Assembly: GCA_937126915.1 (NCBI GenBank)
Contig: CAKZLM010000171.1
Span: forward strand, 2,688-66,687
Length of the DNA: 64,000 bases
Reading direction: 5' to 3'
DNA from: an uncultured Alphaproteobacteria bacterium
Lineage (GTDB): Bacteria > Pseudomonadota > Alphaproteobacteria > Sphingomonadales > SMXR01
In this document: positions 1 through 64,000 of the stretch, piece by piece
How the letters are laid out: every line of letters starts with the position of its first letter
Numbering within the stretch: position 1 is the stretch's first letter
The notes under the pieces: model-generated
What the model was told of the DNA's origin: nothing
Databases searched by the model: none
The model's input: only the letters and a program-made list of their open reading frames with translations
Position numbers and translations under genes: made by a program

Positions 1-105
1 TCTTTAGGGCCTCTCATTGGTTCTCTGGCTATGGCAAGCCTCCTCATCTTAGTTGAACATATTGCGAGATCAATAATCTCTACATTAATTGCATATACAC
101 TATAA
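1..105 (+). CDS. 3' end of an unidentified hydrophobic (probably membrane) protein gene, truncated by the window edge
   Basis: Frame 1 is open from base 1 to TAA at 103-105 (SLGPLIGSLAMASLLILVEHIARSIISTLIAYTL*). A hairpin follows at 115-144. Too short to identify. Confidence 0.3.
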   Translation, partial: SLGPLIGSLAMASLLILVEHIARSIISTLIAYTL

Positions 106-106
106 T

Positions 107-144
107 AAAAAAACAAGGCCCTAGAAAGGGTTATTCAGGGCCTT
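107..144 (-). terminator. Rho-independent terminator of thrS, possibly bidirectional
   Basis: An 8-bp stem AAGGCCCT (115-122) / AGGGCCTT (137-144). On the minus strand it is followed by a T7 run (A-run 107-113 on plus), just downstream of the thrS stop. Confidence 0.7.
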
Positions 145-161
145 GGGTTATTTTCTTATGA

Positions 162-2117
162 TTAACTTTGCTGTGGCAAGGTTTTATCATCAATTTCTTG
201 GCGCAACATGGCAATTGCCTCGTCCAAAGGCATGATTTTTTGCCCTTGGCTACCAATACGGCGAATCGACACAGTTCCCTCTTCGGCCTCACGCGCACCG
301 ACCACAAACAAGGCTGGTACCTTCGCCAACGAATGCTCACGAACTTTATAGTTAATTTTTTCGTTCCGCAGATCCATTTCAGTGCGGATGCCTGCTGCTT
401 TTAGGGCATCACGAACTTTGGTGGCATAACCGTCACCGTTAGACGTAATGGTCGCAACCACCACTTGGGTAGGCGCCAACCATAGCGGCAATTTACCAGC
501 ATAATGCTCAAGCAAAATGCCTGTAAAACGCTCTAACGAGCCAAACAAGGCACGGTGCAACATCACGGGATAATGTTTTTGACTGTCTTCACCAATGTAG
601 GTGGCGCCAAAGCGACCCGGCAAGTTCAAATCAACCTGCAAGGTACCACACTGCCAGTCACGACCGATGGCATCGGTCAACACAAACTCAAGTTTTGGAC
701 CATAGAAGGCACCCTCACCCGGGTTATAAGAATAATCGTCATTATGGGTGGCTTCTAACGCTTTTTTCAAGGCCGCTTCAGAGGCATCCCAGACCGCATC
801 ATCACCAATGCGCTTCTCAGGACGATCAGAGAATTTGATACGCACATTTTCAAAGCCAAATTCTTTATAAATGTCCAAGATCAGCTGAGTAACCGTGATA
901 CATTCTTCCTGCAGCTGTTCTTCGGTACAATAAATATGGGCATCATCTTGGGTGAAGGCCCGCACCCGCATTAGGCCATGCAAAGCGCCCGATGGTTCAT
1001 AACGGTGGACCTTGCCAAATTCAGCAACGCGCATCGGCAAATCACGATATGACTTTAAGCCATGCTTAAAGACCTGAACCCCACCAGGGCAGTTCATCGG
1101 TTTAATGGCATATTCACGATCATCTGGCGTTTTAGAATAAAACATGTTCTCACCAAATTTTTCAACGTGACCGCTGGTCACCCACAATTGGCGATCCATC
1201 AATTCAGGGGTGGAAATTTCCACATAGCCGGCTTTATCTTGGCGATCGCGCATATAATCGATCAGGTTATTAAACAAGGTCCAGCCTTTTGGATGCCAAA
1301 AAACGGCACCGGGGGCTTCTTCTTGGAAGTGGAACAAGTCCATTTCCTTGCCCAACTTGCGGTGATCACGCTTCTCAGCCTCTTCCAAACGATGTAGATA
1401 GGCTTTCAATTCTTTTTTATCGCGCCATGCGGTGCCATAAATACGGGTAAGCATTTCATTGTTGCTGTCGCCGCGCCAATAGGCACCCGCCACCTTCATC
1501 AATTTGAAGGCCATTGGCAACTTGCCTGTGCTGGTTAGGTGTGGACCACGACACAAATCAAGCCACTCTTCACCTTGACGGTAAAGCGAAACTTCCTCGT
1601 CTTCGGGCAAGTCTGCAATAATCTCTGCTTTATAATGCTCGCCGATTGATTTGAAATAGGCCACCGCTTCATCACGATCCCACACCTCACGGCGGATTGG
1701 GTCGTCGCGCTTCACAATCTCTGCCATTTTGGCTTCTAGAGCTTCAAAGTCATCAGTGGTGAAAGGCACCTCTTTGGCAAAGTCATAATAAAAGCCATTC
1801 TCAATAGACGGGCCGATGGTGATTTGAATGTCAGGAAAAAGCTCTTTCGCTGCCATTGCCAACACGTGAGCGGCATCATGGCGGATCAAATCAAGGGCAT
1901 CATCTTCATCACGACTGGTGATAAAGGCAACCTCAGCGTCTTCGCTCACCTCGGTGTAAAGATCACGCAATTGTCCGTTTACCTTCATCACCATGGCTGC
2001 TTTCGCAAGGCCTGGTCCAATATCATTTGCAATGTCGGTGCCTGTTACCGTGCCCTCAAACGTGCGTTTACTGCCGTCAGGAAGGGTGATGGTAACTGGA
2101 TTAGTCTGCATGCTCAT
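162..2117 (-). CDS. thrS: Threonine--tRNA ligase
   Basis: A 651-aa ORF with full-length ThrRS organisation: N-terminal TGS-like region, editing domain, class II catalytic core (..FRGPHL.., ..[11 protein letters not shown]..) and a C-terminal anticodon-binding domain. Confidence 0.95.
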
Positions 2118-2491
2118 AATAGTGAACCTATCTTAATTTCTGTAGGCTGGCCCCATGCGGGCCAACGGGTTTAAACTTTAACCCAAACGAAGTAACGCCA
2201 GTATGGTCCAAAGTCAAGTGGCGCAAAGGCCTTGCCCCCTTCTTTTTGATGGCTTTTTTGGATTATCCGCGGTGGTTGTTGCCAAAATGGCTCGACTGGG
2301 CAACGACAAGAGACAAAACCCGTCTTTAAGGCCCACATCACAAACACACAGATACGTGTCCACGCCTAACATTCCTTCCTATAAAAATCCCCCTCGTGAT
2401 GATGCCTGACACTTGAAGTTTTTAATGTCTGTGCCATAGTGTGCGAAGAACAGTCTTTACCCCAACATTAGGGCCCATAATTTAAGGAATT

Positions 2492-3250
2492 GTGACCATG
2501 ACCACACCTTCTTATTTACCATCCTCACATGGCCATAAATTGGCTTATCACCACAGCAAAGGCACGGCGCCTACGGTGGTGTTTTTACCGGGGTTTATGT
2601 CAGACATGGAAGGATCAAAAGCCGTTGCCTTAGAACAGCATTGCCGCAAAAAGGGCCAAGCTTTTTTGCGCTTTGATTACAGCGGTCACGGCCAGTCTGA
2701 AGGCGCTTTTGAAGAGGGCACTATTGGTGAATGGGCTAGCGATGTGGTTGATCTTTTAACCAGGGTGGTAGACGGTGACCTGCTATTCATTGGCAGCTCC
2801 ATGGGCGGCTGGATATCGCTCTTAACAGCGACCAACCCTGCCATAAAGCCGCGCGTTAAAGCCTTTATCGGCATCGCTGCAGCTCCTGATTTTACCGATA
2901 AAATCATGACGCCCCATTTCACCCGCGGGCAACTTGATGACCTTAAAGCCAAAGGCCACACCTATTTACCCAGCGATTATGAAGACCCTTACCCCATCAC
3001 CCAAAAATTATTGGAAGATGGCAAAAAACAAGCGGTTCTTGATGGGCCCATTGATCTTGATATTCCCATTCGCCTGTTACAAGGCGACAAAGACACAGCT
3101 GTTCCTGCCAAATGGCCCTTTAAAATCAAAGACCTTGTGACCTCAAACGATGTTGAGATCACCATTGTCAAAGGCGGCGACCACAGTTTATCCAGCGACA
3201 ATGATTTGGTTCGCCTCATGCGCAACCTTGACTTACTACTTGATAAATAG
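2492..3250 (+). CDS. Alpha/beta-fold hydrolase
   Basis: A 252-aa ORF with nucleophile elbow GSSMGGW, a late GDKD acid motif and GGDH near the C-terminus. AGGAA lies upstream of the ATG. Confidence 0.8.
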   Translation: MTMTTPSYLPSSHGHKLAYHHSKGTAPTVVFLPGFMSDMEGSKAVALEQHCRKKGQAFLRFDYSGHGQSEGAFEEGTIGEWASDVVDLLTRVVDGDLLFIGSSMGGWISLLTATNPAIKPRVKAFIGIAAAPDFTDKIMTPHFTRGQLDDLKAKGHTYLPSDYEDPYPITQKLLEDGKKQAVLDGPIDLDIPIRLLQGDKDTAVPAKWPFKIKDLVTSNDVEITIVKGGDHSLSSDNDLVRLMRNLDLLLDK

Positions 3251-3375
3251 TGACGGTTACTTATTTCTTCTGTTTCTCGATCAGGCTTTCGCCTTCCGAT
3301 GAAACGCGCTGAGGGTTATTATTGTTCGGTTTCCTGATCGTCCCTTTAGTCCTCCATTGAAACGCGCTGAAGGCT
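3248..3375. repeat. Intergenic repeat element, locus 1, same family as 23341-23527
   Basis: Starts TAGTGACGGTTAC, overlapping the TAG stop of the upstream gene. It continues ..CTGTTTCTCGATCAGGCTTTCGCCTTCCGATGAAACGCGCTGAGGG, roughly 90% identical by eye to 23341-23410. A degenerate second copy follows; GAAACGCGCT occurs at 3301 and 3359. Confidence 0.8.
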
Positions 3376-3377
3376 CC

Positions 3378-3404
3378 TCATGCTTTCGCATGATATTTTG
3401 TTTC
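3378..3404 (+). terminator. Possible terminator after the hydrolase gene
   Basis: A 6-bp stem TCATGC / GCATGA with loop TTTC, followed by TATTTTGTTT. Confidence 0.35.
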
Positions 3405-3437
3405 CCTTAACAAACAACCTTCCAGAAATAATGAGTG

Positions 3438-4784
3438 TCAGTCATTATTATGGTTTTTAATAATGGCTCCGTGTTTCATAACAAACTGAATATTCCTTAA
3501 ATTTTCAATGTCATCCAAGGGGTTTTGGGGGACAGCGACAATATCAGCCATTTTGCCAACGGCTATGGACCCATATCGACTATCAACCTTTAAAAGCTTT
3601 GCGGGTTCAATAGTCATGGCCCTAATGATGCCTGCCGCTGGAATGCCAGCCCCTGACCACACTTGATAATAATCAAGCGCCATTTCACCCCGGTTTTTGC
3701 CGGGTAAATTGCTAATGGTATCGGTGCCAAAGGCCATTGGCACCCTTAGCTGCCACGCCCGTTTTAAGCGCGCCATAATGTTATCCACCACACGCCGCGC
3801 CCGTTCAGGGCCATAAAACACTTCCATATGGGCATAAGGGAAATCAGTACCAACCAAATATGTGCCTTTTTCTGCCATCAGACGCAGGGTTTCATCACTG
3901 ATGCTAAAAGCATGTTCGATACTATCAGCGCCGGCGCGCACCGCATCTTGGGTGGCGGCATCGCCATCACTATGCACCGCTAACGTTAGTCCTGCTTTGT
4001 GGGTTTCATCAGCAGCCAATTTCAAATCTTCGTAGCTGTAACGATAAGCCTGATCGGTATTAACTAGCTTTATCAACTTGGCTCCGTAATAAATGTTACG
4101 ACGAATGGCTTTGACCAATTCATCAGGGGTATCAGCATCGATATATTCCTGATCCCATTGGGTGCCAACCTCTGGTGAAATATTATGACTTTGGCCGCCA
4201 TAAGGCGCGATAATTTTGCCGGCATTATAGATGGTTGGCCCCTTAAACAGGCCCTGCTCGATAGCTTTACGCAAGTCGGTATCGGCATAATTGGCGTTAT
4301 TGCCAATATCCCGCAACAGGGTAAACCCCTTATCCAGCATGTCTTGCGCATTGCGTAAGCCTTCTAGGGCACGAAAACCTGAGCTGTTCATCACTGGATG
4401 CAGGGCATAATCAGAACGCGAGCGCGGCAATAAACCCGGTTGGTTCCATGTCATATGGGTGTGCATATCCATTAATCCCGGCAAAACCCATTGGTCAGAC
4501 AAATCAACCAAATCGGCGGCAATGCGTGGTTGCCCCTTTGAGATGGCCGTGATTTTGCCGTCAACAATTGTGATAAAGCGATTGTCTTCTACCGAACCAT
4601 CTTCAGGATTAATGATATGCCCTACATGAATAATCACCGCTTTTGATTGCTGTTCTTGGGCAACAACATCATCATGACCCTTAAAGAACAATCCAATGAT
4701 CATTATCACTATCAAAGGAAAGAGCCCTTTAAGATGAAAACCATGCCGTGCCATTTTTACCTCATCGTGTTGAACCTGTGTCAT
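3438..4784 (-). CDS. Metal-dependent amidohydrolase family protein with an N-terminal signal/TM segment
   Basis: Carries the HxH metal motif (DMHTHMTW) and later His and Asp motifs (LAVHSDGD, AFGTD). I place the start at the ATG at 4784 because GAGGAGG lies 7 nt upstream. The ORF-track start at 4838 would overlap the upstream gene. Confidence 0.8.
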   Translation of the reverse strand: MTQVQHDEVKMARHGFHLKGLFPLIVIMIIGLFFKGHDDVVAQEQQSKAVIIHVGHIINPEDGSVEDNRFITIVDGKITAISKGQPRIAADLVDLSDQWVLPGLMDMHTHMTWNQPGLLPRSRSDYALHPVMNSSGFRALEGLRNAQDMLDKGFTLLRDIGNNANYADTDLRKAIEQGLFKGPTIYNAGKIIAPYGGQSHNISPEVGTQWDQEYIDADTPDELVKAIRRNIYYGAKLIKLVNTDQAYRYSYEDLKLAADETHKAGLTLAVHSDGDAATQDAVRAGADSIEHAFSISDETLRLMAEKGTYLVGTDFPYAHMEVFYGPERARRVVDNIMARLKRAWQLRVPMAFGTDTISNLPGKNRGEMALDYYQVWSGAGIPAAGIIRAMTIEPAKLLKVDSRYGSIAVGKMADIVAVPQNPLDDIENLRNIQFVMKHGAIIKNHNND

Positions 4785-4797
4785 AACCCCACCTCCT

Positions 4798-5430
4798 CTA
4801 AAATCCAAATATCTGGCCTGCATGATCAATTGCGGCACCCAAGTTGTCGCTCAATGTGCGGCCCGATTTAACCCGCGGCTTAAGACCGTGATCACCATCG
4901 TCAGCCCAAAATAGCTTAAGCGATGCGGGAAGATCCCATTGATCAACCTCTTCTTTTTTGCCGAAACTATCGCGCTCACCCTGAGAAATAACCAGCGGCA
5001 CCGTGATGCGAGATAAATGCTCAGTGCGAAGTTTTTCTGGCTTTCCGGGTGGATGGAAAGGGTAACCCAAGCACCAAACGCCTGCGATGATGCCGTCCTC
5101 AAGTAAGGCCAGATCCGCCGCCAACATTGACGCCATCCTGCCGCCCATTGATTTACCGCCAATGATAAGATTATCATGTGGCCAATCAGCTAGCACCGAT
5201 TGCCATGTGGTGAGTAAATGCGGTGCGCGTTGGGGCGGTTTTTTCTTCCCCGTTGCCACCATTTCAGCCATATAATCAAAATTAAAGCGCACCACATGAA
5301 CCCCCTTAGCAGCGATTTTTTCTGCCACCATGGTCATCCATTCATGGTCCATCGGCGCACCAGCGCCATGGGCTAAAATTAAGCGCGTATCAGCCTCTTT
5401 GGGGCCATTTTCTAGATAGTCTCTGGTCAT
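4798..5430 (-). CDS. Alpha/beta hydrolase (dienelactone-hydrolase / COG3571-like)
   Basis: Contains HGAGAPMD and nucleophile elbow GGKSMGGRMAS. I place the start at the ATG at 5430, preceded by GGGAGG. Its TAG stop lies 13 nt before the start of the amidohydrolase gene, suggesting an operon. Confidence 0.75.
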   Translation of the reverse strand: MTRDYLENGPKEADTRLILAHGAGAPMDHEWMTMVAEKIAAKGVHVVRFNFDYMAEMVATGKKKPPQRAPHLLTTWQSVLADWPHDNLIIGGKSMGGRMASMLAADLALLEDGIIAGVWCLGYPFHPPGKPEKLRTEHLSRITVPLVISQGERDSFGKKEEVDQWDLPASLKLFWADDGDHGLKPRVKSGRTLSDNLGAAIDHAGQIFGF

Positions 5431-5498
5431 ACATCCTCCCACCTCGTGATAGATTAGCAAAATTCAGGGCTATTGCTATGACTTATTCCGCTTTCCAT

Positions 5499-5531
5499 CA
5501 AAAAGGCACGATCATAAGAATGACCGTGCCT
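5499..5531 (-). terminator. Rho-independent terminator downstream of the holin gene
   Basis: On the minus strand GAGGCACGGTCAT-TCTT-ATGATCGTGCCTT is followed by TTTTGATGG. Confidence 0.6.
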
Positions 5532-5560
5532 CAATAAACAACGTCGTAACAGAGGGAGGC

Positions 5561-5974
5561 TTATTTAGCTTTACCTTGAATTTTTTCATACGATCTAAGT
5601 CCACTAAGACCTAACAAAGCCAATACCAATTCCATCATATGGTCGGTCACAATGGTGGGGGGCTTTACATCTATTTCCCAAAAAACGAAGGCCCATTCAG
5701 TGACAGGGTGACCAATAAAAGCCCACATCAATCCCACACCACACACCCAACCAATGAAAGGCCGCCACCCAGCTACAAATAAAGACCGGTGGCTGGCTTC
5801 AATTTTATTAATCTCCACCTGCGCTTTCCCCGGTTCTTGTAGCAGACGCACCATCATTTCTTTTTTGGTTAAACGCTCTTCATCACTGGTGAACAGGTTA
5901 TCAACCACATTGCCGATAGCCTCAATACCATCAATGGCGTTTCCAACTGGAAACAATTTTGCTAACAAACTCAT
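5561..5974 (-). CDS. Holin, 3-TM type (GTA_holin_3TM-like)
   Basis: A 137-aa ORF. It has a soluble N-terminal part and then INKIEASHRSLFVAGWRPFIGWVCGVGLMWAFIG, followed by 2-3 hydrophobic segments and a basic C-terminal tail. Its ATG overlaps the endolysin stop as ATGA. Confidence 0.7.
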   Translation of the reverse strand: MSLLAKLFPVGNAIDGIEAIGNVVDNLFTSDEERLTKKEMMVRLLQEPGKAQVEINKIEASHRSLFVAGWRPFIGWVCGVGLMWAFIGHPVTEWAFVFWEIDVKPPTIVTDHMMELVLALLGLSGLRSYEKIQGKAK

Positions 5975-6438
5975 CGCACTGTCTCCCGATCAAATCCCCC
6001 GCCAAATCCTTCTGGTAGACCTTTGTGGGTTAAGCCATGAAGCTTGGTTAACACCTGCTTTCGGTTGCCTGCTGGCTTTAGGGAGGCATGAATCCAACCT
6101 GATGCATGGGGGTTTTCAGGGTCGAAATATTCCAAGATCAATTGATCAAATTCGATATGGCGTTCCATCCATTGCGCCACCTCAAGTGGGCTGTAATGCG
6201 GCACGATAAAATCAACCGCCTGCCCCCTAATATGTTGGCTGGTATCTTTTGACCCCAATAAGCGGTTTAGAGCCAAACTACGGTATCCCGATGTTGGTGA
6301 AAAGGGTATGCCAAATTGCTGGCGCACAGGTTCTAACAAAAATTCTGCTACCCTGTGTAAGTGGCTGATGATGGCGTCAGATGGGACATTACGAATGTTA
6401 TGACGCTCAGCCAATTGGCTGCGGGTCAGTTCATCCAA
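5971..6438 (-). CDS. Peptidase M15 (D-Ala-D-Ala carboxypeptidase-like) cell-wall endolysin; the start is problematic
   Basis: Zn-ligand pattern SGYRS..N..GSKDTSQHIRGQAVDF ... WIHASL. The ORF track starts at TTG 6438, which has no SD. In-frame codons just upstream encode LSSHFT, preceded by AAGGAG-N5-ATG-TAA (6473-6457). See findings. Confidence 0.7.
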   Translation of the reverse strand: MDELTRSQLAERHNIRNVPSDAIISHLHRVAEFLLEPVRQQFGIPFSPTSGYRSLALNRLLGSKDTSQHIRGQAVDFIVPHYSPLEVAQWMERHIEFDQLILEYFDPENPHASGWIHASLKPAGNRKQVLTKLHGLTHKGLPEGFGGGFDRETVR

Positions 6439-6456
6439 GGTAAAATGACTGCTTAA

Positions 6457-6473
6457 TTACATGGTATCTCCTT
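6457..6473 (-). promoter_or_regulatory. Shine-Dalgarno plus ATG-TAA start-stop immediately upstream of, and in frame with, the endolysin ORF
   Basis: The minus strand reads AAGGAG (6473-6468) ATACC ATG (6462-6460) TAA (6459-6457), then TTA AGC AGT CAT TTT ACC TTG(6438). Confidence 0.6.
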
Positions 6474-6568
6474 TAACTATAAAGGTCTACACATGCGGTT
6501 TTTTAAATTCTTCTGATAACCAGAATGGTTATATATTTAAGAGAAAAAGTCAAGCTTTAAATCAGATC

Positions 6569-7654
6569 TTAAGACTTTTCTTCGCTGACTTGGGCCTCAG
6601 CTAAAAGGCGTTTTCGCTTGATCCACGCCCTGATCACCGCATCGGCAACGGTCGCCAATGGAATTGCAAAAAACACACCCCACAGGCCCCAAATGCCGCC
6701 AAAGAAAAGAATCGCTAAAATTATCGCATTGGGATGCAGTTTCACCACTTCTGAGAATAATAAAGGCGCTAGCAAGTTACCGTCTAAGGCTTGCAGAACT
6801 AGATAAACCCCAACAGCCACCGCTAAATCAGGACCAAAACCCCACTGAGCCAAGGCCACAATCGCCACCGGGAAGGTAACCGTTGCTGCGCCAATATAAG
6901 GGATAATAACACTAAGGCCCGTTAGCATGGCTAGAAAGGCTGCGAACCTAAGATCAATAATGCTGTAGGCTGCGAACGACACAAAGCCGACGATTAAAAT
7001 CTCATAAACCTTACCACGAGCATAATCGCCTGATTTTGCCAAAACGTCAGTCCACACTTCATTGGCTAATTCAACGTCGTTGGGCATAAAATCAGCGAAC
7101 CACGCCAAAATTTTGTCGCGGTCTTTGATGAAGAAAAACACCATCACCGGCACTAAAATTAAATAAACAATGATGGTGATAAGGCTGCCAATTTCACCCA
7201 CCGATGATTTGACCACCGATTGCCCCATAGCAATCATCTCATCACCCACTTGATCAAACAAACCGTTCAATTGTTGCGGGCTAATTATTTCAGGGTAATT
7301 CTGTTGTAAGGCCACCAATGTGGTTTGTAACTTTGTCACCATGCTTGGCATCTGACTGAAAAACTCGCCAAACTGACTGATAATGGGCGGCAAAATGCCC
7401 ACGATCGCCACAAAGGATATCAATAAAAACATAATAAAAGTGAGGGTGGTGGCAAGAATATTACGCATACCACGGGCGCGCAAAAACTGCGCCATGCCAT
7501 CTAATAAAAAGGCGATAACCACTGCGGCAATGGCAGGTGCCAACATGTCCCCAATGAGGGCAAGAGTAAGGAAAACCAGCACCAACAAAAGTGACAGAAC
7601 CACCATTTGCCGATCTGCTAATGTTCTTTTAAACCAATCGGTTATCACATTCAT
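6569..7654 (-). CDS. AI-2E family transporter (PerM/UPF0118 permease)
   Basis: A 361-aa polytopic membrane protein with about 8 hydrophobic segments and the family's typical C-terminal region (GGIWGLWGVFFAIPLA). Confidence 0.8.
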   Translation of the reverse strand: MNVITDWFKRTLADRQMVVLSLLLVLVFLTLALIGDMLAPAIAAVVIAFLLDGMAQFLRARGMRNILATTLTFIMFLLISFVAIVGILPPIISQFGEFFSQMPSMVTKLQTTLVALQQNYPEIISPQQLNGLFDQVGDEMIAMGQSVVKSSVGEIGSLITIIVYLILVPVMVFFFIKDRDKILAWFADFMPNDVELANEVWTDVLAKSGDYARGKVYEILIVGFVSFAAYSIIDLRFAAFLAMLTGLSVIIPYIGAATVTFPVAIVALAQWGFGPDLAVAVGVYLVLQALDGNLLAPLLFSEVVKLHPNAIILAILFFGGIWGLWGVFFAIPLATVADAVIRAWIKRKRLLAEAQVSEEKS

Positions 7655-7804
7655 ATTATTCCAAACTCGCCTTAAGGGTTATCTCAAGATAGTGCACGTC
7701 TTTTTATATATTACACAGTTTTAAAAGGTAAAGTGGCGAAATTATGAACACCGACACCCCGCCCCATCACACCTTTAGATCAAATTAACTCAATGATTGA
7801 TATC

Positions 7805-8575
7805 TTATCCATGCATAATTTGCACGCCACCATCGACCACAAAATTGGTACCGGTGACCATTTTTGCCTGCTCTGATGCTAAATATAACACAGCACTGGC
7901 AATATCGCGAGGGTGAGCAGGGCCATTTTCCGGCAGACCACCAGCATATTTCTCAGGCTGGCCTTCAATATCTTTCATCGCTTTTTGAAACATTGGCGTG
8001 TCGGTAGGGCCCGGTGATATGGCATTGATACGAATGCCTTTATCACGGTAATCCATTGCCGCAGAAAGCGTTAAGCCAAGCACTGCATGCTTGCTCATGC
8101 CATAGGCTGACATCCAGCCGGCCCCTTCGTTTGCCAAAATACTGGCGGTGTTAATAATCACGCCGTGGCCTTGCTGCACCATCTGTGGAAGTTCAGCCTG
8201 CATGGCGTGAACCACGCCCATGGCATTGGTTTGCATCACATCGTTAAATGTTTCGATGTCAATATCGGCCAACTTGTCAGCGGGATGGTTAATACCTGCA
8301 TTATTGAAGGCAATATCTAATTGGCCCGCTTGGCTCATCATCTGGCCAACAAACTTTTTCATTGCATCTGGGTCGCGAACGTCAGCGTTAATATAATGAG
8401 CGTTTCCTGGCATTTCTTGGCATTCAGCAACAACCGACTTGCCCCAGTTATCAACAAGGCCACAAAACCACACATCAGCGCCTTCACGGCAAAAGTTTCG
8501 CACCACCGAGGCACCAATACCGCTGGTGCCACCGGTAATAAGAACCGACTTTTTGTGAAAGCTTAACTCTGACAT
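7805..8575 (-). CDS. SDR family oxidoreductase
   Basis: Contains the TGGTSGIG cofactor motif, NNAG and the catalytic YGMSK. 256 aa. Confidence 0.85.
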   Translation of the reverse strand: MSELSFHKKSVLITGGTSGIGASVVRNFCREGADVWFCGLVDNWGKSVVAECQEMPGNAHYINADVRDPDAMKKFVGQMMSQAGQLDIAFNNAGINHPADKLADIDIETFNDVMQTNAMGVVHAMQAELPQMVQQGHGVIINTASILANEGAGWMSAYGMSKHAVLGLTLSAAMDYRDKGIRINAISPGPTDTPMFQKAMKDIEGQPEKYAGGLPENGPAHPRDIASAVLYLASEQAKMVTGTNFVVDGGVQIMHG

Positions 8576-8579
8576 GGTG

Positions 8580-9134
8580 CTAGTTAGAAACCGCTAGCAA
8601 CTCAACCGTGAAAACCAAAGTCGCATTGGGTGGAATGCGCGGTGGAGAGCCACGCTCACCATAGGCAATGTTGGCTGGAAGGGCGATTTCCCATTTTGAT
8701 CCCTCGGTCATCAAAACCAAGGCTTCTGTCCAGCCTCTAATCACGGCATCAACGCCAAAAGACATCGGGCGCTGGCGGGCAAAAGACGAATCGAACACCA
8801 TGCCATCAATGGTTTTGCCTTCATAATGAACCGTTACTTTTTGGCCATGACGGGGAAATGCGCCATTACCGCGCTCCAAAATTTTGATCAACAACCCACT
8901 AGGGCGCTTAATAACGCCATCTTGTTTGGCATAAGCGTCTAAAAAGGCGGTTTGCGATTCCTCACTCATGTCCCAGCGGCGCTCCTCAAAAGGGACCGAC
9001 GCTTCGATGGCGCTACTGCCCTCCACTTGGGCGTCTTCCTCTTGGGCATTAGTAGCCATAGGAGACATGAAAGAAATCATCACAACCAGCATTAGCTTGT
9101 TAAAATGCTTTAAAAATAAAAAAGTACGTGTCAT
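8580..9134 (-). CDS. FKBP-type peptidyl-prolyl cis-trans isomerase, secreted
   Basis: Has an N-terminal signal-like segment and an FKBP core (VTVHYEGKTIDGMVFDSS...VIRGWTEAL...IPPNATLVFTVELL). Confidence 0.85.
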   Translation of the reverse strand: MTRTFLFLKHFNKLMLVVMISFMSPMATNAQEEDAQVEGSSAIEASVPFEERRWDMSEESQTAFLDAYAKQDGVIKRPSGLLIKILERGNGAFPRHGQKVTVHYEGKTIDGMVFDSSFARQRPMSFGVDAVIRGWTEALVLMTEGSKWEIALPANIAYGERGSPPRIPPNATLVFTVELLAVSN

Positions 9135-9398
9135 TTAAGTCCTCGTCATCATGATAGGCGGTTAAGATATGCCCCTTTGCCAGCATACCGAAAAATGCGG
9201 TGTTTGTGTGGCAAAACAACCTCAAAAGCCATTTGCGGCGCACTATATAGCCAGTTAGCAAAAAACGAAACCGTAAAATGACCCCCTTACCACAATACCC
9301 CACAACACAGGCATTTTGCCGCAAGGAACACTTCGCTATTGTCGATTGTCAAAAGCCGCATTATATATAGAAGACCTTGATATTTAAGGGGATAAACA

Positions 9399-9734
9399 AT
9401 GAAACAAGATGATCGCGCCCATAATCGCAGACCCATCCTTTGGTCCGGCACCTTAACCCATGGCGATCACGCAATGGATTGCCAATTATGGAACCTATCA
9501 CCTGGTGGTGCCCGTGTGCGGGCCGGGGCACCCCTTCCCAATGGCGCAAAAATTGCGCTTTTTATTCCCAAAATTGGTGAGCTTAAAGCGGTGATTGCGT
9601 GGCAAGAAGATAACGAACTGGGCGTTAAGTTTACCACACCGGAAAAAGACATTATCGCAATGATGGGTGAAACCGCAGCAGCCCTTGGTTTTGTTGATGA
9701 AGACAAAGACGAAGACGAAGACAGTGTCCCTTAA
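9399..9734 (+). CDS. PilZ domain protein (putative c-di-GMP receptor)
   Basis: A 111-aa ORF with RxxxR-like NRRP and D/NxSxxG (NLSPGGARV) motifs, plus an acidic KDEDED tail. Confidence 0.7.
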   Translation: MKQDDRAHNRRPILWSGTLTHGDHAMDCQLWNLSPGGARVRAGAPLPNGAKIALFIPKIGELKAVIAWQEDNELGVKFTTPEKDIIAMMGETAAALGFVDEDKDEDEDSVP

Positions 9735-9868
9735 GGCAATCACACCAAAAACAATGACTTTTTTGTCGATAGGTTTGTTTTTTACTGGTTTTTAAAACAG
9801 CCATGGATTAGAACCCACTAAAACAAAAAATCGTTCAACCATTTTGATGAAAATGATAGCAAACCATC

Positions 9869-10951
9869 ATGGATTACCAGCTCATAAAGCCCCTAATATT
9901 TAGATTACCCGCCGAAGCCGCGCACAGCATGGCTATTCGCGCCCTTAAACTGGGTTTGACGGGTGTGGTTGAACGCAGCACGCGCACGGTTTTGAAACAA
10001 CGTTTATGGAACCTTGATTTCCAGTCACCTATTGGCCTTGCCGCAGGGTTTGATAAGAATGCCGAAGTGCCCGATGCTATTTTAAAACTGGGTTTTGGCT
10101 TCACCGAATGTGGCACCATTACGCCAAAACCACAGGCAGGCAATCCAAAACCGCGCATTTTCCGCCTTATTCGTGACCGCGCGGTGATCAACCGTTTAGG
10201 ATTTAATAACAAGGGCTTAGAAGAAGCAGCAAGCCGCCTTGAAGAACGCAAACGACAAGGCTGTTATGGTATTGTGGGAGCCAATGTGGGGGCTAATAAA
10301 ACCTCTGAAGACCACATTGCTGATTATGTTACTTGTTTAGATCGCCTGGCTGGATTGGCGCAATATTTTGTCGTGAATATTTCCTCGCCTAACACACCGG
10401 GTTTACGTGCCCTGCAATCAAAACAATCACTAACTGAGTTGGTGACAAAAGTATTAACGGCCCGAAATAAAGCCTATGAAGAGAGAAATTTAGGCACACC
10501 TGCGCCTTTATTGGTAAAGGTAGCCCCCGATTTAACGCCTGAAGACATTGCAGACATTGCCGCCGTGGCGATTGAGCAAAAATTAGATGGCTTAATCATC
10601 TCAAACACCACCATCGAACGCCCTGAAACCCTTAAAGGCCGCAAACGTAAGGAAGCGGGCGGTTTATCAGGCGCACCACTGTTTGAACCGTCAACCCACG
10701 TTTTGTCAGAATTCTACCGCTTAACCGAAGGCAAAGTCCCCCTAATTGGCGTGGGTGGCGTGTCGAATGCGGAACAAGCCCTTGAAAAAATTAAATCTGG
10801 GGCCAGCTTAGTACAAATATATTCTGCATTGGTTTACGAAGGGCCAAAACTGGCCGCTAAAATTGCCGATGATCTGGCCCTTTTGCTTAAAGCGCAAGGC
10901 TATAGCAATATTCGCGACGCTGTTGGCGCAAACCACCGCGAACAAGATTAA
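9869..10951 (+). CDS. pyrD: Dihydroorotate dehydrogenase (quinone), class 2
   Basis: A 360-aa ORF with motifs GLAAGFDKN, NISSPNTPGLR and GGVS. It is full-length PyrD-like. Confidence 0.93.
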   Translation: MDYQLIKPLIFRLPAEAAHSMAIRALKLGLTGVVERSTRTVLKQRLWNLDFQSPIGLAAGFDKNAEVPDAILKLGFGFTECGTITPKPQAGNPKPRIFRLIRDRAVINRLGFNNKGLEEAASRLEERKRQGCYGIVGANVGANKTSEDHIADYVTCLDRLAGLAQYFVVNISSPNTPGLRALQSKQSLTELVTKVLTARNKAYEERNLGTPAPLLVKVAPDLTPEDIADIAAVAIEQKLDGLIISNTTIERPETLKGRKRKEAGGLSGAPLFEPSTHVLSEFYRLTEGKVPLIGVGGVSNAEQALEKIKSGASLVQIYSALVYEGPKLAAKIADDLALLLKAQGYSNIRDAVGANHREQD

Positions 10952-10981
10952 TAACGAAACCGACCTTAAAGGAGGAAAGTT

Positions 10982-11329
10982 ATGAGCATTACAATTTGGC
11001 ATAACCCACGCTGCAGCAAATCTCGACAAACCCTGGCTTTGCTTGAGGAAAAAGGTATCACTCCTGACATACGCCTTTACTTAGAAGACACGCCAACCAT
11101 TGGTGACATTGACCATGTTCTGACCCTGCTTGGACGTGATCCACGTGAATTAATGCGTACCAAAGAAGACGCCTATAAAGAAAATAACATGGGGGATGAA
11201 AGCCTAAGCCGCGATCAACTGATCCAATTAATGCATGATCACCCAAAAGTGATTGAGCGTCCCGTGGTTATCAATGGCGACAAAGCCGCTGTTGGCCGCC
11301 CACCTGTTGATGTGCTGGACATTTTATAA
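10982..11329 (+). CDS. arsC: ArsC-family (glutaredoxin-type) arsenate reductase
   Basis: A 115-aa ORF. IWHNPRCSKSRQTL matches the R773 ArsC catalytic Cys region, and Arg residues sit at the expected positions (LMRTKE, IERPVV, VGRPP). Confidence 0.75.
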   Translation: MSITIWHNPRCSKSRQTLALLEEKGITPDIRLYLEDTPTIGDIDHVLTLLGRDPRELMRTKEDAYKENNMGDESLSRDQLIQLMHDHPKVIERPVVINGDKAAVGRPPVDVLDIL

Positions 11330-11357
11330 GATTGAAAAATCCTTTGTTTATGGTGAG

Positions 11358-11390
11358 CGGGGCCCTTTTATGGCGGCCCCGTTTTCTGTT
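11358..11390 (+). terminator. Rho-independent terminator after arsC
   Basis: Stem CGGGGCC (11358-11364) / GGCCCCG (11375-11381), followed by TTTTCTGTT. Confidence 0.6.
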
Positions 11391-11514
11391 AATATCCCCT
11401 CAAACAAAGCACTTTCTATTTGACGGTGAGGCCTTGCAGGGCTAAACCACCTTTGAAACTTTTAAGAAGGTGTGTATGCTGCACTTTCAGCAGGTAAATA
11501 TAAGGCAGAGCCCT

Positions 11515-13380
11515 ATGGATTTTGAGAATTTGGAATCAGTTGTTATTCGTTTTGCTGGCGACAGTGGCGACGGCATGCAGTTAACTGGGAGTCAGTTTAC
11601 CATTTCAACCGCCTTGGCGGGCCACGAACTGGCAACTTTCCCTGACTTTCCCGCAGAAATTCGCGCCCCACAAGGCACCACCTTTGGTGTTTCTGCTTTC
11701 CAAATTAACTTTGGTTCCAGCCATGTCAGCACGCCCGGTGATGAGCCGGATGTGTTGGTTTGTATGAACCCTGCGGCCCTTAAAACCAACCTGAAATTAT
11801 TACGCCCAGGCGGCATGGTTGTGGTTGATACAGGCGCTTTTAATAAACGCAACATTCAAAAAGCAGGCTATGACAGCAACCCGCTAGAAACAGATTTATT
11901 AGCTGAATATCAAACCTTAGAGCTGGACATCACCGCTTTAACGATGGAGTCGGTAAAAGAATTTGGTTTAGGCAATAAAGAAGCGGTGCGCTCTAAAAAC
12001 ATGTGGACGCTTGGCTTAATGCTGTGGATGTTTGGCCGTGATCGCGGCCCGATCACCACATGGTTGGAAAAGAAATTTGCCAACAAGCCCGAAATTGCCG
12101 AAGCCAATATCGCAGCCCTGAACGCAGGCCATATTTATGGCGAAACCGCTGAATTGTCTTCAGATTTAAAGAAATATCACATTCAACCTGCCAAGCAGGA
12201 AAAAGGCACCTATCGTACCGTGACGGGGTCGGAAGCCATGGCTTGGGGCCTTGCCGCAGCGGGTCAACTTTCTGGTCTTGATGTTATGTTGGGATCTTAC
12301 CCGATCACCCCTGCCAGCCCAGTGTTGCACCAGTTATCCAACATGAAAGAATATGGCGTTACCACCTTCCAAGCAGAAGATGAAATAGCCGCCATTTGTG
12401 CCGCCATTGGCGCGTCTTTTGGTGGTGCCTTGGCTGTCACATCATCATCAGGACCCGGCATTGCCCTAAAAGGTGAGGCCATCGGCCTTGCTATTTCAGC
12501 GGAATTGCCCTTGGTAGTTGTTAATTCACAGCGGGGTGGCCCCTCAACTGGTTTGCCAACCAAAACCGAGCAATCTGACCTTTACCAAGCTGTATATGGA
12601 CGCAATGGTGATGCGCCCATGCCCGTGATTGCCTCATCCACACCGGGCGATTGTTTTTATGTGGCCATTGAAGCGGCGCGTTTATCGTTAAAATATATGA
12701 CACCTGTGATGTTGCTAACCGATGGCTTTATCGCCAATGCGGCAGAGCCATGGAAACTACCAGACATCAACCAGCTTGCCCCGATTGAAGTGAACTTTGC
12801 TGGCAGCAATGACCTTGATGAAGACGGTAACTTTAACCCCTTCAAACGCGACATGGAGACCTTGGCGCGGGTTTGGGCCAAGCCAGGCACCCCGGGCCTT
12901 GAACACCGAATTGGCGGCTTGGAAAAAGGTTTTGATAATGGTCATATTTCTTATGATGGTGACAACCACCAAAAAATGACCAACATTCGCCGTGATAAAG
13001 TTAACAATATTGCTAACGATATTCCTGAGCAAGACCTATTGGCTGGTAGCGAAGATGATGACGTGTTGGTCATTGGCTGGGGTTCTACCCGTGGTGCCAT
13101 TGAGCAAGCGGTGAGCCGCGCCCGTCAACAAGGGCTGAAAGTGGCCCATGCGCATTTGCGCTACATCAACCCATTGCCTCGTAATTTGGCCAATATGGTC
13201 GCGAAATTTAAGCGCGTGTTGGTGCCTGAAATGAACGATGGCCAATTGATGACCTTGTTGCGTGATAAATTACTATTGGATGCAACATCGCTGAGTAAGG
13301 TTGAAGGCCAGCCGTTTAAAATTAGAGAAATTCTTGAAGCCATTGAGCGTGAATGCGCCGCAGCAGGAGACAGCCAATGA
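11515..13380 (+). CDS. korA: 2-oxoglutarate/2-oxoacid:ferredoxin oxidoreductase, alpha subunit (fused gamma-alpha type)
   Basis: About 621 aa counted from the ATG at 11515 (MDFENLESVVIRFAGDSGDGMQ..). N-terminal gamma-like and alpha-like regions are present. It is translationally coupled to korB. Confidence 0.85.
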   Translation: MDFENLESVVIRFAGDSGDGMQLTGSQFTISTALAGHELATFPDFPAEIRAPQGTTFGVSAFQINFGSSHVSTPGDEPDVLVCMNPAALKTNLKLLRPGGMVVVDTGAFNKRNIQKAGYDSNPLETDLLAEYQTLELDITALTMESVKEFGLGNKEAVRSKNMWTLGLMLWMFGRDRGPITTWLEKKFANKPEIAEANIAALNAGHIYGETAELSSDLKKYHIQPAKQEKGTYRTVTGSEAMAWGLAAAGQLSGLDVMLGSYPITPASPVLHQLSNMKEYGVTTFQAEDEIAAICAAIGASFGGALAVTSSSGPGIALKGEAIGLAISAELPLVVVNSQRGGPSTGLPTKTEQSDLYQAVYGRNGDAPMPVIASSTPGDCFYVAIEAARLSLKYMTPVMLLTDGFIANAAEPWKLPDINQLAPIEVNFAGSNDLDEDGNFNPFKRDMETLARVWAKPGTPGLEHRIGGLEKGFDNGHISYDGDNHQKMTNIRRDKVNNIANDIPEQDLLAGSEDDDVLVIGWGSTRGAIEQAVSRARQQGLKVAHAHLRYINPLPRNLANMVAKFKRVLVPEMNDGQLMTLLRDKLLLDATSLSKVEGQPFKIREILEAIERECAAAGDSQ

Positions 13381-14393
13381 ATGAAGCCGTCAAACTGACC
13401 TTAAAAGATTTTACCAGTGACCAAGAGGTACGCTGGTGTCCCGGCTGTGGTGATTATGCGATTTTAAAATGTATGCAGCGCACCTTGCCCAGCCTAACCA
13501 GCGAGAAAGAAAAAACCGTTTTCGTCTCTGGTATTGGCTGTTCGTCGCGCTTTCCATACTATATGAACACCTATGGTTTCCACACCATTCATGGTCGCGC
13601 ACCCAGTGTTGCAACAGGTTTAAAGCTTTCCAACCCTGACTTGGACGTTTGGGTTATCACCGGTGATGGCGATGGACTATCCATTGGCGGCAACCATATG
13701 ATGCACGTTCTGCGCCGTAATGTTGATTTGAACATTTTGCTGTTCAACAACGAAATTTATGGCCTTACCAAAGGGCAATATTCACCCACATCCAATGTTG
13801 GTACGCGCTCGCCGTCCACCCCGCAAGGATCCCTTGACGCTTCGCTTAATCCATGCGCGTTTGCCTTGGGTGCTGGGGCTCGTTTCATTGCCAGAACGGT
13901 TGACACTGATCAAAAGCATATGCCAACCGTTTTCACCCGTGCCAAAGAGCATGTCGGTGCCAGTTTTGTGGAAATTTTCCAAAACTGTATCGTTTATAAT
14001 GATGGCGTATTTGAAGACTTTACCAATAAAAAAGAAGCCGCTGACCGCCAATTGCACGCCATTCATGGTGAACCGCTGATTTTTGGTAAAGAGCGTAACA
14101 AAGGTTTGGTGCTTAACACCAAAACCTTAACGCTGGATTTGGTCACCATTGGTGAAAACGGCATTACAGAGGGCGACATTTTGGTGCATGATGAAACCAA
14201 CCCAACCTTGGCGCAAATGCTGATCAAACTGTCTGGCGAGGGTATGCCTATGGTACTGGGCGTTATTTATTGTGACCCTGCTGAAAGCTATGAAAAAATT
14301 GTTCATCAACAGCAAGAAAATGTCACGGCGCAAAAAGGTAAAGGCGACTTAAACGCCCTAATGCGCGCTGGCAGAACTTGGGAAGTAGCCTAA
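13377..14393 (+). CDS. korB: 2-oxoglutarate/2-oxoacid:ferredoxin oxidoreductase, beta subunit (TPP-binding)
   Basis: The ATG at 13377 overlaps the korA TGA as ATGA. Contains the CPGCGDY motif and the TPP motif GDGDGLSIGGNH. Confidence 0.88.
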   Translation: MNEAVKLTLKDFTSDQEVRWCPGCGDYAILKCMQRTLPSLTSEKEKTVFVSGIGCSSRFPYYMNTYGFHTIHGRAPSVATGLKLSNPDLDVWVITGDGDGLSIGGNHMMHVLRRNVDLNILLFNNEIYGLTKGQYSPTSNVGTRSPSTPQGSLDASLNPCAFALGAGARFIARTVDTDQKHMPTVFTRAKEHVGASFVEIFQNCIVYNDGVFEDFTNKKEAADRQLHAIHGEPLIFGKERNKGLVLNTKTLTLDLVTIGENGITEGDILVHDETNPTLAQMLIKLSGEGMPMVLGVIYCDPAESYEKIVHQQQENVTAQKGKGDLNALMRAGRTWEVA

Positions 14394-14440
14394 CGCATTA
14401 TAAAATAAGATAAAATTACATCTTTGTGAATCTATAAAAG

Positions 14441-14469
14441 CCCGATACACTTTACGTATCGGGTTTTTT
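14441..14469 (+). terminator. Rho-independent terminator after korB
   Basis: An 8-bp stem CCCGATAC / GTATCGGG with a 7-nt loop, followed by a T6 run. Confidence 0.75.
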
Positions 14470-14557
14470 GCATTTTTAGATATTTTTCGCGAAGGGTTTC
14501 TATAGGTTCTCCCGTATAAGAAATAGCGAGGATAACTAAAAAGGCGCATGCAACAGG

Positions 14558-15193
14558 ATGCTGAACGCCGTGACACATAAAAACCATAACCCTAATGACG
14601 GGGGGGCAGCAGAGGTTGATGGGTTAAACGCCTTATCGGATGCCTCGCTTGTTGCGCGTATTGCACGCGGCCAACATGCTGCTTATTCGGTTTTGGTGAT
14701 GCGCCATGCAAACCGATATGTGGCAGTGGCAGAAAAAGTGCTATATCAGCGCCAAGAAGCCGAAGATGCTGTGCAAGATGCGTTTGTAAAACTGTGGCAG
14801 AAGGCCGATCAATTTGAGCCAGAAACGGCAAAGTTCTCAACCTGGTTTTACCGCATTGTGGTGAACCAATGTTTGGATAGAAAGCGTAAAAAGACCGCCG
14901 ATGCGTTGCCCGAAGATTATGATATCAAGGATGACAGCAACGGCCCGGAAGAAAATTTGGTAGAAGATCAACGCGCCCAACAAATGCAGCAAGCGATGGA
15001 TCTGTTACCTGAAAGACAAAAAACCGCCATTGTCTTGTGCTATTATGAAGGCATGAGCAACAAAGAAGCGGCAGATGTGTTGGAAGTGAATATTAAAGCA
15101 CTTGAATCGCTTTTAACACGGGGCCGAAAAGGCCTAAAAGAAAATTTAGACAAATGCTTGGGCATGACAGCGAAAGATATGTTAAACACCTGA
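14558..15193 (+). CDS. ECF-type RNA polymerase sigma-70 factor
   Basis: Region 2 (EDAVQDAFVKLW...FSTWFYRIVVNQCLD) and region 4 (YYEGMSNKEAADVLEVNIKALESLLTRGR) are both recognisable. Confidence 0.88.
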   Translation: MLNAVTHKNHNPNDGGAAEVDGLNALSDASLVARIARGQHAAYSVLVMRHANRYVAVAEKVLYQRQEAEDAVQDAFVKLWQKADQFEPETAKFSTWFYRIVVNQCLDRKRKKTADALPEDYDIKDDSNGPEENLVEDQRAQQMQQAMDLLPERQKTAIVLCYYEGMSNKEAADVLEVNIKALESLLTRGRKGLKENLDKCLGMTAKDMLNT

Positions 15194-15220
15194 TATGTTT
15201 TAACGAAGGACTAAAACAAG

Positions 15221-15763
15221 ATGACTGAACGAACCAAAGAAACCAACTCAGAGACCGCTATCAAGGTGATCACCACTGATCGCTTTGAAGTGATTGTTTC
15301 TGCCTATGGTTCTGATCCTGATCATTGGCCCGATGAGGAACGAGCCGCCGCGCTATCTTTTGCCAAAACTGAGGCGGGCAAGGCCTTGTTGAGTGATGCT
15401 AAAAGCCTGGATCGATGTCTTGACCTTGTCGCGCTAAAACCCGCTGCTGTTGATGATGGCTATTTAGATCGTGTGATGCGCGCTGTTGATCATCTGCCAC
15501 CTGCCTTAGTAGCAGCCACTCAGCCAGCTGACAGCGACGATACTTCTGTTAGCTTTATAGACTATCTGAAAGAGATGCTTGGTGTTAGCCGCCTAACCAT
15601 GGCGATCAGAGCAGGCGCTTTAACGGTTGCTGGTTTGATGGGTATTGCCCTTGGTGCTAGCAACATCACAAGCACTGGTTACGCAACCGCAACAATTGAT
15701 GCCAGCCAACTAGCTTGGGACCAAATGGCGCCTATTGCGGATATTAAAACCATCAAAGAATAG
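15221..15763 (+). CDS. Putative anti-sigma factor, non-zinc type, single TM
   Basis: Lies 27 nt after the sigma gene. Its N-terminal segment is VSAYGSDPDHWPDEERAAA with no HxxxCxxC motif. One hydrophobic segment (LTMAIRAGALTVAGLMGIALG) is present. The call rests mainly on position and architecture. Confidence 0.5.
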   Translation: MTERTKETNSETAIKVITTDRFEVIVSAYGSDPDHWPDEERAAALSFAKTEAGKALLSDAKSLDRCLDLVALKPAAVDDGYLDRVMRAVDHLPPALVAATQPADSDDTSVSFIDYLKEMLGVSRLTMAIRAGALTVAGLMGIALGASNITSTGYATATIDASQLAWDQMAPIADIKTIKE

Positions 15764-15784
15764 CCCTGAACGGATGGAATGATC

Positions 15785-16516
15785 ATGAGCGAACATAAAA
15801 CCCATAACAAAACATTTTGGACCAACAGCCTGCTTCTTGGCTCGTTGGCGCTTAATTTGTTCATGGGCGGTTTTATTGTCTCTCGTTTAATGGCAGGCCC
15901 TTCTTCTCCTGCCCTAGTTAGCCCTGTTCAACCCGTTGCAGCGCTTGACTTTAAGGTGCTGCCAGACAGCATCCCCATGCACGTGCGGGAAGACATTGAA
16001 AACGATGTGCGCCGTAATCAAAAGGCCCTGGAGGCGGCCTATAAAGATTATACCGCGCAACAGCAAAAGATTAATGACCTGATCCGTCAACCTGATGTGA
16101 ATGTGGATGACTTGCGCGAGGCGTTTCAAGCCCTGCGCGATATACAAGCCGAAGTTCAAGGCCCGCTTCACGAATCGATGGCGTTTGCCCTTGCCAATAT
16201 GAACCGCAATGAGCGTGAGCTGATCGTGGTGAAGCGTGATCAAGAATTTCCTATCCAAATTATCACATCAGATGTGACCGATGGTAAGAAATGGCGCTTT
16301 GAAATGGGCGGTAATTTCACCATTGATATGGATAAAATTAAACGCCTCAATCGCTTGAAAGAGCTTGAAATTGAACGTTCTAAAGAACTTGAGATGCAGG
16401 CCAAAGAAATTGTCAAACGAGTTGAAGAAAAAATGAAAAAGAACCAAGAAGACAATGAAGAATTACGCGATTGGCTAGAAGAAGACCGCGAACGCAAAGA
16501 AAATCACCAACCCTAA
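15785..16516 (+). CDS. Periplasmic CpxP/Spy / heavy-metal-sensor-like protein with a KE-rich C-terminal extension
   Basis: Has an N-terminal TM/signal anchor and then helical repeats resembling the Metal_resist/CpxP family. The last ~85 aa are highly charged (KRLNRLKELEIERSKELEMQAKEIVKRVEEKMKK..). The start could be 15779 or 15785. Confidence 0.5.
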   Translation: MSEHKTHNKTFWTNSLLLGSLALNLFMGGFIVSRLMAGPSSPALVSPVQPVAALDFKVLPDSIPMHVREDIENDVRRNQKALEAAYKDYTAQQQKINDLIRQPDVNVDDLREAFQALRDIQAEVQGPLHESMAFALANMNRNERELIVVKRDQEFPIQIITSDVTDGKKWRFEMGGNFTIDMDKIKRLNRLKELEIERSKELEMQAKEIVKRVEEKMKKNQEDNEELRDWLEEDRERKENHQP

Positions 16517-16566
16517 CGCCGAATCACACTTTTACAATGGACGCGCTAATAGGCTGAATTATCAGG

Positions 16567-16977
16567 CTATTTCTTTTGTGCATTCAACAAAAGCTGGACA
16601 ATACGTTCATGGGTCAATTTTTCAGGGGCAATTTTGTTTGTGCAAGAATATTTCAAGATCAAATCTAGGTTCTGAGGTGTGTCCATCACATAGGCCATCC
16701 ACCAATTATCGAAATCTCGCGCCATAATATCAACACAGCCTACCAAGACTACATCACTGTGGCGGGCATCTTGACAAATACGATGATATGTTTCACTGAC
16801 TTTTTTGCGCTCGCCTTCTAAAACTTGGATAAAATACTTTTTATAAAGCCATAATGCACCGGTAATAAAGTTTTTGGAATTATGCACATGAGCAGACTTT
16901 AAAATTGCATCTAAATCTGCGCCTTGATCACTATCAAAACTGCTATAATATGCTAATTGTGTTAATTGTGATGGCAT
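16567..16977 (-). CDS. Stand-alone BLUF domain protein (blue-light FAD sensor)
   Basis: A 136-aa ORF. QLAYYSS supplies the beta1 Tyr, ITGALW...YFIQVLEG the conserved Gln, then DARHSD and NWWMAY (Trp/Met region). Confidence 0.8.
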   Translation of the reverse strand: MPSQLTQLAYYSSFDSDQGADLDAILKSAHVHNSKNFITGALWLYKKYFIQVLEGERKKVSETYHRICQDARHSDVVLVGCVDIMARDFDNWWMAYVMDTPQNLDLILKYSCTNKIAPEKLTHERIVQLLLNAQKK

Positions 16978-17109
16978 TTTCGCTCTCCCAACCTCAACCC
17001 AAGTAATTCTAGTACAATAATTAATCCCTTTACGTTATTTAGCAACACTAAAGATCATATTACGCTAATTTTATATCAGGCTAGGTTTCTTCTATGGCTG
17101 TGCAAAAGA

Positions 17110-17138
17110 TGGACAGTAGCGCTAATTTGGCGTATAAT
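17110..17138 (+). promoter_or_regulatory. Candidate sigma-70 promoter for the SprA-related gene
   Basis: TGGACA (17110-17115), a 17-nt spacer and TATAAT (17133-17138), about 100 nt upstream of the ATG at 17236. Confidence 0.4.
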
Positions 17139-17235
17139 GCTGGGTTAAAGGCGCTGACTATAAGGCGCTTAAAAAAAGTGTGCTTTTTAACAAAGCCCTG
17201 CTTTAAAGAAGAAATCTGGGACAGGTCATCGAATA

Positions 17236-18396
17236 ATGACATCCATAGCACCATATCACGGCGCTGCATTTGCAGGCCATACACCAAAGCGAGAGCTTTC
17301 TAGCTCAGACGTGCCTCGCGCTGGACGTAAGGTGTTATCTGCTTCTTCCTCTGGCGCGCGCACTGGCAAAAATGACAATCTCAAAAGCGACGAGCCTTTA
17401 AGTGTCAACTTCACTAATATTAAGGCACCTGTTAATATTAAGCCCATTGGCCTTAGCAAGGTATCGCCCATCGAAATTGAAATTCAAGAACAACTAACCC
17501 AATTTCAAGGGGCCGTTAGTGACACGATTAGCCAAACCACCACAATCGCGCCCGAAACGGGAGAGCAAACACCCGATGGCTTTCAACGGGCAGAGCCAGC
17601 CCCCTCAGCCGCGCTGACCCAAGCACAAACCCTTGCTGGTGTAATTAGTCGCGCTGAGCAATCGACAGAGTCGTTTGAGAATGATCAACAATTAAGCGAT
17701 GCCGAACGTGAGGTGGTGACAGAATTAAAACGCCGCGACCAAGAGGTACGCGCCCATGAGGCGGCACATAAACGCGCAGGTGGCAACTTAGCCAGTGCGC
17801 CCAGCTATCAATTCACGCGTGGCCCTGACAATATTCAATATGCCGTTGCTGGCGAGGTTTCCATCGACACCAAACCCGTTGATGGTAACCCACAAAAAAC
17901 CATTGAGAAGATGGAAACTGTTCGTAAAGCAGCACTGGCGCCTTCTAACCCGTCGTCACAAGATCGCCGGGTGGCGGCCCAAGCTGAGGCCGTTATTCGT
18001 CAAGCCCGCAGCGACCTGAATGAGCAACGCGACCTTGAGCGTGCTGAAGAAGCCGAAGCAGCAGCCAAAGCAGAGGAGAACGAAAGCCTCTCACGAAATA
18101 ACAATGCCGTGAACAATGCGACAGACAATTTAGGTAATGTTTCTGGTAATGTTTCTGGAAATAATCAAAATATTGATGGTGCCGCCAACACCTTCTCAGT
18201 CCAAAACCAACGATCCAATGATGAGCTAACGTCACTGTTTGGTAATGCCGATCAGGGTCTAAGCCTTGCCCGCCAGCAATCTGAGGCCTATGGCAATTTT
18301 GGCCTAAACAATCGCGCCCAAAACCCCGATAGCAATAATCTCATCGCCGACGATGACCGCCGTGCCCGCCCGCAATCAATCAGTTTGACGATTTAA
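17236..18396 (+). CDS. SprA-related family protein (putative HExxH metalloprotease-like)
   Basis: Carries the family core EVRAHEAAHKRAGGNLASAPSYQFTRGPDNIQYAVAGEVSIDTKPV...TIEKMETVRKAALAPSNPSSQDRRVAAQAE. N- and C-terminal regions are low-complexity. The start codon is uncertain. Confidence 0.65.
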   Translation: MTSIAPYHGAAFAGHTPKRELSSSDVPRAGRKVLSASSSGARTGKNDNLKSDEPLSVNFTNIKAPVNIKPIGLSKVSPIEIEIQEQLTQFQGAVSDTISQTTTIAPETGEQTPDGFQRAEPAPSAALTQAQTLAGVISRAEQSTESFENDQQLSDAEREVVTELKRRDQEVRAHEAAHKRAGGNLASAPSYQFTRGPDNIQYAVAGEVSIDTKPVDGNPQKTIEKMETVRKAALAPSNPSSQDRRVAAQAEAVIRQARSDLNEQRDLERAEEAEAAAKAEENESLSRNNNAVNNATDNLGNVSGNVSGNNQNIDGAANTFSVQNQRSNDELTSLFGNADQGLSLARQQSEAYGNFGLNNRAQNPDSNNLIADDDRRARPQSISLTI

Positions 18397-18563
18397 ATTT
18401 GGCGCATTTTTAGGTTACCATGACGGCATCACCCGTGGCGCGTTCTATAGTCGACCATAGGTAAACGCTGGTAACTCTTTGTTTTCAAAAATAACTCTTG
18501 TTAGGATCATCAAGCATCAAGTAATATGCCTCATTAACGAGAGGCTTATCTGGAAGGACGCTG

Positions 18564-20012
18564 GTGTTTGACTTAAGGTCGATATTATATGTTATTGGGT
18601 TATTAATGGTGCCCATTGGCCTTTCTATGCTCATTCCTGCTTTTGCTGATGCCTTGGTTGGGCATCCTGACCGTGACGTGTTTTTAAGCTCGTCCTTGAT
18701 CACCCTTTTCTTTGCCTTGGTTTTGATCCTGTCTAACCGCGGCATGACCGATTCATTACATCACAAACAAGCCTTTTTGCTAACTGCCCTAGCCTGGATC
18801 GCGCTACCCGCCGTGGCTGCTACGCCAATTTTTCTTTCTGAACTGAACCTAAGCTTTACCGATGCTTATTTCGAAGCCATGTCTGGCCTCACCACTACTG
18901 GATCAACGGTGATTGAGGGGTTAGACACAGCACCGCCCGGCATTTTATTATGGCGCGGCTTGCTACAATGGCTGGGCGGCATTGGCATTATTGTGATGGC
19001 CGTAGCCATTCTTCCCATGCTGAAAGTGGGTGGTATGCAGCTTTTCAAGCTAGAGGGGTCTGAGGCATCTGAAAAAATCCTACCGCGTGCAGCGGAATTA
19101 AGCGGTGCTATTACCCGTCTTTATATCATCATCTCCATCGCCTGTTTCTTGACCCTCATGTTAGTTGGTATGTCCCCCTTTGATGCCTTGGTGCATGCCA
19201 TGACAACCGTGTCAACGGGCGGCTTCTCCACCTCGGACGGCTCGATTGGTTATTTTGATAGTTTATGGGTCGATTGGGTGGTCATCTTCTTTATGATTGT
19301 CGGCAGTTTACCCTTCATCATTATGCTGCAATTTGTTCGTGGCAGACCTGCCGCACTTTATAAAGACGACCAAGTCCGATTTTTCTTTGGTGTCATTATC
19401 ATGCTGACTATAGCTGTGACAGGATGGCTGGTCTTTTTCAGAGATTTTAGTTGGGTCGACTCGTTCCGCTTTGGTGTGTTCAGCATTATCACGGTTATGA
19501 CGGGAACAGGATTTGCCACCATTGATTATGGTGCCTGGGGTGGTTTTTCCATGTCATTATTTTTCATGGTCATGTTTTTGGGAGGCTGTGCTGGATCGAC
19601 CAGTTGCGGCGTTAAAATTTTCCGTTATCAAATTTTATTAGCCACCCTTGCCACCGAAATTAAACGCCTTAGCATGCCTCATGGCGTTTTCATCACCAAA
19701 TTTAATGGCCGCCCCGTTAATGATGAGGCGGTTAACTCAGTGATGAGCTTTTTCTTCCTGTTTTTGGTTTGTTATGTGACTTTTGCCTTTCTACTATCCC
19801 TAACTGGATTAGACTTTATCACCGCCATATCAGGCGCAGGAACGGCCCTTGCCAATGTGGGTCCTGGTCTTGGTGAAATCATTGGCCCCGCAGGCAATTT
19901 TAGCAGCCTGCCTGACAGCTCAAAATGGATATTATCAATGGCCATGCTAACAGGCCGCCTAGAATTATTTACCATTCTTGTGCTGTTCACACCGCGTTTT
20001 TGGCAAACATAG
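18564..20012 (+). CDS. trkH: TrkH-family potassium uptake protein
   Basis: A 482-aa polytopic protein with repeated selectivity-filter-like motifs (TTTGST, STGGFS, MTGTGFA). It has a GTG start with GGAAGGA upstream. Confidence 0.9.
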   Translation: MFDLRSILYVIGLLMVPIGLSMLIPAFADALVGHPDRDVFLSSSLITLFFALVLILSNRGMTDSLHHKQAFLLTALAWIALPAVAATPIFLSELNLSFTDAYFEAMSGLTTTGSTVIEGLDTAPPGILLWRGLLQWLGGIGIIVMAVAILPMLKVGGMQLFKLEGSEASEKILPRAAELSGAITRLYIIISIACFLTLMLVGMSPFDALVHAMTTVSTGGFSTSDGSIGYFDSLWVDWVVIFFMIVGSLPFIIMLQFVRGRPAALYKDDQVRFFFGVIIMLTIAVTGWLVFFRDFSWVDSFRFGVFSIITVMTGTGFATIDYGAWGGFSMSLFFMVMFLGGCAGSTSCGVKIFRYQILLATLATEIKRLSMPHGVFITKFNGRPVNDEAVNSVMSFFFLFLVCYVTFAFLLSLTGLDFITAISGAGTALANVGPGLGEIIGPAGNFSSLPDSSKWILSMAMLTGRLELFTILVLFTPRFWQT

Positions 20013-20022
20013 ATGGCAAAGA

Positions 20023-20952
20023 TCAGCCTTTTTGCAAATCATCCAAGGTGAAGAAAAAGTCTTTGTTGCAGAAGGCGCAATTGACACTAATTTTGTCATT
20101 TTCGACCATTTCTTCTTGTTGGTCAGGCGAAAATGACTTTAAAACGCTTAATAAATAATCAGCCGAACATTTGCAGTTACGCACAATTGAAACCGGATCA
20201 AATACCCGCACGCCATCTTCGTGATACAGGCGATAAAGCAGGGTTTTTAAGGTTAATTGTGGATCACGCAATTCTTCAGGGCGTATTGTTTGGGTTAGCA
20301 CCTTCAGGTGTTCCCAAATATTTTCTTCCTCCTGCACCATCAAACGTGGGCCGCCTTCTTCGCCGTGGGCCAAATGCTGGATCATCAGGCCACCAGCACG
20401 CCAACGATTGGTCACAGGGTCACGGCCCGCTGATAAATGTAAACGGGTAGGCGTTTGTTCAGAGGTTTTGAAATAAGCCTGCGCACAGTCTGCAATGCTG
20501 TCACCGCTTAATTCCACAATCCCTTGATAACGCTCCATATCAGCGCCTTGGTCCATGGTCATGGCGAGATAACCCTTGCCAAAAATATCATAAAGGCTTG
20601 GGTTTTCAGGCAACGCATCATATTTTTCTTGGTCCACTTGAGCATAGCCACGCACCTTGCCGGGCGATTCGTAATCAGCCACCATCAGGGTAATAGCCCC
20701 ATCGGCCTTGGCCTGCAGGGTTAATTTGCCCTCAAACTTCATGATGCTGCCAAGCAAGCCCGTTAGCGCCAAAATCTCCCCCATCAAAGCGGCAATGTCT
20801 TCAGGGTAATCGCGCGCTTCCAGCACTTGATCAACAGTGGTCCCTAAGCGAATGGCGCGGCCACGGACATTTTGTTCTTCAATTTGAAATGGTAAAACCA
20901 AATTGTCTTCACTGCCGGGGGCATCGGTTACGATAATCGCTTCTTCGCTCAT
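20023..20952 (-). CDS. hslO: Hsp33 family redox-regulated chaperone
   Basis: A 309-aa ORF with the C-terminal zinc-centre motifs CKCS and CAFC and an Hsp33 core. Confidence 0.9.
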   Translation of the reverse strand: MSEEAIIVTDAPGSEDNLVLPFQIEEQNVRGRAIRLGTTVDQVLEARDYPEDIAALMGEILALTGLLGSIMKFEGKLTLQAKADGAITLMVADYESPGKVRGYAQVDQEKYDALPENPSLYDIFGKGYLAMTMDQGADMERYQGIVELSGDSIADCAQAYFKTSEQTPTRLHLSAGRDPVTNRWRAGGLMIQHLAHGEEGGPRLMVQEEENIWEHLKVLTQTIRPEELRDPQLTLKTLLYRLYHEDGVRVFDPVSIVRNCKCSADYLLSVLKSFSPDQQEEMVENDKISVNCAFCNKDFFFTLDDLQKG

Positions 20953-20980
20953 GACATATTCCTAACTCAGGGGTTGATCA

Positions 20981-21802
20981 TTAAGGGCGTAGTTTCCAGC
21001 CTGTCTTAAAGACCAAATACACCACATATGCAAGCACACAATTGATGCCAAGGGTATATAAAACACCAATCATAAGATCGCTATCGCCTTTCCCCAAGAA
21101 ACCATAGCGGAACCCATCAATGAGATAATAAAAAGGATTGACCTTGGACACCGCCTGAAACGCAGGGGTTAAGCGGTCAATGGTATAAAAGGTGCCCGAC
21201 AACAGCGATAAGGGCATGACGATAAAATTATAAATGGCCGCGGTATGATCAAACTTTTGCGCCCAAATACCCGTTAACGCCCCCACCAAAGACATCATAA
21301 TGCTGCCTGAAACAAAGAAATAAAGCGCTATTAACGGATGTGTCATGTGAATGGTAATGAACGGTACTAAACTAAATGCAAATAGCACCGTCAGGCCCAC
21401 GATCAAGCCACGGGTAATGCCGCCACCAACATAGCCTAAGGTTAATTCTAGGGGTGAAAGGGGTGGCATCAAAACATCAATGATATTGCCCTGCACCTTG
21501 CCAATTAAAATGGACGATGACGGGTTTTGATACGCATTTTGAATAACCGCCATCATCACCAAGCCCGGCACTAAAAAATCGGTAAAGCGAAAACCCATGG
21601 CCGCACGATCAGCCCCTAATGCCAAGGCAAATACCGCCATAAATAACAAGGTGGTTATGGCGGGCGCCGCCACGGTTTGCGTCCAAACCTTCAAAAAGCG
21701 CATGGTTTCTTTTTTATAAAGTGTCCACAAACCATAGCTATTGAGGAAAAGAATTTTCTTCTCGCCCGGTTCGGTAAAAGACAATTGATTCTGTTCGCTC
21801 AT
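20981..21802 (-). CDS. ABC-2 type transporter permease (NodJ-like)
   Basis: Has six hydrophobic segments and the ABC-2 signature region. I place the start at the ATG at 21802, preceded by AAAGGA. No ATPase gene is adjacent. Confidence 0.75.
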   Translation of the reverse strand: MSEQNQLSFTEPGEKKILFLNSYGLWTLYKKETMRFLKVWTQTVAAPAITTLLFMAVFALALGADRAAMGFRFTDFLVPGLVMMAVIQNAYQNPSSSILIGKVQGNIIDVLMPPLSPLELTLGYVGGGITRGLIVGLTVLFAFSLVPFITIHMTHPLIALYFFVSGSIMMSLVGALTGIWAQKFDHTAAIYNFIVMPLSLLSGTFYTIDRLTPAFQAVSKVNPFYYLIDGFRYGFLGKGDSDLMIGVLYTLGINCVLAYVVYLVFKTGWKLRP

Positions 21803-21975
21803 AAAAAATCCTTTGCGCTTTGGTCTCAATGCGGATGGCTATGGATACTGAATATGGGCAAAAAGTGCAAGTGATCAAGGAGAAAGCATCAGAATCATAA
21901 AAGAATGCCTTGCAGGCACCCCCCATTAGCCTTTATATAAGGCAGAGTATAGACAACTGAGATTGGGTTAACAAC

Positions 21976-22413
21976 ATGGCTTGGACTGACGACCGTATCG
22001 AAATTTTACGTAAATTATGGGATCAAGGCTTAACCGCCAGCCAGATCGCTAAGGAGCTTGGCGAGGGTGTTACCCGTAATGCTGTGATTGGTAAGGCACA
22101 CCGTCTGGGCCTTAAGTCGCGCCCGTCTCCGGTTAAGTCTGACAAAAAGAAAGCCGCCGCCAAACCGGCCGCCAAACCGGCACCGAAAAAGGTCGTCGCT
22201 AAAAAATCTAAGAAGATTCATCTTCTTGATTTAACCGAACGCACCTGCAAATGGCCTATTGGTCACCCCGGTGAAGAAGACTTCCACTTCTGCGGTAAAG
22301 AAAGCATTCAAGGTCATCCTTATTGCCAAGGCCACTGTGAAGAAGCTTACCAAGCCCAGCAACCGCGCAAAAGCCGCGCTGCTATGCAACAGGCCCCACG
22401 CATTATCCGTTAA
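21976..22413 (+). CDS. gcrA: GcrA cell-cycle regulator
   Basis: The N-terminus MAWTDDRIEILRKLWDQGLTASQIAKELGEGVTRNAVIGKAHRLGL is followed by a basic AKP linker and a conserved C-terminal CKWPIGHPGEEDFHFCG segment. Confidence 0.92.
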   Translation: MAWTDDRIEILRKLWDQGLTASQIAKELGEGVTRNAVIGKAHRLGLKSRPSPVKSDKKKAAAKPAAKPAPKKVVAKKSKKIHLLDLTERTCKWPIGHPGEEDFHFCGKESIQGHPYCQGHCEEAYQAQQPRKSRAAMQQAPRIIR

Positions 22414-22512
22414 TTATCAAACGCCTGCTTCACCAAGACTTGCCCTCCCCTGACAGGTTTCGGGGGTGTCTTATCATGGCTGGTATTATATGTCGCCCTA
22501 GTTATGGAGAGC

Positions 22513-22592
22513 GTTATAGACCTCCCTGCCTTTGGCCATCGTTTAGACTATCCTGCCTCTGGCTAGAGCGATAAACCAGCCTGCCTATGGCA
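22513..22592. repeat. Three direct repeats with core CCTGCCTNTGGC
   Basis: The CCTGCCT cores lie at 22525-22531, 22552-22558 and 22580-22586, spaced 27 and 28 bp. Their flanks are related (GTTATAGACC / GTTTAGACTA / GATAAACCAG). Confidence 0.7.
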
Positions 22593-22828
22593 CTAGCGGC
22601 AAGCTCATCTTATTAAGGGGCTGACGTCATACCCCTCATACGATTGATGCCTCTTCTGTCCGTGCCTCTTGTTTATTTTCAGCCTAATTCTGAATGTTAG
22701 ATTAGACTGTTTATTGATCTGACCAACTCATATCACCGTAAAAATGATGGAATTTTCTGGACACACCTGTGCCAACATCGCATCATCTGTTCAGTTGGGT
22801 AATTCATTCATATGCGAGGGAGGAAAAC

Positions 22829-23290
22829 ATGTTGAAAAAAATGACCGCAGGCCTATTGGCAGGAATCATTACGGTTTCGGTAACGGCACCCGCCGTTATG
22901 GCTGGCGCTGACGAGGTTATCGCTTACCGTAAAGGCGTGATGAACACGGTGCGCTCTAATGCCGTTGCTATTATGGCGATGCGCCGTGGCAATCTTGATA
23001 TGGAAGATAATATTGGGGACATTGCGCAGCAAATGGCAACCGCATCTGGGTTGGTCACGGCTGCCTTTAAGGTCGATACCTCTGCGATGGATAGCAAAGA
23101 AAAAACCACCGCCAAAGATAACCTAGTTTGGGCAAATTGGTCAGACTTTATGGAAAAAGCTGTGGCGATGCAGGCCGATGCTGACGCCGTCGCAGCCTTA
23201 GCAGCTGCTGGCGATGTTGATGGCGCAAAAAATGCCATTGGCAACGTTTTTCGCCATTGTAAAGCCTGCCACGATACCTATCGCAAATAA
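22829..23290 (+). CDS. Cytochrome c' / class II c-type cytochrome (four-helix bundle)
   Basis: The ATG at 22829 is preceded by GAGGGAGGA. There is a signal peptide (..APAVMAGA) and a single C-terminal haem motif CKACH. Confidence 0.8.
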   Translation: MLKKMTAGLLAGIITVSVTAPAVMAGADEVIAYRKGVMNTVRSNAVAIMAMRRGNLDMEDNIGDIAQQMATASGLVTAAFKVDTSAMDSKEKTTAKDNLVWANWSDFMEKAVAMQADADAVAALAAAGDVDGAKNAIGNVFRHCKACHDTYRK

Positions 23291-23340
23291 AAAACGCTTT
23301 AGAATCAATCAATAACCGTCGCTTATTTTATCGCAATAAT

Positions 23341-23527
23341 TAGTGACGGTTACCTTTTTTTGTTGTTTCCCGATCAGGCTTTCGCCCTCCGATGAAACGC
23401 GCTCAGGGCTGGGGCGGCTTTCGCCTTTTTAGCTGTTGTTTCCCGATCAGGCTTTCGCCCTCCGATGAAACGCGCTCAGGGCTGGGGCGGCTTTCGCCTT
23501 TTTGGCTGCTGTTTCCCGATCAGGAAA
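23341..23527. repeat. Intergenic repeat element, locus 2, with a 73-bp tandem amplification
   Basis: Starts TAGTGACGGTTAC, as at 3248. GTTTCCCGATCAGG recurs at 23365, 23438 and 23511, giving a 73-bp period with two near-identical full units and a partial third. It ends in the hairpin TGTTTCC-CGATCA-GGAAACA (23510-23529). Confidence 0.85.
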
Positions 23528-23530
23528 CAA

Positions 23531-23572
23531 GACAAAATTAGGGCCCATCATGCTTTAATGCACGATGAACCC
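23531..23572 (-). terminator. Terminator of the MCP gene
   Basis: A 13-bp stem at 23541-23553 / 23560-23572. It pairs completely only on the minus-strand RNA, where three mismatches become G:U pairs. TAATTTTGTCTTG follows on the minus strand. Confidence 0.65.
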
Positions 23573-23592
23573 TACATTATTCAATTTTAGTT

Positions 23593-24846
23593 TTATTGGC
23601 GAAGATGCTGCAAGAAAGCCTGCGATTGCTGTTCAAGGCGTGCGATTTGCTGGCTCATTGAATCAGCGCCTTCGATCATTTCACGGGCACTTTCAAGGGT
23701 TTGCTGTGCATTCATGCTAACCCCACCAATAGTTTGTGACACATTACGAGTACCTTCAGAAGCCTCTTGAATGTTGCGGCTAATTTCAACTGTCGCACTG
23801 CTTTGTTGTTCAGTTGCCGCTGCAATCATGCTGGCAATTTCGTTAATGGTGATGATTAACTCACTAATGCCATTAACCGCTTCAACCGACGAATCGGTGC
23901 GCTGTTGAATGTTGGAAATTTGCTGGCCAATGTCGCTGGTTGCATCAGACGTTTGATTGGCCAGTGATTTCACCTCAGACGCCACAACCGCGAAGCCTTT
24001 GCCTGCCTCGCCCGCACGCGCCGCCTCAATGGTAGCGTTCAGGGCCAACAAGTTGGTTTGCTCGGCAATATCAGAAATGAGTTTAACCACTTCACCGATT
24101 TTATCAGAGGCTTCACTTAACTGCTGAATAGTTTGCGAGGCTGTGTCGGCATCATTTTTCGCATCAGAGGTCTTCTGACTAGAGGTGGTTACTTGGCGAT
24201 TAATTTCCTCAACCGATGAAGACAGCTCTTCAGCTGCGGCGGCGACCATTTCCACATTCACAGTGGCCTGTTCAGCGGCGGCAGCAACCGTTGTTGACAT
24301 GCTTTGAGTTTCATCGGCATTTTTAATCAAAACATCAGCCAATTGACTGTTTTGCGCAGCCGCCGCACCAATAGAAGCAATAATTTCCATCACATGCCCT
24401 TCAAAATCAGCAGCAACCTGCTGCATTTTAGAGGCTTGCTCTAGTTCAATGGTTTCGATTGATTCTGATGTTTCATTAATGACCTTTGCACCCTGACCAA
24501 AGTCACCCAACATCCCTGTGGTTAGGAACTTGCGGTAATAACGCTTTTCCCCAGCGGCTTTCAACGAGGCACCAGCCTCACGGACATAAGCATCAACCAA
24601 GTCAATGGCTTGGTTTAGATTACTTAAAACTGGTGATAAGGTGTCATATTCATCCCACTTGATGATGCGTTTACGCAAATCACCTTTAGCAATGGCCACA
24701 GACAGTGATTCAATTTCAGTGAAAGCTTTTTCATAAAGGTCCAGCTTTTGCTCAAGCTCTGCAATTTTTTGTTGCTCCCCCGTAAGGAGTTTTGGGGCAG
24801 AGTGGTCATCGCCTTTTTTTGAAGAAAACATATTAAACAAGCCCAT
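23593..24846 (-). CDS. Methyl-accepting chemotaxis protein, cytoplasmic (no TM segment)
   Basis: The start is ATG 24846-24844 (MGLFNMFSS..), preceded by GGGAG. It contains the conserved signalling hairpin [39 protein letters not shown] see no hydrophobic segment. Confidence 0.85.
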
Positions 24847-24847
24847 C

Positions 24848-25372
24848 TTAAATCTCCCAAATAAAGGCATCATAAGATTTGCCCATATCTTGTAGCTTTT
24901 GCACCAACAGGGCGGCTGCCTCTTCCATGCCCTGTTTGGCATTGCTGGCCTTGTTTTCCACAGCCAACAATTCTGCATATAAAGGTTCGATGGCTTTAAC
25001 ACTGGCTTTATTAGGAAACCGTCGGTTTGAGTGATATTCAACAATTTGACCATTGGCATCAAAGGTTGGGGTCACATGAGCCAATACCCAATAATAACGT
25101 CCATCGCGGGCCATGTTTTTCACATACGCAAAAATTTCATTGCCGCTTTCTAAGGTGTCCCATAACAATTTAAACACGCAACGTGGCATGTCAGGATGAC
25201 GAATCATGCTGTGCGGTTCGCCCAAAACTTCAGCCGTGCTGAACCCCGCAACCCGACAGAACACATCATTGGCATAAATGATGCGGCCTTTTAGGTCCGT
25301 TTTGGACACAATAATTTCATCTTTATCAAAGCAGACTTCTTCATCTACTGGCTCAACTAGGTACTTGGCCAT
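24848..25372 (-). CDS. Aer-type PAS sensor protein (probable FAD-binding)
   Basis: [53 protein letters not shown]....[12 protein letters not shown] closely resembles the Aer PAS core. The ATG at 25372 is preceded by GGGAG. Its TAA stop is 1 nt before the MCP ATG. Confidence 0.8.
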
Positions 25373-25485
25373 CAATTTTTCTCCCGCCTCAAGGGTTATA
25401 TGCAATTATTTTTATCGACGATAAGTTAACAAAAGTTTAATTTTCCACCTAGGCGACAGTTTGTCACATCAAGAAAGCTGAATGA

Positions 25486-26610
25486 TTAAAGAATCTTAGC
25501 TTGATATGCTTTGACATTTATACCGCCATGCGAAAATGCAAGGGCCTTAGGATCAAAATCCAAACCCGTTGCATGGGCTAAACTGTCAGAATTGGTCACC
25601 ATGCCAAAGCGCCAGCCTTTGAAATTTTCAAGCAAAGCCTTTCCTAACGCGGCATAAAGGGGGCGCAGTTTTTTCTCAGATCCAATACGCCCTCCATAAG
25701 GAGGATTTACAACAACTAAGCCTGCTGGCAATCTATCACCATTACCATCAAGTGGCGGGGTTAAATCACTGATGGCTTGGCGCTTAAAAGCACAGACATC
25801 ATCCACCCCTGCGCGCTTAGCGTTGGCGGTTGCCATGGCAATGGCCCCCTCATCACGGTCAAACCCAAAGGCGTGCACCACAGCGTCCTGAACGGGAGCC
25901 AGTGTTTTTAATTTTTGCCATGCGTTCGCATCAAAACTCATCAATTGTTCAAACGCAAAATCACGATTACGTCCCGCTTGCAATCCCATAGTCATTTCTG
26001 CGGCCTCGATAGCAAATGTGCCTGAGCCACACATCGGGTCAACCACCACATCACCGGCTTTAAATCCGCAGGCTGAGAGAATTTGCGCCGCCAACGTTTC
26101 CCGCAACGGCGCCTTGTTTACAGCCTGCTTAGAGCCGCGCTTATGCAGCCCCTCGCCTGAGGTATCAACACTGATAGTACAAATATCTTTGATAATGCGT
26201 ATTTTTAAACATAAGTCAGCTTCGTCGCTAATCTCAGCTGCAATTGTGGTCTTTAAAGCCTTTTCAAAGCGTTCAGCAGCGGCTTTGCTGTGATAAATTT
26301 TCGATTTCTTACAGGTGACCTCAACCTTGATTCGTGACCCCTTTGGAAAAGTTTCGTGCCAAGGAAATTTCAACGCAGCCTTGTCCAGTTTAGCAAGATG
26401 GGCGACCTTAAAACTGCCCAAGCGTACCAATATTTTACTGGCTCCTCGCATCTCTAGGTTGGCGCGCCAAACATCACGCCACGACCCCACAATGCTAACA
26501 CCGCCCAAACTTTTCTCAGGATTGGAAAAGCCACGCATGTGCGCTTCTTTTAATAGCACATGCTCTAACCCTGGCACGGTCGATAAAAAAATCTCTAATT
26601 TTTGCCCCAC
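25486..26610 (-). CDS. THUMP-domain class I SAM-dependent RNA methyltransferase (RlmL/RlmK-like)
   Basis: An N-terminal THUMP-like region, the SAM motif DPMCGSGTF and catalytic NPPYG. 374 aa. Confidence 0.8.
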   Translation of the reverse strand: MGQKLEIFLSTVPGLEHVLLKEAHMRGFSNPEKSLGGVSIVGSWRDVWRANLEMRGASKILVRLGSFKVAHLAKLDKAALKFPWHETFPKGSRIKVEVTCKKSKIYHSKAAAERFEKALKTTIAAEISDEADLCLKIRIIKDICTISVDTSGEGLHKRGSKQAVNKAPLRETLAAQILSACGFKAGDVVVDPMCGSGTFAIEAAEMTMGLQAGRNRDFAFEQLMSFDANAWQKLKTLAPVQDAVVHAFGFDRDEGAIAMATANAKRAGVDDVCAFKRQAISDLTPPLDGNGDRLPAGLVVVNPPYGGRIGSEKKLRPLYAALGKALLENFKGWRFGMVTNSDSLAHATGLDFDPKALAFSHGGINVKAYQAKIL

Positions 26611-26825
26611 GGTGTTTTCCTTTTACCCTCAGCACTGACCCTTTGCATAGTCAGTAATCTTTACACAGATTTCATGACAACCAAATAGAAAGATTTAAGC
26701 CCTTTTCTAATTCACTAGACAATTCAACATGAAAGCGACAAAATGACACAAAGAGTTTTCTGTAAAAAAGCTGTATAGAATTAATAGTCATTGTTTCTAC
26801 TGGGTGTCGGCAAGGGTTGTAAAGC

Positions 26826-29800
26826 ATGAGTTCTAACAAGAATCATAATGACTTTGAGCAATTTTTTGAACTATCGAAAGACCTGCTTTGTATCGCTGGA
26901 ACAGATGGTTTTTTTAAAAAGATTAATCATGCCTTTGTCGAACTTTTAAATTTCAGCAAGGAAGAATTATTTTCCAAACAATTTGTTGAATTTGTTCACC
27001 CCGATGATGTTGAGGGAACACTTAAACAGGTTGAGCGATTATCACAGGGTAAAGCCGTCGTTGACTTTGAAAACCGCTATCGTTGTAAGGATGGACAATA
27101 TCGTGCCATTTCTTGGTCTGCCCAACCCACCGCAGACAAAAAAAGACTGTTCGCTATTGGTCGCGATGTCACCAACGAACGCAATGCTCAAAGAGAGTTA
27201 AATCAACTAATTAGCGCCCTCAAAGAAACCACTATTTATGCCAAAACCGATAAAAAAGGCGTGATCCTTGATGTTAATCACAGATTGACCGAAGTTTCGG
27301 GCTATAGCCGGGAAGAACTGGTTGGTGAAACCCACGCCCTGTTAAATTCTGGCGTTCATGACAAGGCCTTTTTTAAAGATATGTGGCAAACCATTTCTTC
27401 TGGTAATGTTTGGTCAGGCATGATTGAAAACAAAGCCAAAGGTGGTCATCATTATTTCGTCAACAGCATCATCGTGCCGATTAAAAACTTTGCAGGCAAA
27501 ATTGAGAATTATATTGCCTTTAGGTTTGATGTAACCGACTATATTGAAGCCAAGGATGAATTACAAAAAACCCTTAAAATTCTTAATGAAACCAGCAGTG
27601 TGGCAAAGGTTGGCGGCTGGGAGCTGGATATAGCAACCGGTGATTTGTTCTGGACCGATGAGACCTTCCGCATTTTAGAAGTTAAAAAACAAGACAACCA
27701 ACGCCCAACCCTGCCTGAGGGGTTAGACCTTTTTACCGATGCCGCAAAACCGATTATTGATGAGGCCGTTCAACGCTGTATCGAGTATGGCGAACCTTAT
27801 TTCTTAGAGTTGGAAGCCTTAACCGCCAAAGGCAACCCACTTTGGGTTTACACCAATGGCGCTCCTAACTTTGTCGATGGTAAGGTTGTGTCTTTGTCAG
27901 GCACCATCCAAAATATTGATGATCGTAAAAAGGCTGAAATTGCCCTAGAGAAGAGCGAAAGTCGCTATCGTGGTATCGTAGAAAATACAGAAGATTTGAT
28001 CGCCATTACAGATGCCGATGGGAAAATTCTTTTCACCAACAGCATGGCAAACACACTGTTGGGTTTAACACCTGATGAAACCAACGGCTTGTCCGTTTAT
28101 CGTATTTTCCATAAAGACGACCGTGAAGCCTTCAGTGCTAGCTTAAGCAATGCCATTAAGGCAAAAGCACCCTCACGGCAACTTCAGTGCCGCCTTGTCG
28201 GAGCAAAAGGCAACGTCCGTGTGGTTTCATGGAACCTGCAAATAATCTATAATGATGATCAAACACCGTTCCAAATCATTGGTATTGGCCGTGACGTCAC
28301 CGACCAGCAAAAATTACAACAAGATCTTAAAAACGCCCTCGAGAAAGCCCAGAATGCTGACCGCGCCAAAACCGACTTTTTGGCCAATATGAGTCATGAA
28401 ATTAGAACCCCGATGAACGGCATTTTAATGTCACTTAATCTAACGCAAAAATCCGATGACCCCGCAAAGGTGGCGAAATTATTGAACACAGCCAATGCGT
28501 CAACCACGTCTTTGTTACAGGTTATTAATGATATTCTTGATTTTTCAAAATTAGAATCAGGGAAAGTGACAATTGAAAATGGTGCCTTTGACCCCAAAGA
28601 GCTGTTGGATCATATCACCGAACTTATGACCCTCGTTGCTGAAGACAAGGGTCTTTCCTTATCAACCACCCTATCTGATGCGCTCCATCAAACCATCGTC
28701 GGTGATAAAATTCGCCTTACTCAGGTGATCACCAATTTTGTCTCTAACGCGATTAAATTCTCTAAGACTGGTACAATAAAGATTAACGCCACCATGGTTG
28801 AAGGGGATAACCCGCGCTTTAGAGTGGATGTCACAGATTGCGGCCCTGGCTTATCACAAGCACAACAGAAACAACTGTTCAAACGCTTTAGCCAATTAGC
28901 GCAAGATCGCAAACAAGCCACCTCGGGTACAGGGCTTGGCCTTGCCATTTCCAAACAATTGATCGACCTAATGGAGGGTCAGATTGGCGTCACCAGCGAT
29001 GGTAAATTCGGCTGCACTTTCTGGTTTGAAGTGCCCCTTGTTTTAGCGGCCGACCAGACAACACAATCAAACAATGATGACAACATTAGCCAGCTGGATC
29101 AGCAATTACATATTCTTTTGGTGGAAGATGTCGACTTTAACCGTGAGCTTGTAACCATGCTGCTGGAAATGCAGGGCCATAAGGTAACAAGCGCCGTCAA
29201 TGGCTATCTTGCCCTTGATATATTGCTCAATCAAAAAGCCACCTTTGACCTTATTTTAATGGATAACCACATGCCCATGATGACGGGCATTCAAGCCACA
29301 TCCACCCTGCGGGCCAGTCGAAACCAAAACAATAATATTCCCATAATCGCCCTTACAGCTGATGTTTTGGCAGAACGCAAAGAAGAATTGTTCGCAGCTG
29401 GGGTCAATGGATTTATTGCCAAGCCCGTTAACGATGCTGATTTAAAAAATGAAATAAACCGTGTGATGTCCTCTGGCCCTGTCTCTGTTACCAAGTCAGA
29501 CGACAATGACTCGCTTTATTCATTAATCTATATCAGTCGACGTTTAAGCGACGACCTTAATATCATTGAACTGTTGAAAAAAGCCCGCACCCTGAATGAT
29601 AATAACAATATCACTGGCGTATTATGGGAAGTGGGTGACTTTTTTGTCCAAACCCTAGAGGGAAAGCGATCAAAGGTTTACGAAACCATGGCACGCATTT
29701 GCCAAAGTGACTTACACACTGACATTCAAATCGTTTTTGCTGAAAACATTGCCGCACGCAAATTTGCGCAATGGTCCATGGCCTTTCCTGATAATGCCCT

Positions 29801-29930
29801 AGATATTCACGATCTTTTGACGCGGCGCTTTGGTCAAGCCGATGATCTTTATGCCATCAACCGCGAACAATTAAGCCGCTATATTTTTGATTCGGCTCAA
29901 CACACTGAATTTTATGAGGAAGGGGAATAA
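26826..29930 (+). CDS. Soluble hybrid sensor histidine kinase: PAS x4, HisKA, HATPase_c, REC and a C-terminal BLUF
   Basis: A 1034-aa ORF. H-box MSHEIRTPMNG (His codon 28395-28397). ATPase boxes DCGPGL / GTGLGLAISK. Receiver HILLVEDVDFN..LILMDNHMP (Asp codon 29262-29264). The C-terminal BLUF motifs are listed in the next feature. Confidence 0.9.
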   Translation: MSSNKNHNDFEQFFELSKDLLCIAGTDGFFKKINHAFVELLNFSKEELFSKQFVEFVHPDDVEGTLKQVERLSQGKAVVDFENRYRCKDGQYRAISWSAQPTADKKRLFAIGRDVTNERNAQRELNQLISALKETTIYAKTDKKGVILDVNHRLTEVSGYSREELVGETHALLNSGVHDKAFFKDMWQTISSGNVWSGMIENKAKGGHHYFVNSIIVPIKNFAGKIENYIAFRFDVTDYIEAKDELQKTLKILNETSSVAKVGGWELDIATGDLFWTDETFRILEVKKQDNQRPTLPEGLDLFTDAAKPIIDEAVQRCIEYGEPYFLELEALTAKGNPLWVYTNGAPNFVDGKVVSLSGTIQNIDDRKKAEIALEKSESRYRGIVENTEDLIAITDADGKILFTNSMANTLLGLTPDETNGLSVYRIFHKDDREAFSASLSNAIKAKAPSRQLQCRLVGAKGNVRVVSWNLQIIYNDDQTPFQIIGIGRDVTDQQKLQQDLKNALEKAQNADRAKTDFLANMSHEIRTPMNGILMSLNLTQKSDDPAKVAKLLNTANASTTSLLQVINDILDFSKLESGKVTIENGAFDPKELLDHITELMTLVAEDKGLSLSTTLSDALHQTIVGDKIRLTQVITNFVSNAIKFSKTGTIKINATMVEGDNPRFRVDVTDCGPGLSQAQQKQLFKRFSQLAQDRKQATSGTGLGLAISKQLIDLMEGQIGVTSDGKFGCTFWFEVPLVLAADQTTQSNNDDNISQLDQQLHILLVEDVDFNRELVTMLLEMQGHKVTSAVNGYLALDILLNQKATFDLILMDNHMPMMTGIQATSTLRASRNQNNNIPIIALTADVLAERKEELFAAGVNGFIAKPVNDADLKNEINRVMSSGPVSVTKSDDNDSLYSLIYISRRLSDDLNIIELLKKARTLNDNNNITGVLWEVGDFFVQTLEGKRSKVYETMARICQSDLHTDIQIVFAENIAARKFAQWSMAFPDNALDIHDLLTRRFGQADDLYAINREQLSRYIFDSAQHTEFYEEGE
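29521..29800 (+). other. BLUF domain at the C-terminus of the hybrid kinase (domain-level feature)
   Basis: SLYSLIYISRR...NNITGVLWEVGDFFVQTLEGKRSKVYETMARICQSDLHTD...FAQWSMAF. The Tyr, Gln and Trp-x-Met positions typical of BLUF are all present. Confidence 0.75.
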
Positions 29931-30015
29931 TCACCCGCCATTTAAGTTTCGATGCCCCATCTTATGCTGCTTAGCCTTCTACAAAATGTGCTTGTTAAAT
30001 GCACACAAAGATATC

Positions 30016-30837
30016 ATGATGAAAAAAAGATATAGCCCTCTTAGAAATGATGCCAAATTGAAAAAAGCCCTAAAATACGCTGCTACATCCCTGTTGATGT
30101 CTCTAAGTTTTGCAATCACACCGCTTTTCGCTCTGGATGAAGAACCGATCATTTTTGGTACCAGCTTTAGATTGGCCGAACAATCGCGCGACTTAAGCAA
30201 GGCTATTATGAGCAAGTTTTGTCAGAGCGAAAATTTAAGCTGCGACATACGCTTTCTACCGCAAGAACGGCTCAACCGTGACTTTTCGCTAAATATTATC
30301 GATATTTTACTGTTCCGCGATCATGTCGTCGATGATCGCCACCGTCAGACGTCATACCCGTTTGCCGCAACCACGCTTTTGGCCATTGAATATCCAAAAG
30401 CAGAAAACAAAACAGCCACTTTCACTACTGATGGGATTAATCCCCAAGCAACCATTGCATGGCAGCGCGGCGATAACCTTGAAGGTACGCTGAATTTTCA
30501 GGGCTCTGTGATCGAGATAGAGGGCTTTGAACAAGGACTTCAATTGGTAAGAGCTGGCAGAATCAGTGCCTATTTTGAATGGAATACCGAGATACTGATC
30601 CGCACCACTTATGAAGACTTAAGCCAGCAAGGTTTTATCTTAACGCCCATCATTGAAGACGTTCCGCTTTACCCTATGCGGAACCTAGAAGAAGAAAACA
30701 TCATCATCATTGACCTTTTAAGCCAGTGGTATATCGGCATGCATGAAAAAGGCGAACTTTTACCCATATATGAAAGATTTGGCCTAAAAGACGCCTACCC
30801 CTTCCACAAAAACTGGCAAAAATGGCTTAAAGACTAA
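30016..30837 (+). CDS. Secreted substrate-binding-protein-like protein (divergent type-3 SBP fold)
   Basis: The ATG at 30016 begins MMKKRYSPL.. with a signal-like LLMSLSFAITPLFA. The rest has a weak bilobed SBP-like pattern. The ORF-track start at 29887 overlaps the kinase 3' end and is unlikely. Confidence 0.45.
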   Translation: MMKKRYSPLRNDAKLKKALKYAATSLLMSLSFAITPLFALDEEPIIFGTSFRLAEQSRDLSKAIMSKFCQSENLSCDIRFLPQERLNRDFSLNIIDILLFRDHVVDDRHRQTSYPFAATTLLAIEYPKAENKTATFTTDGINPQATIAWQRGDNLEGTLNFQGSVIEIEGFEQGLQLVRAGRISAYFEWNTEILIRTTYEDLSQQGFILTPIIEDVPLYPMRNLEEENIIIIDLLSQWYIGMHEKGELLPIYERFGLKDAYPFHKNWQKWLKD

Positions 30838-31039
30838 GTCCTTTAACTATCAAAGGCTCCTGTTCAATGGAATCTTATGCTCAGCCGCCTCTCGTAATTG
30901 CCATAAAATCCTATTATTTCATCTATTATAGAAAATAATTCCTTTTTTATTGACGATTACCCCTCTCAAATAGAACATATTGCTAAAGCGGTATGATTTG
31001 TCATACAATTTATGAAGCCTATTTCGGAGAAAAAAACCG

Positions 31040-31996
31040 ATGAGCATTATCTATATCATTCATGAAAACGATGAATGGGTTGCCCCACTGAAGTTAGCCT
31101 TAGATAATATCGCTGCCCCCTATCGAGAATGGCACATGGGTAAGGGCCACTTTAATATTTCTGAGCGGCCTCCCGAGGGTATATTTTATAATCGTATGAG
31201 TGCAAGCTCTCACACTCGTGGCCATAGATTTGCACCTGAGTTAACTGCTGTTATTTTGCCTTGGTTGGAACGGCATAACCGAACTGTGGTCAATGGCTCT
31301 TCCGCCTTGAATATAGAATTAAGCAAAGCTCAACAACAAATGGCCTTTGAGAGTCATAATATTGTCACCCCCAAAACCCTTTACGCGCAAAACAAAGAAG
31401 ATATTGTCTCTGCTGCCAAACACTTTTCCACCCCCTTTATCATTAAGCATAATCGCGCGGGCAAAGGACTGGGAGTATTTTTGTGTACCCATCAAAGTGA
31501 CCTATTGGAACATCTGCAAAGCGAACAGTTCTCGCCATCTATTGATGGTATTCATCTGTTGCAAGATTATATCCAATCGCCATCCCAATCGATTGTTCGA
31601 ATGGAGTTTGTTGGTGGCAAATTCCTTTATGCCGTAGAGGTCAGCACCGGTGGCAGTTTTGAATTATGCCCAGCAGATCAGTGTAATATTGAAGGCGCTT
31701 TTTGCCCAACCAATGATACAACACTCTCCCAAGGGCCAAAGTTTAAGATCATCAACCATTACCAAAACCCCCTTATACCGCACTATGAAGCTTTGTTAGA
31801 AACGCATAACATCCAGATTGCAGGTATCGAATATATTGTCGACGCCAATGGGCAGTCTTACGCTTATGATATTAATACCAATACCAATTATAATAGTGAG
31901 GCCGAAAAGCAGGCGGGCATCTACGGTATGAAAGCTATCGCTAGCTATTTAGCAGACTTGGCCCAAAAAAAATATCCTCTGGGTAAAGCCAGCTAA
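31040..31996 (+). CDS. ATP-grasp domain protein (RimK/glutathione-synthetase-like ligase), substrate unknown
   Basis: A 318-aa ORF with FIIKHNRAGKGLGVF (Lys/Gly-rich loop), LLQDYI and a late IAGIEYIVD..YAYDINTNTNY Mg/ATP region typical of the ATP-grasp fold. Confidence 0.65.
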   Translation: MSIIYIIHENDEWVAPLKLALDNIAAPYREWHMGKGHFNISERPPEGIFYNRMSASSHTRGHRFAPELTAVILPWLERHNRTVVNGSSALNIELSKAQQQMAFESHNIVTPKTLYAQNKEDIVSAAKHFSTPFIIKHNRAGKGLGVFLCTHQSDLLEHLQSEQFSPSIDGIHLLQDYIQSPSQSIVRMEFVGGKFLYAVEVSTGGSFELCPADQCNIEGAFCPTNDTTLSQGPKFKIINHYQNPLIPHYEALLETHNIQIAGIEYIVDANGQSYAYDINTNTNYNSEAEKQAGIYGMKAIASYLADLAQKKYPLGKAS

Positions 31997-32013
31997 TATG
32001 CCAAAGTTGTGAA

Positions 32014-32050
32014 CAAAAAAAGGCCTAGGATGATTATCCTAAGCCTTTTT
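32014..32050. terminator. Bidirectional terminator between the ATP-grasp gene and tRNA-Ala
   Basis: A 10-bp stem at 32022-32031 / 32036-32045, flanked by an A-run (32014-32021) and a T-run (32046-32050). The single mismatch becomes G:U on the minus-strand RNA. Confidence 0.7.
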
Positions 32051-32053
32051 AAT

Positions 32054-32129
32054 TGGTGGAGCCGATCGGGATCGAACCGACGACCTCTACACTGCCAGTG
32101 TAGCGCTCTCCCAGCTGAGCTACGGCCCC
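32054..32129 (-). tRNA. tRNA-Ala (anticodon GGC)
   Basis: The reverse complement folds as a 76-nt cloverleaf: GGGGCCG-TA-GCTC-AGCTGGGA-GAGC-G-CTACA-CTGGCAG-TGTAG-AGGTC-GTCGG-TTCGATC-CCGAT-CGGCTCC-ACCA. The G3:U70 alanine identity pair is present and CCA is encoded. Confidence 0.95.
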
Positions 32130-32198
32130 AAATTCTTATGCGCTGTTTGATATGGCGATTAGATCAGAAAATCAAGCCAAAAAACAGCTTATCAGAGA

Positions 32199-32519
32199 TT
32201 ATTCGTCATCAACCTTTTTGATCGGTGCATCGATAACGTCTGACATGTCATCATCTTCATCATCGTCAATGGCAACGCCAGCACTGTCATCATCGGCTGG
32301 AACAACAACATCATCGTCGTCATCCAACAAGATGTCGTCATCATCTGATTCATCGTCAGCTTCTTCAGCAATGTGCGGTTGCTTGGCCTTCAAAATTGGC
32401 TCAGGCACCCATTCGTTACCACATGCTATACAAATGGCGGGATCTTCTTTGCCAAGATCGTAAAAGCGCTCACCACACTTAGGGCAGGTTCGCTTTGTTC
32501 CCCATTCAGCTTTAGCCAC
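32199..32519 (-). CDS. TIGR02300 (FYDLN_acid) family zinc-ribbon protein with an acidic tail
   Basis: MAKAEWGTKRTCPKCGERFYDLGKEDPAICIACG matches the family signature. It is followed by a poly-Asp/Glu tail. Confidence 0.8.
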   Translation of the reverse strand: MAKAEWGTKRTCPKCGERFYDLGKEDPAICIACGNEWVPEPILKAKQPHIAEEADDESDDDDILLDDDDDVVVPADDDSAGVAIDDDEDDDMSDVIDAPIKKVDDE

Positions 32520-32737
32520 GGGCTATCTCCAATGTTTGTCTGTTAAACTCTATAAGAGGCGTGTCTTGCCACTAGATGACCCACGTGTCAAAGAAAAATT
32601 CACACCTTGCCGCTGTTTCGGTTTAACGGCGCATGAAAACCCCTCGACAAGGCCTTTAAGAGAGCTATATATAAAGCAAGTTAAGGAGGCGTTAAAAGCC
32701 GCATTTTTCTCCTGAAAATAAGGGAATAAAAGAAACC

Positions 32738-33382
32738 ATGAGTAAAATCATTATCGCCATAGATGGTCCTGCTGCAGCAGGAAAAGGAACCCTGGCCCGC
32801 AAATTAGCGGCGCATTATGATTTTGCTTATCTTGATACCGGCAGTCTCTACCGTGCGGTTGCACTAACCCTGATATTATCAGGTAAGCCAGACCCCAGCG
32901 AATCAGAAGCGGAAGACGCGGCCAATAATCTTAATCCAGCCATTTTAACCGATTCGGAATTACGGGCTGAGGCCACTGGAAAATTGGCTTCTCGCGTGGC
33001 AACCATGCAAAAAGTGCGCGACGCCTTGAAAATTTTCCAAATTGACTTTGCTAATAATCCTCCAGAAGGCCAACAAGGCGCTGTCCTAGACGGGCGTGAT
33101 ATTGGCACGGTTATTTGCCCTGATGCGCCGTGCAAAATTTACGTTACCGCCACTGACCAGGTGCGTGCAAAGCGGCGCTGGATGGAGCTTAGCGCTCGCG
33201 GCGACGAGCGTCCCTTTAATGACATCTTACAAGATTTAATCGCCCGCGACAGGCAAGACCAACAACGCGCCGCGGCCCCTTTGAAGCCCGCTAAAGATGC
33301 TTACCGCCTCGATACCTCTGACCTCAGTCCTGAGGCGGTGTTAAAAAAAGCCATTGAAATAGTTGATTCCCGCATAAAATAA
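32738..33382 (+). CDS. cmk: Cytidylate kinase
   Basis: P-loop IAIDGPAAAGKGT, YLDTGSLYR and the DGRDIGT motif. 214 aa. The conserved cmk-rpsA order is present. Confidence 0.93.
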   Translation: MSKIIIAIDGPAAAGKGTLARKLAAHYDFAYLDTGSLYRAVALTLILSGKPDPSESEAEDAANNLNPAILTDSELRAEATGKLASRVATMQKVRDALKIFQIDFANNPPEGQQGAVLDGRDIGTVICPDAPCKIYVTATDQVRAKRRWMELSARGDERPFNDILQDLIARDRQDQQRAAAPLKPAKDAYRLDTSDLSPEAVLKKAIEIVDSRIK

Positions 33383-33548
33383 GTGTACAAGCGCGGCGGA
33401 TTTGATGATGCCTTAGGCCTTAATAATATGAAATCCTTGATGAGCAAGGATTTGGGCCAAAGGAAGACCGCCGACATATAACCGTACCACAGATGTTTTA
33501 AGACATAGGACGGCTCGGCTGGCAAGACACCTGGTTGGAGCCATTCCT

Positions 33549-35240
33549 ATGACTGAAGCCATTAGCTTCCCTACCACCGAAGATTTTGAATCCCTTTTGA
33601 ACGAAACCTTGAACGAAGACACCGGTTTTGAAGGTGCTGTTGTTCGCGGTACAGTTCTAAGCATTGAAAATGAATTTGCCATTGTTGACATTGGCCTAAA
33701 AGCTGAAGGCCGCGTTCCTCTACGTGAATTTGGCCGCGCTGAAGGCGAACAAGTTCAAATTGGCGACGAAGTTGAAGTATTTGTTGATCGCATTGAGAAC
33801 GCCAATGGCGAAGCCATTCTAAGCCGTGAAAAAGCCCGTCGTGAAGAGGCTTGGGAACAGCTTGAGAAAGCTTGTGAAGCTGATGAGCGTGTTGATGGTG
33901 TTATCTTTGGCCGCGTTAAAGGCGGTTTCACTGTTGACCTTTCTGGTGCCGTTGCCTTCTTACCAGGCAGCCAAGTAGACGTACGTCCTATCCGTGACGT
34001 AACGCCGTTGATGAACATTTCTCAACCATTCCAAATTTTGAAAATGGACCGCAAGCGTGGCAACATCGTTGTATCACGTCGTGCTGTTCTTGAAGAGAAG
34101 CGTGCTGAGCAACGTGCTGAATTGATGTCTAACCTTACCGAAGGTAATGTTGTTGAAGGTGTTGTTAAAAACATCACTGACTACGGTGCCTTTGTTGACT
34201 TGGGCGGCATTGACGGATTGCTACACGTTACCGACATGTCATGGCGTCGTATCAATGATCCGAAAGAAGTTCTTACTGTTGGTGAGACAATCAAAGTTCA
34301 GATCATTCGTATCAACCCTGAAACCCACCGCATTTCTCTTGGCATGAAACAGCTTGAGAGCGATCCTTGGGAAGGCGTTGAAGCCAAATACCCAATCGGT
34401 TCTAAATTCACTGGCCGCGTAACCAACATCACTGACTATGGTGCCTTCATTGAGATGGAATCAGGTGTTGAAGGTTTGGTTCACGTTTCAGAAATGTCTT
34501 GGGTTAAGAAAAACATTCACCCGAACAAAATCGTTTCTCCTTCTGAGGAAGTAGAAGTGATGGTTCTTGAAGTTGATCAAGACAAGCGTCGTATCTCTTT
34601 GGGTCTTAAACAATGTGTTGAAAACCCATGGCTGGCGTTCTCTGACAAATACCCTGTGGGTACTGAGATCGAAGGCGAGATCAAAAACATCACTGAATTT
34701 GGTCTGTTCATTGGTCTTGACCAAGACGTTGACGGCATGGTTCACATGTCTGACCTTGATTGGGACAAATCTGGCGAAGATGCATTGGCTGACTATAAAA
34801 AAGGCGATGTTGTTAAAGCTGTTGTTCTTGACATTGACGGCGAAAAAGAGCGCATCTCTCTAGGCATTAAACAGCTTAGCAGCGATCCTTTCGCTAACGT
34901 AATGAACAAGAAAAAAGGCCAAACTGTTCAAGCCACTGTTACTGAAGTAACTGAAAACGGTCTTGAAGTATCACTAGGTGACAGCGGTATTACGGCGTTC
35001 ATCCGTCGTTCTGACCTTAGCCGTGACCGCAACGAGCAACGCCCAGAGCGTTTCAGCGTTGGTGACACAGTTGACGCCCAAATCACCCAAATTGACAAAT
35101 CTTCTCGTAAGCTTTCTTTGAGCATCAAAGCTCTTGAAATTTCAGAAGAGAAACAAGCAGTTGCTCAGTACGGTTCGTCTGACAGTGGCGCTAGCTTGGG
35201 TGACATTCTTGGTGCTGCCTTGAATAAAGACGACGAATAA
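33549..35240 (+). CDS. rpsA: 30S ribosomal protein S1
   Basis: A 563-aa ORF with six S1 repeats (for example GVVKNITDYGAFVDLGGIDGLLHVTDMSW). Confidence 0.96.
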   Translation: MTEAISFPTTEDFESLLNETLNEDTGFEGAVVRGTVLSIENEFAIVDIGLKAEGRVPLREFGRAEGEQVQIGDEVEVFVDRIENANGEAILSREKARREEAWEQLEKACEADERVDGVIFGRVKGGFTVDLSGAVAFLPGSQVDVRPIRDVTPLMNISQPFQILKMDRKRGNIVVSRRAVLEEKRAEQRAELMSNLTEGNVVEGVVKNITDYGAFVDLGGIDGLLHVTDMSWRRINDPKEVLTVGETIKVQIIRINPETHRISLGMKQLESDPWEGVEAKYPIGSKFTGRVTNITDYGAFIEMESGVEGLVHVSEMSWVKKNIHPNKIVSPSEEVEVMVLEVDQDKRRISLGLKQCVENPWLAFSDKYPVGTEIEGEIKNITEFGLFIGLDQDVDGMVHMSDLDWDKSGEDALADYKKGDVVKAVVLDIDGEKERISLGIKQLSSDPFANVMNKKKGQTVQATVTEVTENGLEVSLGDSGITAFIRRSDLSRDRNEQRPERFSVGDTVDAQITQIDKSSRKLSLSIKALEISEEKQAVAQYGSSDSGASLGDILGAALNKDDE

Positions 35241-35270
35241 ACGACTCGTCTTTAAAACTTTTTAAATTTG

Positions 35271-35301
35271 CCTCGCTTGGTTTTCCAAGCGGGGCTTTTT
35301 T
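35271..35301 (+). terminator. Rho-independent terminator after rpsA
   Basis: A 10-bp stem CCTCGCTTGG / CCAAGCGGGG (one G:U pair) with loop TTTT, followed by CTTTTTT. Confidence 0.8.
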
Positions 35302-35513
35302 ATGGTTAACGCCTAATATTTTGTTTTACAAAGCGAAAAAAACTTCCTTTTATACTACTTTTTTGTGTATTTTGGGACATCTTACCTAAAAAAAGGTTGT
35401 CAGCAAGGCCCAAGATAGTGCTTAATGTTGCCTCTGATGATACTTTAAATAGATTGTATTAAGTGGTAAATAAAGTAATCCCAACAGCAACTTATAACAT
35501 TCAGGACGGCACC

Positions 35514-35798
35514 ATGATTAAATCTGAATTGATCGCAAAATTGATTGATGACAACCCGCACCTTTATCAACGTGATATTGAACGGATCGTCTCTACCATT
35601 TTTGATGAGATTACCGATGCGCTTTCACGTGGCGACCGTGTTGAATTGCGCGGCTTTGGTGCTTTTTCTGTTAAACACCGTCCACCACGCGTTGGTCGTA
35701 ACCCTCGCACGGGTGAATCGGTTAATGTGCCTGAAAAATGGGTGCCTTATTTCAAAACCGGTAAAGAGTTACGCGAACGTCTAAACACAGACGACTAA
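35514..35798 (+). CDS. ihfB: Integration host factor subunit beta
   Basis: [10 protein letters not shown]...[29 protein letters not shown] is HU/IHF-family and beta-like. The ATG at 35514 is preferred over the ORF-track start at 35463. Confidence 0.9.
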
Positions 35799-35804
35799 TT
35801 TCTG

Positions 35805-36164
35805 ATGATTGTATGGTTTAAACGCGTTGTTTTTATAACCATCACGCTTGCCCTCATCTTATGGATGGTGGCGAACCGTCAGCCTGTGGCCGTTTCCTTC
35901 TCACCCTTGCCCTATCAATGGGATATTCCACTTTATCTGGTTCTTTTTGCTGGCATCTTTCTGGGTCTTTTGATAGCAGGTATTGTCACCAGCCTAAAAC
36001 GCGCTCAAGGCGCGTTAGAGCGCCAGCGTATCAAACGCGAAAAAGCCCAAGCTGAATCAGAAAAACACAGCCTTGAAGACGCCCTTAACCAGCAACTGAA
36101 ACAAGACCATTCACCAGATCAAACGAAACCAGACCCCACTCAAGCACGGTTAAACAAGTCATAA
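35805..36164 (+). CDS. LapA-family (DUF1049) inner-membrane protein
   Basis: Has two TM segments and then a charged coiled tail. It sits in the conserved position between ihfB and pyrF. Confidence 0.65.
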   Translation: MIVWFKRVVFITITLALILWMVANRQPVAVSFSPLPYQWDIPLYLVLFAGIFLGLLIAGIVTSLKRAQGALERQRIKREKAQAESEKHSLEDALNQQLKQDHSPDQTKPDPTQARLNKS

Positions 36165-36249
36165 TGCCTTTCTAGCCCGATAATTGACTATTTCCAGCGC
36201 GCGCAAAATCAGTTATATGCATGGCAGTTTATTGCCAAGGAGAAACTGC

Positions 36250-36960
36250 ATGACCATGACCAATCCGATTTTTTGCGCCTTTGATACCCCTCATATTGAA
36301 AAAGCCAGCGATTTGGCAAACCAGCTGCAGGGTTGTTTGGGCGGCATTAAATTGGGAATGGAATTTTTCTACGCACATGGAGCGGAAGGTTATAAAGCTG
36401 TAGCGCAGTTTAATCAGCCCATTTTCCTAGATCTTAAATTACATGACATTCCAAACACTGTTGCTAAGGCGGTTAAAAGCTTGATGCCGTTGGCACCTCA
36501 AATTATGACCGTCCACACCGCCGGTGGTCCTGAAATGATGCGTAAAGCCAGCCAAGCCGCCACCGAAGCCGCTGCTGAATTGGGTGTTGAGCGCCCTAAA
36601 TTGGTTGGTGTTACGGTGCTAACCTCGCTTGACCAAGATGACCTTAGCGCCATTGGGGTTGACCGTGATGTCGAGCAACAGGTTTTAGGCCTTGCTAAAT
36701 TAGCCAAAGAAAGTGGCTTGGATGGTATTGTCTGTTCACCCAAGGAAATTAGCTTAATCCGTCAACATTTAGGCGACGATTTTATCCTTGTGGTTCCTGG
36801 TATTCGTCCTGCAGGTGCTGATATTGGTGATCAAAAGCGCGTGATGACCCCTAAAGAAGCGGTTGATCAAGGAGCCACCCTGTTGGTCATTGGTCGCCCT
36901 ATTACCCAAGCCACTGATCCAGCCAAAAGCGCACAAGATATTCTTGCCAGCATGGCATAA
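36250..36960 (+). CDS. pyrF: Orotidine 5'-phosphate decarboxylase
   Basis: The ATG at 36250 is preceded by AAGGAG. Motifs FLDLKLHDIPNT, and IGRPIT near the C-terminus. Confidence 0.92.
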   Translation: MTMTNPIFCAFDTPHIEKASDLANQLQGCLGGIKLGMEFFYAHGAEGYKAVAQFNQPIFLDLKLHDIPNTVAKAVKSLMPLAPQIMTVHTAGGPEMMRKASQAATEAAAELGVERPKLVGVTVLTSLDQDDLSAIGVDRDVEQQVLGLAKLAKESGLDGIVCSPKEISLIRQHLGDDFILVVPGIRPAGADIGDQKRVMTPKEAVDQGATLLVIGRPITQATDPAKSAQDILASMA

Positions 36961-37048
36961 CCGCTAAACGATACTAAAAATATTGCCTGATAAAAGCAGA
37001 AACGTTATAACTAGCACACGTCATTGACACAAAATGAGGGGACCCCAA

Positions 37049-37921
37049 ATGAATTGGTTAACCAACTATGTGAAGCCTAAATTACAAGCCGTTTTGAAGC
37101 GTGATACGCCTGATAATCTATGGCATAAATGTAAAGGCTGTGGTCAACTCATTTTCCATAAAGAGTTTGAAGCAAATCAAAGCGTTTGCGCCCATTGCGA
37201 TCATCATGAACGGATTGGCCCTGATAGCCGCTTTAATTTCCTGTTTGATGAAAGCAAATATACCAAGCTGGCCATGCCCAAAGTGGCGGAAGACCCCTTA
37301 AAATTTCGCGACAGTAAAAAATATACTGATCGTATGAAAGCGGCCCGCAGTAAAACTGAAGTTAACGATGCCATCGAAGCGGCCCATGGTCACATTAATG
37401 GCTTGCCAGCAGTTATTGCGGTTCAAAACTTCTTCTTCATGGGCGGTTCAATGGGCATGGCTGTGGGTGAAGGCATTATAGCCGCCATTGAAAAAGCTAT
37501 CGAGTTACGCGCGCCATTTATCATGGTTACGGCAGCGGGTGGTGCCCGCATGCAAGAGGGTATTTTGTCTTTGATGCAAATGCCACGTACCACTGTGGCG
37601 CTACAAATGCTGCGTGAGGCGGGCTTGCCTTATATCGTTCTGTTAACCGACCCTACCACAGGCGGTGTTTCGGCCTCTTACGCCATGTTGGGTGATGTTC
37701 AAATCGCTGAACCGGGCGCTTTAATCGGTTTTGCGGGTCCACGCGTTATTGAGGACACAATCCGTGAGAAGTTACCAGAAGGCTTCCAACGCGCTGAATA
37801 TCTTTTAGAGCATGGCATGGTTGACATGGTAACCCACCGTCATGCGCTGAAAGATAAAATTGGTGACCTTATTGCGATGATGACCCGTGATGGTGCCAAC
37901 CTAAGAAATGCCGCCGAATAA
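37049..37921 (+). CDS. accD: Acetyl-CoA carboxylase carboxyltransferase subunit beta
   Basis: An N-terminal Cys4 zinc ribbon (CKGCGQ...CAHCDHH) and the carboxyltransferase core [13 protein letters not shown]. Confidence 0.93.
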
Positions 37922-37966
37922 AGTCGCCTTTTATTCATATTGCAACAGCCTTTTCGCTAAGGAATA

Positions 37967-39313
37967 GTGAGTGTGAGCAACAGTCCTTCGCCACAACGCA
38001 GTCGGTCTGACGAAATTTTACAACGCTTGCTGGGACTGCACCCTAAATTGATCGATCTGTCGCTTGATCGGTTAGAAAAGCTGTTGGAAAAAATGGATAA
38101 CCCGCACCTAAAGTGCCCGCCGATCATTCATGTCGCTGGCACCAATGGTAAAGGATCAACTACTGCCTTCATGCGTGCCATTTTTGAGGCTGCTGGCTTA
38201 AAGGTGCATGTTTATACATCACCCCATTTGGTGCGTTTTCATGAACGCATCCGCCTTGCAGGACAACTCATTACCGATGATGAGCTAACAAAAACCCTTG
38301 AGGACTGTGAAAAAGCCAATGCTGGCGAGCCGATCACCTTTTTTGAGGTCACCACAGCCGCAGCCTTTTTAGCTTTTTCCCGTCATGACGCTGACATTTG
38401 TCTGTTGGAGGTTGGATTGGGCGGTAGATTTGATGCGACGAACGTTATTCCGGAACCGTTATTATCTGTCATCACGCCCATTCATATGGATCATCAAGCA
38501 TTTTTGGGGAATAGTTTCCAGAAAATTGCTCGTGAAAAAGCAGGCATTATCAAGAAAAATCGCCCCGTGGTAATTGCGCCGCAATTAACCACGGTATCCC
38601 GGGTCTTAAACGCGGTGGCTGAAGAGCTAGACGCCCCTGTCTTTGAACATAACAAGCATTGGTTTTTAAAAAGCGAGCCACATGAAGATGGCGGTTTCAG
38701 CCTGCAAGATGAAAAGGGCTTACTGCGCCTGCCACCCCCCCGTTTACCGGGGGCACATCAGGTGCGCAATGCCGCCACGGCAGTAGCCGCTGTTAGGGCA
38801 CAGGATTTATTTGATATTCCCGACAGTGCCATTCGCGCAGGGCTTGATTGGGCGCGCTGGCCTGCACGATTGGATAATTTAACGGACAGCTCGCTAAACA
38901 CGAGACTGCCAGAACAGTCTGAAATTTGGCTAGATGGTGGGCATAACCCTATTGCCGCGCGGGTTATTCGTGACCATTTTAAACATATTGACACCTCCCA
39001 AACGCCTTTTTACATGATCTGTGGTATGCTGCGGGTGAAAGATGTGATGGGCTTTTTCATGCCGTTTCGTGGATTTGCCGATCATGTCATCGCCATTCCT
39101 ATCCCCGGTGATCATGATGCCCTTAGCCCCGGAGAACTGGCCTCAGAAGCCAGCAATGTTGGCCTGCAAGGCCGCGTGGCAGGTAATGTCCGTTCAGCTA
39201 TTGAGTTGATTGCCAAAGAATGTAACAGCGATCACCCGCCGGTTATTTTAATCTGCGGATCGCTTTATTTAGCAGGTGAAGTGCTAAAAGAAGCGGGCGT
39301 CTATCCACAATAA
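37967..39313 (+). CDS. folC: Bifunctional folylpolyglutamate synthase / dihydrofolate synthase
   Basis: P-loop HVAGTNGKGST and a Mur-ligase-like core. GTG start. The conserved accD-folC order is present. Confidence 0.9.
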   Translation: MSVSNSPSPQRSRSDEILQRLLGLHPKLIDLSLDRLEKLLEKMDNPHLKCPPIIHVAGTNGKGSTTAFMRAIFEAAGLKVHVYTSPHLVRFHERIRLAGQLITDDELTKTLEDCEKANAGEPITFFEVTTAAAFLAFSRHDADICLLEVGLGGRFDATNVIPEPLLSVITPIHMDHQAFLGNSFQKIAREKAGIIKKNRPVVIAPQLTTVSRVLNAVAEELDAPVFEHNKHWFLKSEPHEDGGFSLQDEKGLLRLPPPRLPGAHQVRNAATAVAAVRAQDLFDIPDSAIRAGLDWARWPARLDNLTDSSLNTRLPEQSEIWLDGGHNPIAARVIRDHFKHIDTSQTPFYMICGMLRVKDVMGFFMPFRGFADHVIAIPIPGDHDALSPGELASEASNVGLQGRVAGNVRSAIELIAKECNSDHPPVILICGSLYLAGEVLKEAGVYPQ

Positions 39314-39321
39314 ACGCCCGT
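39293..39321. terminator. Possible shared hairpin terminator for the convergent folC and trxA genes
   Basis: GCGGGCGT (39293-39300) / ACGCCCGT (39314-39321), 7 of 8 bp, spanning the folC stop. The flanks are only modestly T-rich on both strands. Confidence 0.35.
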
Positions 39322-39348
39322 CTTAAATTTCTTCAATTGATATAAAGC

Positions 39349-39666
39349 TTATTTGTTTTGTTCAATCCACGCCTGAATTTCAGACTTTGGCTTGGCGCCA
39401 ACGATGGTCGACACCGCTTTACCGCCTTTAAACATGATCATGGTTGGAATACCACGTACACCAAATTTGGTTGGTGCTTCTGGGTTTTGGTCAATGTTTA
39501 CTTTAGCGATGGTCACATCTGATAACTCGTCAGAAAGTTCTTCCAAAGACGGGCCAATTTGCTTACAAGGCCCGCACCATTCAGCCCAAAAATCAACCAC
39601 GATTGGTTTGTCAGAGCCTAATACGTCAGAATCAAAGTTAGCGTCGGTAATTTGGGTGGTTGGCAT
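39349..39666 (-). CDS. trxA: Thioredoxin
   Basis: A 105-aa ORF with the WCGPC active site. Confidence 0.95.
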
Positions 39667-39768
39667 AATAAATCCTTCATCACTTATGGTCAGCAGAGAG
39701 GGGCTGTTCGTTGCTATCGTCCCCTTTTATCATTCTTGCCCTTAAAGTAGGTATGCAAACGTCATTCG

Positions 39769-42700
39769 TCAAGCAGACAATGCGTTTTTTAGCATTTCTG
39801 ACGGTAATGTCATCAGTCGCATTTCTTCGGTCCATAAAAGCGCACAAGCAACTTGTTTGTTGGGGTAAATTGCCTGCATGGCTTGGGCATAAACTGCCAT
39901 TTGCGCCACGTAGCTTTTCGGTACCGCGTCCAGTGTTTTAGCAGGGGGGCGGTTGGTTTTATAATCAACCACCAACACTTTATCGTCCATCACAACCAAA
40001 CGGTCAATTTGACCTGCGACGGGTTTGCCTGCAACAATCGCAGAAAATGACACCTCGGCCTGACTACCTGCACCAAAAATGGCCGCAAAATTATCATCGT
40101 TTAATAATTTAGACAACTTTTCCCAAATGTCGTTTATTTGTGCCTGATCAAGGTGATAAGCGCCTTTAGACAAATAGGCCCGCGCTAAAGCCTCACGTTT
40201 TTCAGCGGGACTTTCAGGTAATATTTCCAATAATTTGTGGATCATGGTACCGCGCATATAACGGCTAATATCCTGTTCGCGTCCCTTTAACGGGCTTGCG
40301 GTTGCATCATCACTATCATCCATTTTTGAAGGGGCTAATGGTTTTGATAACGCCCCTTCATCCTTAGGCAACTGGTTTACCCATTGGGGCAAGCGAACAG
40401 ATTGTGCATCTACGGCTTTTTGTTTTTTGTCATCCCTTTTTGCAGGGCGTGTTTGCTCAACTTTCCACCGCTTAATAAGGCCGCTTTCGCCAAAATCAAC
40501 ATCGACCTTTTCAACATTTGGCAAGAGATCAAAACCAGCTTCAATCAGGTTATACCAACATTTATCAGTGCGCTTGCGTGACTTCTCCCAGCCACATACA
40601 TAAAGATGATCCTCGGCGCGGGTCATGGCCACATACATCAGACGGCGATATTCCGCTAATTCTGCCGTTTTATTATGCTCTTTTAGGCTGTTAATTGGTT
40701 CAGGATTACCCAATTCACTGCGGTGCCAAACAAACAGGCCATCTTGCTGATCATTGCCTGCTGCCCCCAAATTATATACGCTGCCGCCGGATTTTGGTTC
40801 AACCGTGGTGTCGGGCATAAAAACAATAGGCGCCTGTAAGCCCTTTGCACCGTGAATTGTCATGATACGCACTTCATCGCGCGGGCTTTCCATATCGCGT
40901 TTAATTTCTGTGGTACCCGACGCCAACCATTGCACAAAGCCTTGCAGCGATGGTGTGCGGTTGGTTTCATAATCTAGCGCCAGATTTAAAAATTCATCCA
41001 ATGGGTCATGAACCTCTGGTCCCAAACGTCCAACCAATTTCTGACGGCCCTTCAGAGCCGACAATATATCCGCATAAAATTGAAACGGTGACATAAAATC
41101 AGCCATACTGGTCACCTGTTGGATGAAACCCGCCGCCTCGGCAAAACGGGCGTGTTGACCAGTGGTTAAGCTGTCATCGCCCTTTTGAACCTGTTCTTGC
41201 AAGCGTTGCCAAAGGGTTTTACCGCCACGATCATGGGCCAATTGGTACAGGTCTTCATCATCAAAGCCAATGAAGGGCGATTTCAGAACCGTGGCAAAGG
41301 TCAAATCATCCAAGGGATTTAGCGTCATATTGGTCAACGCGATTAAGTCCATCACGCCAATATGATCCATCACATTTAACCTGTCCGACCCCGCCACAGG
41401 AATTTGGAGGGCCTTTAGGGCCCTGATCATTTCCCCATGAAACTCATTACGCCTACGTACCAAAATGATGATATCACCAGCACGAACGGGCCGATCACGG
41501 CTTTCTAGACGTTCATTGGTTTTTAACATCTGGTCAATTTTAACGGCTATGAGACGCGCCAATTGCCCTGCCCCACTGGGTACAGACACCTGCTGTTCCG
41601 GTGGCTCCCAATGTTCAGGTATGGAAATAGGGGTTTCTTTCACAACAGGCCACAACTCCACCAAGCCCGCCTGACCTTCACGGTTAACAGTGTGTTTGAC
41701 CTGCATACTATTATCGTGAGTTAAGTTTTGATGCGCTTCGGGTCTTGAAAACACCGCATCGACCAAGCCTAAAACCGCCTTGGTTGAACGGAAAGATCGT
41801 TGCATGTCAATACTTACAAAGCGTTTTTCACTGGCCTCTGCCTTATCTCGCACACGATCGCGTGAACGCACAAACTCCGCCGGGTCAGCGCGCTGGAAAC
41901 GATATATTGACTGCTTGGCATCACCCACCATAAATAGGGTGCGATCCACCTCACGGGCCCCTTCACCCACGTAAAACTCGTTTGATAACCGCTCAATTAA
42001 CTGCCATTGTTCAGGGTTAGTATCTTGTGCCTCATCAACCAAAATATGGTCCAAACCACCGTCTAATTTATATAATATCCATGGCGCAATATCTGGTTTG
42101 GCAAGAAGCGCATCGGTGCGTAAGATCAAATCATCAAAATCAACCTTCCCAAGGCTGGTTTTGTCCCCTTCATAAAGATTTAATATCGCCGCACTCACCT
42201 TTAAAAGCGCCGTTGATTGGTTGAAAATTTGGCGTTTCTGATCGCGCGCCACAAGGGCTAAAACTCTTTGCTGTTCAGCACTTAACACCGGCTCTAAATC
42301 AGGGTGCTTTTTATAAAGTCCTGCCAAACCAACCTTAAAGGGTTGTAAATCAGTCTTGTTCAAAAAGACCAAGATATAATCATTATAAAATTGTAACCGT
42401 TTCGGACCCGCCTCTGTTGCCAAAATCGCCCCTAATTGGTCACCCCTTTGCACCACGGTTTGGCTACCATCCATAAAGCATTGTCTAATTTTTTGGCGAA
42501 TTGCCTCTTGCTTGCTGCTATTGAGCAACTCATCGGCGATTGTTTCTCGTGTGTCTGTGGGATCAACACCCAGCGCGTCTGCCAAGGGTGAAAACAAGCT
42601 TTCTATTTGGTCGTAACTGCCGCGCAACACGCGCTTTTGAATGGCTTTTAACAAACGCCCCCGTTCACCTGTCACCGATTGTAACAAGGAACCAAAGGTA

Positions 42701-43260
42701 AAATCACTGACGCGGCGGGCAATATGAAAAAGGGCCTGTTTGCCGGCATCATCATGACCTGCTTTTAGGGCGCTAAAGGTTTGGTCAGCGGCATTATCAA
42801 GCCATTCTTGCTGGCTGCGCTCATCCATTTGCTCAAACTGGGGCGGCAGGTCTGCCTCCAGCGGGAACCGACCCAGCAATGAATTGCAAAAAGAATGAAT
42901 GGTCATAATTTTAAGGCCACCGGGTAAGTCTAACACCCGCGCAAACAAAGATCGTGCTAGTGATAATTTATCCTGAGCCACCACTTCATCGAGTGAAATG
43001 CTTAATTCTGACCTTAAGGCGTCATCATCCATGCGGGTCCATTGACCTAAGCGGCGATACAAACGGTTGGTCATTTCTTTGGCCGCGGCCTTGGTATAAG
43101 TAAGACAAAGAATTTTACCGGGGTCCGTGCCCTGCAGCATCATGCGCAACACCCGCGCGGTTAAAACGTGGGTTTTGCCCGTGCCCGCATTGGCCCCAAC
43201 CCAAACCGAGGCTTTCGGATCACTGGCAAGCGCCTGTTCAGGGGTCATTTTATCAGCCAT
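39769..43260 (-). CDS. addA: Double-strand break repair helicase-nuclease AddA
   Basis: A 1163-aa ORF with UvrD-type Walker A GAGTGKTH, helicase motifs and the C-terminal RecB-type nuclease motif VVDYKT. Its ATG overlaps the addB stop as TAATG. Confidence 0.92.
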   Translation of the reverse strand: MADKMTPEQALASDPKASVWVGANAGTGKTHVLTARVLRMMLQGTDPGKILCLTYTKAAAKEMTNRLYRRLGQWTRMDDDALRSELSISLDEVVAQDKLSLARSLFARVLDLPGGLKIMTIHSFCNSLLGRFPLEADLPPQFEQMDERSQQEWLDNAADQTFSALKAGHDDAGKQALFHIARRVSDFTFGSLLQSVTGERGRLLKAIQKRVLRGSYDQIESLFSPLADALGVDPTDTRETIADELLNSSKQEAIRQKIRQCFMDGSQTVVQRGDQLGAILATEAGPKRLQFYNDYILVFLNKTDLQPFKVGLAGLYKKHPDLEPVLSAEQQRVLALVARDQKRQIFNQSTALLKVSAAILNLYEGDKTSLGKVDFDDLILRTDALLAKPDIAPWILYKLDGGLDHILVDEAQDTNPEQWQLIERLSNEFYVGEGAREVDRTLFMVGDAKQSIYRFQRADPAEFVRSRDRVRDKAEASEKRFVSIDMQRSFRSTKAVLGLVDAVFSRPEAHQNLTHDNSMQVKHTVNREGQAGLVELWPVVKETPISIPEHWEPPEQQVSVPSGAGQLARLIAVKIDQMLKTNERLESRDRPVRAGDIIILVRRRNEFHGEMIRALKALQIPVAGSDRLNVMDHIGVMDLIALTNMTLNPLDDLTFATVLKSPFIGFDDEDLYQLAHDRGGKTLWQRLQEQVQKGDDSLTTGQHARFAEAAGFIQQVTSMADFMSPFQFYADILSALKGRQKLVGRLGPEVHDPLDEFLNLALDYETNRTPSLQGFVQWLASGTTEIKRDMESPRDEVRIMTIHGAKGLQAPIVFMPDTTVEPKSGGSVYNLGAAGNDQQDGLFVWHRSELGNPEPINSLKEHNKTAELAEYRRLMYVAMTRAEDHLYVCGWEKSRKRTDKCWYNLIEAGFDLLPNVEKVDVDFGESGLIKRWKVEQTRPAKRDDKKQKAVDAQSVRLPQWVNQLPKDEGALSKPLAPSKMDDSDDATASPLKGREQDISRYMRGTMIHKLLEILPESPAEKREALARAYLSKGAYHLDQAQINDIWEKLSKLLNDDNFAAIFGAGSQAEVSFSAIVAGKPVAGQIDRLVVMDDKVLVVDYKTNRPPAKTLDAVPKSYVAQMAVYAQAMQAIYPNKQVACALLWTEEMRLMTLPSEMLKNALSA

Positions 43261-46250
43261 TAATCATCCCCCTTCTCGGTAACGCGCCATTCTTTCACGC
43301 GGGCCAGATGATCATACTCACCATAACCCGCAATTGCAGGACGTGGATTACACAAATAAGGCATGCTGGGGCGCTTAAAGGCTGCGATTAACTCAATCAA
43401 GCCCTTTCCAGCATCATCAATCACGTCGCCAACATCCACTTTTTTTATACCAGCGGGAGTTTTAGTCTTCATCTCAGACACCGCTTTTATCTCAATGGGG
43501 TCGGGCCCCCCAGACGCCTTCCAAAAAACCAAATCATGACAAAGGCCATGGGCCATTTCAAAGGCGCCTTGCTGAATCATATAACCTTCCAACGGTAATT
43601 GCGGCGCATAGCCTGCTAAAATCTGATCCTTCGTTGGTACGGTGCCCGATTTATAATCAATCACCTCATAGGCGTTGGTGGTGCGATTATAATCAACGCG
43701 ATCAGCTTTGGCAGTGAGGGTAAAACTGTCATCATCGCGGCCAAAAACCATGGTGCGCTTTTCTTCGACAAACACCACATCATAGGTTGCCTCACGGTGA
43801 CCTTGCAGCTTGATAAATTCTTCGGCTATTTGCTCAAATCTTGGCCACCAAAAGGCCCACACCCCGGGACGGTCTAATTCTGCCCCAAAAGCATCACGCC
43901 CAATGGCAACCAGTTCATCCCTTTGCACTTCTTTATACGCTTTTGGTTTTGTGCGCATAAAGGTTTCAAGGGCATCATGGATGATATTACCTTTATCAGC
44001 GGCGCCTGGTTTTTGCTCCAATTCGTCCCACGCCGATAGCCTCAATATCTTACTGGCATAAATGCTGTAAGGGTCACGCATCAAGGTTTGCACCCCTGTG
44101 ACACTTAATTCTTTTGGGCGCACCGCAACAGGCGGCGTTGGTGATGGCGGCAAAACTGGCCCCGGCTGATCAGCATGGTCCAATTTTTGGCTATAAGCAG
44201 CCCATAGATGGTCGCCAGTTCTTGCAAAATGATCACCCATCATGGCGTCCAACCGCAACAGCCAACGACTGGCAACCGCCTCTGCACCATCAGCTTTTTC
44301 AGAGCGGCTGATGATCACTTCCTTAGCGCCGCAAGCCTGCACAAAGTCATGGGCCGAAAGACCGACGCGACGTTCAAGCGGCGGCAGGCCAAACTTGGCG
44401 CGCATCGGACGGCTCATCCATGGATCATCGGCAATGGCGGGGGGCCAGCTTTCTTCGTTCAAGCCGCCTAATATCATCACATCGGCCTGTTGCATGCGCG
44501 CCTCAATGGTGCCCCAAATGGCAAGTCTTGGGTGCCTGCTGTGTTGGCGGCGCACCACCTCACCTTTCATCAGGGTTGCTAGCAAGGCGCCATATTCCAA
44601 ATGTCGATCTTCTACAGACACCGCAAAATCAGGCACGATACCGTCAACTAAACGATGCATAAATTGTGCAAGGGCGTGGCCATTTTCTTGTGACCACAGT
44701 TGCTTGGCTCCGTCCTTTTGATCCGATTTTGACAAGTTTTCAGCGGCCTCTAATATGGCCCGCAACCAGCCCTGAAAATCACTGTCCTTTTGCAAGTCAA
44801 GCGCGGGCTTTAGCGCTTTGTTGATGGTTTTTAAAAATGCCGTAAGGTTGGCTCTTCTCTCATCACGGATACGATCATCGGGTATGGCTTTCAACGCCTT
44901 CAACAAACCGTCCAATCCATGGGCGGGACGAATACCACGCATCAAATGCTTTTCCAATTGGCGGGTTAGATTGAGATGTTTTCCGCGCTCAAGGCCCAAC
45001 GCCACCAACGGGTGCTTTAATAAGGATAAAAGTGCAACTGGGGCGAATTCCTTTTCCAACGCCTCAATTAATAACATAATTAACGTACTGGGTGGTGTGA
45101 GGGACAAGGGGTCGCCAGCACTATCATCCACTTCAATATTCCAGCGTTTTAATTCTTGTTTAACTCGCCGCGCCAAATTGCGATCGGGGGTGACAAGGGC
45201 GGTGGTGACCCCCTCTTCCTCCAATTTCCCACGCATCATAAGGGCAATCATGGTGGCTTCTTCACGCACCGTTTCTGCGGTGACATAGGAAAAGCCCCGC
45301 ATGGCCTTTTTTACATCAATGGGCTTTGCATCCAACCAATGATGAATGTAAGACGCAGGCCATAAGGCCCTCTGCACCATTGTTAAGCGCTCTTGGTGCT
45401 GTGTCACTTGTTTTTTATGGGCGTCACATAACGGCCATGTCGCCACATCAAACGGGGTGCAACGCATGGTCTCTAGTAAATGTTTCATGGTGGCTTGCGG
45501 GTGGGTGGCGTCCAATTCTTGCCAACATTCTTCTGGCAGGGTTTGATCATAAGCAGGCAATAAAACCGCCCCTTGCGGTAGGCGGGAAATAACGCTTATC
45601 AGCTCTGCCGTGGCGGGGACAGAGCCTGTGCTGCCTGCCACAATAACTGGATAATCTGGCGGATTTTGACGCCAAAACTCGGTTAATATTTTCAAGGCCT
45701 TTGTGCGCCGATCAGCAGGATCCATAAATGATAAATCTTCTAACACTTTTGGCCAAAAGTCGGTGACAATTTTCAAAAAATCAACCGTGATTTGCCAATG
45801 CCCCGCTAAGCTTTCATCGGCCAATTCGGCCAACTGATCAAAGGATAATTCTTCAATTTGCACACTATCCAACAAGGCCGCCAAGGCTTTTGCCATTTGC
45901 AATGAAGTTGCCAAAGACATCGAAGAAAAGCCCAAACCGGGGGCGGCTTTTTGCACCTGTAAGGCCAACAGCATCAAACGACTGAAGCCATCAATGGCGG
46001 GATCTAGGCTAATATCTTGGTCAGCAATGCCGGGGATCAAGCTTAAGACCAACTCATCCTCATCAACATCACCCAAGGCACGCATGCGCGGCATGATCAT
46101 GGCATTGCCATCGGTTGCCCTTAATAAGGCGGTTCTAAGGGCAAGTACCGCGCGTCTTGTTGGCACTAAAATCAGGGTCTTGGAAAAACTTTCTGGGTCG
46201 CCGTGAAAGTGATCCAACAGGCCGCGCGCCAAGATATCCACCACAGGCAC
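43260..46250 (-). CDS. addB: Double-strand break repair protein AddB (the true start is probably upstream, at ATT 46301)
   Basis: The 996-aa ORF starts at GTG 46250 and has the C-terminal nuclease motif VIDYKSG. The frame stays open upstream to 46322 and encodes ISLFDRQIPRVYNSPAG, preceded by GGGGGAGAGGGG. See finding. Confidence 0.88.
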   Translation of the reverse strand: MPVVDILARGLLDHFHGDPESFSKTLILVPTRRAVLALRTALLRATDGNAMIMPRMRALGDVDEDELVLSLIPGIADQDISLDPAIDGFSRLMLLALQVQKAAPGLGFSSMSLATSLQMAKALAALLDSVQIEELSFDQLAELADESLAGHWQITVDFLKIVTDFWPKVLEDLSFMDPADRRTKALKILTEFWRQNPPDYPVIVAGSTGSVPATAELISVISRLPQGAVLLPAYDQTLPEECWQELDATHPQATMKHLLETMRCTPFDVATWPLCDAHKKQVTQHQERLTMVQRALWPASYIHHWLDAKPIDVKKAMRGFSYVTAETVREEATMIALMMRGKLEEEGVTTALVTPDRNLARRVKQELKRWNIEVDDSAGDPLSLTPPSTLIMLLIEALEKEFAPVALLSLLKHPLVALGLERGKHLNLTRQLEKHLMRGIRPAHGLDGLLKALKAIPDDRIRDERRANLTAFLKTINKALKPALDLQKDSDFQGWLRAILEAAENLSKSDQKDGAKQLWSQENGHALAQFMHRLVDGIVPDFAVSVEDRHLEYGALLATLMKGEVVRRQHSRHPRLAIWGTIEARMQQADVMILGGLNEESWPPAIADDPWMSRPMRAKFGLPPLERRVGLSAHDFVQACGAKEVIISRSEKADGAEAVASRWLLRLDAMMGDHFARTGDHLWAAYSQKLDHADQPGPVLPPSPTPPVAVRPKELSVTGVQTLMRDPYSIYASKILRLSAWDELEQKPGAADKGNIIHDALETFMRTKPKAYKEVQRDELVAIGRDAFGAELDRPGVWAFWWPRFEQIAEEFIKLQGHREATYDVVFVEEKRTMVFGRDDDSFTLTAKADRVDYNRTTNAYEVIDYKSGTVPTKDQILAGYAPQLPLEGYMIQQGAFEMAHGLCHDLVFWKASGGPDPIEIKAVSEMKTKTPAGIKKVDVGDVIDDAGKGLIELIAAFKRPSMPYLCNPRPAIAGYGEYDHLARVKEWRVTEKGDD

Positions 46251-46349
46251 CCCTGCTGGACTATTATAAACCCGTGGTATTTGACGATCAAAAAGTGAAA
46301 TCGCCCCTCTCCCCCTTGGCGCTCAACCCTTGGTGTAACCTAAAACAGG

Positions 46350-47114
46350 TTATTTTTGGGCCGCTTTTTCAAAATATTCTTCGGCATCTTTAACCGCTTC
46401 TGGATTACCAATATGCATCCATGTGCCGCCAAAAACATGACCATATAACCGCCCCTTTTTTAAGGCGTTGTCATAGATAGTATTAAGCGAAAAACGATTT
46501 TGTTCCACCTCTTTTAGAATATGAGGCTGAATTATTTGTATGCCGCCATAAATATAGGGTAATGGCAAGCCAGCCGCGCTTGGATCATCTGGATAATCAG
46601 TAGGGCGGCGGGTTAAGCGGCCCTCATCATCACGCAAGAAGTCACCTTTCCCCTCAAAATAACGGGCATGATCAAGAGGCACCATCAATAAGTAAACATC
46701 CATTTTATTAGCATCAAACGTCCGCATCATATGGGTTAACGCCGGCTCTAAACTGGTTTCTTGCCAATGATCCAGCCATAAAGCATCGCTATTAATCGCC
46801 AAGATGGGTTCTGGCTTCATCAATGGCAGCGCTTTTTTCAATCCGCCACCGGTTTCTAAAAGCTCACCCCGTTCATCGGAAAAACGAATGCTCACATCGT
46901 TGCGGTCTTGAAGGTGGGCCTCAATCTTGTCGGCCAAATAATGCACATTAATGATCACATCGTGAATATTGGCCGCAGCCAATTGATCTAAAACACGGTC
47001 AAGCAAACTGCGGCCCGCAACAGAAACCAGGGGTTTTGGCAAGTCAGGTGCATGGCTTCGGATACGTTTACCAAGACCCGCCGCTAAAACAAAGGCCTGT
47101 GAAATTTTACTCAT
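46350..47114 (-). CDS. murU: Nucleotidyltransferase family protein, MurU-like (N-acetylmuramate alpha-1-phosphate uridylyltransferase)
   Basis: LAAGLGKRIR..KPL sugar-nucleotidyltransferase motif. It overlaps the upstream kinase-like gene by 4 nt. Confidence 0.7.
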   Translation of the reverse strand: MSKISQAFVLAAGLGKRIRSHAPDLPKPLVSVAGRSLLDRVLDQLAAANIHDVIINVHYLADKIEAHLQDRNDVSIRFSDERGELLETGGGLKKALPLMKPEPILAINSDALWLDHWQETSLEPALTHMMRTFDANKMDVYLLMVPLDHARYFEGKGDFLRDDEGRLTRRPTDYPDDPSAAGLPLPYIYGGIQIIQPHILKEVEQNRFSLNTIYDNALKKGRLYGHVFGGTWMHIGNPEAVKDAEEYFEKAAQK

Positions 47115-48172
47115 AACGCACCCTCATCAGAAAGGGTTTTTGCAACATCAATATTTCGTTTCGCTTTTGGAACAATTTTATCCAGCCATCTTCTCAAAGG
47201 ATGCAAAAGAGGGTTTTCTAAACCCTTCTCCAGCAACGTCCAAACATGGCCATTCATTTTAGGATAATGATGTTTTCCATCGCGGTGCGACAATCTTGTA
47301 AAAATACCAATAATTTTCATGTTGCGCTGGGCGCCCAGCAAATCATAGGCATCACGCAGGGCCTTAATGTCTTGAATGCCAGCCTTTTGGCAATAATGAT
47401 CAAAACATGCCGCTGCCAGCTGGGGCGACACTTTGCGGCGCGCATCCAGCAACAGTGACACCAAATCATAGGCTGGATGCCCCCTTAAAGCATCTTGAAA
47501 GTCCAACAAGCCAATGGCATGCGGGGATGAATGGTTGCTAAGGCGCATTAAATTATCAGCATGATAATCGCGCAAAACCACAACTGATTTTTCAGCCTTC
47601 ATTAGGGGAAACAACGGCCGCCAAAAATCTAGTAATTGCTGGCGATATTGATGCTTTTCACCCTCAACTCCTAAGGCAGGCAAATACCAATCGGTGAAAA
47701 GACATAATTCAGTTTCTAAAATTTGCTGATCATAAGGCTTCAGATCGTGTGACAAGGGCCCCGTTGGGGTTTGATGCTCAACGACAATGGGTGACGGAGT
47801 ATCGCACTGATGGAGATGCACCAACACGTCAATCGCTTTAAAATATAAGTCTTTTTCGCTTGAAGGATCTCGTTGCATCACCTTGGTGAAGGTTTCATCG
47901 CCCAAATCATCCAACAAAAGAAAGCCACTCTCAAAATCCATCGCCAAAACAGAAGGTGCCACCAACCCTGCATCGCGCAACCATTGCGCCATCGCCACAA
48001 AGGGAATGATGTCTTCTTTTTCAGGCGGGGCATCCATCAAGACCCAGCTTTTACCCTGCAATTTGACACGGTCATATTTTCGAAATGACGCATCGCCTGC
48101 TAGCAAACGAACATCGGCATCCTGCAAACCCTGTTTCGCCAAAAAGGCCTTTTTTAAGTCAATTCTTGTCAC
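47111..48172 (-). CDS. amgK: Aminoglycoside-phosphotransferase-fold kinase, AmgK-like (anomeric MurNAc/GlcNAc kinase)
   Basis: APH-fold catalytic motifs LRDYHADNLM and LLDFQDA. It is paired with the murU-like gene. Confidence 0.7.
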   Translation of the reverse strand: MTRIDLKKAFLAKQGLQDADVRLLAGDASFRKYDRVKLQGKSWVLMDAPPEKEDIIPFVAMAQWLRDAGLVAPSVLAMDFESGFLLLDDLGDETFTKVMQRDPSSEKDLYFKAIDVLVHLHQCDTPSPIVVEHQTPTGPLSHDLKPYDQQILETELCLFTDWYLPALGVEGEKHQYRQQLLDFWRPLFPLMKAEKSVVVLRDYHADNLMRLSNHSSPHAIGLLDFQDALRGHPAYDLVSLLLDARRKVSPQLAAACFDHYCQKAGIQDIKALRDAYDLLGAQRNMKIIGIFTRLSHRDGKHHYPKMNGHVWTLLEKGLENPLLHPLRRWLDKIVPKAKRNIDVAKTLSDEGAL

Positions 48173-48207
48173 ATTTTTCTCTTTAATTGCCCCAATTATG
48201 GGAGGTC

Positions 48208-48717
48208 TTAATCTTCAAAAAACCCTAAGCCAGACAGCCGCGCTTGCCATTTAAAATCACCAAAAAAGCCATAGGTTCTGGTGCTTTCACCTTGATCATT
48301 GGTTTGCCCGGCTTTTATGGTGATGACAAGGCTGTTTTCAGGCAACAATGAGCCCATCTTCTCTGGCCATTCAATGAGACTTGCGGCTTCTGATAGGCCC
48401 TGCTGAAAACCCAACTCAGTTATATCCTCTGGCTGTTCTAGACGATATAAATCATAGTGCCAAATAGCACCACCATCATGTAACAAACCATCATAAGGTT
48501 GAACAAGCGTATAGGTTGGACTGGGAACTTCTAACTTATCATTCATCGCTGCTGCACGGATCAAACAGCGGGCTAAGTGGCTTTTACCGCTACCTAAATC
48601 ACCCGAAAGGGCTACGACATCGCCAATTTTTAAAACCCCAAATATAAAGTCAGCAATTTGATGGCTGGCTTCTAAATCAATGTTTTTTATTTGTTTTAAG
48701 GGGATTAATTTTGACAT
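48208..48717 (-). CDS. tsaE: tRNA t6A37 biosynthesis ATPase TsaE
   Basis: Walker A GDLGSGKSHLAR, plus SPTYTL and HYDLYR motifs. Confidence 0.88.
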   Translation of the reverse strand: MSKLIPLKQIKNIDLEASHQIADFIFGVLKIGDVVALSGDLGSGKSHLARCLIRAAAMNDKLEVPSPTYTLVQPYDGLLHDGGAIWHYDLYRLEQPEDITELGFQQGLSEAASLIEWPEKMGSLLPENSLVITIKAGQTNDQGESTRTYGFFGDFKWQARLSGLGFFED

Positions 48718-48806
48718 GGAAACATTCAGTTCTTTGCTCAGTTTTTCTCTTAAATATTCTCTTGTATATTCGCTGGGACACTTGTTTTTAGCCCGTGGTT
48801 AAATCG

Positions 48807-51275
48807 TTAATCTATAGACAGTTGTTGGTCGCTTGGCTGCTTAGCATGTTTTGGGATATAGGCAATAACCTTTGTACCCATTTCAGGCGCGGAATCAACA
48901 TCCACGTGCCCCCCATGAAATTCAACAAAGCTTTTAACCAATGATAGCCCCATGCCCATTTTATGCTTACGACCGCCATCATCTTCTAGGTTGATAAAAC
49001 TTCTAAATAAATTCAAGGCGCTGCTTGCAGGCAAACTCATGCTATCATCGATAACGGATACCCGTATCATGTCATCCTCCTCAACCGCCTCCACAATAAT
49101 TTCACCCCCTGGGCTGGTTAAATCAATGGCGGATGTGATCATATTATACACCGCATGGCTAATACGGCGCTGATCCACTTGTATAGTCCCTAGGTCTTCG
49201 GCAACATCGAAATCAAGCGTAATACTGGCTTGACGGGCTTTCTCTTGAGCCAAATTCTTAACCTGCTCTAACAACTCATTGATCTGACACGGTCCAATTT
49301 CAAGGGTTAATTTACCCGCTTCGAGCACCGCAAGGTCAAGGATATTATCAATCAACTGTTTTAAGCTATCTGACGCTTGCAGGATGGAGCCTAAATATTC
49401 TTTTTGCTTATCTGTTACGGGCCCGAAATATTGCTGCTCTAATAATTCAGTAAAACCGATAATAGTGTTCAAGGGTGTTCTTAATTCATAAGAAACGTTG
49501 GCCACAAATTCCGATTTAATTTTATCGGCCACTTCCAAGGCTTGTGCCCGCTGTTTTAGGGCCAACGCACGGTTGGCAGTATCGGTCATATCTAAAAAGG
49601 TTAACAAACAAGCGCCATCTGGCAGAGGCACTGATACCAATTGAAGGGTGCGGCCATCGGCCATCGACCATATTTGCTGGGCACTTTCACGGGAACTTAG
49701 AACCGCCAATAATTGTTGATATTGGCTTTCATGGTCCATGTCTTTCAAGGCTAATTGCTCGGCGTTGGCATCAAAAACATCACGCAATAAAACCTTTTGC
49801 CCCACTTGATCTGTATCCAAATTCCACATTTCAGCAAAATTCAGATTATAAAGCTCAATTTCACCATTACTGGCAATCAAGGCCACCCCTTCTTGGAGAT
49901 TATTCAAGGTCTCGCGCTGTACGGCTAGGGATGTGTTATAACTGCGCTCTAGAGCAATTTTATCGGTCACATCATCCATCACAAAGATCAACCCACCATC
50001 CAAATACGGCGACGCTGCAATCCTTAAGACCTTATCATCGGGCAAATATAATAAGCTTACTTTTGGCTCGACCAAATTTTTATAATCATCCAAAACCTTT
50101 GTCTTCCATGCATTAAAGTCTTTCTTTTCTGGAAGTTGGCGGGCATCTCTCAAGCGATTAAGCAACTCACTGTGGGTTGGCCGTGTTTCAAGCCATTTAT
50201 AATCCAATTTGAAAATATCCATCACCGCCTGATTATAAAATTCAAGCCGCTGATCAGAGGAGAATATAACCACAGCGGAAGACAAAGCGTTCAATGTTAT
50301 GGCTTGACTGCGTTTTAGGTTATCAAGACGATGGCTTAAGTCAGAAAAATCACTAATGTCGAAAGCAACCCCTAGCAGCAGGGCAGCTTCTTGCTCGTTA
50401 GCTTGGTTTTGGCCCGCAACCTCAATCAGTTGCATCTGGCGACGTTTGCCATTTAAAACCATTTTAACCGCTTCTTGGCGAATCTCACGGCTTTCCATAC
50501 ATTGTTTGGCAATGGCGGCACGCACCTCGATTGAACGATTAAGCAAGTCACTGTTTTTGGTGAGTGCATCATCAAGAGTTTCTTCACCGACAATGCTTAA
50601 ATAGCACTGATTCGCCCATAACAATTGGCCTGAACGAGAACTAAACCATACCGGACAAGGCAACATATCGATGGCTTGCTTGGTTAACCGCTCCATTTGT
50701 GAGAAAAAGTCACTTGCCACCTGAAGCGATTTCAAATTTTTTGCCATGTCGGTTTGATTTACGACCCACAATACGCGGCTAAATCGGCCATCAGAACAGG
50801 CTTTTGTTGACGACTTTAGGTGAAACACCTGCTCATTATAAAAAGTTGCTTCACTTTTAAAGGTTTCCACTTCACGGCAATTTAGCAAAAATTCAACATG
50901 CTCTTCAAACGCCTTGATCATGCCACTATTGTGATTATCAGCAGGGGCAAGGGCATCCATCAAGGCTGTAACGGTTTTTGGATGATGGTCCAAACGCAAC
51001 AATCCGCGCAAACGGTTAGAGATAACAACACCTGCCTCATCGTCATCATCATCTAACTGCACCAACAACCAAAAATCATCTTGGCTACGCATGGCGTGCC
51101 AATAATCTTCTTGTAGACGCGATAAGCGTTTGTTCTTTTGGCTTAGGTCTGACACTCTATGGCGATAAATCATCAACAGGACGGTCACCAAAAAAAGTGC
51201 CAAGATTAACAGCGTGACAACCACCGTTTGATCAGCACCACCATCAGCCAATATCTGCCATCCCGACGTTTGCAT
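48807..51275 (-). CDS. Membrane-anchored multi-PAS sensor histidine kinase
   Basis: One N-terminal TM segment and several PAS-like segments. H-box VSYELRTPLNTIIGF and ATPase box MGMGLSLVKSFVEFHGG. The start could be ATG 51275 or GTG 51290. Confidence 0.85.
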   Translation of the reverse strand: MQTSGWQILADGGADQTVVVTLLILALFLVTVLLMIYRHRVSDLSQKNKRLSRLQEDYWHAMRSQDDFWLLVQLDDDDDEAGVVISNRLRGLLRLDHHPKTVTALMDALAPADNHNSGMIKAFEEHVEFLLNCREVETFKSEATFYNEQVFHLKSSTKACSDGRFSRVLWVVNQTDMAKNLKSLQVASDFFSQMERLTKQAIDMLPCPVWFSSRSGQLLWANQCYLSIVGEETLDDALTKNSDLLNRSIEVRAAIAKQCMESREIRQEAVKMVLNGKRRQMQLIEVAGQNQANEQEAALLLGVAFDISDFSDLSHRLDNLKRSQAITLNALSSAVVIFSSDQRLEFYNQAVMDIFKLDYKWLETRPTHSELLNRLRDARQLPEKKDFNAWKTKVLDDYKNLVEPKVSLLYLPDDKVLRIAASPYLDGGLIFVMDDVTDKIALERSYNTSLAVQRETLNNLQEGVALIASNGEIELYNLNFAEMWNLDTDQVGQKVLLRDVFDANAEQLALKDMDHESQYQQLLAVLSSRESAQQIWSMADGRTLQLVSVPLPDGACLLTFLDMTDTANRALALKQRAQALEVADKIKSEFVANVSYELRTPLNTIIGFTELLEQQYFGPVTDKQKEYLGSILQASDSLKQLIDNILDLAVLEAGKLTLEIGPCQINELLEQVKNLAQEKARQASITLDFDVAEDLGTIQVDQRRISHAVYNMITSAIDLTSPGGEIIVEAVEEDDMIRVSVIDDSMSLPASSALNLFRSFINLEDDGGRKHKMGMGLSLVKSFVEFHGGHVDVDSAPEMGTKVIAYIPKHAKQPSDQQLSID

Positions 51276-51362
51276 ATATACCCAAACCACCCATCACTTT
51301 TAAACGATTTAGACAGCTTATCTTAGCCTTTTCCATATAGCAAGAAGATGACAAAGCCCCCT

Positions 51363-51400
51363 AAAAACAAATGGGCCGGATCATCGAAGACCCAGCCCAC
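51363..51400 (-). terminator. Rho-independent terminator after ahcY
   Basis: On the minus strand GTGGGCTGGG...CCGGCCCAT forms a hairpin with one mismatch, followed by TTGTTTTT. Confidence 0.6.
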
Positions 51401-51425
51401 TTTTACAATACACTGATCAACAGCC

Positions 51426-52718
51426 TTAATAACGGTAATGCTCAGGCTTGAACGGACCCTCAACAGGAACGTTGATATATTTGGCTTGCTTTTCGTTCAA
51501 TTGTGTTAACATCACACCCAGTTTATCTAGGTGAAGAGCTGCTACTTTCTCGTCCAATTTTTTAGGCAAGACATACACTTCATTGTCATAGTTTTCATGA
51601 TGATGCCAAAGCTCAATTTGAGCCAACACTTGGTTGGTGAAAGAAGCAGACATCACAAAGCTTGGATGACCAGTGGCACAGCCAAGATTAACCAAACGGC
51701 CCTTAGCAAGAACGATCAATCGCTTACCATCAGGGAACACAACTTCGTCAACTTGTGGCTTAACTTCCTCCCATGTATAGTTTTCCAAAGCAGCAATTTG
51801 AATTTCACTGTCAAAGTGGCCAATGTTACAAACAATAGCACGATCTTTCATCGCACGCATATGTTCAAGAGTGATGATATCAACATTACCAGTGGTGGTG
51901 ACAAAAATATCAGCAACAGAAGCTGCATGCTCCATGGTTACAACTTCATAACCTTCCATGGCCGCTTGCAGTGCACAAATTGGGTCAATTTCAGTAACCA
52001 TGACACGGGCACCTTGACTGCGCAGTGATTCAGCAGACCCTTTACCCACATCACCGTAACCAGCAACAACCGCAATTTTACCCGCGATCATCACGTCAGT
52101 GGCGCGTTTAATGCCATCAACCAAGCTCTCACGGCAGCCATAAAGGTTATCAAATTTTGATTTGGTCACACTGTCATTGACGTTAATGGCCGGAACCAAA
52201 AGTTCGCCTTTTTTCGCCATTTCATAAAGACGAAGAACGCCCGTGGTGGTTTCTTCAGAGATACCCTTCACGTCTTTCATCAATTCAGGATAATCATCAT
52301 GCATGATTTGAGTTAAGTCACCACCATCGTCCAAAATCATGTTAGGGGTCCAACCATCAGGGCCTTTAATCGTTTGATGGATGCACCATTCAGCTTCTTC
52401 TTCTGTTTCACCTTTCCACGCAAAAACTGGAATGCCAGCAGCAGCCATTGCCGCCGCCGCCTGATCTTGGGTTGAGAAGATGTTGCATGAAGACCAGCGA
52501 ACTTCTGCACCAAGGGCCGTCAAAGTTTCAATCAAAACAGCTGTTTGAATAGTCATGTGTAAGCAGCCAGCGATTCTGGCACCTTTTAAAGGTTGCTCAC
52601 TGCCAAACTCTTCACGAAGCGCCATCAAACCGGGCATTTCAGTTTCAGCAATTTTAATTTCTTTACGGCCCCAGTCAGCAAGACTGATGTCGGCAACCTT
52701 ATAATCTTGTGCAGTCAT
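51426..52718 (-). CDS. ahcY: Adenosylhomocysteinase
   Basis: A 430-aa ORF with the NAD-binding motif GYGDVGKG and a conserved C-terminal HYRY. Confidence 0.96.
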
Positions 52719-52851
52719 CTCGATATCCTTAAAATCATGTCAGACGTTGTGTGAAAATGGTTCACATATGCCCAAACGGCGTCGTTATGGCTCGGCTTAT
52801 AACAGGAAGGGCTATGACTCGCAAGTATAAAGATATCTTTATATAGTTATT

Positions 52852-53124
52852 TTACTGATCTTCATCAAATAAGTTGTTAATCAACCCAAGCACCGCTTCC
52901 ATCGCTTCTTGTTTTTCAGGGCCAGAGGTTTCAATGGTAATTTGCTCACCCTTACTGGCCGCCAATAACAACAAACCCATAATTGATGTGCCTGTGACAC
53001 GAACATCTGATTTGATGACAAAAACCTCGGCATCAAATTTTTCTGCCATACGAACTAACTTGGCTGATGCCCGGGCATGCAATCCGCGTTTATTTTGAAT
53101 ATAAATATCGTTGGTCAGTGTCAC
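52852..53124 (-). CDS. ptsH: HPr-family phosphocarrier protein
   Basis: A 90-aa ORF with GLHARAS (His15 site) and GTSIMGLL (Ser46 site). Confidence 0.88.
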   Translation of the reverse strand: MTLTNDIYIQNKRGLHARASAKLVRMAEKFDAEVFVIKSDVRVTGTSIMGLLLLAASKGEQITIETSGPEKQEAMEAVLGLINNLFDEDQ

Positions 53125-53179
53125 ACGTGTTCCTCACACCATCTTTCTGCATAAACAAAACCTAAATTAGGGCTCCCCG

Positions 53180-53584
53180 CTAGTTACCGCCCGCCAAAAC
53201 CTTTGAAGCAATATTAATATATTTCATGCCCGCATCTGCCGCTGCTTCAACCGCATCTTCTAGTGAAACAGAATTGCGCACACTGGCCAATTTAATGAGC
53301 ATTGGTAAGTTAACACCAGCCAAAACCTCAATTTTGCCAACCTCCATAATGGAAATGGCCATATTAGAAGGCGTGCCTCCAAACATATCGGTTAGGATAA
53401 TGACGCCATTGCCCAAATCCACCTCATGGGCCGCATTTTGAATTTCAGCAAGGCGTTCTTCCATATCATCATCAGGCCCAATACAAATGGTTTTGGTGGC
53501 TTCTTGCGCACCAACCACATGCTCCATTGCCGAGAGAAATTCGATTGCTAAATCGCCGTGTGTTACCAACACCAACCCTATCAT
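53180..53584 (-). CDS. PTS EIIA component, mannose/fructose family
   Basis: MIGLVLVTHGDLA carries the phosphorylatable His. 134 aa. It has the fold-typical GGTP motif. Confidence 0.85.
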   Translation of the reverse strand: MIGLVLVTHGDLAIEFLSAMEHVVGAQEATKTICIGPDDDMEERLAEIQNAAHEVDLGNGVIILTDMFGGTPSNMAISIMEVGKIEVLAGVNLPMLIKLASVRNSVSLEDAVEAAADAGMKYINIASKVLAGGN

Positions 53585-53611
53585 AATAGTCTCCTTAGCC
53601 TGTGTGTCCCA

Positions 53612-54496
53612 TTAAACCATATTAAGCTCGCGGTGAACAATTGTCACCCGATAGCCCGAATACTCAAGGAAATGCCCCAATTTATCAGCGGTAAAAACCG
53701 AACGATGACGCCCACCAGTGCAGCCAAACGCAATATTAAGATAAGACTTACCTTCTTCTTGATAAAGCGGCAGCAAAGACATCAATAAATCGGTGATTTT
53801 CGAGAAAAACGGATCAAAATTTTCATCTTCTTCGATAAATTCACCCACTTCGCGATCTAACCCGGTTTTTGCTTTCATTTCGAGTACGTAATGAGGGTTT
53901 TTCAAAAACCTCACGTCAAATAAAAGGTCGGCGCTACGGGGTAAACCCTTCCCAAAACCAAAGGACGAACAAACGATGGTTAAATAACTGGATGACTGCT
54001 CGTTATATAATTCTTTAATACGGCGCTTGGCATCGTGGACATTATAGCTGGTCGAATCAAAAATAATGTCTGCCTGATCTTTTATCGGCGACAAAAGCTC
54101 GCGTTCATGGGCAATGCCATCTTCAATGGGGCGGTCTTGCGCCATCGGATGGCGACGACGGGTTTCTGAAAAGCGTTTGCTTAATTCTTCATTGGCACAG
54201 TCCAAATAAAGAACCGATAGATCAACCCGCCAATTTTGTTTTAAAAGGGCAATTTGCTCAACCACTCGTTTTGGTTGAAAGGCACGGGTTCTTAAGTCAA
54301 TACCAATGGCGACAGGGCGGTTTTCCGCATGGCCTGGGGTATCATCCTCTAATTTTAATAATTTCGGAATAAGCGCCAACGGCAAATTATCAACGGTTTC
54401 ATAGCCCAAATCTTCAAAGGTATGAAGAACGGTGGTTTTCCCAGCCCCTGAAAGGCCTGTCACCAATATAACCCGTGTTTTGTTTGCTTCTTTCAT
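53612..54496 (-). CDS. rapZ: RNase adapter / nucleotide-binding protein RapZ
   Basis: Walker A GLSGAGKTT and the C-terminal CTGGRHRSV motif. It overlaps hprK by 4 nt. Confidence 0.9.
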   Translation of the reverse strand: MKEANKTRVILVTGLSGAGKTTVLHTFEDLGYETVDNLPLALIPKLLKLEDDTPGHAENRPVAIGIDLRTRAFQPKRVVEQIALLKQNWRVDLSVLYLDCANEELSKRFSETRRRHPMAQDRPIEDGIAHERELLSPIKDQADIIFDSTSYNVHDAKRRIKELYNEQSSSYLTIVCSSFGFGKGLPRSADLLFDVRFLKNPHYVLEMKAKTGLDREVGEFIEEDENFDPFFSKITDLLMSLLPLYQEEGKSYLNIAFGCTGGRHRSVFTADKLGHFLEYSGYRVTIVHRELNMV

Positions 54497-54969
54497 AAAG
54501 TTTTCCCATCACCCCCAGCTAATTGGCCTTTAAGACGCTTTACAAACCACTCTAGCTTGATTGTGGCAGAAACTTCAAATGGATTCAGTGTGATGAGGGG
54601 TAATTTCGTCTCTAAATGCGTAAAAAATTGTTCTTCTGGCAAGCGATCAAGGGGCAAGGTGGATAATTTTACGGCTGCTTGCAAAGGCCCTTTGGCACTA
54701 TGATCAACATCAACAATACCAATGTGGCGAATTTCCATTTTACCCGCAATTTTGGGCGCCGCTGATGCCCACAGGCCACCTTGACGCTGTTCAATTACAA
54801 CATAATCATCGGCAATAAGCTGGGCACCACGGTCGATCAAGCGCAAGCTAAAATCAGACTTGCCAGAGCCCGATGGCCCCAGAAGCAAAACCCCAACACC
54901 CCTCACCATCAGGGCATTTGCATGCAATAATTCCGTCATCTGGCTAATGTATCTCTTTTTGAGCAACAT
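54493..54969 (-). CDS. hprK: HPr kinase/phosphorylase, short alphaproteobacterial form (C-terminal domain only)
   Basis: A 158-aa ORF with P-loop LLGPSGSGKSD. The short length is typical of alphaproteobacterial HprK. Confidence 0.85.
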   Translation of the reverse strand: MLLKKRYISQMTELLHANALMVRGVGVLLLGPSGSGKSDFSLRLIDRGAQLIADDYVVIEQRQGGLWASAAPKIAGKMEIRHIGIVDVDHSAKGPLQAAVKLSTLPLDRLPEEQFFTHLETKLPLITLNPFEVSATIKLEWFVKRLKGQLAGGDGKTL

Positions 54970-55010
54970 TCAATCAAAAGAGCAAAAAACCTTGGACAAT
55001 CAGCGTCTTA

Positions 55011-56678
55011 TTAAGCAAGTGGCAAGCGAATAATAAACCGCGCGCCAACCACCGGCAAATCATGAACAAGCTCATCGGGCTTGGTGACAACCTCTTGGCC
55101 TTGCTCTTCATCAAGAATATTAACCGCCTCTATGGATCCATGATGCGCCTCAATGATTTGGCGTGAAATGCTTAACCCTAGGCCAGAATGGGTGCCAAAC
55201 GCTTCATCCGGTGGCCTTTCACTATAAAATCGGTCAAAAATCTTCTGGGTCGCCCCCGGCGGCAACCCCGGTCCTTGGTCATCAACCGTTAATTCCATAT
55301 AGGTTTTATACTTTTCTAAGGTCACGTCTATTTTGTCCTGTGGGGTGGAGAAAGAAACCGCATTATCCAGCAAATTACCAATTACTTGGCCTAGGCGACT
55401 GTCAATACCACGCACATATATATCGCCCTCACTGGGCCCATGATAATTCACTTGCACCTCACCACCCTTACCTGTGGTTTGATACGCATCCACCAATGAC
55501 CCCACCAGCAAGCCCATGTCCACTTTCTTGGTTTTGCCGCCTGATAATTCAGCGTCCAATCGTGACGCATCCGAAATATCTGTTATAAGGCGGTCAATAC
55601 GGCGCAAATCATCCTGCACGATGGCTAAGAGTTTTTCATGAACCTCAGGATTATCGGTGCGCTCAATGGTTTCCAGCGCACTGCGAATAGATGATAAAGG
55701 ATTTTTAATTTCATGGGCCACATCAGCGGCAAAGCTTTCAACCGCTCGCAATTGGGCATAAAGCGCCATGGTCATATCATAAACCGTTTGCGATAAATGA
55801 CCAATTTCATCGCGGCGATTGGCTGATTTTGCTAAGTCAGTCGAACGCCCCGTTCCTCGCCTTACGCGGTCAGCCGCGTGTGCCAATCTTTGAATGGGTC
55901 GTGCAATAGTACTGGCTAAAAAGAAGGACAATAACATGGTGACCAAAAAGGTCAGGCCGATGATGCGCAAAATGCTGATCCGTTCTTGACGCACAATATC
56001 TTGAATTGAGCTGGTATCAGCACTGACCATCAAAGCGCCCAAAACCCTTCGAAACCGCTGGATTGGAACAGCAACAGAGATCATCAAATCGCCATTCGCA
56101 ACGCGGCGCATGGTCACTTCGCGTTCGCCTGTTAAGGCGGTGATCACCTCGTCATAATCACGTGCTTCTTGTCCAGCGCGCTCACGATAAATTGGAATAG
56201 CATCATCAAATGTCAATTGATCCAACCAATCATTCAGTGAGTTCAAAATGGTTTCTTGCCAAGTTTGCTTCTGATCTGGGGGTGCTAAAGGGAACACCGA
56301 CACACCCGGCCCTAAAAACCGCGAATCAACCAACAAAGGCCCCTCAACCGCAAACAAACGTGCCCGGCTTTGCTGCGCTTCCAGCACACGGCCTAAAATT
56401 TGCCGCGCCGCTGTAATATCAATACTGGTGGCATCATCGCCGCCAGTAGCAGCCTCGCCCAAAGCACCAGAGATAATTTCTGCTTGGGCAATTAGTTGAT
56501 CAGTAAAATTGGCGACCAAATTTTGCCTAAATTGGTTTAAATACAATAGGCCACCGCCCAACATGGCAAGGGCCAGTAGGTTGACCGCCATAATCCTTAA
56601 AATAAGCGGTGAAAACACCCCGCCCAACGCACGTTTTTTGGGCGAGAACCGCGGTAATTTTGAGGATTGATCACTCAT
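55011..56678 (-). CDS. chvG: ChvG/ExoS/BvrS-type sensor histidine kinase
   Basis: Two TM segments flank a periplasmic domain. It also has a HAMP domain, H-box VAHEIKNPLSSI and ATPase box GLGLSISRQI. It lies downstream of chvI. Confidence 0.85.
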   Translation of the reverse strand: MSDQSSKLPRFSPKKRALGGVFSPLILRIMAVNLLALAMLGGGLLYLNQFRQNLVANFTDQLIAQAEIISGALGEAATGGDDATSIDITAARQILGRVLEAQQSRARLFAVEGPLLVDSRFLGPGVSVFPLAPPDQKQTWQETILNSLNDWLDQLTFDDAIPIYRERAGQEARDYDEVITALTGEREVTMRRVANGDLMISVAVPIQRFRRVLGALMVSADTSSIQDIVRQERISILRIIGLTFLVTMLLSFFLASTIARPIQRLAHAADRVRRGTGRSTDLAKSANRRDEIGHLSQTVYDMTMALYAQLRAVESFAADVAHEIKNPLSSIRSALETIERTDNPEVHEKLLAIVQDDLRRIDRLITDISDASRLDAELSGGKTKKVDMGLLVGSLVDAYQTTGKGGEVQVNYHGPSEGDIYVRGIDSRLGQVIGNLLDNAVSFSTPQDKIDVTLEKYKTYMELTVDDQGPGLPPGATQKIFDRFYSERPPDEAFGTHSGLGLSISRQIIEAHHGSIEAVNILDEEQGQEVVTKPDELVHDLPVVGARFIIRLPLA

Positions 56679-56782
56679 CTAATTTGTTTCCAACCATTGC
56701 TATCATCATCGCCTAGCAGCCATCAGGTTTTATAATTCGCGACATATCTGCACCATCATCCAATAAAGCCTAAAACCAAAAC

Positions 56783-57511
56783 TTAAGCGCCATCATCACT
56801 GTCGCTAAAGCGGTAGCCAACACCATATAGGGTTTCAATCGCCGTGAAGCTTTTGTCTTTATTGCGAAACTTTTTTCTCAATCGTTTGATGTGGCTATCA
56901 ATGGTGCGATCATCCACATAAATATCATCCGAATAAGCCGCATCCATCAATTGATCACGGCTTTTCACATGGCCAGGGTGCAGGGCCAAGGCCTCTAGGA
57001 TTAAAAATTCTGTCACCGTCAGATTAACCGTTACACCATCCCATTTCACCAAATGACGGTTGGTATCCAACAGCAATTTACCCCGTTCGATTACAGCATC
57101 TTCATTGTTGGGGGCTTCCCCTGACCCACTGGCACGCTCACCCACTGCCTCATAGCGTCTTAAAACCGCACGGATACGCTCAATCAACAACCGTTGCGAA
57201 AAAGGCTTGCCGATATAATCATCAGCGCCCATCTTTAGGCCCAAAACCTCATCAATCTCTTCGTCTTTCGAGGTTAGAAAAATCACTGGCATGTCGGTTT
57301 CTTGGCGCAATTTACGCAACAACTCCATACCATCCATGCGTGGCATTTTTATATCCAATACCGCCAAATCAGCGGGCTTGTCTGTCAAGGCCTTCAAGGC
57401 GCTGGCACCATCCATATAGGTGCGCACACGAAATCCTTCCGCCTCTAACGCAATGGTTACTGAGGTTAAAATATTGCGGTCATCATCAACTAAAGCAATG
57501 GTCGTGGTCAT
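56783..57511 (-). CDS. chvI: ChvI/BvrR-type OmpR-family response regulator
   Basis: The ATG at 57511 begins [14 protein letters not shown]. Receiver Asp in LAVLDIKMP, and a winged-helix C-terminus YGVGYRF. The ORF-track start at 57622 is an over-extension. Confidence 0.88.
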
Positions 57512-58037
57512 AAACAATTCCATCCAACGTCTTTTATGCGCCAACCATATGTTTTTAAATGTTTTATCGTGATTGGCTCGGCTATGCTTGACAGTATAAA
57601 AGCAAAGCAACTCATACTGCAACTAATAGAAATAACTGTTGTCATGAATCATGGCACAATAGCGGCTAGATTTTCGACAATATGTCGGAAAAAAGGCACC
57701 GTTGCGTGGCAATAAGAATGCATTTCTTGGGGCCTTTGCGAATCAATATCATCTCTATGGGGACATTTAAAAATGAGCCCCCGCAATAAAGCCCCTCAAT
57801 AAACACACAAAATTCTTCGGTTTTTGCCTTATAAACCTTTATCCCCACGACGCTTTTGGGAAATTTAATTATAAATTCAGAAAAAGACTTGATTTGTGCG
57901 CCCAAAAATCGCATTTTCCCGCGCAATGTAGACGGGTCAATCCAACGGTCCCTTTCTAAGGCTGTTTTCTTTGCCCGCCCTTTTATGACATTTTATTGGG
58001 CTTGTCCCCATCGTACAATTTTACAGGAGAGTGAACC

Positions 58038-59642
58038 GTGAGCATTTACGGCACCTACAAAAGTTCTAACGGCATTGACCAACAAGGTATTGTTGGCGCT
58101 AAAAACGAATATTGGAACCTAGGCACCAGCGCCCTTTATGAAGAAGCCATTCGTCGTGGCGAGGGAGAGTTAGCAAAAGATGGTCCTTTGGTTGTTAAAA
58201 CAGGCCGTTGTACCGGTCGCTCTGCCAACGATAAGTTCACCGTTCGTGATGAAACCACTGAAAACACTGTTTGGTGGGGCGATGTAAACCGTCCAATGAC
58301 ACCTGAGCATTTCGACGTGATTTACAATGCGTTCATGGAACATGCCAAAGACAAAGACTTGTTCGTACAAGACCTTTGGGGTGGTTCTGACCCTGAGCAC
58401 CGTTTGCCAGTGCGTACAATTTCTGAATTTGCGTGGCACTCACTTTTCTGCCGCACCATGTTGATCGAGCCAGAAACGTCTGAGTATGCTGCATTTGATC
58501 CTCAGTTCACCATCATCAACTTGCCTAGCTTCCGTGCTAACCCAGAAACAATGGGGTGTAACTCTGAAACCATCATCGCTGTTAACTTCAGCAAGAAATT
58601 GGTTTTGATCGGCGGTACTGAATATGCTGGCGAGAACAAAAAATCTGTATTCTCAATTCTTAACTACCTATTGCCAACCAAAGGCGTTATGCCAATGCAC
58701 TGTTCTGCAAACATTGGCCCTGAAGGCGATGTTGCTATTTTCTTTGGTTTGTCTGGTACAGGTAAAACCACTTTGTCAGCCGACAGCAGCCGCACCCTAA
58801 TCGGTGATGATGAGCACGGTTGGTCAGACGATGCTGTGTTTAACTTCGAAGGCGGTTGTTATGCTAAAATGATCAACTTATCTGAAGAAGCTGAGCCTGA
58901 AATTCACGCAACCACTAAGCGTTTCGGTACCATCCTTGAAAACGTTGTGATGGATCCTGCGACCCGTGAGCTTGACTTGTTTGATAACACATTGGCTGAG
59001 AACACTCGTGGTGCCTACCCAATTGAATTTATTCCAAACACTTCTGAAGAAAACCGTGGCGGCATGCCTAAAAACATCATCATGCTAACCGCTGATGCGT
59101 TTGGCGTTTTGCCTCCAATCTCTAAGCTTACGCCTGAGCAAGCTATGTATCACTTCCTAAGTGGTTATACTGCGAAGGTTGCTGGCACTGAGATTGGTGT
59201 TAAAGAACCTTCTGCTACCTTCTCAACTTGTTTCGGCGCGCCTTTCATGCCACGCCACCCAAGTGAATATGGTAACCTTCTTCGTAAGAAAATTGCTGAA
59301 ACTGGCGTAAACTGCTGGTTGGTTAACACTGGCTGGACCGGTGGTGAGTATGGTGTTGGTCACCGTATGCCAATTAAAGCAACCCGCGCTTTGTTGCATG
59401 CTGCTCTTGACGGTTCTTTGAATGACGTTGAGTTCCGCGTTGACGAAAACTTTGGCTTCCAAGTTCCAACTGCTGTTAACGGTGTTGACACCAACATCCT
59501 TAACCCACGTGACACTTGGGAAGACAAAGCCGCTTATGACAAAAAAGCTCAAGATTTGGTTGCACAGTTCATTGCTAACTTTGCCCAGTTTGAAGAGCAT
59601 GTTGATGACGCTGTTAAAGCAGCGGCACCATCTGCTGCCTAA
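58038..59642 (+). CDS. pckA: Phosphoenolpyruvate carboxykinase (ATP)
   Basis: A 534-aa ORF with kinase-1a motif [12 protein letters not shown] start preceded by CAGGAGAG. It is divergent from chvI. Confidence 0.95.
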
Positions 59643-59660
59643 GCGATAAAAGACTTCGTG

Positions 59661-59699
59661 AAAAGGCCGGACACAACGTTCCGGCCTTTTTCCGTTTTA
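59661..59699 (+). terminator. Rho-independent terminator after pckA
   Basis: AAAAGGCCGGA / TCCGGCCTTTT hairpin, followed by TCCGTTTT. Confidence 0.8.
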
Positions 59700-59740
59700 A
59701 CGGCTGTGTTAGTTTCTTATCCCTTTACGGAAAGATAACA

Positions 59741-60268
59741 ATGGTAAAACGCAAATCATCATGGGGTTTCCCTCGTTGGGGTGAATATGGCAAGGAGACA
59801 TCCGCTGCCAATGTTCGCATTTGTGATTTTACCGATTGCAGCGAAAAAGCTGACCATCCTGCCCCAAAAGCCCCTTTTTCTGAGGAAAAGTGGTGGTTTT
59901 GCCAAGATCATGCAGCGGAATATAACCGCAACTGGGACTTTTTCCAGGGTATGAGCGATGCCGAAGCTAAAAAATATGCCAAGGAAGATCACCAAAAAGC
60001 CGCAGGTTATGGTCAATCTAGCGCCTATAGCTGGGGTGGTGGTACCGACGATGATGGCTTCACCCGCACCGAACGCGACGCTTTGGATTTGTTAGATCTC
60101 AATGGTGACGAGGATTGGCCGCAAATTAAAAAGCAATTTCGTAAAATGGCCAAAAAATATCACCCTGATCATAATAAAAATGACAAAGAAGCCGAAAAAA
60201 AGTTTCAGCAAATCAATACCGCCTATGAAATTTTGCGCCAAAAGTTAGAGCCAAAGTCCTATTCATAA
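59741..60268 (+). CDS. J-domain (DnaJ-like) protein
   Basis: A C-terminal J domain with KKYHPDHN (HPD motif), and an N-terminal Cys/His-containing conserved region. Confidence 0.8.
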   Translation: MVKRKSSWGFPRWGEYGKETSAANVRICDFTDCSEKADHPAPKAPFSEEKWWFCQDHAAEYNRNWDFFQGMSDAEAKKYAKEDHQKAAGYGQSSAYSWGGGTDDDGFTRTERDALDLLDLNGDEDWPQIKKQFRKMAKKYHPDHNKNDKEAEKKFQQINTAYEILRQKLEPKSYS

Positions 60269-60444
60269 GCGCTCATTCTCCAGTCCAAACATCACACAAA
60301 CCATCAAAATACGGGTTTTTTTCGGTCGAACCAATGTTAATGATTGACCTATGAAAAATGCTGATTAGACTGCTTTGTTGATATTCGATTGTCTCATGGG
60401 GGTTATGTCGAGACGTTTAGTATAATAACGACGATCATGTTAAC

Positions 60445-60474
60445 TTGATGAAATCGAATTTGGGGTAATATAAT
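60445..60474 (+). promoter_or_regulatory. Candidate sigma-70 promoter for the SNF transporter gene
   Basis: TTGATG (60445-60450), an 18-nt spacer and TATAAT (60469-60474). It would give a very short leader before GTG 60494. Confidence 0.3.
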
Positions 60475-60493
60475 ATAACAGGGAGTTTTACTC

Positions 60494-61876
60494 GTGGCTG
60501 GAGCATCAGAAGTACAATGGTCATCGCGCATGGCCTTTATCTTAGCCGCCGTTGGTAGTGCCATTGGCCTAGGTAACATTTGGCGTTTTCCGTATTTGGC
60601 AGGTGAAAATGGCGGTGCCGCTTTTATTGCACTATACGTCTTTTTCGTTTTTGCCATCGGTCTGCCGGTTTTGATCGCAGAATTAACCATTGGTCGCCGT
60701 GGTGGCAAATCACCGATTGGCTCTGTGGTTGCTGTTGCAAAAGAATCCAATGTGTCTGAACGTTGGGGCTGGGTTGGCGCCCTTGGTACCTTTGGTGGTG
60801 GCCTTGGTCTTCTTAGCTTCTATACCGTTATCGCGGGCTGGGTGATGGCATACATCATCAAAGCAGCATCTGGTATGTTCACCAATATTGATGCCGCAGC
60901 AACATCTGAAATGATGAATGCTTACGAAGCAAGCGCTGGCACTATGACCACGTGGCACCTGATCTTTACGGCTTTGACCGTGTTCATCGTGGCAAAGGGT
61001 ATTAAAGGTGGCTTGGAAAAAGCCGTAACCTACTTAATGCCTGTGTTGTTCGTGATCGTTATTGCCTTGGTGTTTTATGCCATGGCAGCGGGTGACTTTG
61101 CTGCTGCAGTTGAGTTTTTATTCACGCCTGATTTCAGCAAAATTGATGGTGCTGTAACGCTTAATGCCTTGGGTCAAGCCTTCTTCTCATTAAGCGTGAC
61201 CGTGGGTACAATGTTGGCTTATGGTGCTTATTTGCCAAAAGACATTAGCATTCACCGTTCTGCCACCATCATTGCAGCGGCTGATACAGGTGTTGCCTTG
61301 ATCGCTGGTTTGGCGATCTTCCCGTTTGTGTTTGCTTATGGTTTAGCACCAGATAGCGGCCCAAGCTTGATCTTCCAAACGCTACCAATTGCCTTTGGTC
61401 AAATGCCTGGTGGTACCATCATTGGTACGTTGTTCTTCACCTTGCTAACCATTGCAGCGGTTACCTCATCCATTTCATTGCTTGAGCCAGCTGTTAGCTT
61501 CCTTGAAGAGCGCTTGAACATGAACCGCTGGCGTGCGTCTATCTTCGCTGGTGGCGCTGCCTTTATCGTTGGTATGCTAACAGTGTTCTCGTCGAATGAC
61601 TGGAAAGATGTGCTACCATTGGCCTTCATGGGTATTGAAACCATTGATGGCTCCCCTGCACACTGGGCTAAAATTATTGACTTCACCGTGTCAAACATTG
61701 TGATGCCGGTGGGTGGCCTTTTGATTGCCGTCTATGTTGGTTGGTTCGTTAAGCGTGATGTCATGAAAGACGAGCTTGGCCTACCAGAAGGTGGTATCTT
61801 TGAAATTTGGCACGTATTGATCAAATTCTTCTGCCCTGCAGCATTGATCATCGTGTTGCTATACACCTTCATGTAA
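60494..61876 (+). CDS. Sodium-dependent transporter, neurotransmitter:sodium symporter (SNF) family
   Basis: AVGSAIGLGNIWRFPYLAGENGGAAF is the NSS signature. About 11-12 TM segments. GTG start preceded by CAGGGAG. Confidence 0.9.
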   Translation: MAGASEVQWSSRMAFILAAVGSAIGLGNIWRFPYLAGENGGAAFIALYVFFVFAIGLPVLIAELTIGRRGGKSPIGSVVAVAKESNVSERWGWVGALGTFGGGLGLLSFYTVIAGWVMAYIIKAASGMFTNIDAAATSEMMNAYEASAGTMTTWHLIFTALTVFIVAKGIKGGLEKAVTYLMPVLFVIVIALVFYAMAAGDFAAAVEFLFTPDFSKIDGAVTLNALGQAFFSLSVTVGTMLAYGAYLPKDISIHRSATIIAAADTGVALIAGLAIFPFVFAYGLAPDSGPSLIFQTLPIAFGQMPGGTIIGTLFFTLLTIAAVTSSISLLEPAVSFLEERLNMNRWRASIFAGGAAFIVGMLTVFSSNDWKDVLPLAFMGIETIDGSPAHWAKIIDFTVSNIVMPVGGLLIAVYVGWFVKRDVMKDELGLPEGGIFEIWHVLIKFFCPAALIIVLLYTFM

Positions 61877-61901
61877 GATCATAACAAAACAAAATTAAGA
61901 G

Positions 61902-61930
61902 AGGCCATCCTACGGGGTGGCCTTTTTTTT
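61902..61930 (+). terminator. Rho-independent terminator after the SNF transporter gene
   Basis: AGGCCATCC-TAC-GGGGTGGCCT hairpin followed by a T8 run. Confidence 0.75.
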
Positions 61931-61996
61931 ATGGCATTGTGATTTGACAAACACGGGCAAAAGCGTAGGCTTTTATGGAGCAAGGGAGGCACCATC

Positions 61997-62704
61997 ATGA
62001 ATAACATTATTGTATCAGGTCTAATGGTTATAATTTTCTCACCAATAGCTACGTTTAATAGTGTGCAAGCCGATGATGCCGTCTGTGAAGGCAAAACCCA
62101 AATAGATCATTATATGGTGGGGGTTGCCAACCTGACCGAAGCTGCTAAAACACTTGCAGCCCAAACTGGGATCACGCCGATATTTGGCGGCGTACATACT
62201 GGTGGTGCCACCGCCAATTTTCTCGCCAGTTTAGGGAACTGCCAATATCTTGAATTGGTTGGCCCCAACCCACGAGGCCAAGCTGATAATGACATGAGTA
62301 AGCAATTAAAAACCCTAAATCATCCAACATTGCTAGGCATTGCCTATGCCAGTCATGACCTTGAAGGCATCCAAAAAATTGCTCATATTCGTGGCTTAAC
62401 TGTTGGAAATATTGAACCAGGAGGCCGTAAAACCCCCACTGGGCAACAACTTAATTGGCGCACTTTATCATTTAATGCCAGCGGGGGCTTCTTCATTGAT
62501 TGGATGAAAACAAAACATCCCTCCACCTCCACGCCTAAAGGCCTTAAAGTGACATCTTTCACTATCCAGTGGCCCCATGCCGAAGACCTAAAATCCTTGC
62601 ATCAGGCCATTGGGCTTGACCTACCTATTACACAAGCGGAACACGGCCAATATAGTCTCACCCTTGAAGGGCCAAAGGGCAGCGTTACCTATAGCTCTAA
62701 CTAA
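61997..62704 (+). CDS. Secreted VOC / glyoxalase-like domain protein
   Basis: A signal-like N-terminus and then IDHYMVGVANL...GGVHTGGATANFLASLG..YLELVGPNP, typical of the Glyoxalase_3-type domain. Confidence 0.65.
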   Translation: MNNIIVSGLMVIIFSPIATFNSVQADDAVCEGKTQIDHYMVGVANLTEAAKTLAAQTGITPIFGGVHTGGATANFLASLGNCQYLELVGPNPRGQADNDMSKQLKTLNHPTLLGIAYASHDLEGIQKIAHIRGLTVGNIEPGGRKTPTGQQLNWRTLSFNASGGFFIDWMKTKHPSTSTPKGLKVTSFTIQWPHAEDLKSLHQAIGLDLPITQAEHGQYSLTLEGPKGSVTYSSN

Positions 62705-62737
62705 TATCAGATGCCATTTCACGAAAGACTTTGATTT

Positions 62738-63901
62738 ATGAAGAAACGCTATGCTCTTGCCTTTGCCATCTCAGTTATTTCTGCGGCCCTTATCTTTGGG
62801 GTCGCTCCCCGTTATGTGGAAAAACAAATGAATGTCCACTTGCCTCATGATCCCTTCATGGTGTCTGATCAAGCGCAAGCGTTGCACGAGACCTTAATTG
62901 TGGGTGACTTACATGCCGATAGTTTTTTATGGGATCGTGATTTATCAAAGCGCGATACCATTGGTTCAGTTGATTTTCCGCGCTTAAAGGAAGGGAACTT
63001 TGCCCTACAAGTATTTTCAGCCGTGACCAAATCACCGCGGGGGCAAAATTATGAAGAAAATGATGGTGACAGCGATAATATCACCTCCCTTATGGTGACC
63101 CAATTGCGCCCCCTTGATACTTGGACCAGCCTTTTTGCCCGTGGGCGCTTACATGCCCAATTGGTCAATGATTATGCTGCCAATCACCCCGAAGACATGG
63201 TCGTTTTAAAGTCGAAAAGCGACCTTGAAACCCTAATGGCGCGCCGTGCAGCGGGTGAAACTGTGGTTGGTGGACTGATAGCGATGGAAGGTGCACACCC
63301 TCTTGAGGGTGGCGCGGAAAATGTTAAGGTCTTTGCTGAAATGGGTTATCGTATGATTGGCCTAACCCATTTTTTTGATAATGAGTTGGGCGGATCACTT
63401 CATGGTAAAAGTCAAATGGGCCTTACCGACTTCGGTAAAACCGCCATTCGCCGAATGATCCAGAATAACATCATCATTGATTTGGCCCATGCCTCAGAAC
63501 AAGCAGTGTTAGACACCTTAACCATCAGTGATGGACCTTTTGTCGTGTCGCACACCGGCCTTAATGGCGCCTGTGAAAGCCCGCGCAACATTAGCGATGA
63601 CACCATGCAAAAAATTGTTGATAAGGGCGGTCTTATTGGCATTGGCTTTTGGGAAGGGGCCATTTGCGATACATCCTTGGATGGCATCGCTAAACAAATA
63701 CGATATGGCATAGATCGTTTCGGATTAGAATCAATTGCTTTAGGGTCAGACTGGGACGGTGCCGTGGCGGTTGAATTAACCAGTAATGAAACCCCCGCAC
63801 TCACTCATCACTTGCTATCCAATGGTTTTAGCGAAACAGAAATTCGCGCGGTTATGGGCGGTAATCTCTATCGCTTTTTGGCGGCCCATTTACCACGCTA
63901 A
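62738..63901 (+). CDS. Membrane-anchored dipeptidase (peptidase M19)
   Basis: An N-terminal anchor, then DLHADS, MEGAHPLEG, LTHFFDN, DLAHAS, VSHTG and LGSDWDG, matching the M19 metal and substrate motifs. Confidence 0.85.
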   Translation: MKKRYALAFAISVISAALIFGVAPRYVEKQMNVHLPHDPFMVSDQAQALHETLIVGDLHADSFLWDRDLSKRDTIGSVDFPRLKEGNFALQVFSAVTKSPRGQNYEENDGDSDNITSLMVTQLRPLDTWTSLFARGRLHAQLVNDYAANHPEDMVVLKSKSDLETLMARRAAGETVVGGLIAMEGAHPLEGGAENVKVFAEMGYRMIGLTHFFDNELGGSLHGKSQMGLTDFGKTAIRRMIQNNIIIDLAHASEQAVLDTLTISDGPFVVSHTGLNGACESPRNISDDTMQKIVDKGGLIGIGFWEGAICDTSLDGIAKQIRYGIDRFGLESIALGSDWDGAVAVELTSNETPALTHHLLSNGFSETEIRAVMGGNLYRFLAAHLPR

Positions 63902-63907
63902 CAGCTC

Positions 63908-64000
63908 TTAATCCGATTGTTCCGCCAAATAAACGGGCACCAATTCTCGGTTATTACGCACATCTAGACGCTCACGCGCACCCTTAAGGTGGAAAGATAC
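63908..64000 (-). CDS. 3' end of an unidentified gene, truncated by the window edge
   Basis: The minus frame is open from the window end to TAA (63910-63908), encoding ..VSFHLKGARERLDVRNNRELVPVYLAEQSD*. Too short to identify. Confidence 0.25.
   Translation of the reverse strand, partial: VSFHLKGARERLDVRNNRELVPVYLAEQSD

Follow-up and report, generated by a model that had tools for sequence, protein, structure and literature searches.

A phage-like endolysin–holin operon held as a chromosomal module in Emcibacterales-like alphaproteobacteria, with a disrupted endolysin start

To our knowledge, GTA exit is known in two models only, the holin–lysozyme pair of Rhodobacter and the CARD-NLR-like LypABC of Caulobacter. 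The Pfam family PF11351 (GTA_holin_3TM), which we take to be the '3-TM holin for gene-transfer release' family defined from alphaproteobacteria, presumably counts rcc00556 of Rhodobacter capsulatus among its members. In this species GTA release needs the unlinked pair rcc00555/rcc00556, a pair that Rhodobacterales inherit vertically and with local synteny (PMC5026251). The first of the two has been described as a putative lysozyme (PMC3423380), and the pair is activated by CtrA-P and GafA and has putative CtrA half-sites in its promoter (PMC9638019). Caulobacter releases its GTA without holin–endolysin genes, via LypABC (PMC13236601); the presence of a GTA thus does not imply use of such a pair. 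Kogay et al. (2024) reported the full set of 14 GTA head-tail genes in 293 genomes, including Paremcibacter congregatus ZYLT (PMC10883770 Table S3) and Parvibaculum lavamentivorans (PMC10883770). Phages use the same holin family: TeaA of Vibrio phage ICP1, a PF11351 member, was identified as that phage's holin, with lysis or membrane permeabilisation on expression reported for it (PMC7182436), and further PF11351 cassettes occur in Methylophilales phage MEP301, Paracoccus phage ParMal1 and Roseobacter CRP phages. A host-used combination of holin and peptidase is provided by ChiWXYZ of Serratia marcescens (type 10 secretion), which comprises a holin, an L-Ala-D-Glu endopeptidase and spanins.

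We analysed a two-gene operon of this general type in a 64-kb stretch of DNA from an uncultured alphaproteobacterium, the whole of which is referred to here as the window. The operon and its immediate surroundings comprise the following features, all on the minus strand:

5498–5532, minus strand: intrinsic terminator, a 13-bp hairpin at 5503–5532 followed by a U-run; end of the operon
5561–5974, minus strand: holin gene, 137 aa (PF11351 / phrog_3427)
5971–6438, minus strand: M15 peptidoglycan peptidase (endolysin) ORF in its present form, TTG start, 155 aa
6457–6474, minus strand: ancestral endolysin translation start (RBS aaaggaga at 6467–6474, ATG at 6460–6462, TAA at 6457–6459)
6517–6531, minus strand: palindromic operator-like element TAACCA-TTC-TGGTTA, overlapping the -10 region
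6549–6554, minus strand: -35-like hexamer CTTGAC of the module promoter, within the 130-bp gap after the AI-2E gene
6569–7654, minus strand: AI-2E family transporter gene (PF01594, E=8e-63), the conserved neighbour of the module, given here as context

The original prediction, made from the letters of the DNA alone, had described an orphan endolysin–holin cassette here: an M15-like ORF overlapping a 137-aa ORF by ATGA, a terminator at 5499–5531, and ordinary genes on both sides with no phage gene in the window. These observations are confirmed. Both ORFs are present at the positions given above and are joined by a four-base ATGA overlap at 5971–5974, and RNA folding places the terminator hairpin and its U-run at 5498–5532 (centroid energy -20.6 kcal/mol, z = -3.5), with none of 200 shuffled sequences being equally stable. 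A simple consensus scan had passed over this terminator; folding confirmed the same hairpin. The flanking genes encode Abhydrolase_11, amidohydrolase and AI-2E transporter proteins by Pfam, and the approximately 50 ORFs annotated across the window in the same way are all housekeeping, among them ThrRS, GcrA, AddAB, RpsA, PyrF, AhcY, a ChvG/ChvI-like pair and PckA. No capsid, tail, terminase, integrase or repressor gene was found by Pfam among these ORFs, and GTA structural genes, gafA and ctrA are likewise absent from the 64-kb window. Neither inside the operon nor after it is there a spanin-like ORF or a lipobox, and an Rfam scan of positions 5300–6900 gave no match near threshold. The GC content of the M15–holin pair (0.45–0.47) is the same as that of its flanks.

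Profile searches place both proteins in the families that had been anticipated, GTA_holin_3TM and Peptidase_M15_3, above the curated thresholds. The holin matches PF11351 over profile positions 4–117 of 123 (E=4.7e-15, 56.6 bits, cut-off 24.8) and phrog_3427, annotated 'holin', at 8e-30. It has 4105 homologues, with 45 columns invariant among 26 of them, and its best named matches are '3TM-type holin' proteins of Paremcibacter congregatus (63%), Emcibacter nanhaiensis (58%) and Govanella unica (56%). NCBIfam offered no usable name for the holin, and a PDB sequence search with it returned no match. The gene has a Shine–Dalgarno sequence of its own, GGGAGA at 5982–5987, 7 nt before its ATG. Hydropathy analysis shows an amphipathic N-terminal stretch of 60 residues with acidic residues, followed by a strong transmembrane segment at approximately 65–90 and a moderate one at approximately 107–127; the AlphaFold model, of moderate confidence (mean pLDDT 74), has helices at 48–98 and 110–133. 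The designation '3-TM' is used here as the family's name; hydropathy and the model show one strong and one moderate helix and do not confirm a third.

The M15 ORF matches PF08291 Peptidase_M15_3 (E=1.5e-14, 54.4 bits, cut-off 23.2) and phrog_894, annotated 'endolysin', at 3.6e-29. It keeps the zinc-ligand motifs SQHIRGQAVD and WIH (H-x6-D plus a distal H), and the residues H75, D82 and H123 are invariant over 45 homologues. A PDB sequence search gave only two weak matches at E ~1, one of them ChiX. Its AlphaFold model (pLDDT 93.8) has as best Foldseek match the Streptomyces Zn DD-peptidase 1LBU (E=7e-6, TM 0.59), with LdcB, VanY and the phage endolysin LysB4 next. The ORF has no signal peptide, so that the enzyme would need a holin for access to the wall.

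The start of this gene is disrupted. All 29 aligned peptidase homologues share the N-terminus M-[KHRQ]-LS-x-HF-[TS]-L-x-EL, and the window DNA at the family start reads aaggagatacc ATG TAA TTA AGC AGT CAT TTT ACC TTG. An in-frame TAA (6457–6459) is thus codon 2, immediately after an ATG (6460–6462) with a good RBS, and the M15 ORF of the window does not carry the family N-terminus in an intact reading frame. The only start left is the TTG at 6438, eight codons downstream and without a Shine–Dalgarno sequence; the product started there is N-truncated and lacks the conserved LSSHFT segment, which has a pLDDT of approximately 95 in the model. The M15 ORF is real but as listed starts at TTG 6438, and the original prediction overlooked both the family ATG at 6462–6460, with its in-frame stop, and the holin-only state of related lineages described below. 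The same ATG-TAA is found in the ENA metagenome contig L087, whose 15 kb of shared sequence is 99.5% identical and has all of its 74 differences outside the operon. Sequencing error is for this reason an unlikely cause of the TAA, with two assemblies in agreement, yet the two may sample one population. As read from the DNA, the TAA may be either a nonsense mutation or a 'start-stop', leaving the endolysin dead or made at a low level as an N-truncated product from the TTG. The remainder of the ORF retains every family-invariant residue, which suggests that the lesion is recent or is tolerated through low-level re-initiation. With the endolysin start knocked out, the cassette of this genome would be at best attenuated, and it may not lyse cells of this organism at all.

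A one-genome-per-species scan with the holin yielded 461 relatives; the neighbours were clustered for the best 80 of these. Genomes of Paremcibacter, Emcibacter and Kordiimonas, as well as many MAGs, have the M15–holin pair beside an AI-2E gene, which is the synteny that the check proposed with the original prediction had sought. At 29 loci the AI-2E gene is the module's neighbour; it runs in the same direction as the module in the window's clade and divergently in Emcibacter and Paremcibacter. One 66%-identical metagenome contig (L003) is fully collinear with the window through PilZ, FKBP, SDR, AI-2E, M15, holin, Abhydrolase_11 and amidohydrolase genes. The best 80 of the 461 loci fall into several arrangements. 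Group A (approximately 22 loci; Emcibacter, Paremcibacter, Kordiimonas) has a divergent AI-2E gene, a gene of approximately 200 aa termed c8, M15, holin and an AsmA-like gene; c8, the extra upstream gene of these Emcibacter-type loci, has no usable NCBIfam name and no PADLOC match. Group B (three loci) is the window type, with AI-2E, M15 and holin, and group C (seven loci) has the AI-2E context of group B and the holin but no M15 gene. Group D (seven loci) has EAL-like, PTPS, M15 and holin genes; group E (five loci) pairs the holin with a phrog_465-type endolysin for which NCBIfam gave no usable name; and group F (11 loci, Parvibaculales) has the large and small subunit genes of ribonucleotide reductase, sometimes a GST gene, and the holin, with no endolysin. 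The remainder lie in prophage-like contexts, many of them gammaproteobacterial. In a neighbour-joining tree groups A–E form one clade and group F a second, with the prophage-like copies outside. Module neighbours vary between clades, and in other loci the enzyme upstream of the holin is an amidase, a transglycosylase, a lysozyme or an M15 endolysin. These data give good support to the view that Emcibacterales-like marine alphaproteobacteria inherit the endolysin–holin pair vertically, as a fixed part of the chromosome.

The comparison also indicates that the two genes have had different fates. In the nearest relative, L086, the flanks are the same and the holin is 91% identical, and the endolysin is deleted to an 18-codon mini-ORF. 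The deletion is in frame: RBS and ATG are retained, and the mini-ORF is still coupled to the holin by ATGA. For the holin, comparison of the window with L086 gives a pN of 0.067 against a saturated pS of 0.85 and a pN/pS of approximately 0.08; pN and pS are reported here because dS was saturated. The holin is more conserved between the two than the flanking hydrolases (80% and 87% identical). Within its own clade it lacks an adjacent endolysin at eight loci, L086 with its deletion being one of them, and is paired with a phrog_465 endolysin at five. Groups C, E and F, together with L086, show that endolysins are exchanged or lost while the holin persists. Selection acts on the holin, which has an RBS of its own. 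We consider its retention under selection, with or without an adjacent endolysin, a more interesting result than the single locus.

The module promoter is also conserved. CTTGAC-N19-ACYATnT is common to the window and to L086, L003, L046, L066 and L036, and TAACCA-TTC-TGGTTA has its sole exact match within the window at the module. The degenerate form of the palindrome, (T/A)(A/G)(A/C)(C/T)-N5-GG(T/A)(A/T), precedes the first gene by 44–144 nt at 15 of 17 loci in groups B, C and D, against a background of 0.19 per 200 nt; since the pattern was derived from the sequences in which it is counted, the count is descriptive only. The element occurs in two genomic contexts, sometimes in two copies; elsewhere in the window the pattern shows no enrichment (four matches versus 2.6 expected). 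We regard TAACC-N5-GGTTA as a candidate operator, specific to the module, that appears to move with it between contexts. A full CtrA box was considered as the identity of the palindrome and rejected, since there is no TTAA-N7-TTAA in the module promoter and the repeat is inverted rather than direct. The CtrA-like matches of the promoter are limited to the half-site-like TAACCAT or GTAAC, of which TAACCAT, contained in the palindrome, has seven of the eight bases of the Caulobacter CtrA half-site TTAACCAT. An RpoH-type promoter (CTTG-N17-18-CYTATNT) was likewise set aside, the spacing being 19–21 nt in most loci of the window's clade.

Both proteins have close relatives in phages. The holin is 33–46% identical to holins of isolated phages and reaches 55–56% in IMG/VR contigs, its neighbours there being terminase, tail-fibre and endolysin genes, and the M15 peptidase is 42–46% identical to endolysins of Pelagibacter, Burkholderia and Caulobacter phages. 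The phage PF11351 cassettes resemble the window in having the endolysin immediately upstream of the holin, and in MEP301 a peptidase M15A annotation falls at the position of the holin. The phage copies, however, sit among terminase and tail-fibre genes, whereas the window's copy lacks phage neighbours and keeps its synteny from one bacterial genus to another; the phage neighbours and atypical composition of a prophage cassette are both absent from the window's pair. The proposal that this is a domesticated device rather than a prophage remnant is well supported by the deep, cross-genus synteny, the host-like GC content, the strong purifying selection on the holin and the conserved, module-specific promoter and candidate operator.

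Of the host systems, the R. capsulatus cassette is similar to the window in several respects. Both are two-gene operons with the endolysin followed by the holin, both are unlinked to phage or GTA structural genes and lie in a housekeeping neighbourhood, both are vertically inherited with local synteny, and the Pfam family of the window's holin is the one described as 'for gene-transfer release'. The endolysins differ: that of the window is an M15 zinc peptidase and rcc00555 is a putative lysozyme, and hence not its homologue. The flanks differ too, with an AI-2E transporter and hydrolases in the window versus cycJ and a heme lyase at the RcGTA cassette, the host belongs to another order, and the endolysin start is disrupted in the window. 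ChiWXYZ shares with the window a chromosomal, host-used holin and an M15-type zinc peptidase, but the ChiX match is insignificant (E ~1), and the window has no spanin genes and no adjacent secreted cargo. LypABC of Caulobacter crescentus, which is needed for GTA-linked lysis, is likewise host-encoded and outside the head-tail cluster, but it is CARD-NLR-like and its proteins are unrelated to the window's pair. By analogy with the R. capsulatus pair, it is plausible that the window's pair is a host-encoded GTA lysis module. P. congregatus has both the syntenic M15–holin pair and a complete RcGTA-like head-tail cluster, and, judging by accession numbers, its holin gene probably lies apart from that cluster. 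A GTA-bearing member is also present in the holin clade of Parvibaculales. A possible counter-example comes from Kordiimonas: a MAG of this genus carries the module, yet Kordiimonas pumila was screened and is outside the 293 GTA representatives.

On balance we lean towards the view that this is a phage-derived endolysin–holin operon, fixed as a host module and serving regulated lysis, most plausibly RcGTA-like release, and not a prophage remnant. We infer that the dedicated promoter would be held in check through the palindrome TAACC-N5-GGTTA, and that release of repression would yield a bicistronic mRNA ending at the 5498–5532 terminator. The holin would accumulate in the inner membrane and open it, whereupon the signal-less, cytoplasmic M15 peptidase could reach the peptidoglycan and cut stem peptides, leading to lysis. 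Such lysis may be a regulated, altruistic act of a sub-population, and the freeing of RcGTA-like particles seems its most plausible use.

The persistence of the holin allows for other accounts. One that we offer tentatively takes the PF11351 holin alone as the selected unit, an ancient host 'kill switch' with its own operator, spread over several alphaproteobacterial orders, beside which M15, phrog_465-type and lysozyme endolysins would be swapped or dropped. The window might then present endolysin loss under way, with its own codon-2 stop beside the in-frame deletion of L086, and GTA release or altruistic lysis could be possible with the holin alone or with unlinked host wall hydrolases. Somewhat doubtful, in our judgement, is the account in which the holin is the functional unit of a host role outside GTAs and the adjacent endolysin an optional accessory; such roles would include programmed cell death, release of DNA, vesicles or public goods, and type-10-secretion-like export. 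The eight own-clade loci without an adjacent endolysin and the five with a phrog_465 endolysin are consistent with it, as are the 11 of 11 Parvibaculales loci in which the holin follows the ribonucleotide reductase genes with no endolysin, and the strong purifying selection to which the holin remains subject when its endolysin has been deleted or interrupted by a stop. Another pointer is that one of the two PDB matches is ChiX, the M15-type peptidase of holin-dependent secretion in Serratia, but that match is insignificant. Moreover, no conserved cargo or spanin-like gene lies beside the module, whose neighbours change from clade to clade, and an unlinked endolysin could serve the holin-only genomes.

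That the pair is a decaying, functionless prophage lysis remnant, with the codon-2 stop as the first visible erosion, is unlikely. The nonsense codon itself, the sister lineage with a deleted endolysin and the close phage relatives of both proteins speak for such decay; yet the synteny predates the genera, the holin pN/pS is approximately 0.08, and the M15 ORF is otherwise intact with all family-invariant residues kept. The deletion in L086 is in frame and preserves the RBS, ATG and ATGA coupling, promoter and operator are conserved, and the window has normal composition and no other phage gene. More improbable still is a part in anti-phage abortive infection, with the holin as the effector that kills through the membrane. 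A membrane protein that is small and lethal, stands alone in some lineages and has a tightly conserved operator in front of it would fit this role, but PADLOC gave no match for the holin, the M15 peptidase, their neighbours or c8, and the module lies among housekeeping genes with no sensor or NTPase partner and no defence island.

If the module does serve regulated lysis for GTA release, it would be a third such module, vertically inherited and from the early-branching Emcibacterales, and would help to date the recruitment of lysis genes to GTAs, and would do so with a member of the family described as 'for gene-transfer release' whose endolysin is different or dispensable. Repeated endolysin loss beside a strongly conserved holin hints, in a way open to test, that the essential job falls to the holin, and P. 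congregatus ZYLT, as a cultivable relative, is a concrete target for knockout. The conserved operator offers a handle for tracing the regulator. Group A, to which Paremcibacter belongs, has a promoter of its own that is extremely conserved, with the palindrome CCTAT-T-ATAGG and a GANTC site nearby.

In the Emcibacter, Paremcibacter and Kordiimonas loci (group A), the holin is the last gene of a c8-M15-holin operon, in which a conserved gene of approximately 200-226 aa, c8, precedes the M15 endolysin. c8 leads the operon in L006, L001 and some 20 further group A loci, and is absent from the window. Representative copies are:

L006, 6862-7542: c8
L001, 8955-9557: c8

Searches of c8 against Pfam, PHROG, NCBIfam and PADLOC returned zero matches; its product could have a regulatory role or be an accessory protein for lysis. 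Upstream of c8 lies a near-invariant promoter, tTCTTGnTTTGTTCTTATTTATaCCTATTATAGG (e.g. in L015, L021 and L001), the -10 element of which is covered by a palindrome, and a CcrM-type GANTC site follows 8-12 nt downstream in 13 of 17 loci. This pattern is a hint of cell-cycle (CcrM/GcrA) control. The window encodes a GcrA homolog:

Window, 21976-22413: GcrA cell-cycle regulator gene (PF07750, 8e-44)

This gene shows that the alphaproteobacterial GcrA/CcrM circuitry is present in the organism.

Further elements precede the holin in three loci. The promoter-to-holin leaders of L023 and L066 contain terminator-like hairpins, which may be attenuators, and in L036 an ORF that may be an antiholin-like gene separates the holin from the conserved promoter that this locus shares with the window:

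L036, 1798-2085: ORF of approximately 95 aa, coiled-coil with a C-terminal TM segment

In L086, the nearest relative of the window, the endolysin is reduced to a remnant:

L086, 343-399: 18-codon mini-ORF, MRMNKHSHLGVHPSGGEV*

The mini-ORF retains its RBS and start codon and still overlaps the holin by ATGA, so the deletion of the endolysin leaves translational coupling to the holin intact. A different arrangement occurs in genomes of Parvibaculales, PS1 and Rhodobiaceae (L049, L051-L053, L055, L061, L063, L064 and L072-L074): the holin directly follows the genes for the large and small subunits of ribonucleotide reductase, with a GST gene present or absent, and no endolysin accompanies it. 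Upstream of the holin these loci have a conserved element of their own, TTTATCCCCGC, and in L072 the holin occurs as two tandem copies. Two holins from the clade of the window holin (L011 and L020) are also found in the MAG P01_A01_bin.16, one accompanied by a phrog_465-type endolysin in chromosomal surroundings, the other amid a row of small same-strand ORFs, a context that looks prophage-like.

An AI-2E family transporter gene adjoins the module in 29 loci; the copy in the window lies at 6569-7654. Within the clade of the window this gene is co-directional with the module and 47-77% identical; in the Emcibacter clade it is divergently oriented and only 21-33% identical. The same module has two such distant AI-2E genes as neighbours.

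Elsewhere in the window, three ORFs have no Pfam match (15221-15763, 180 aa; 29887-30837, 316 aa; 39392-39745, 117 aa), and two genes encode BLUF domains:

Window, 16567-16977: stand-alone BLUF blue-light sensor
Window, 26826-29930: hybrid kinase of 1034 aa with PAS, HisKA, HATPase and REC domains and a C-terminal BLUF domain

Follow-up and report, generated by a model that had tools for sequence, protein, structure and literature searches.

Our analysis identifies, in an uncultured alphaproteobacterium, a soluble hybrid histidine kinase that carries a complete short BLUF photoreceptor behind its receiver (REC) domain, on a flexible tether. Its catalytic and photocycle residues are intact, and the same architecture recurs in other proteins. 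The gene is an uninterrupted open reading frame of 1034 aa in a window of 64,000 nt, by which we mean the whole stretch of DNA that was analysed. The HisKA-HATPase-REC-BLUF architecture is real but very rare, and it departs from the sensor-upstream layout of studied photoreceptor kinases: to our knowledge, in every photoreceptor histidine kinase studied to date the light sensor precedes the kinase and is coupled to it through a helical spine.

The BLUF census of Losi et al. counts 64% short proteins and 34% with an EAL domain (PMC4844311), in agreement with the statement of an earlier note on this DNA that characterised BLUF domains are either short proteins or lie N-terminal to an effector. 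The occurrence of BLUF units in sensor histidine kinases has been mentioned in one sentence, as uncharacterised (Moglich 2019; PMC6798134). Literature searches found no description of an HK-REC-BLUF or Hpt-BLUF fusion; the earlier note had likewise known of no characterised HK-REC-BLUF example.

Domain order and catalytic residues

The order of four PAS domains, histidine kinase, REC and BLUF (Table 1) had been proposed from the letters alone and is confirmed: Pfam, an alignment to BLUF proteins of solved structure and the AlphaFold/Foldseek fold match all support it. Pfam matched PAS, HisKA, HATPase_c, Response_reg and BLUF, and it placed PAS in four stretches, the number that had been claimed. 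The extent of the reading frame agrees with the ORF list. No membrane segment was found in the 1034-aa protein, the peak Kyte-Doolittle mean over 19 residues being 1.06, which bears out the reported lack of a hydrophobic segment.

Table 1. Coordinates in the window of the hybrid kinase gene and its parts.
Feature	Position	Strand	Basis
Whole gene: soluble hybrid histidine kinase, PAS x4-HisKA-HATPase_c-REC-linker-BLUF	26826..29930	+	ORF list and Pfam
Four tandem PAS domains, cytoplasmic input module, residues ~10-495	26853..28310	+	PAS_3 E 5e-42, PAS_4 E 1e-34, four stretches each
HisKA (DHp), residues 514-579; phospho-accepting His524, codon 28395-28397	28365..28562	+	Pfam E 5.5e-19
HATPase_c, residues 626-738; N box NAIKF, G1 box DCGPG, G2 box GTGLGL	28701..29039	+	Pfam E 4.4e-27
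Receiver, residues 763-877; E767/D768, Asp813 (29262-29264), Thr844, Lys866	29112..29456	+	Response_reg E 1.5e-21
Flexible polar linker SSGPVSVTKSDDND, from REC helix alpha5 to BLUF strand beta1	29472..29513	+	AF2 pLDDT about 56
BLUF core, residues 897-986	29514..29783	+	PF04940 E 1.8e-22, full profile
C-terminal extension, helices alpha3 and alpha4 of the short-BLUF unit	29784..29927	+	AF2, Foldseek

Judged by sequence, the catalytic residues of both kinase and receiver are intact. The boxes of a HisKA-class kinase are all present (SHEIRTP, NAIKF, DCGPG and GTGLGL), and the H-box, DCGPGL and GTGLGL motifs and the His and receiver Asp codons were located as previously quoted. In the alignment, the H box SHEIRTPMNG with His524 is identical across every family member, and the receiver residues E767/D768, D813, T844 and K866 are unchanged throughout. 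The receiver is modelled by AF2 with a pLDDT above 90 and matches the receiver of the hybrid kinase PA1611 in Foldseek with a TM score of 0.89.

NCBIfam local matches to TorS, ArcB, BarA and LuxQ span the kinase-REC region. These proteins and PA1611 share the HisKA-HATPase-REC core, and the REC domain is structurally closest to that of PA1611. An equivalog assignment was rejected, since the scores fell far below the cut-offs (349 bits against 676 for TorS, 318 against 838 for ArcB and 317 against 890 for BarA) and Pfam matched no Hpt domain anywhere in the protein; TorS, ArcB and BarA carry an Hpt domain after REC, whereas here the BLUF domain occupies that position. A LOV-type PAS domain or LOV kinase was rejected as well: the protein contains no NCR[FL] motif and no NCRFLQ, and none of the four Cys residues of the PAS region stands in a LOV context.

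The BLUF unit and its tether

The PF04940 match extends over the entire profile (positions 1-92 of 92) and, at 79.7 bits, lies above the cut-off of 25 bits. The BLUF hallmarks named in the earlier note (Tyr, Gln and Trp-x-Met) all align with PixD, BlrB and Tll0078. The segment SLYSLIY, to which the hallmark Tyr had been assigned, does contain it; two Tyr residues are present there, and it is the second, Tyr902 (29529-29531), that aligns with PixD Tyr8 and with the Tyr of Tll0078 and BlrB. Gln942 (29649-29651), within FVQTLEG, aligns with PixD Gln50, and Asn924 (29595-29597), directly before ITG, with PixD Asn32. Trp983 (29772-29774) and Met985 (29778-29780) align with PixD Trp91 and Met93, the WSM motif being found in BlrB and Tll0078 as well. 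Among the five family members described below, the Tyr, Gln, Asn and Met are conserved in all and the Trp in four, P0272 alone having lost it.

Behind the BLUF core, ~48 residues make up the pair of C-terminal helices that characterises short BLUF proteins (in the AF2 model, residues 238-249 and 259-271 of the fragment); an N...RFG motif in this extension is conserved in the family. AF2 gives a pLDDT above 90 across the BLUF core and shows a ferredoxin-like fold plus C-terminal helices, with beta5 reduced to a single bridge. In Foldseek, about 140 residues align to full-length TePixD, SyPixD, BlrB and BlsA with TM scores of 0.72-0.77 (E about 1e-11 for TePixD, SyPixD and BlrB). In the AlphaFold model, which the earlier note had called for, the C-terminal region is folded like a whole short BLUF protein of the PixD type. 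We infer that the unit would bind flavin and run the BLUF photocycle. BLUF-effector enzymes, namely BlrP1/YcgF (BLUF-EAL), bPAC/OaPAC (BLUF-cyclase) and AppA (BLUF-SCHIC), have the same BLUF core and photocycle residues, but their BLUF domain is N-terminal and signals via C-terminal helices into the next domain, whereas here these helices end the protein. A second, stand-alone BLUF gene is located in the same window.

The junction between REC and BLUF is a disordered linker of 14 aa. Across the five family members its length is 14, 21, 15, 15 and 33 aa and its sequence is unconserved, which argues against coiled-coil allostery. LOV and bacteriophytochrome kinases (LovK, EL346, YF1, BphP) likewise join a photosensor and HisKA/HATPase_c in one chain, and in both cases light is expected to modulate phosphotransfer; in those kinases, however, the photosensor is N-terminal and connected to the DHp domain by a continuous helical linker (PMC6798134), whereas here it is the last domain of the chain, following the receiver and joined to it by a disordered linker whose length varies.

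The AF2 model of the C-terminal part has a mean pLDDT of 88.6 and both domains are confident, with no confident REC-BLUF interface (pTM 0.61, with just five paired sequences as input). A comparison of the BLUF-bearing kinases with their BLUF-less sisters revealed no position that is both invariant in and exclusive to the former. At a 4-of-5 threshold, which refers to five BLUF-bearing sequences, three positions are family-specific; two of these, E854 and N869, lie on REC helix alpha4 and the beta5-alpha5 loop, and their place on the REC surface may be a weak hint of BLUF docking there.

Relatives, rarity and origin

At least four other HisKA-HATPase-REC-BLUF proteins (P0003, P0013, P0023 and P0272) exist among about 5.8 billion proteins, 150 of 5994 BLUF matches being listed. 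They were recovered with a longer core profile; a REC-BLUF profile had returned multi-REC proteins and no BLUF matches. All proteins found with this architecture belong to a single Kordiimonadales-like hybrid-kinase subfamily, whose other members stop just after REC. Identity across the family is 50-54% in the kinase core, 43-46% in REC and 33-47% in BLUF. The REC-linker-BLUF junction is the same in the four homologues, which come from other samples, and the N-terminal sensors are unrelated: some members have soluble PAS domains, others a two-TM periplasmic sensor domain together with a Peripla_BP_6 partner gene. Independent Hpt-BLUF fusion proteins were found in addition (P0016, L016 and L017).

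In a BLUF-only tree the point estimate groups the five fused domains together as a clade, with a bootstrap of 8/100. In a tree of the HK-REC core the BLUF-less P0279 and P0380 are interleaved with the fused proteins, exclusive monophyly of the latter receiving a bootstrap of 1/60. The trees are compatible with a single gain of BLUF and later losses as well as with several independent gains.

A REC-BLUF scan of GTDB genome contigs gave three REC-only matches (Photobacterium, a Lachnospiraceae MAG and Phaeobacter) and no HK-REC-BLUF protein, and of 32 BLUF matches obtained by tblastn against plasmids none was fused to a kinase. Motif search and phmmer found no Hpt gene in the 64,000-nt window. 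Neither an Hpt nor a response-regulator gene adjoins this gene or that of any family member, and no candidate partner gene is conserved beside them.

Light at the relay step and competing explanations

The architecture suggests that light acts at a late step of the phosphorelay and not at the kinase input. Hybrid kinases without an Hpt domain pass the phosphoryl group to a separate Hpt protein. In the scenario we propose, the four PAS domains would control autophosphorylation on His524, and the phosphoryl group would be handed to Asp813 in the fused receiver, then on to a separate Hpt protein and a response regulator encoded elsewhere. The BLUF unit, which is PixD-like, complete and predicted to be photochemically competent, would hang behind the receiver on its 14-residue tether. 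Since the BLUF unit lacks a rigid helical connector and is the final domain of the chain, we propose that it signals like stand-alone BLUF proteins: in only one state, dark or lit, it would make a non-covalent contact with the receiver, or with the surface where REC and Hpt meet, and thereby speed up or slow down phosphotransfer or dephosphorylation. Blue light would thus reach the relay step as a second input and be integrated there with the signal sensed by PAS. Both this contact with REC or Hpt and the sign of the light effect we infer. The occurrence of the architecture in four other proteins, the flexible tether and the Hpt-BLUF fusions, which tie BLUF to the same REC-to-Hpt step, lead us to favour this gating of the phosphorelay by a tethered BLUF docking on the receiver or a phosphotransfer partner, and we give it a little less than an even chance.

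PixD-PixE and BlsA-BfmR may serve, by analogy, as precedents for light-dependent binding of a receiver-containing protein by a short BLUF. Synechocystis PixD (Slr1694) is a short BLUF with two C-terminal helices, like the unit described here, and pairs with the PatA-type receiver-domain protein PixE in a complex that comes apart in blue light (PMC11181946); PixD and TePixD are also the best superpositions of the BLUF half of our model (Foldseek). The two proteins are nevertheless separate polypeptides that assemble into a large hetero-oligomer; PixE contains a PATAN domain, and its action does not depend on phosphorylation. A complex of the PixD-PixE type was rejected for the present protein, in which REC and BLUF form one polypeptide, the receiver belongs to a hybrid kinase and keeps all phospho-acceptor residues, and Pfam matches no PATAN domain. 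BlsA of Acinetobacter baumannii, likewise a structural match, is a short BLUF whose binding to the response regulator BfmR is reported to be tighter in darkness (PMC9814549, citing Chitrakar et al.). It is stand-alone and fused to no kinase, and its interaction with BfmR is, as far as that secondary account goes, known from immunoprecipitation only.

Control could also run in the reverse direction, with the BLUF domain as the output of the receiver. Phosphorylation of Asp813 would then expose or hide a BLUF surface or change the oligomeric state, so that BLUF binds a downstream partner only in the right combination of phosphorylation and light state; a photoreceptor would then serve as the effector of a two-component system contained in a single protein. 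PapB, AppA, PixD and BlsA are the precedents invoked for such partner binding. Response regulators are universally ordered with REC first and another domain behind it, and by this grammar a domain behind REC is a regulated output, which speaks against relay gating and for reverse control. The BLUF domain is, moreover, the last domain and a complete short-BLUF unit with partner-binding helices, and no Hpt is encoded nearby. Integration of phosphorylation and blue light in one polypeptide has been described for the Rec-LOV-GGDEF family (LaRldC; Fuchs and Winkler 2026; PMC13501900), which similarly joins a receiver and a flavin blue-light sensor, although there LOV stands between REC and the catalytic output, whereas here BLUF is terminal and the kinase is part of the protein. 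Against reverse control, the nearest BLUF-less sisters stop after REC and must relay via Hpt, which marks the lineage as one of phosphorelay kinases; no partner gene is conserved beside the family members, and the Hpt-BLUF fusions would be hard to explain. We regard reverse control as rather unlikely. If BLUF does bind REC, thermodynamic linkage would make it and relay gating two faces of one mechanism.

Light-dependent contacts between BLUF domains, within or between kinase dimers, might instead change dimer geometry or clustering and hence autokinase or phosphatase activity, leaving the REC-to-Hpt step aside. PixD-type BLUF units oligomerise, and TePixD and SyPixD, both oligomeric, are the best structural matches; intermolecular contacts would be possible on a long flexible tether, and dimerisation was among the mechanisms suggested in the earlier note. 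This explanation leaves unaccounted for why BLUF is fused specifically behind REC, and elsewhere behind Hpt, and we consider it unlikely. That the BLUF domain does not sense light at all, and serves as a flavin-based redox sensor or persists as an inert structural remnant in a host seldom exposed to light, is more improbable still. It could draw on the loss of the conserved Trp in P0272 and on the BLUF-less sisters, which show that the kinase works without BLUF; yet five of five members retain Tyr, Gln, Asn and Met at a BLUF identity of 33-47%, which points to selection on the photocycle residues, and the stand-alone BLUF of the window keeps all of its own. An assembly chimera or a frameshift joining a kinase gene to a short BLUF gene has to be considered for a metagenome-derived sequence whose protein is a singleton cluster. 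The reading frame is uninterrupted, however, the same protein (100% identical) occurs with identical neighbours on an 8-kb ENA metagenome contig, and the homologues share the REC-linker-BLUF junction; we thus reject the artefact, which retains a negligible chance.

Returning to the relay-gating scenario, HK-REC-BLUF proteins and separate Hpt-BLUF proteins may together represent a new wiring, in which a sensor tethered to relay components gates Asp-to-His transfer, and a chemical signal, received through PAS or a periplasmic binding protein, joins blue light at a checkpoint inside the phosphorelay. We put this broader picture forward tentatively, as a possible but doubtful one. If the tethered BLUF is functional, it would show that light can enter a phosphorelay at the relay step, and it would be the first known natural example of cis regulation of a two-component protein by a BLUF domain. 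The REC-linker-BLUF module of about 280 aa would then be compact and transplantable for optogenetic control of phosphorelays, natural variants of it being already placed on different input sensors. The family would also offer a covalent and tractable model for the poorly understood signalling of short BLUF proteins such as PixD and BlsA to their receiver-domain partners.

The BLUF-bearing hybrid kinase

The window encodes a soluble hybrid histidine kinase whose Pfam matches follow the order four PAS folds, kinase, receiver and BLUF, as an earlier note had read it. The H-box histidine and the receiver aspartate lie at the codons named in that note, the ATPase boxes DCGPGL and GTGLGL are present as it quoted them, and the catalytic residues of kinase and receiver are all intact. 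Since the highest 19-residue hydropathy mean is only 1.06, the protein has no membrane segment, in agreement with the same reading, and the PF04940 match predicted at residues ~900-995 was found there. Alignment of the BLUF segment by phmmer to the PDB sequences of BlrB, Tll0078/TePixD, PixD/Slr1694, AppA, BlsA, bPAC and OaPAC equates Tyr902, Asn924 and Gln942 with PixD Tyr8, Asn32 and Gln50, and Trp983/Met985 with Trp91/Met93. The hallmark tyrosine claimed for SLYSLIY is present; the equivalent of Tyr8 is its second tyrosine, not the first.

Residues 755-1034 were modelled by AlphaFold2 with 89 other sequences as input (the four relatives, receiver domains and short BLUF proteins), at a mean pLDDT of 88.6. 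Confidence was high both for the receiver (fragment residues 1-128) and for the BLUF unit (143-271), which takes the fold of short BLUFs. The 14-residue linker reached a pLDDT of only ~56, and the pTM of 0.61 leaves the arrangement of the two domains relative to each other uncertain. Foldseek searches of the PDB matched the C-terminal half to whole short BLUFs (TePixD, SyPixD, BlrB and BlsA; E ~1e-11, TM 0.72-0.77) over ~140 residues and the N-terminal half to receiver domains (best, hybrid kinase PA1611, TM 0.89); no match covered both halves. Since both C-terminal helices are included, the C-terminus is predicted to be a complete short BLUF protein attached to the receiver. In sequence and modelled fold, the protein shows all the features of the BLUF family and of HisKA-type hybrid kinases, and its domain assignment is secure. 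Identity as a LOV kinase was ruled out, and a TorS, ArcB or BarA equivalog was rejected (no Hpt, scores far under the cut-offs).

Features of the window and of related contigs
Feature	Location	Strand	Remarks
Hybrid kinase ORF	26826-29930	+	1034 aa, uninterrupted
PAS folds	four stretches, N-terminal	+	Pfam
HisKA	residues 514-579	+	Pfam
HATPase_c	residues 626-738	+	Pfam
Response_reg	residues 763-877	+	Pfam
BLUF	residues 897-986	+	Pfam E 1.8e-22, 79.7 bits (cut-off 25 bits), whole 92-position profile
His524 codon	28395-28397		phospho-acceptor
Asp813 codon	29262-29264		phospho-acceptor
Receiver position E854	29372-29374		common to at least 4/5 BLUF-bearing kinases
Receiver position N869	29430-29432		common to at least 4/5 BLUF-bearing kinases
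Signal-peptide protein	30016-30837	+	no Pfam match; ~85 nt downstream of kinase
ECF sigma factor	14558-15193		neighbour of stand-alone BLUF
Putative anti-sigma	15221-15763		neighbour of stand-alone BLUF
Metal_resist/Spy-like	15779-16516		neighbour of stand-alone BLUF
Stand-alone BLUF	16567-16977	-	136 aa, Pfam E 5.8e-26
GcrA	21976-22413
Cytochrome c'	22769-23290
Soluble MCP signalling-domain protein	about 23593-24846	-	directly after Aer-like PAS gene
Aer-like PAS protein	24848-25405	-	motif [10 protein letters not shown]...W
AddA-like helicase-nuclease	39769-43260	-
ChvG/ChvI-like pair	55011-57622	-
Peripla_BP_6 gene	L006 6738-7985		upstream of P0013
Peripla_BP_6 gene	L008 6744-7985		upstream of P0023
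Peripla_BP_6 gene	L092 6689-7948		upstream of P0272
PAS_5 (PF07310) gene	L008 5808-6446		adjoins P0023 kinase operon
PAS_5 (PF07310) gene	L016 2961-3488		directly upstream of Hpt-BLUF
Hpt-BLUF gene	L016 3638-4405	+	canonical HNLKGAAS motif
ORF without Pfam match	L016 6736-7458	-	near Hpt-BLUF gene

Rarity and origin of the architecture

The HisKA-HATPase_c-REC-BLUF architecture is genuine and recurs in other proteins, yet is very rare among the matches covered here. When the BLUF segment was compared exhaustively (phmmer) with 1.84 billion cluster representatives, 5994 matched; the window protein is a singleton cluster, the next BLUF being just 37% identical. Nearly all of the best 150 of these matches are short proteins of ~140 aa, and the three long ones with a C-terminal BLUF (P0003, 702 aa; P0013, 827 aa; P0023, 839 aa) all have this architecture in Pfam. 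The earlier note had raised rarity as a check: an indexed search of 5.8 billion proteins with a HisKA-to-C-terminus core profile (8000 candidates scored) recovered these three at 902-914 bits and one further member, P0272 (835 aa), at 611 bits, below which stood BLUF-less hybrid kinases alone (at most 570 bits). Each relative's cluster has one or two members. Kinase-fused BLUFs were found neither among 80 loci of a metagenome BLUF-motif scan, where apparent long BLUF ORFs were dismissed as spurious high-GC extensions, nor among 32 BLUF matches on 72,556 plasmids (tblastn).

A census of 1705 bacterial BLUF proteins by Losi et al. counts 64% as short and 34% as joined to EAL, and its accessible portion makes no mention of kinase-fused BLUFs (PMC4844311). 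The earlier note knew of no characterised HK-REC-BLUF protein; our literature search likewise found no description, except for one remark by Moglich that BLUF units also occur, uncharacterised, in sensor kinases (PMC6798134). A receiver and a flavin light sensor are combined in the Rec-LOV-GGDEF family, reported in 2026, which is the closest characterised counterpart (PMC13501900).

The four relatives share 50-54% identity with the window protein in the kinase core, 43-46% in REC and 33-47% in BLUF, and their N-terminal regions are unrelated to its own. P0003 is soluble; P0013, P0023 and P0272 each carry two transmembrane helices around a ~230-aa domain and follow directly on a Peripla_BP_6 periplasmic binding-protein gene, at 16 bp (P0013, P0023) or ~50 bp (52, P0272). 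The two genes probably form a conserved unit with the bound ligand as primary signal. REC-BLUF linkers in the five members measure 14, 21, 15, 15 and 33 aa and are polar and unconserved. That of P0272 (residues ~672-703) carries the short tandem repeat KEQCD KEQCD KE; in the BLUF of this protein Tyr, Gln and Met are kept, but the conserved Trp of W-x-M has been lost.

The closest BLUF-less kinases, namely P0279, P0280, P0283, P0285, P0293 (from Kordiimonas sp.) and P0380 (from Temperatibacter marinus), are as close in HK-REC (41-48%) as the BLUF-bearing relatives (46-49%), and the three examined at full length (P0279, P0280, P0293) end directly past receiver helix alpha5. Because a neighbour-joining tree of the core places the BLUF-bearing proteins with P0279 and P0380 in one small clade, the BLUF domain was apparently added inside one hybrid-kinase subfamily of marine alphaproteobacteria, order Kordiimonadales. 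With bootstrap values of 1/60 (core) and 8/100 (BLUF alone), the trees would fit a single gain with some losses as well as repeated gains.

Gene neighbourhood

The kinase is apparently an orphan gene. Upstream lies a divergent RlmL-like methyltransferase gene, downstream the signal-peptide protein and then an ATP-grasp protein. Since no intrinsic terminator was predicted between the kinase stop codon and the signal-peptide gene, co-transcription of the two is possible. On metagenome contig L016, the Hpt-BLUF gene also has nearby an ORF of comparable size whose N-terminus is hydrophobic. No response regulator gene adjoins the kinase, no Hpt-like motif or homologue occurs in the whole 64-kb window, and adjacent Hpt or regulator genes are also absent beside the other family members. 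Sigma-70-like promoter matches number 19 in 26400-31200 against 9.9 +/- 3.2 in shuffles (~2x); many fall within the kinase ORF and may reflect composition.

The stand-alone BLUF, ~10 kb upstream, has Tyr, Gln and W-x-M intact and shares the 'ITGALW' subtype with the kinase BLUF and metagenome short BLUFs (L012-L015); its position beside ECF genes suggests that blue light also feeds separately into an ECF stress regulon. Close to the kinase, the Aer-like PAS and MCP proteins, called as two adjacent genes on a metagenome contig and adjoined by the cytochrome c' gene, together resemble an Aer-type redox or aerotaxis transducer split in two. The GcrA gene marks the window as alphaproteobacterial. 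The ChvG/ChvI-like pair (kinase with Sensor_TM1, Stimulus_sens_1 and HAMP; OmpR-type regulator) and the AddA-like gene fit an alphaproteobacterial chromosome and seem unrelated to the BLUF kinase.

A proposed light input to the phosphorelay

Between REC and BLUF the tether is disordered and of variable length, and no domain follows BLUF. Known BLUF enzymes signal via C-terminal helices into the next domain, and known photoreceptor kinases via a continuous helix into DHp (PMC6798134). Both routes are absent in the window protein, so that light-dependent non-covalent binding, as in stand-alone BLUFs, is the remaining one. PixD binds the PatA-type regulator PixE and blue light releases it (PMC11181946); co-precipitation of BfmR with BlsA was stronger in the dark (PMC9814549). 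Because stand-alone BLUFs act in this way, also on receiver-containing partners, we propose that in one of its light states the tethered BLUF would dock either on the receiver of the same protein or on the REC/Hpt interface, and would there gate phosphotransfer or Asp~P stability. We regard this gating, tentatively, as a real possibility and as the best of the readings considered.

Hpt-BLUF fusions, of which no description was found in the literature, bear on the same step. P0016 (253 aa, canonical phospho-His motif HNLKGAASS) is among the best BLUF relatives, and the metagenome scan gave two further proteins of 255 aa (L016, L017); the motif HNLKGAAS and an intact BLUF are common to all three. 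In a relay from kinase to REC, Hpt and regulator, the step common to REC-BLUF and Hpt-BLUF fusions is the REC/Hpt encounter. PAS_5 genes adjoin both the L016 fusion and the P0023 kinase operon.

Three positions alone distinguish BLUF-bearing kinases from their sisters, and two lie on REC, E854 (alpha4) and N869 (beta5-alpha5 loop). Their states occur in none of the six BLUF-less sisters and in 3-7% of 114 BLUF-less hybrid kinases (sisters included), a weak hint in favour of docking, from a very small sample of five, that they may mark a contact surface. Two points count against gating: the AlphaFold2 model holds no confident REC-BLUF interface, and in response regulators the domain past REC is normally the regulated one. 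The latter speaks for phosphorylation controlling the BLUF output, which we think unlikely, yet worth keeping in view; if BLUF binds REC, linkage would make both directions of control compatible. Light-driven self-association of the BLUF units is less probable still. The photocycle residues are intact in the window protein and conserved across the divergent family, and a non-photic flavin domain seems very improbable. An artefactual fusion is scarcely credible, being excluded in practice by a second assembly and the four homologues.

Assembled from known modules, the window protein is a true variant, rare and so far uncharacterised. By the gating mechanism that we infer for it, PAS-domain signals and blue light would be integrated at the relay step.
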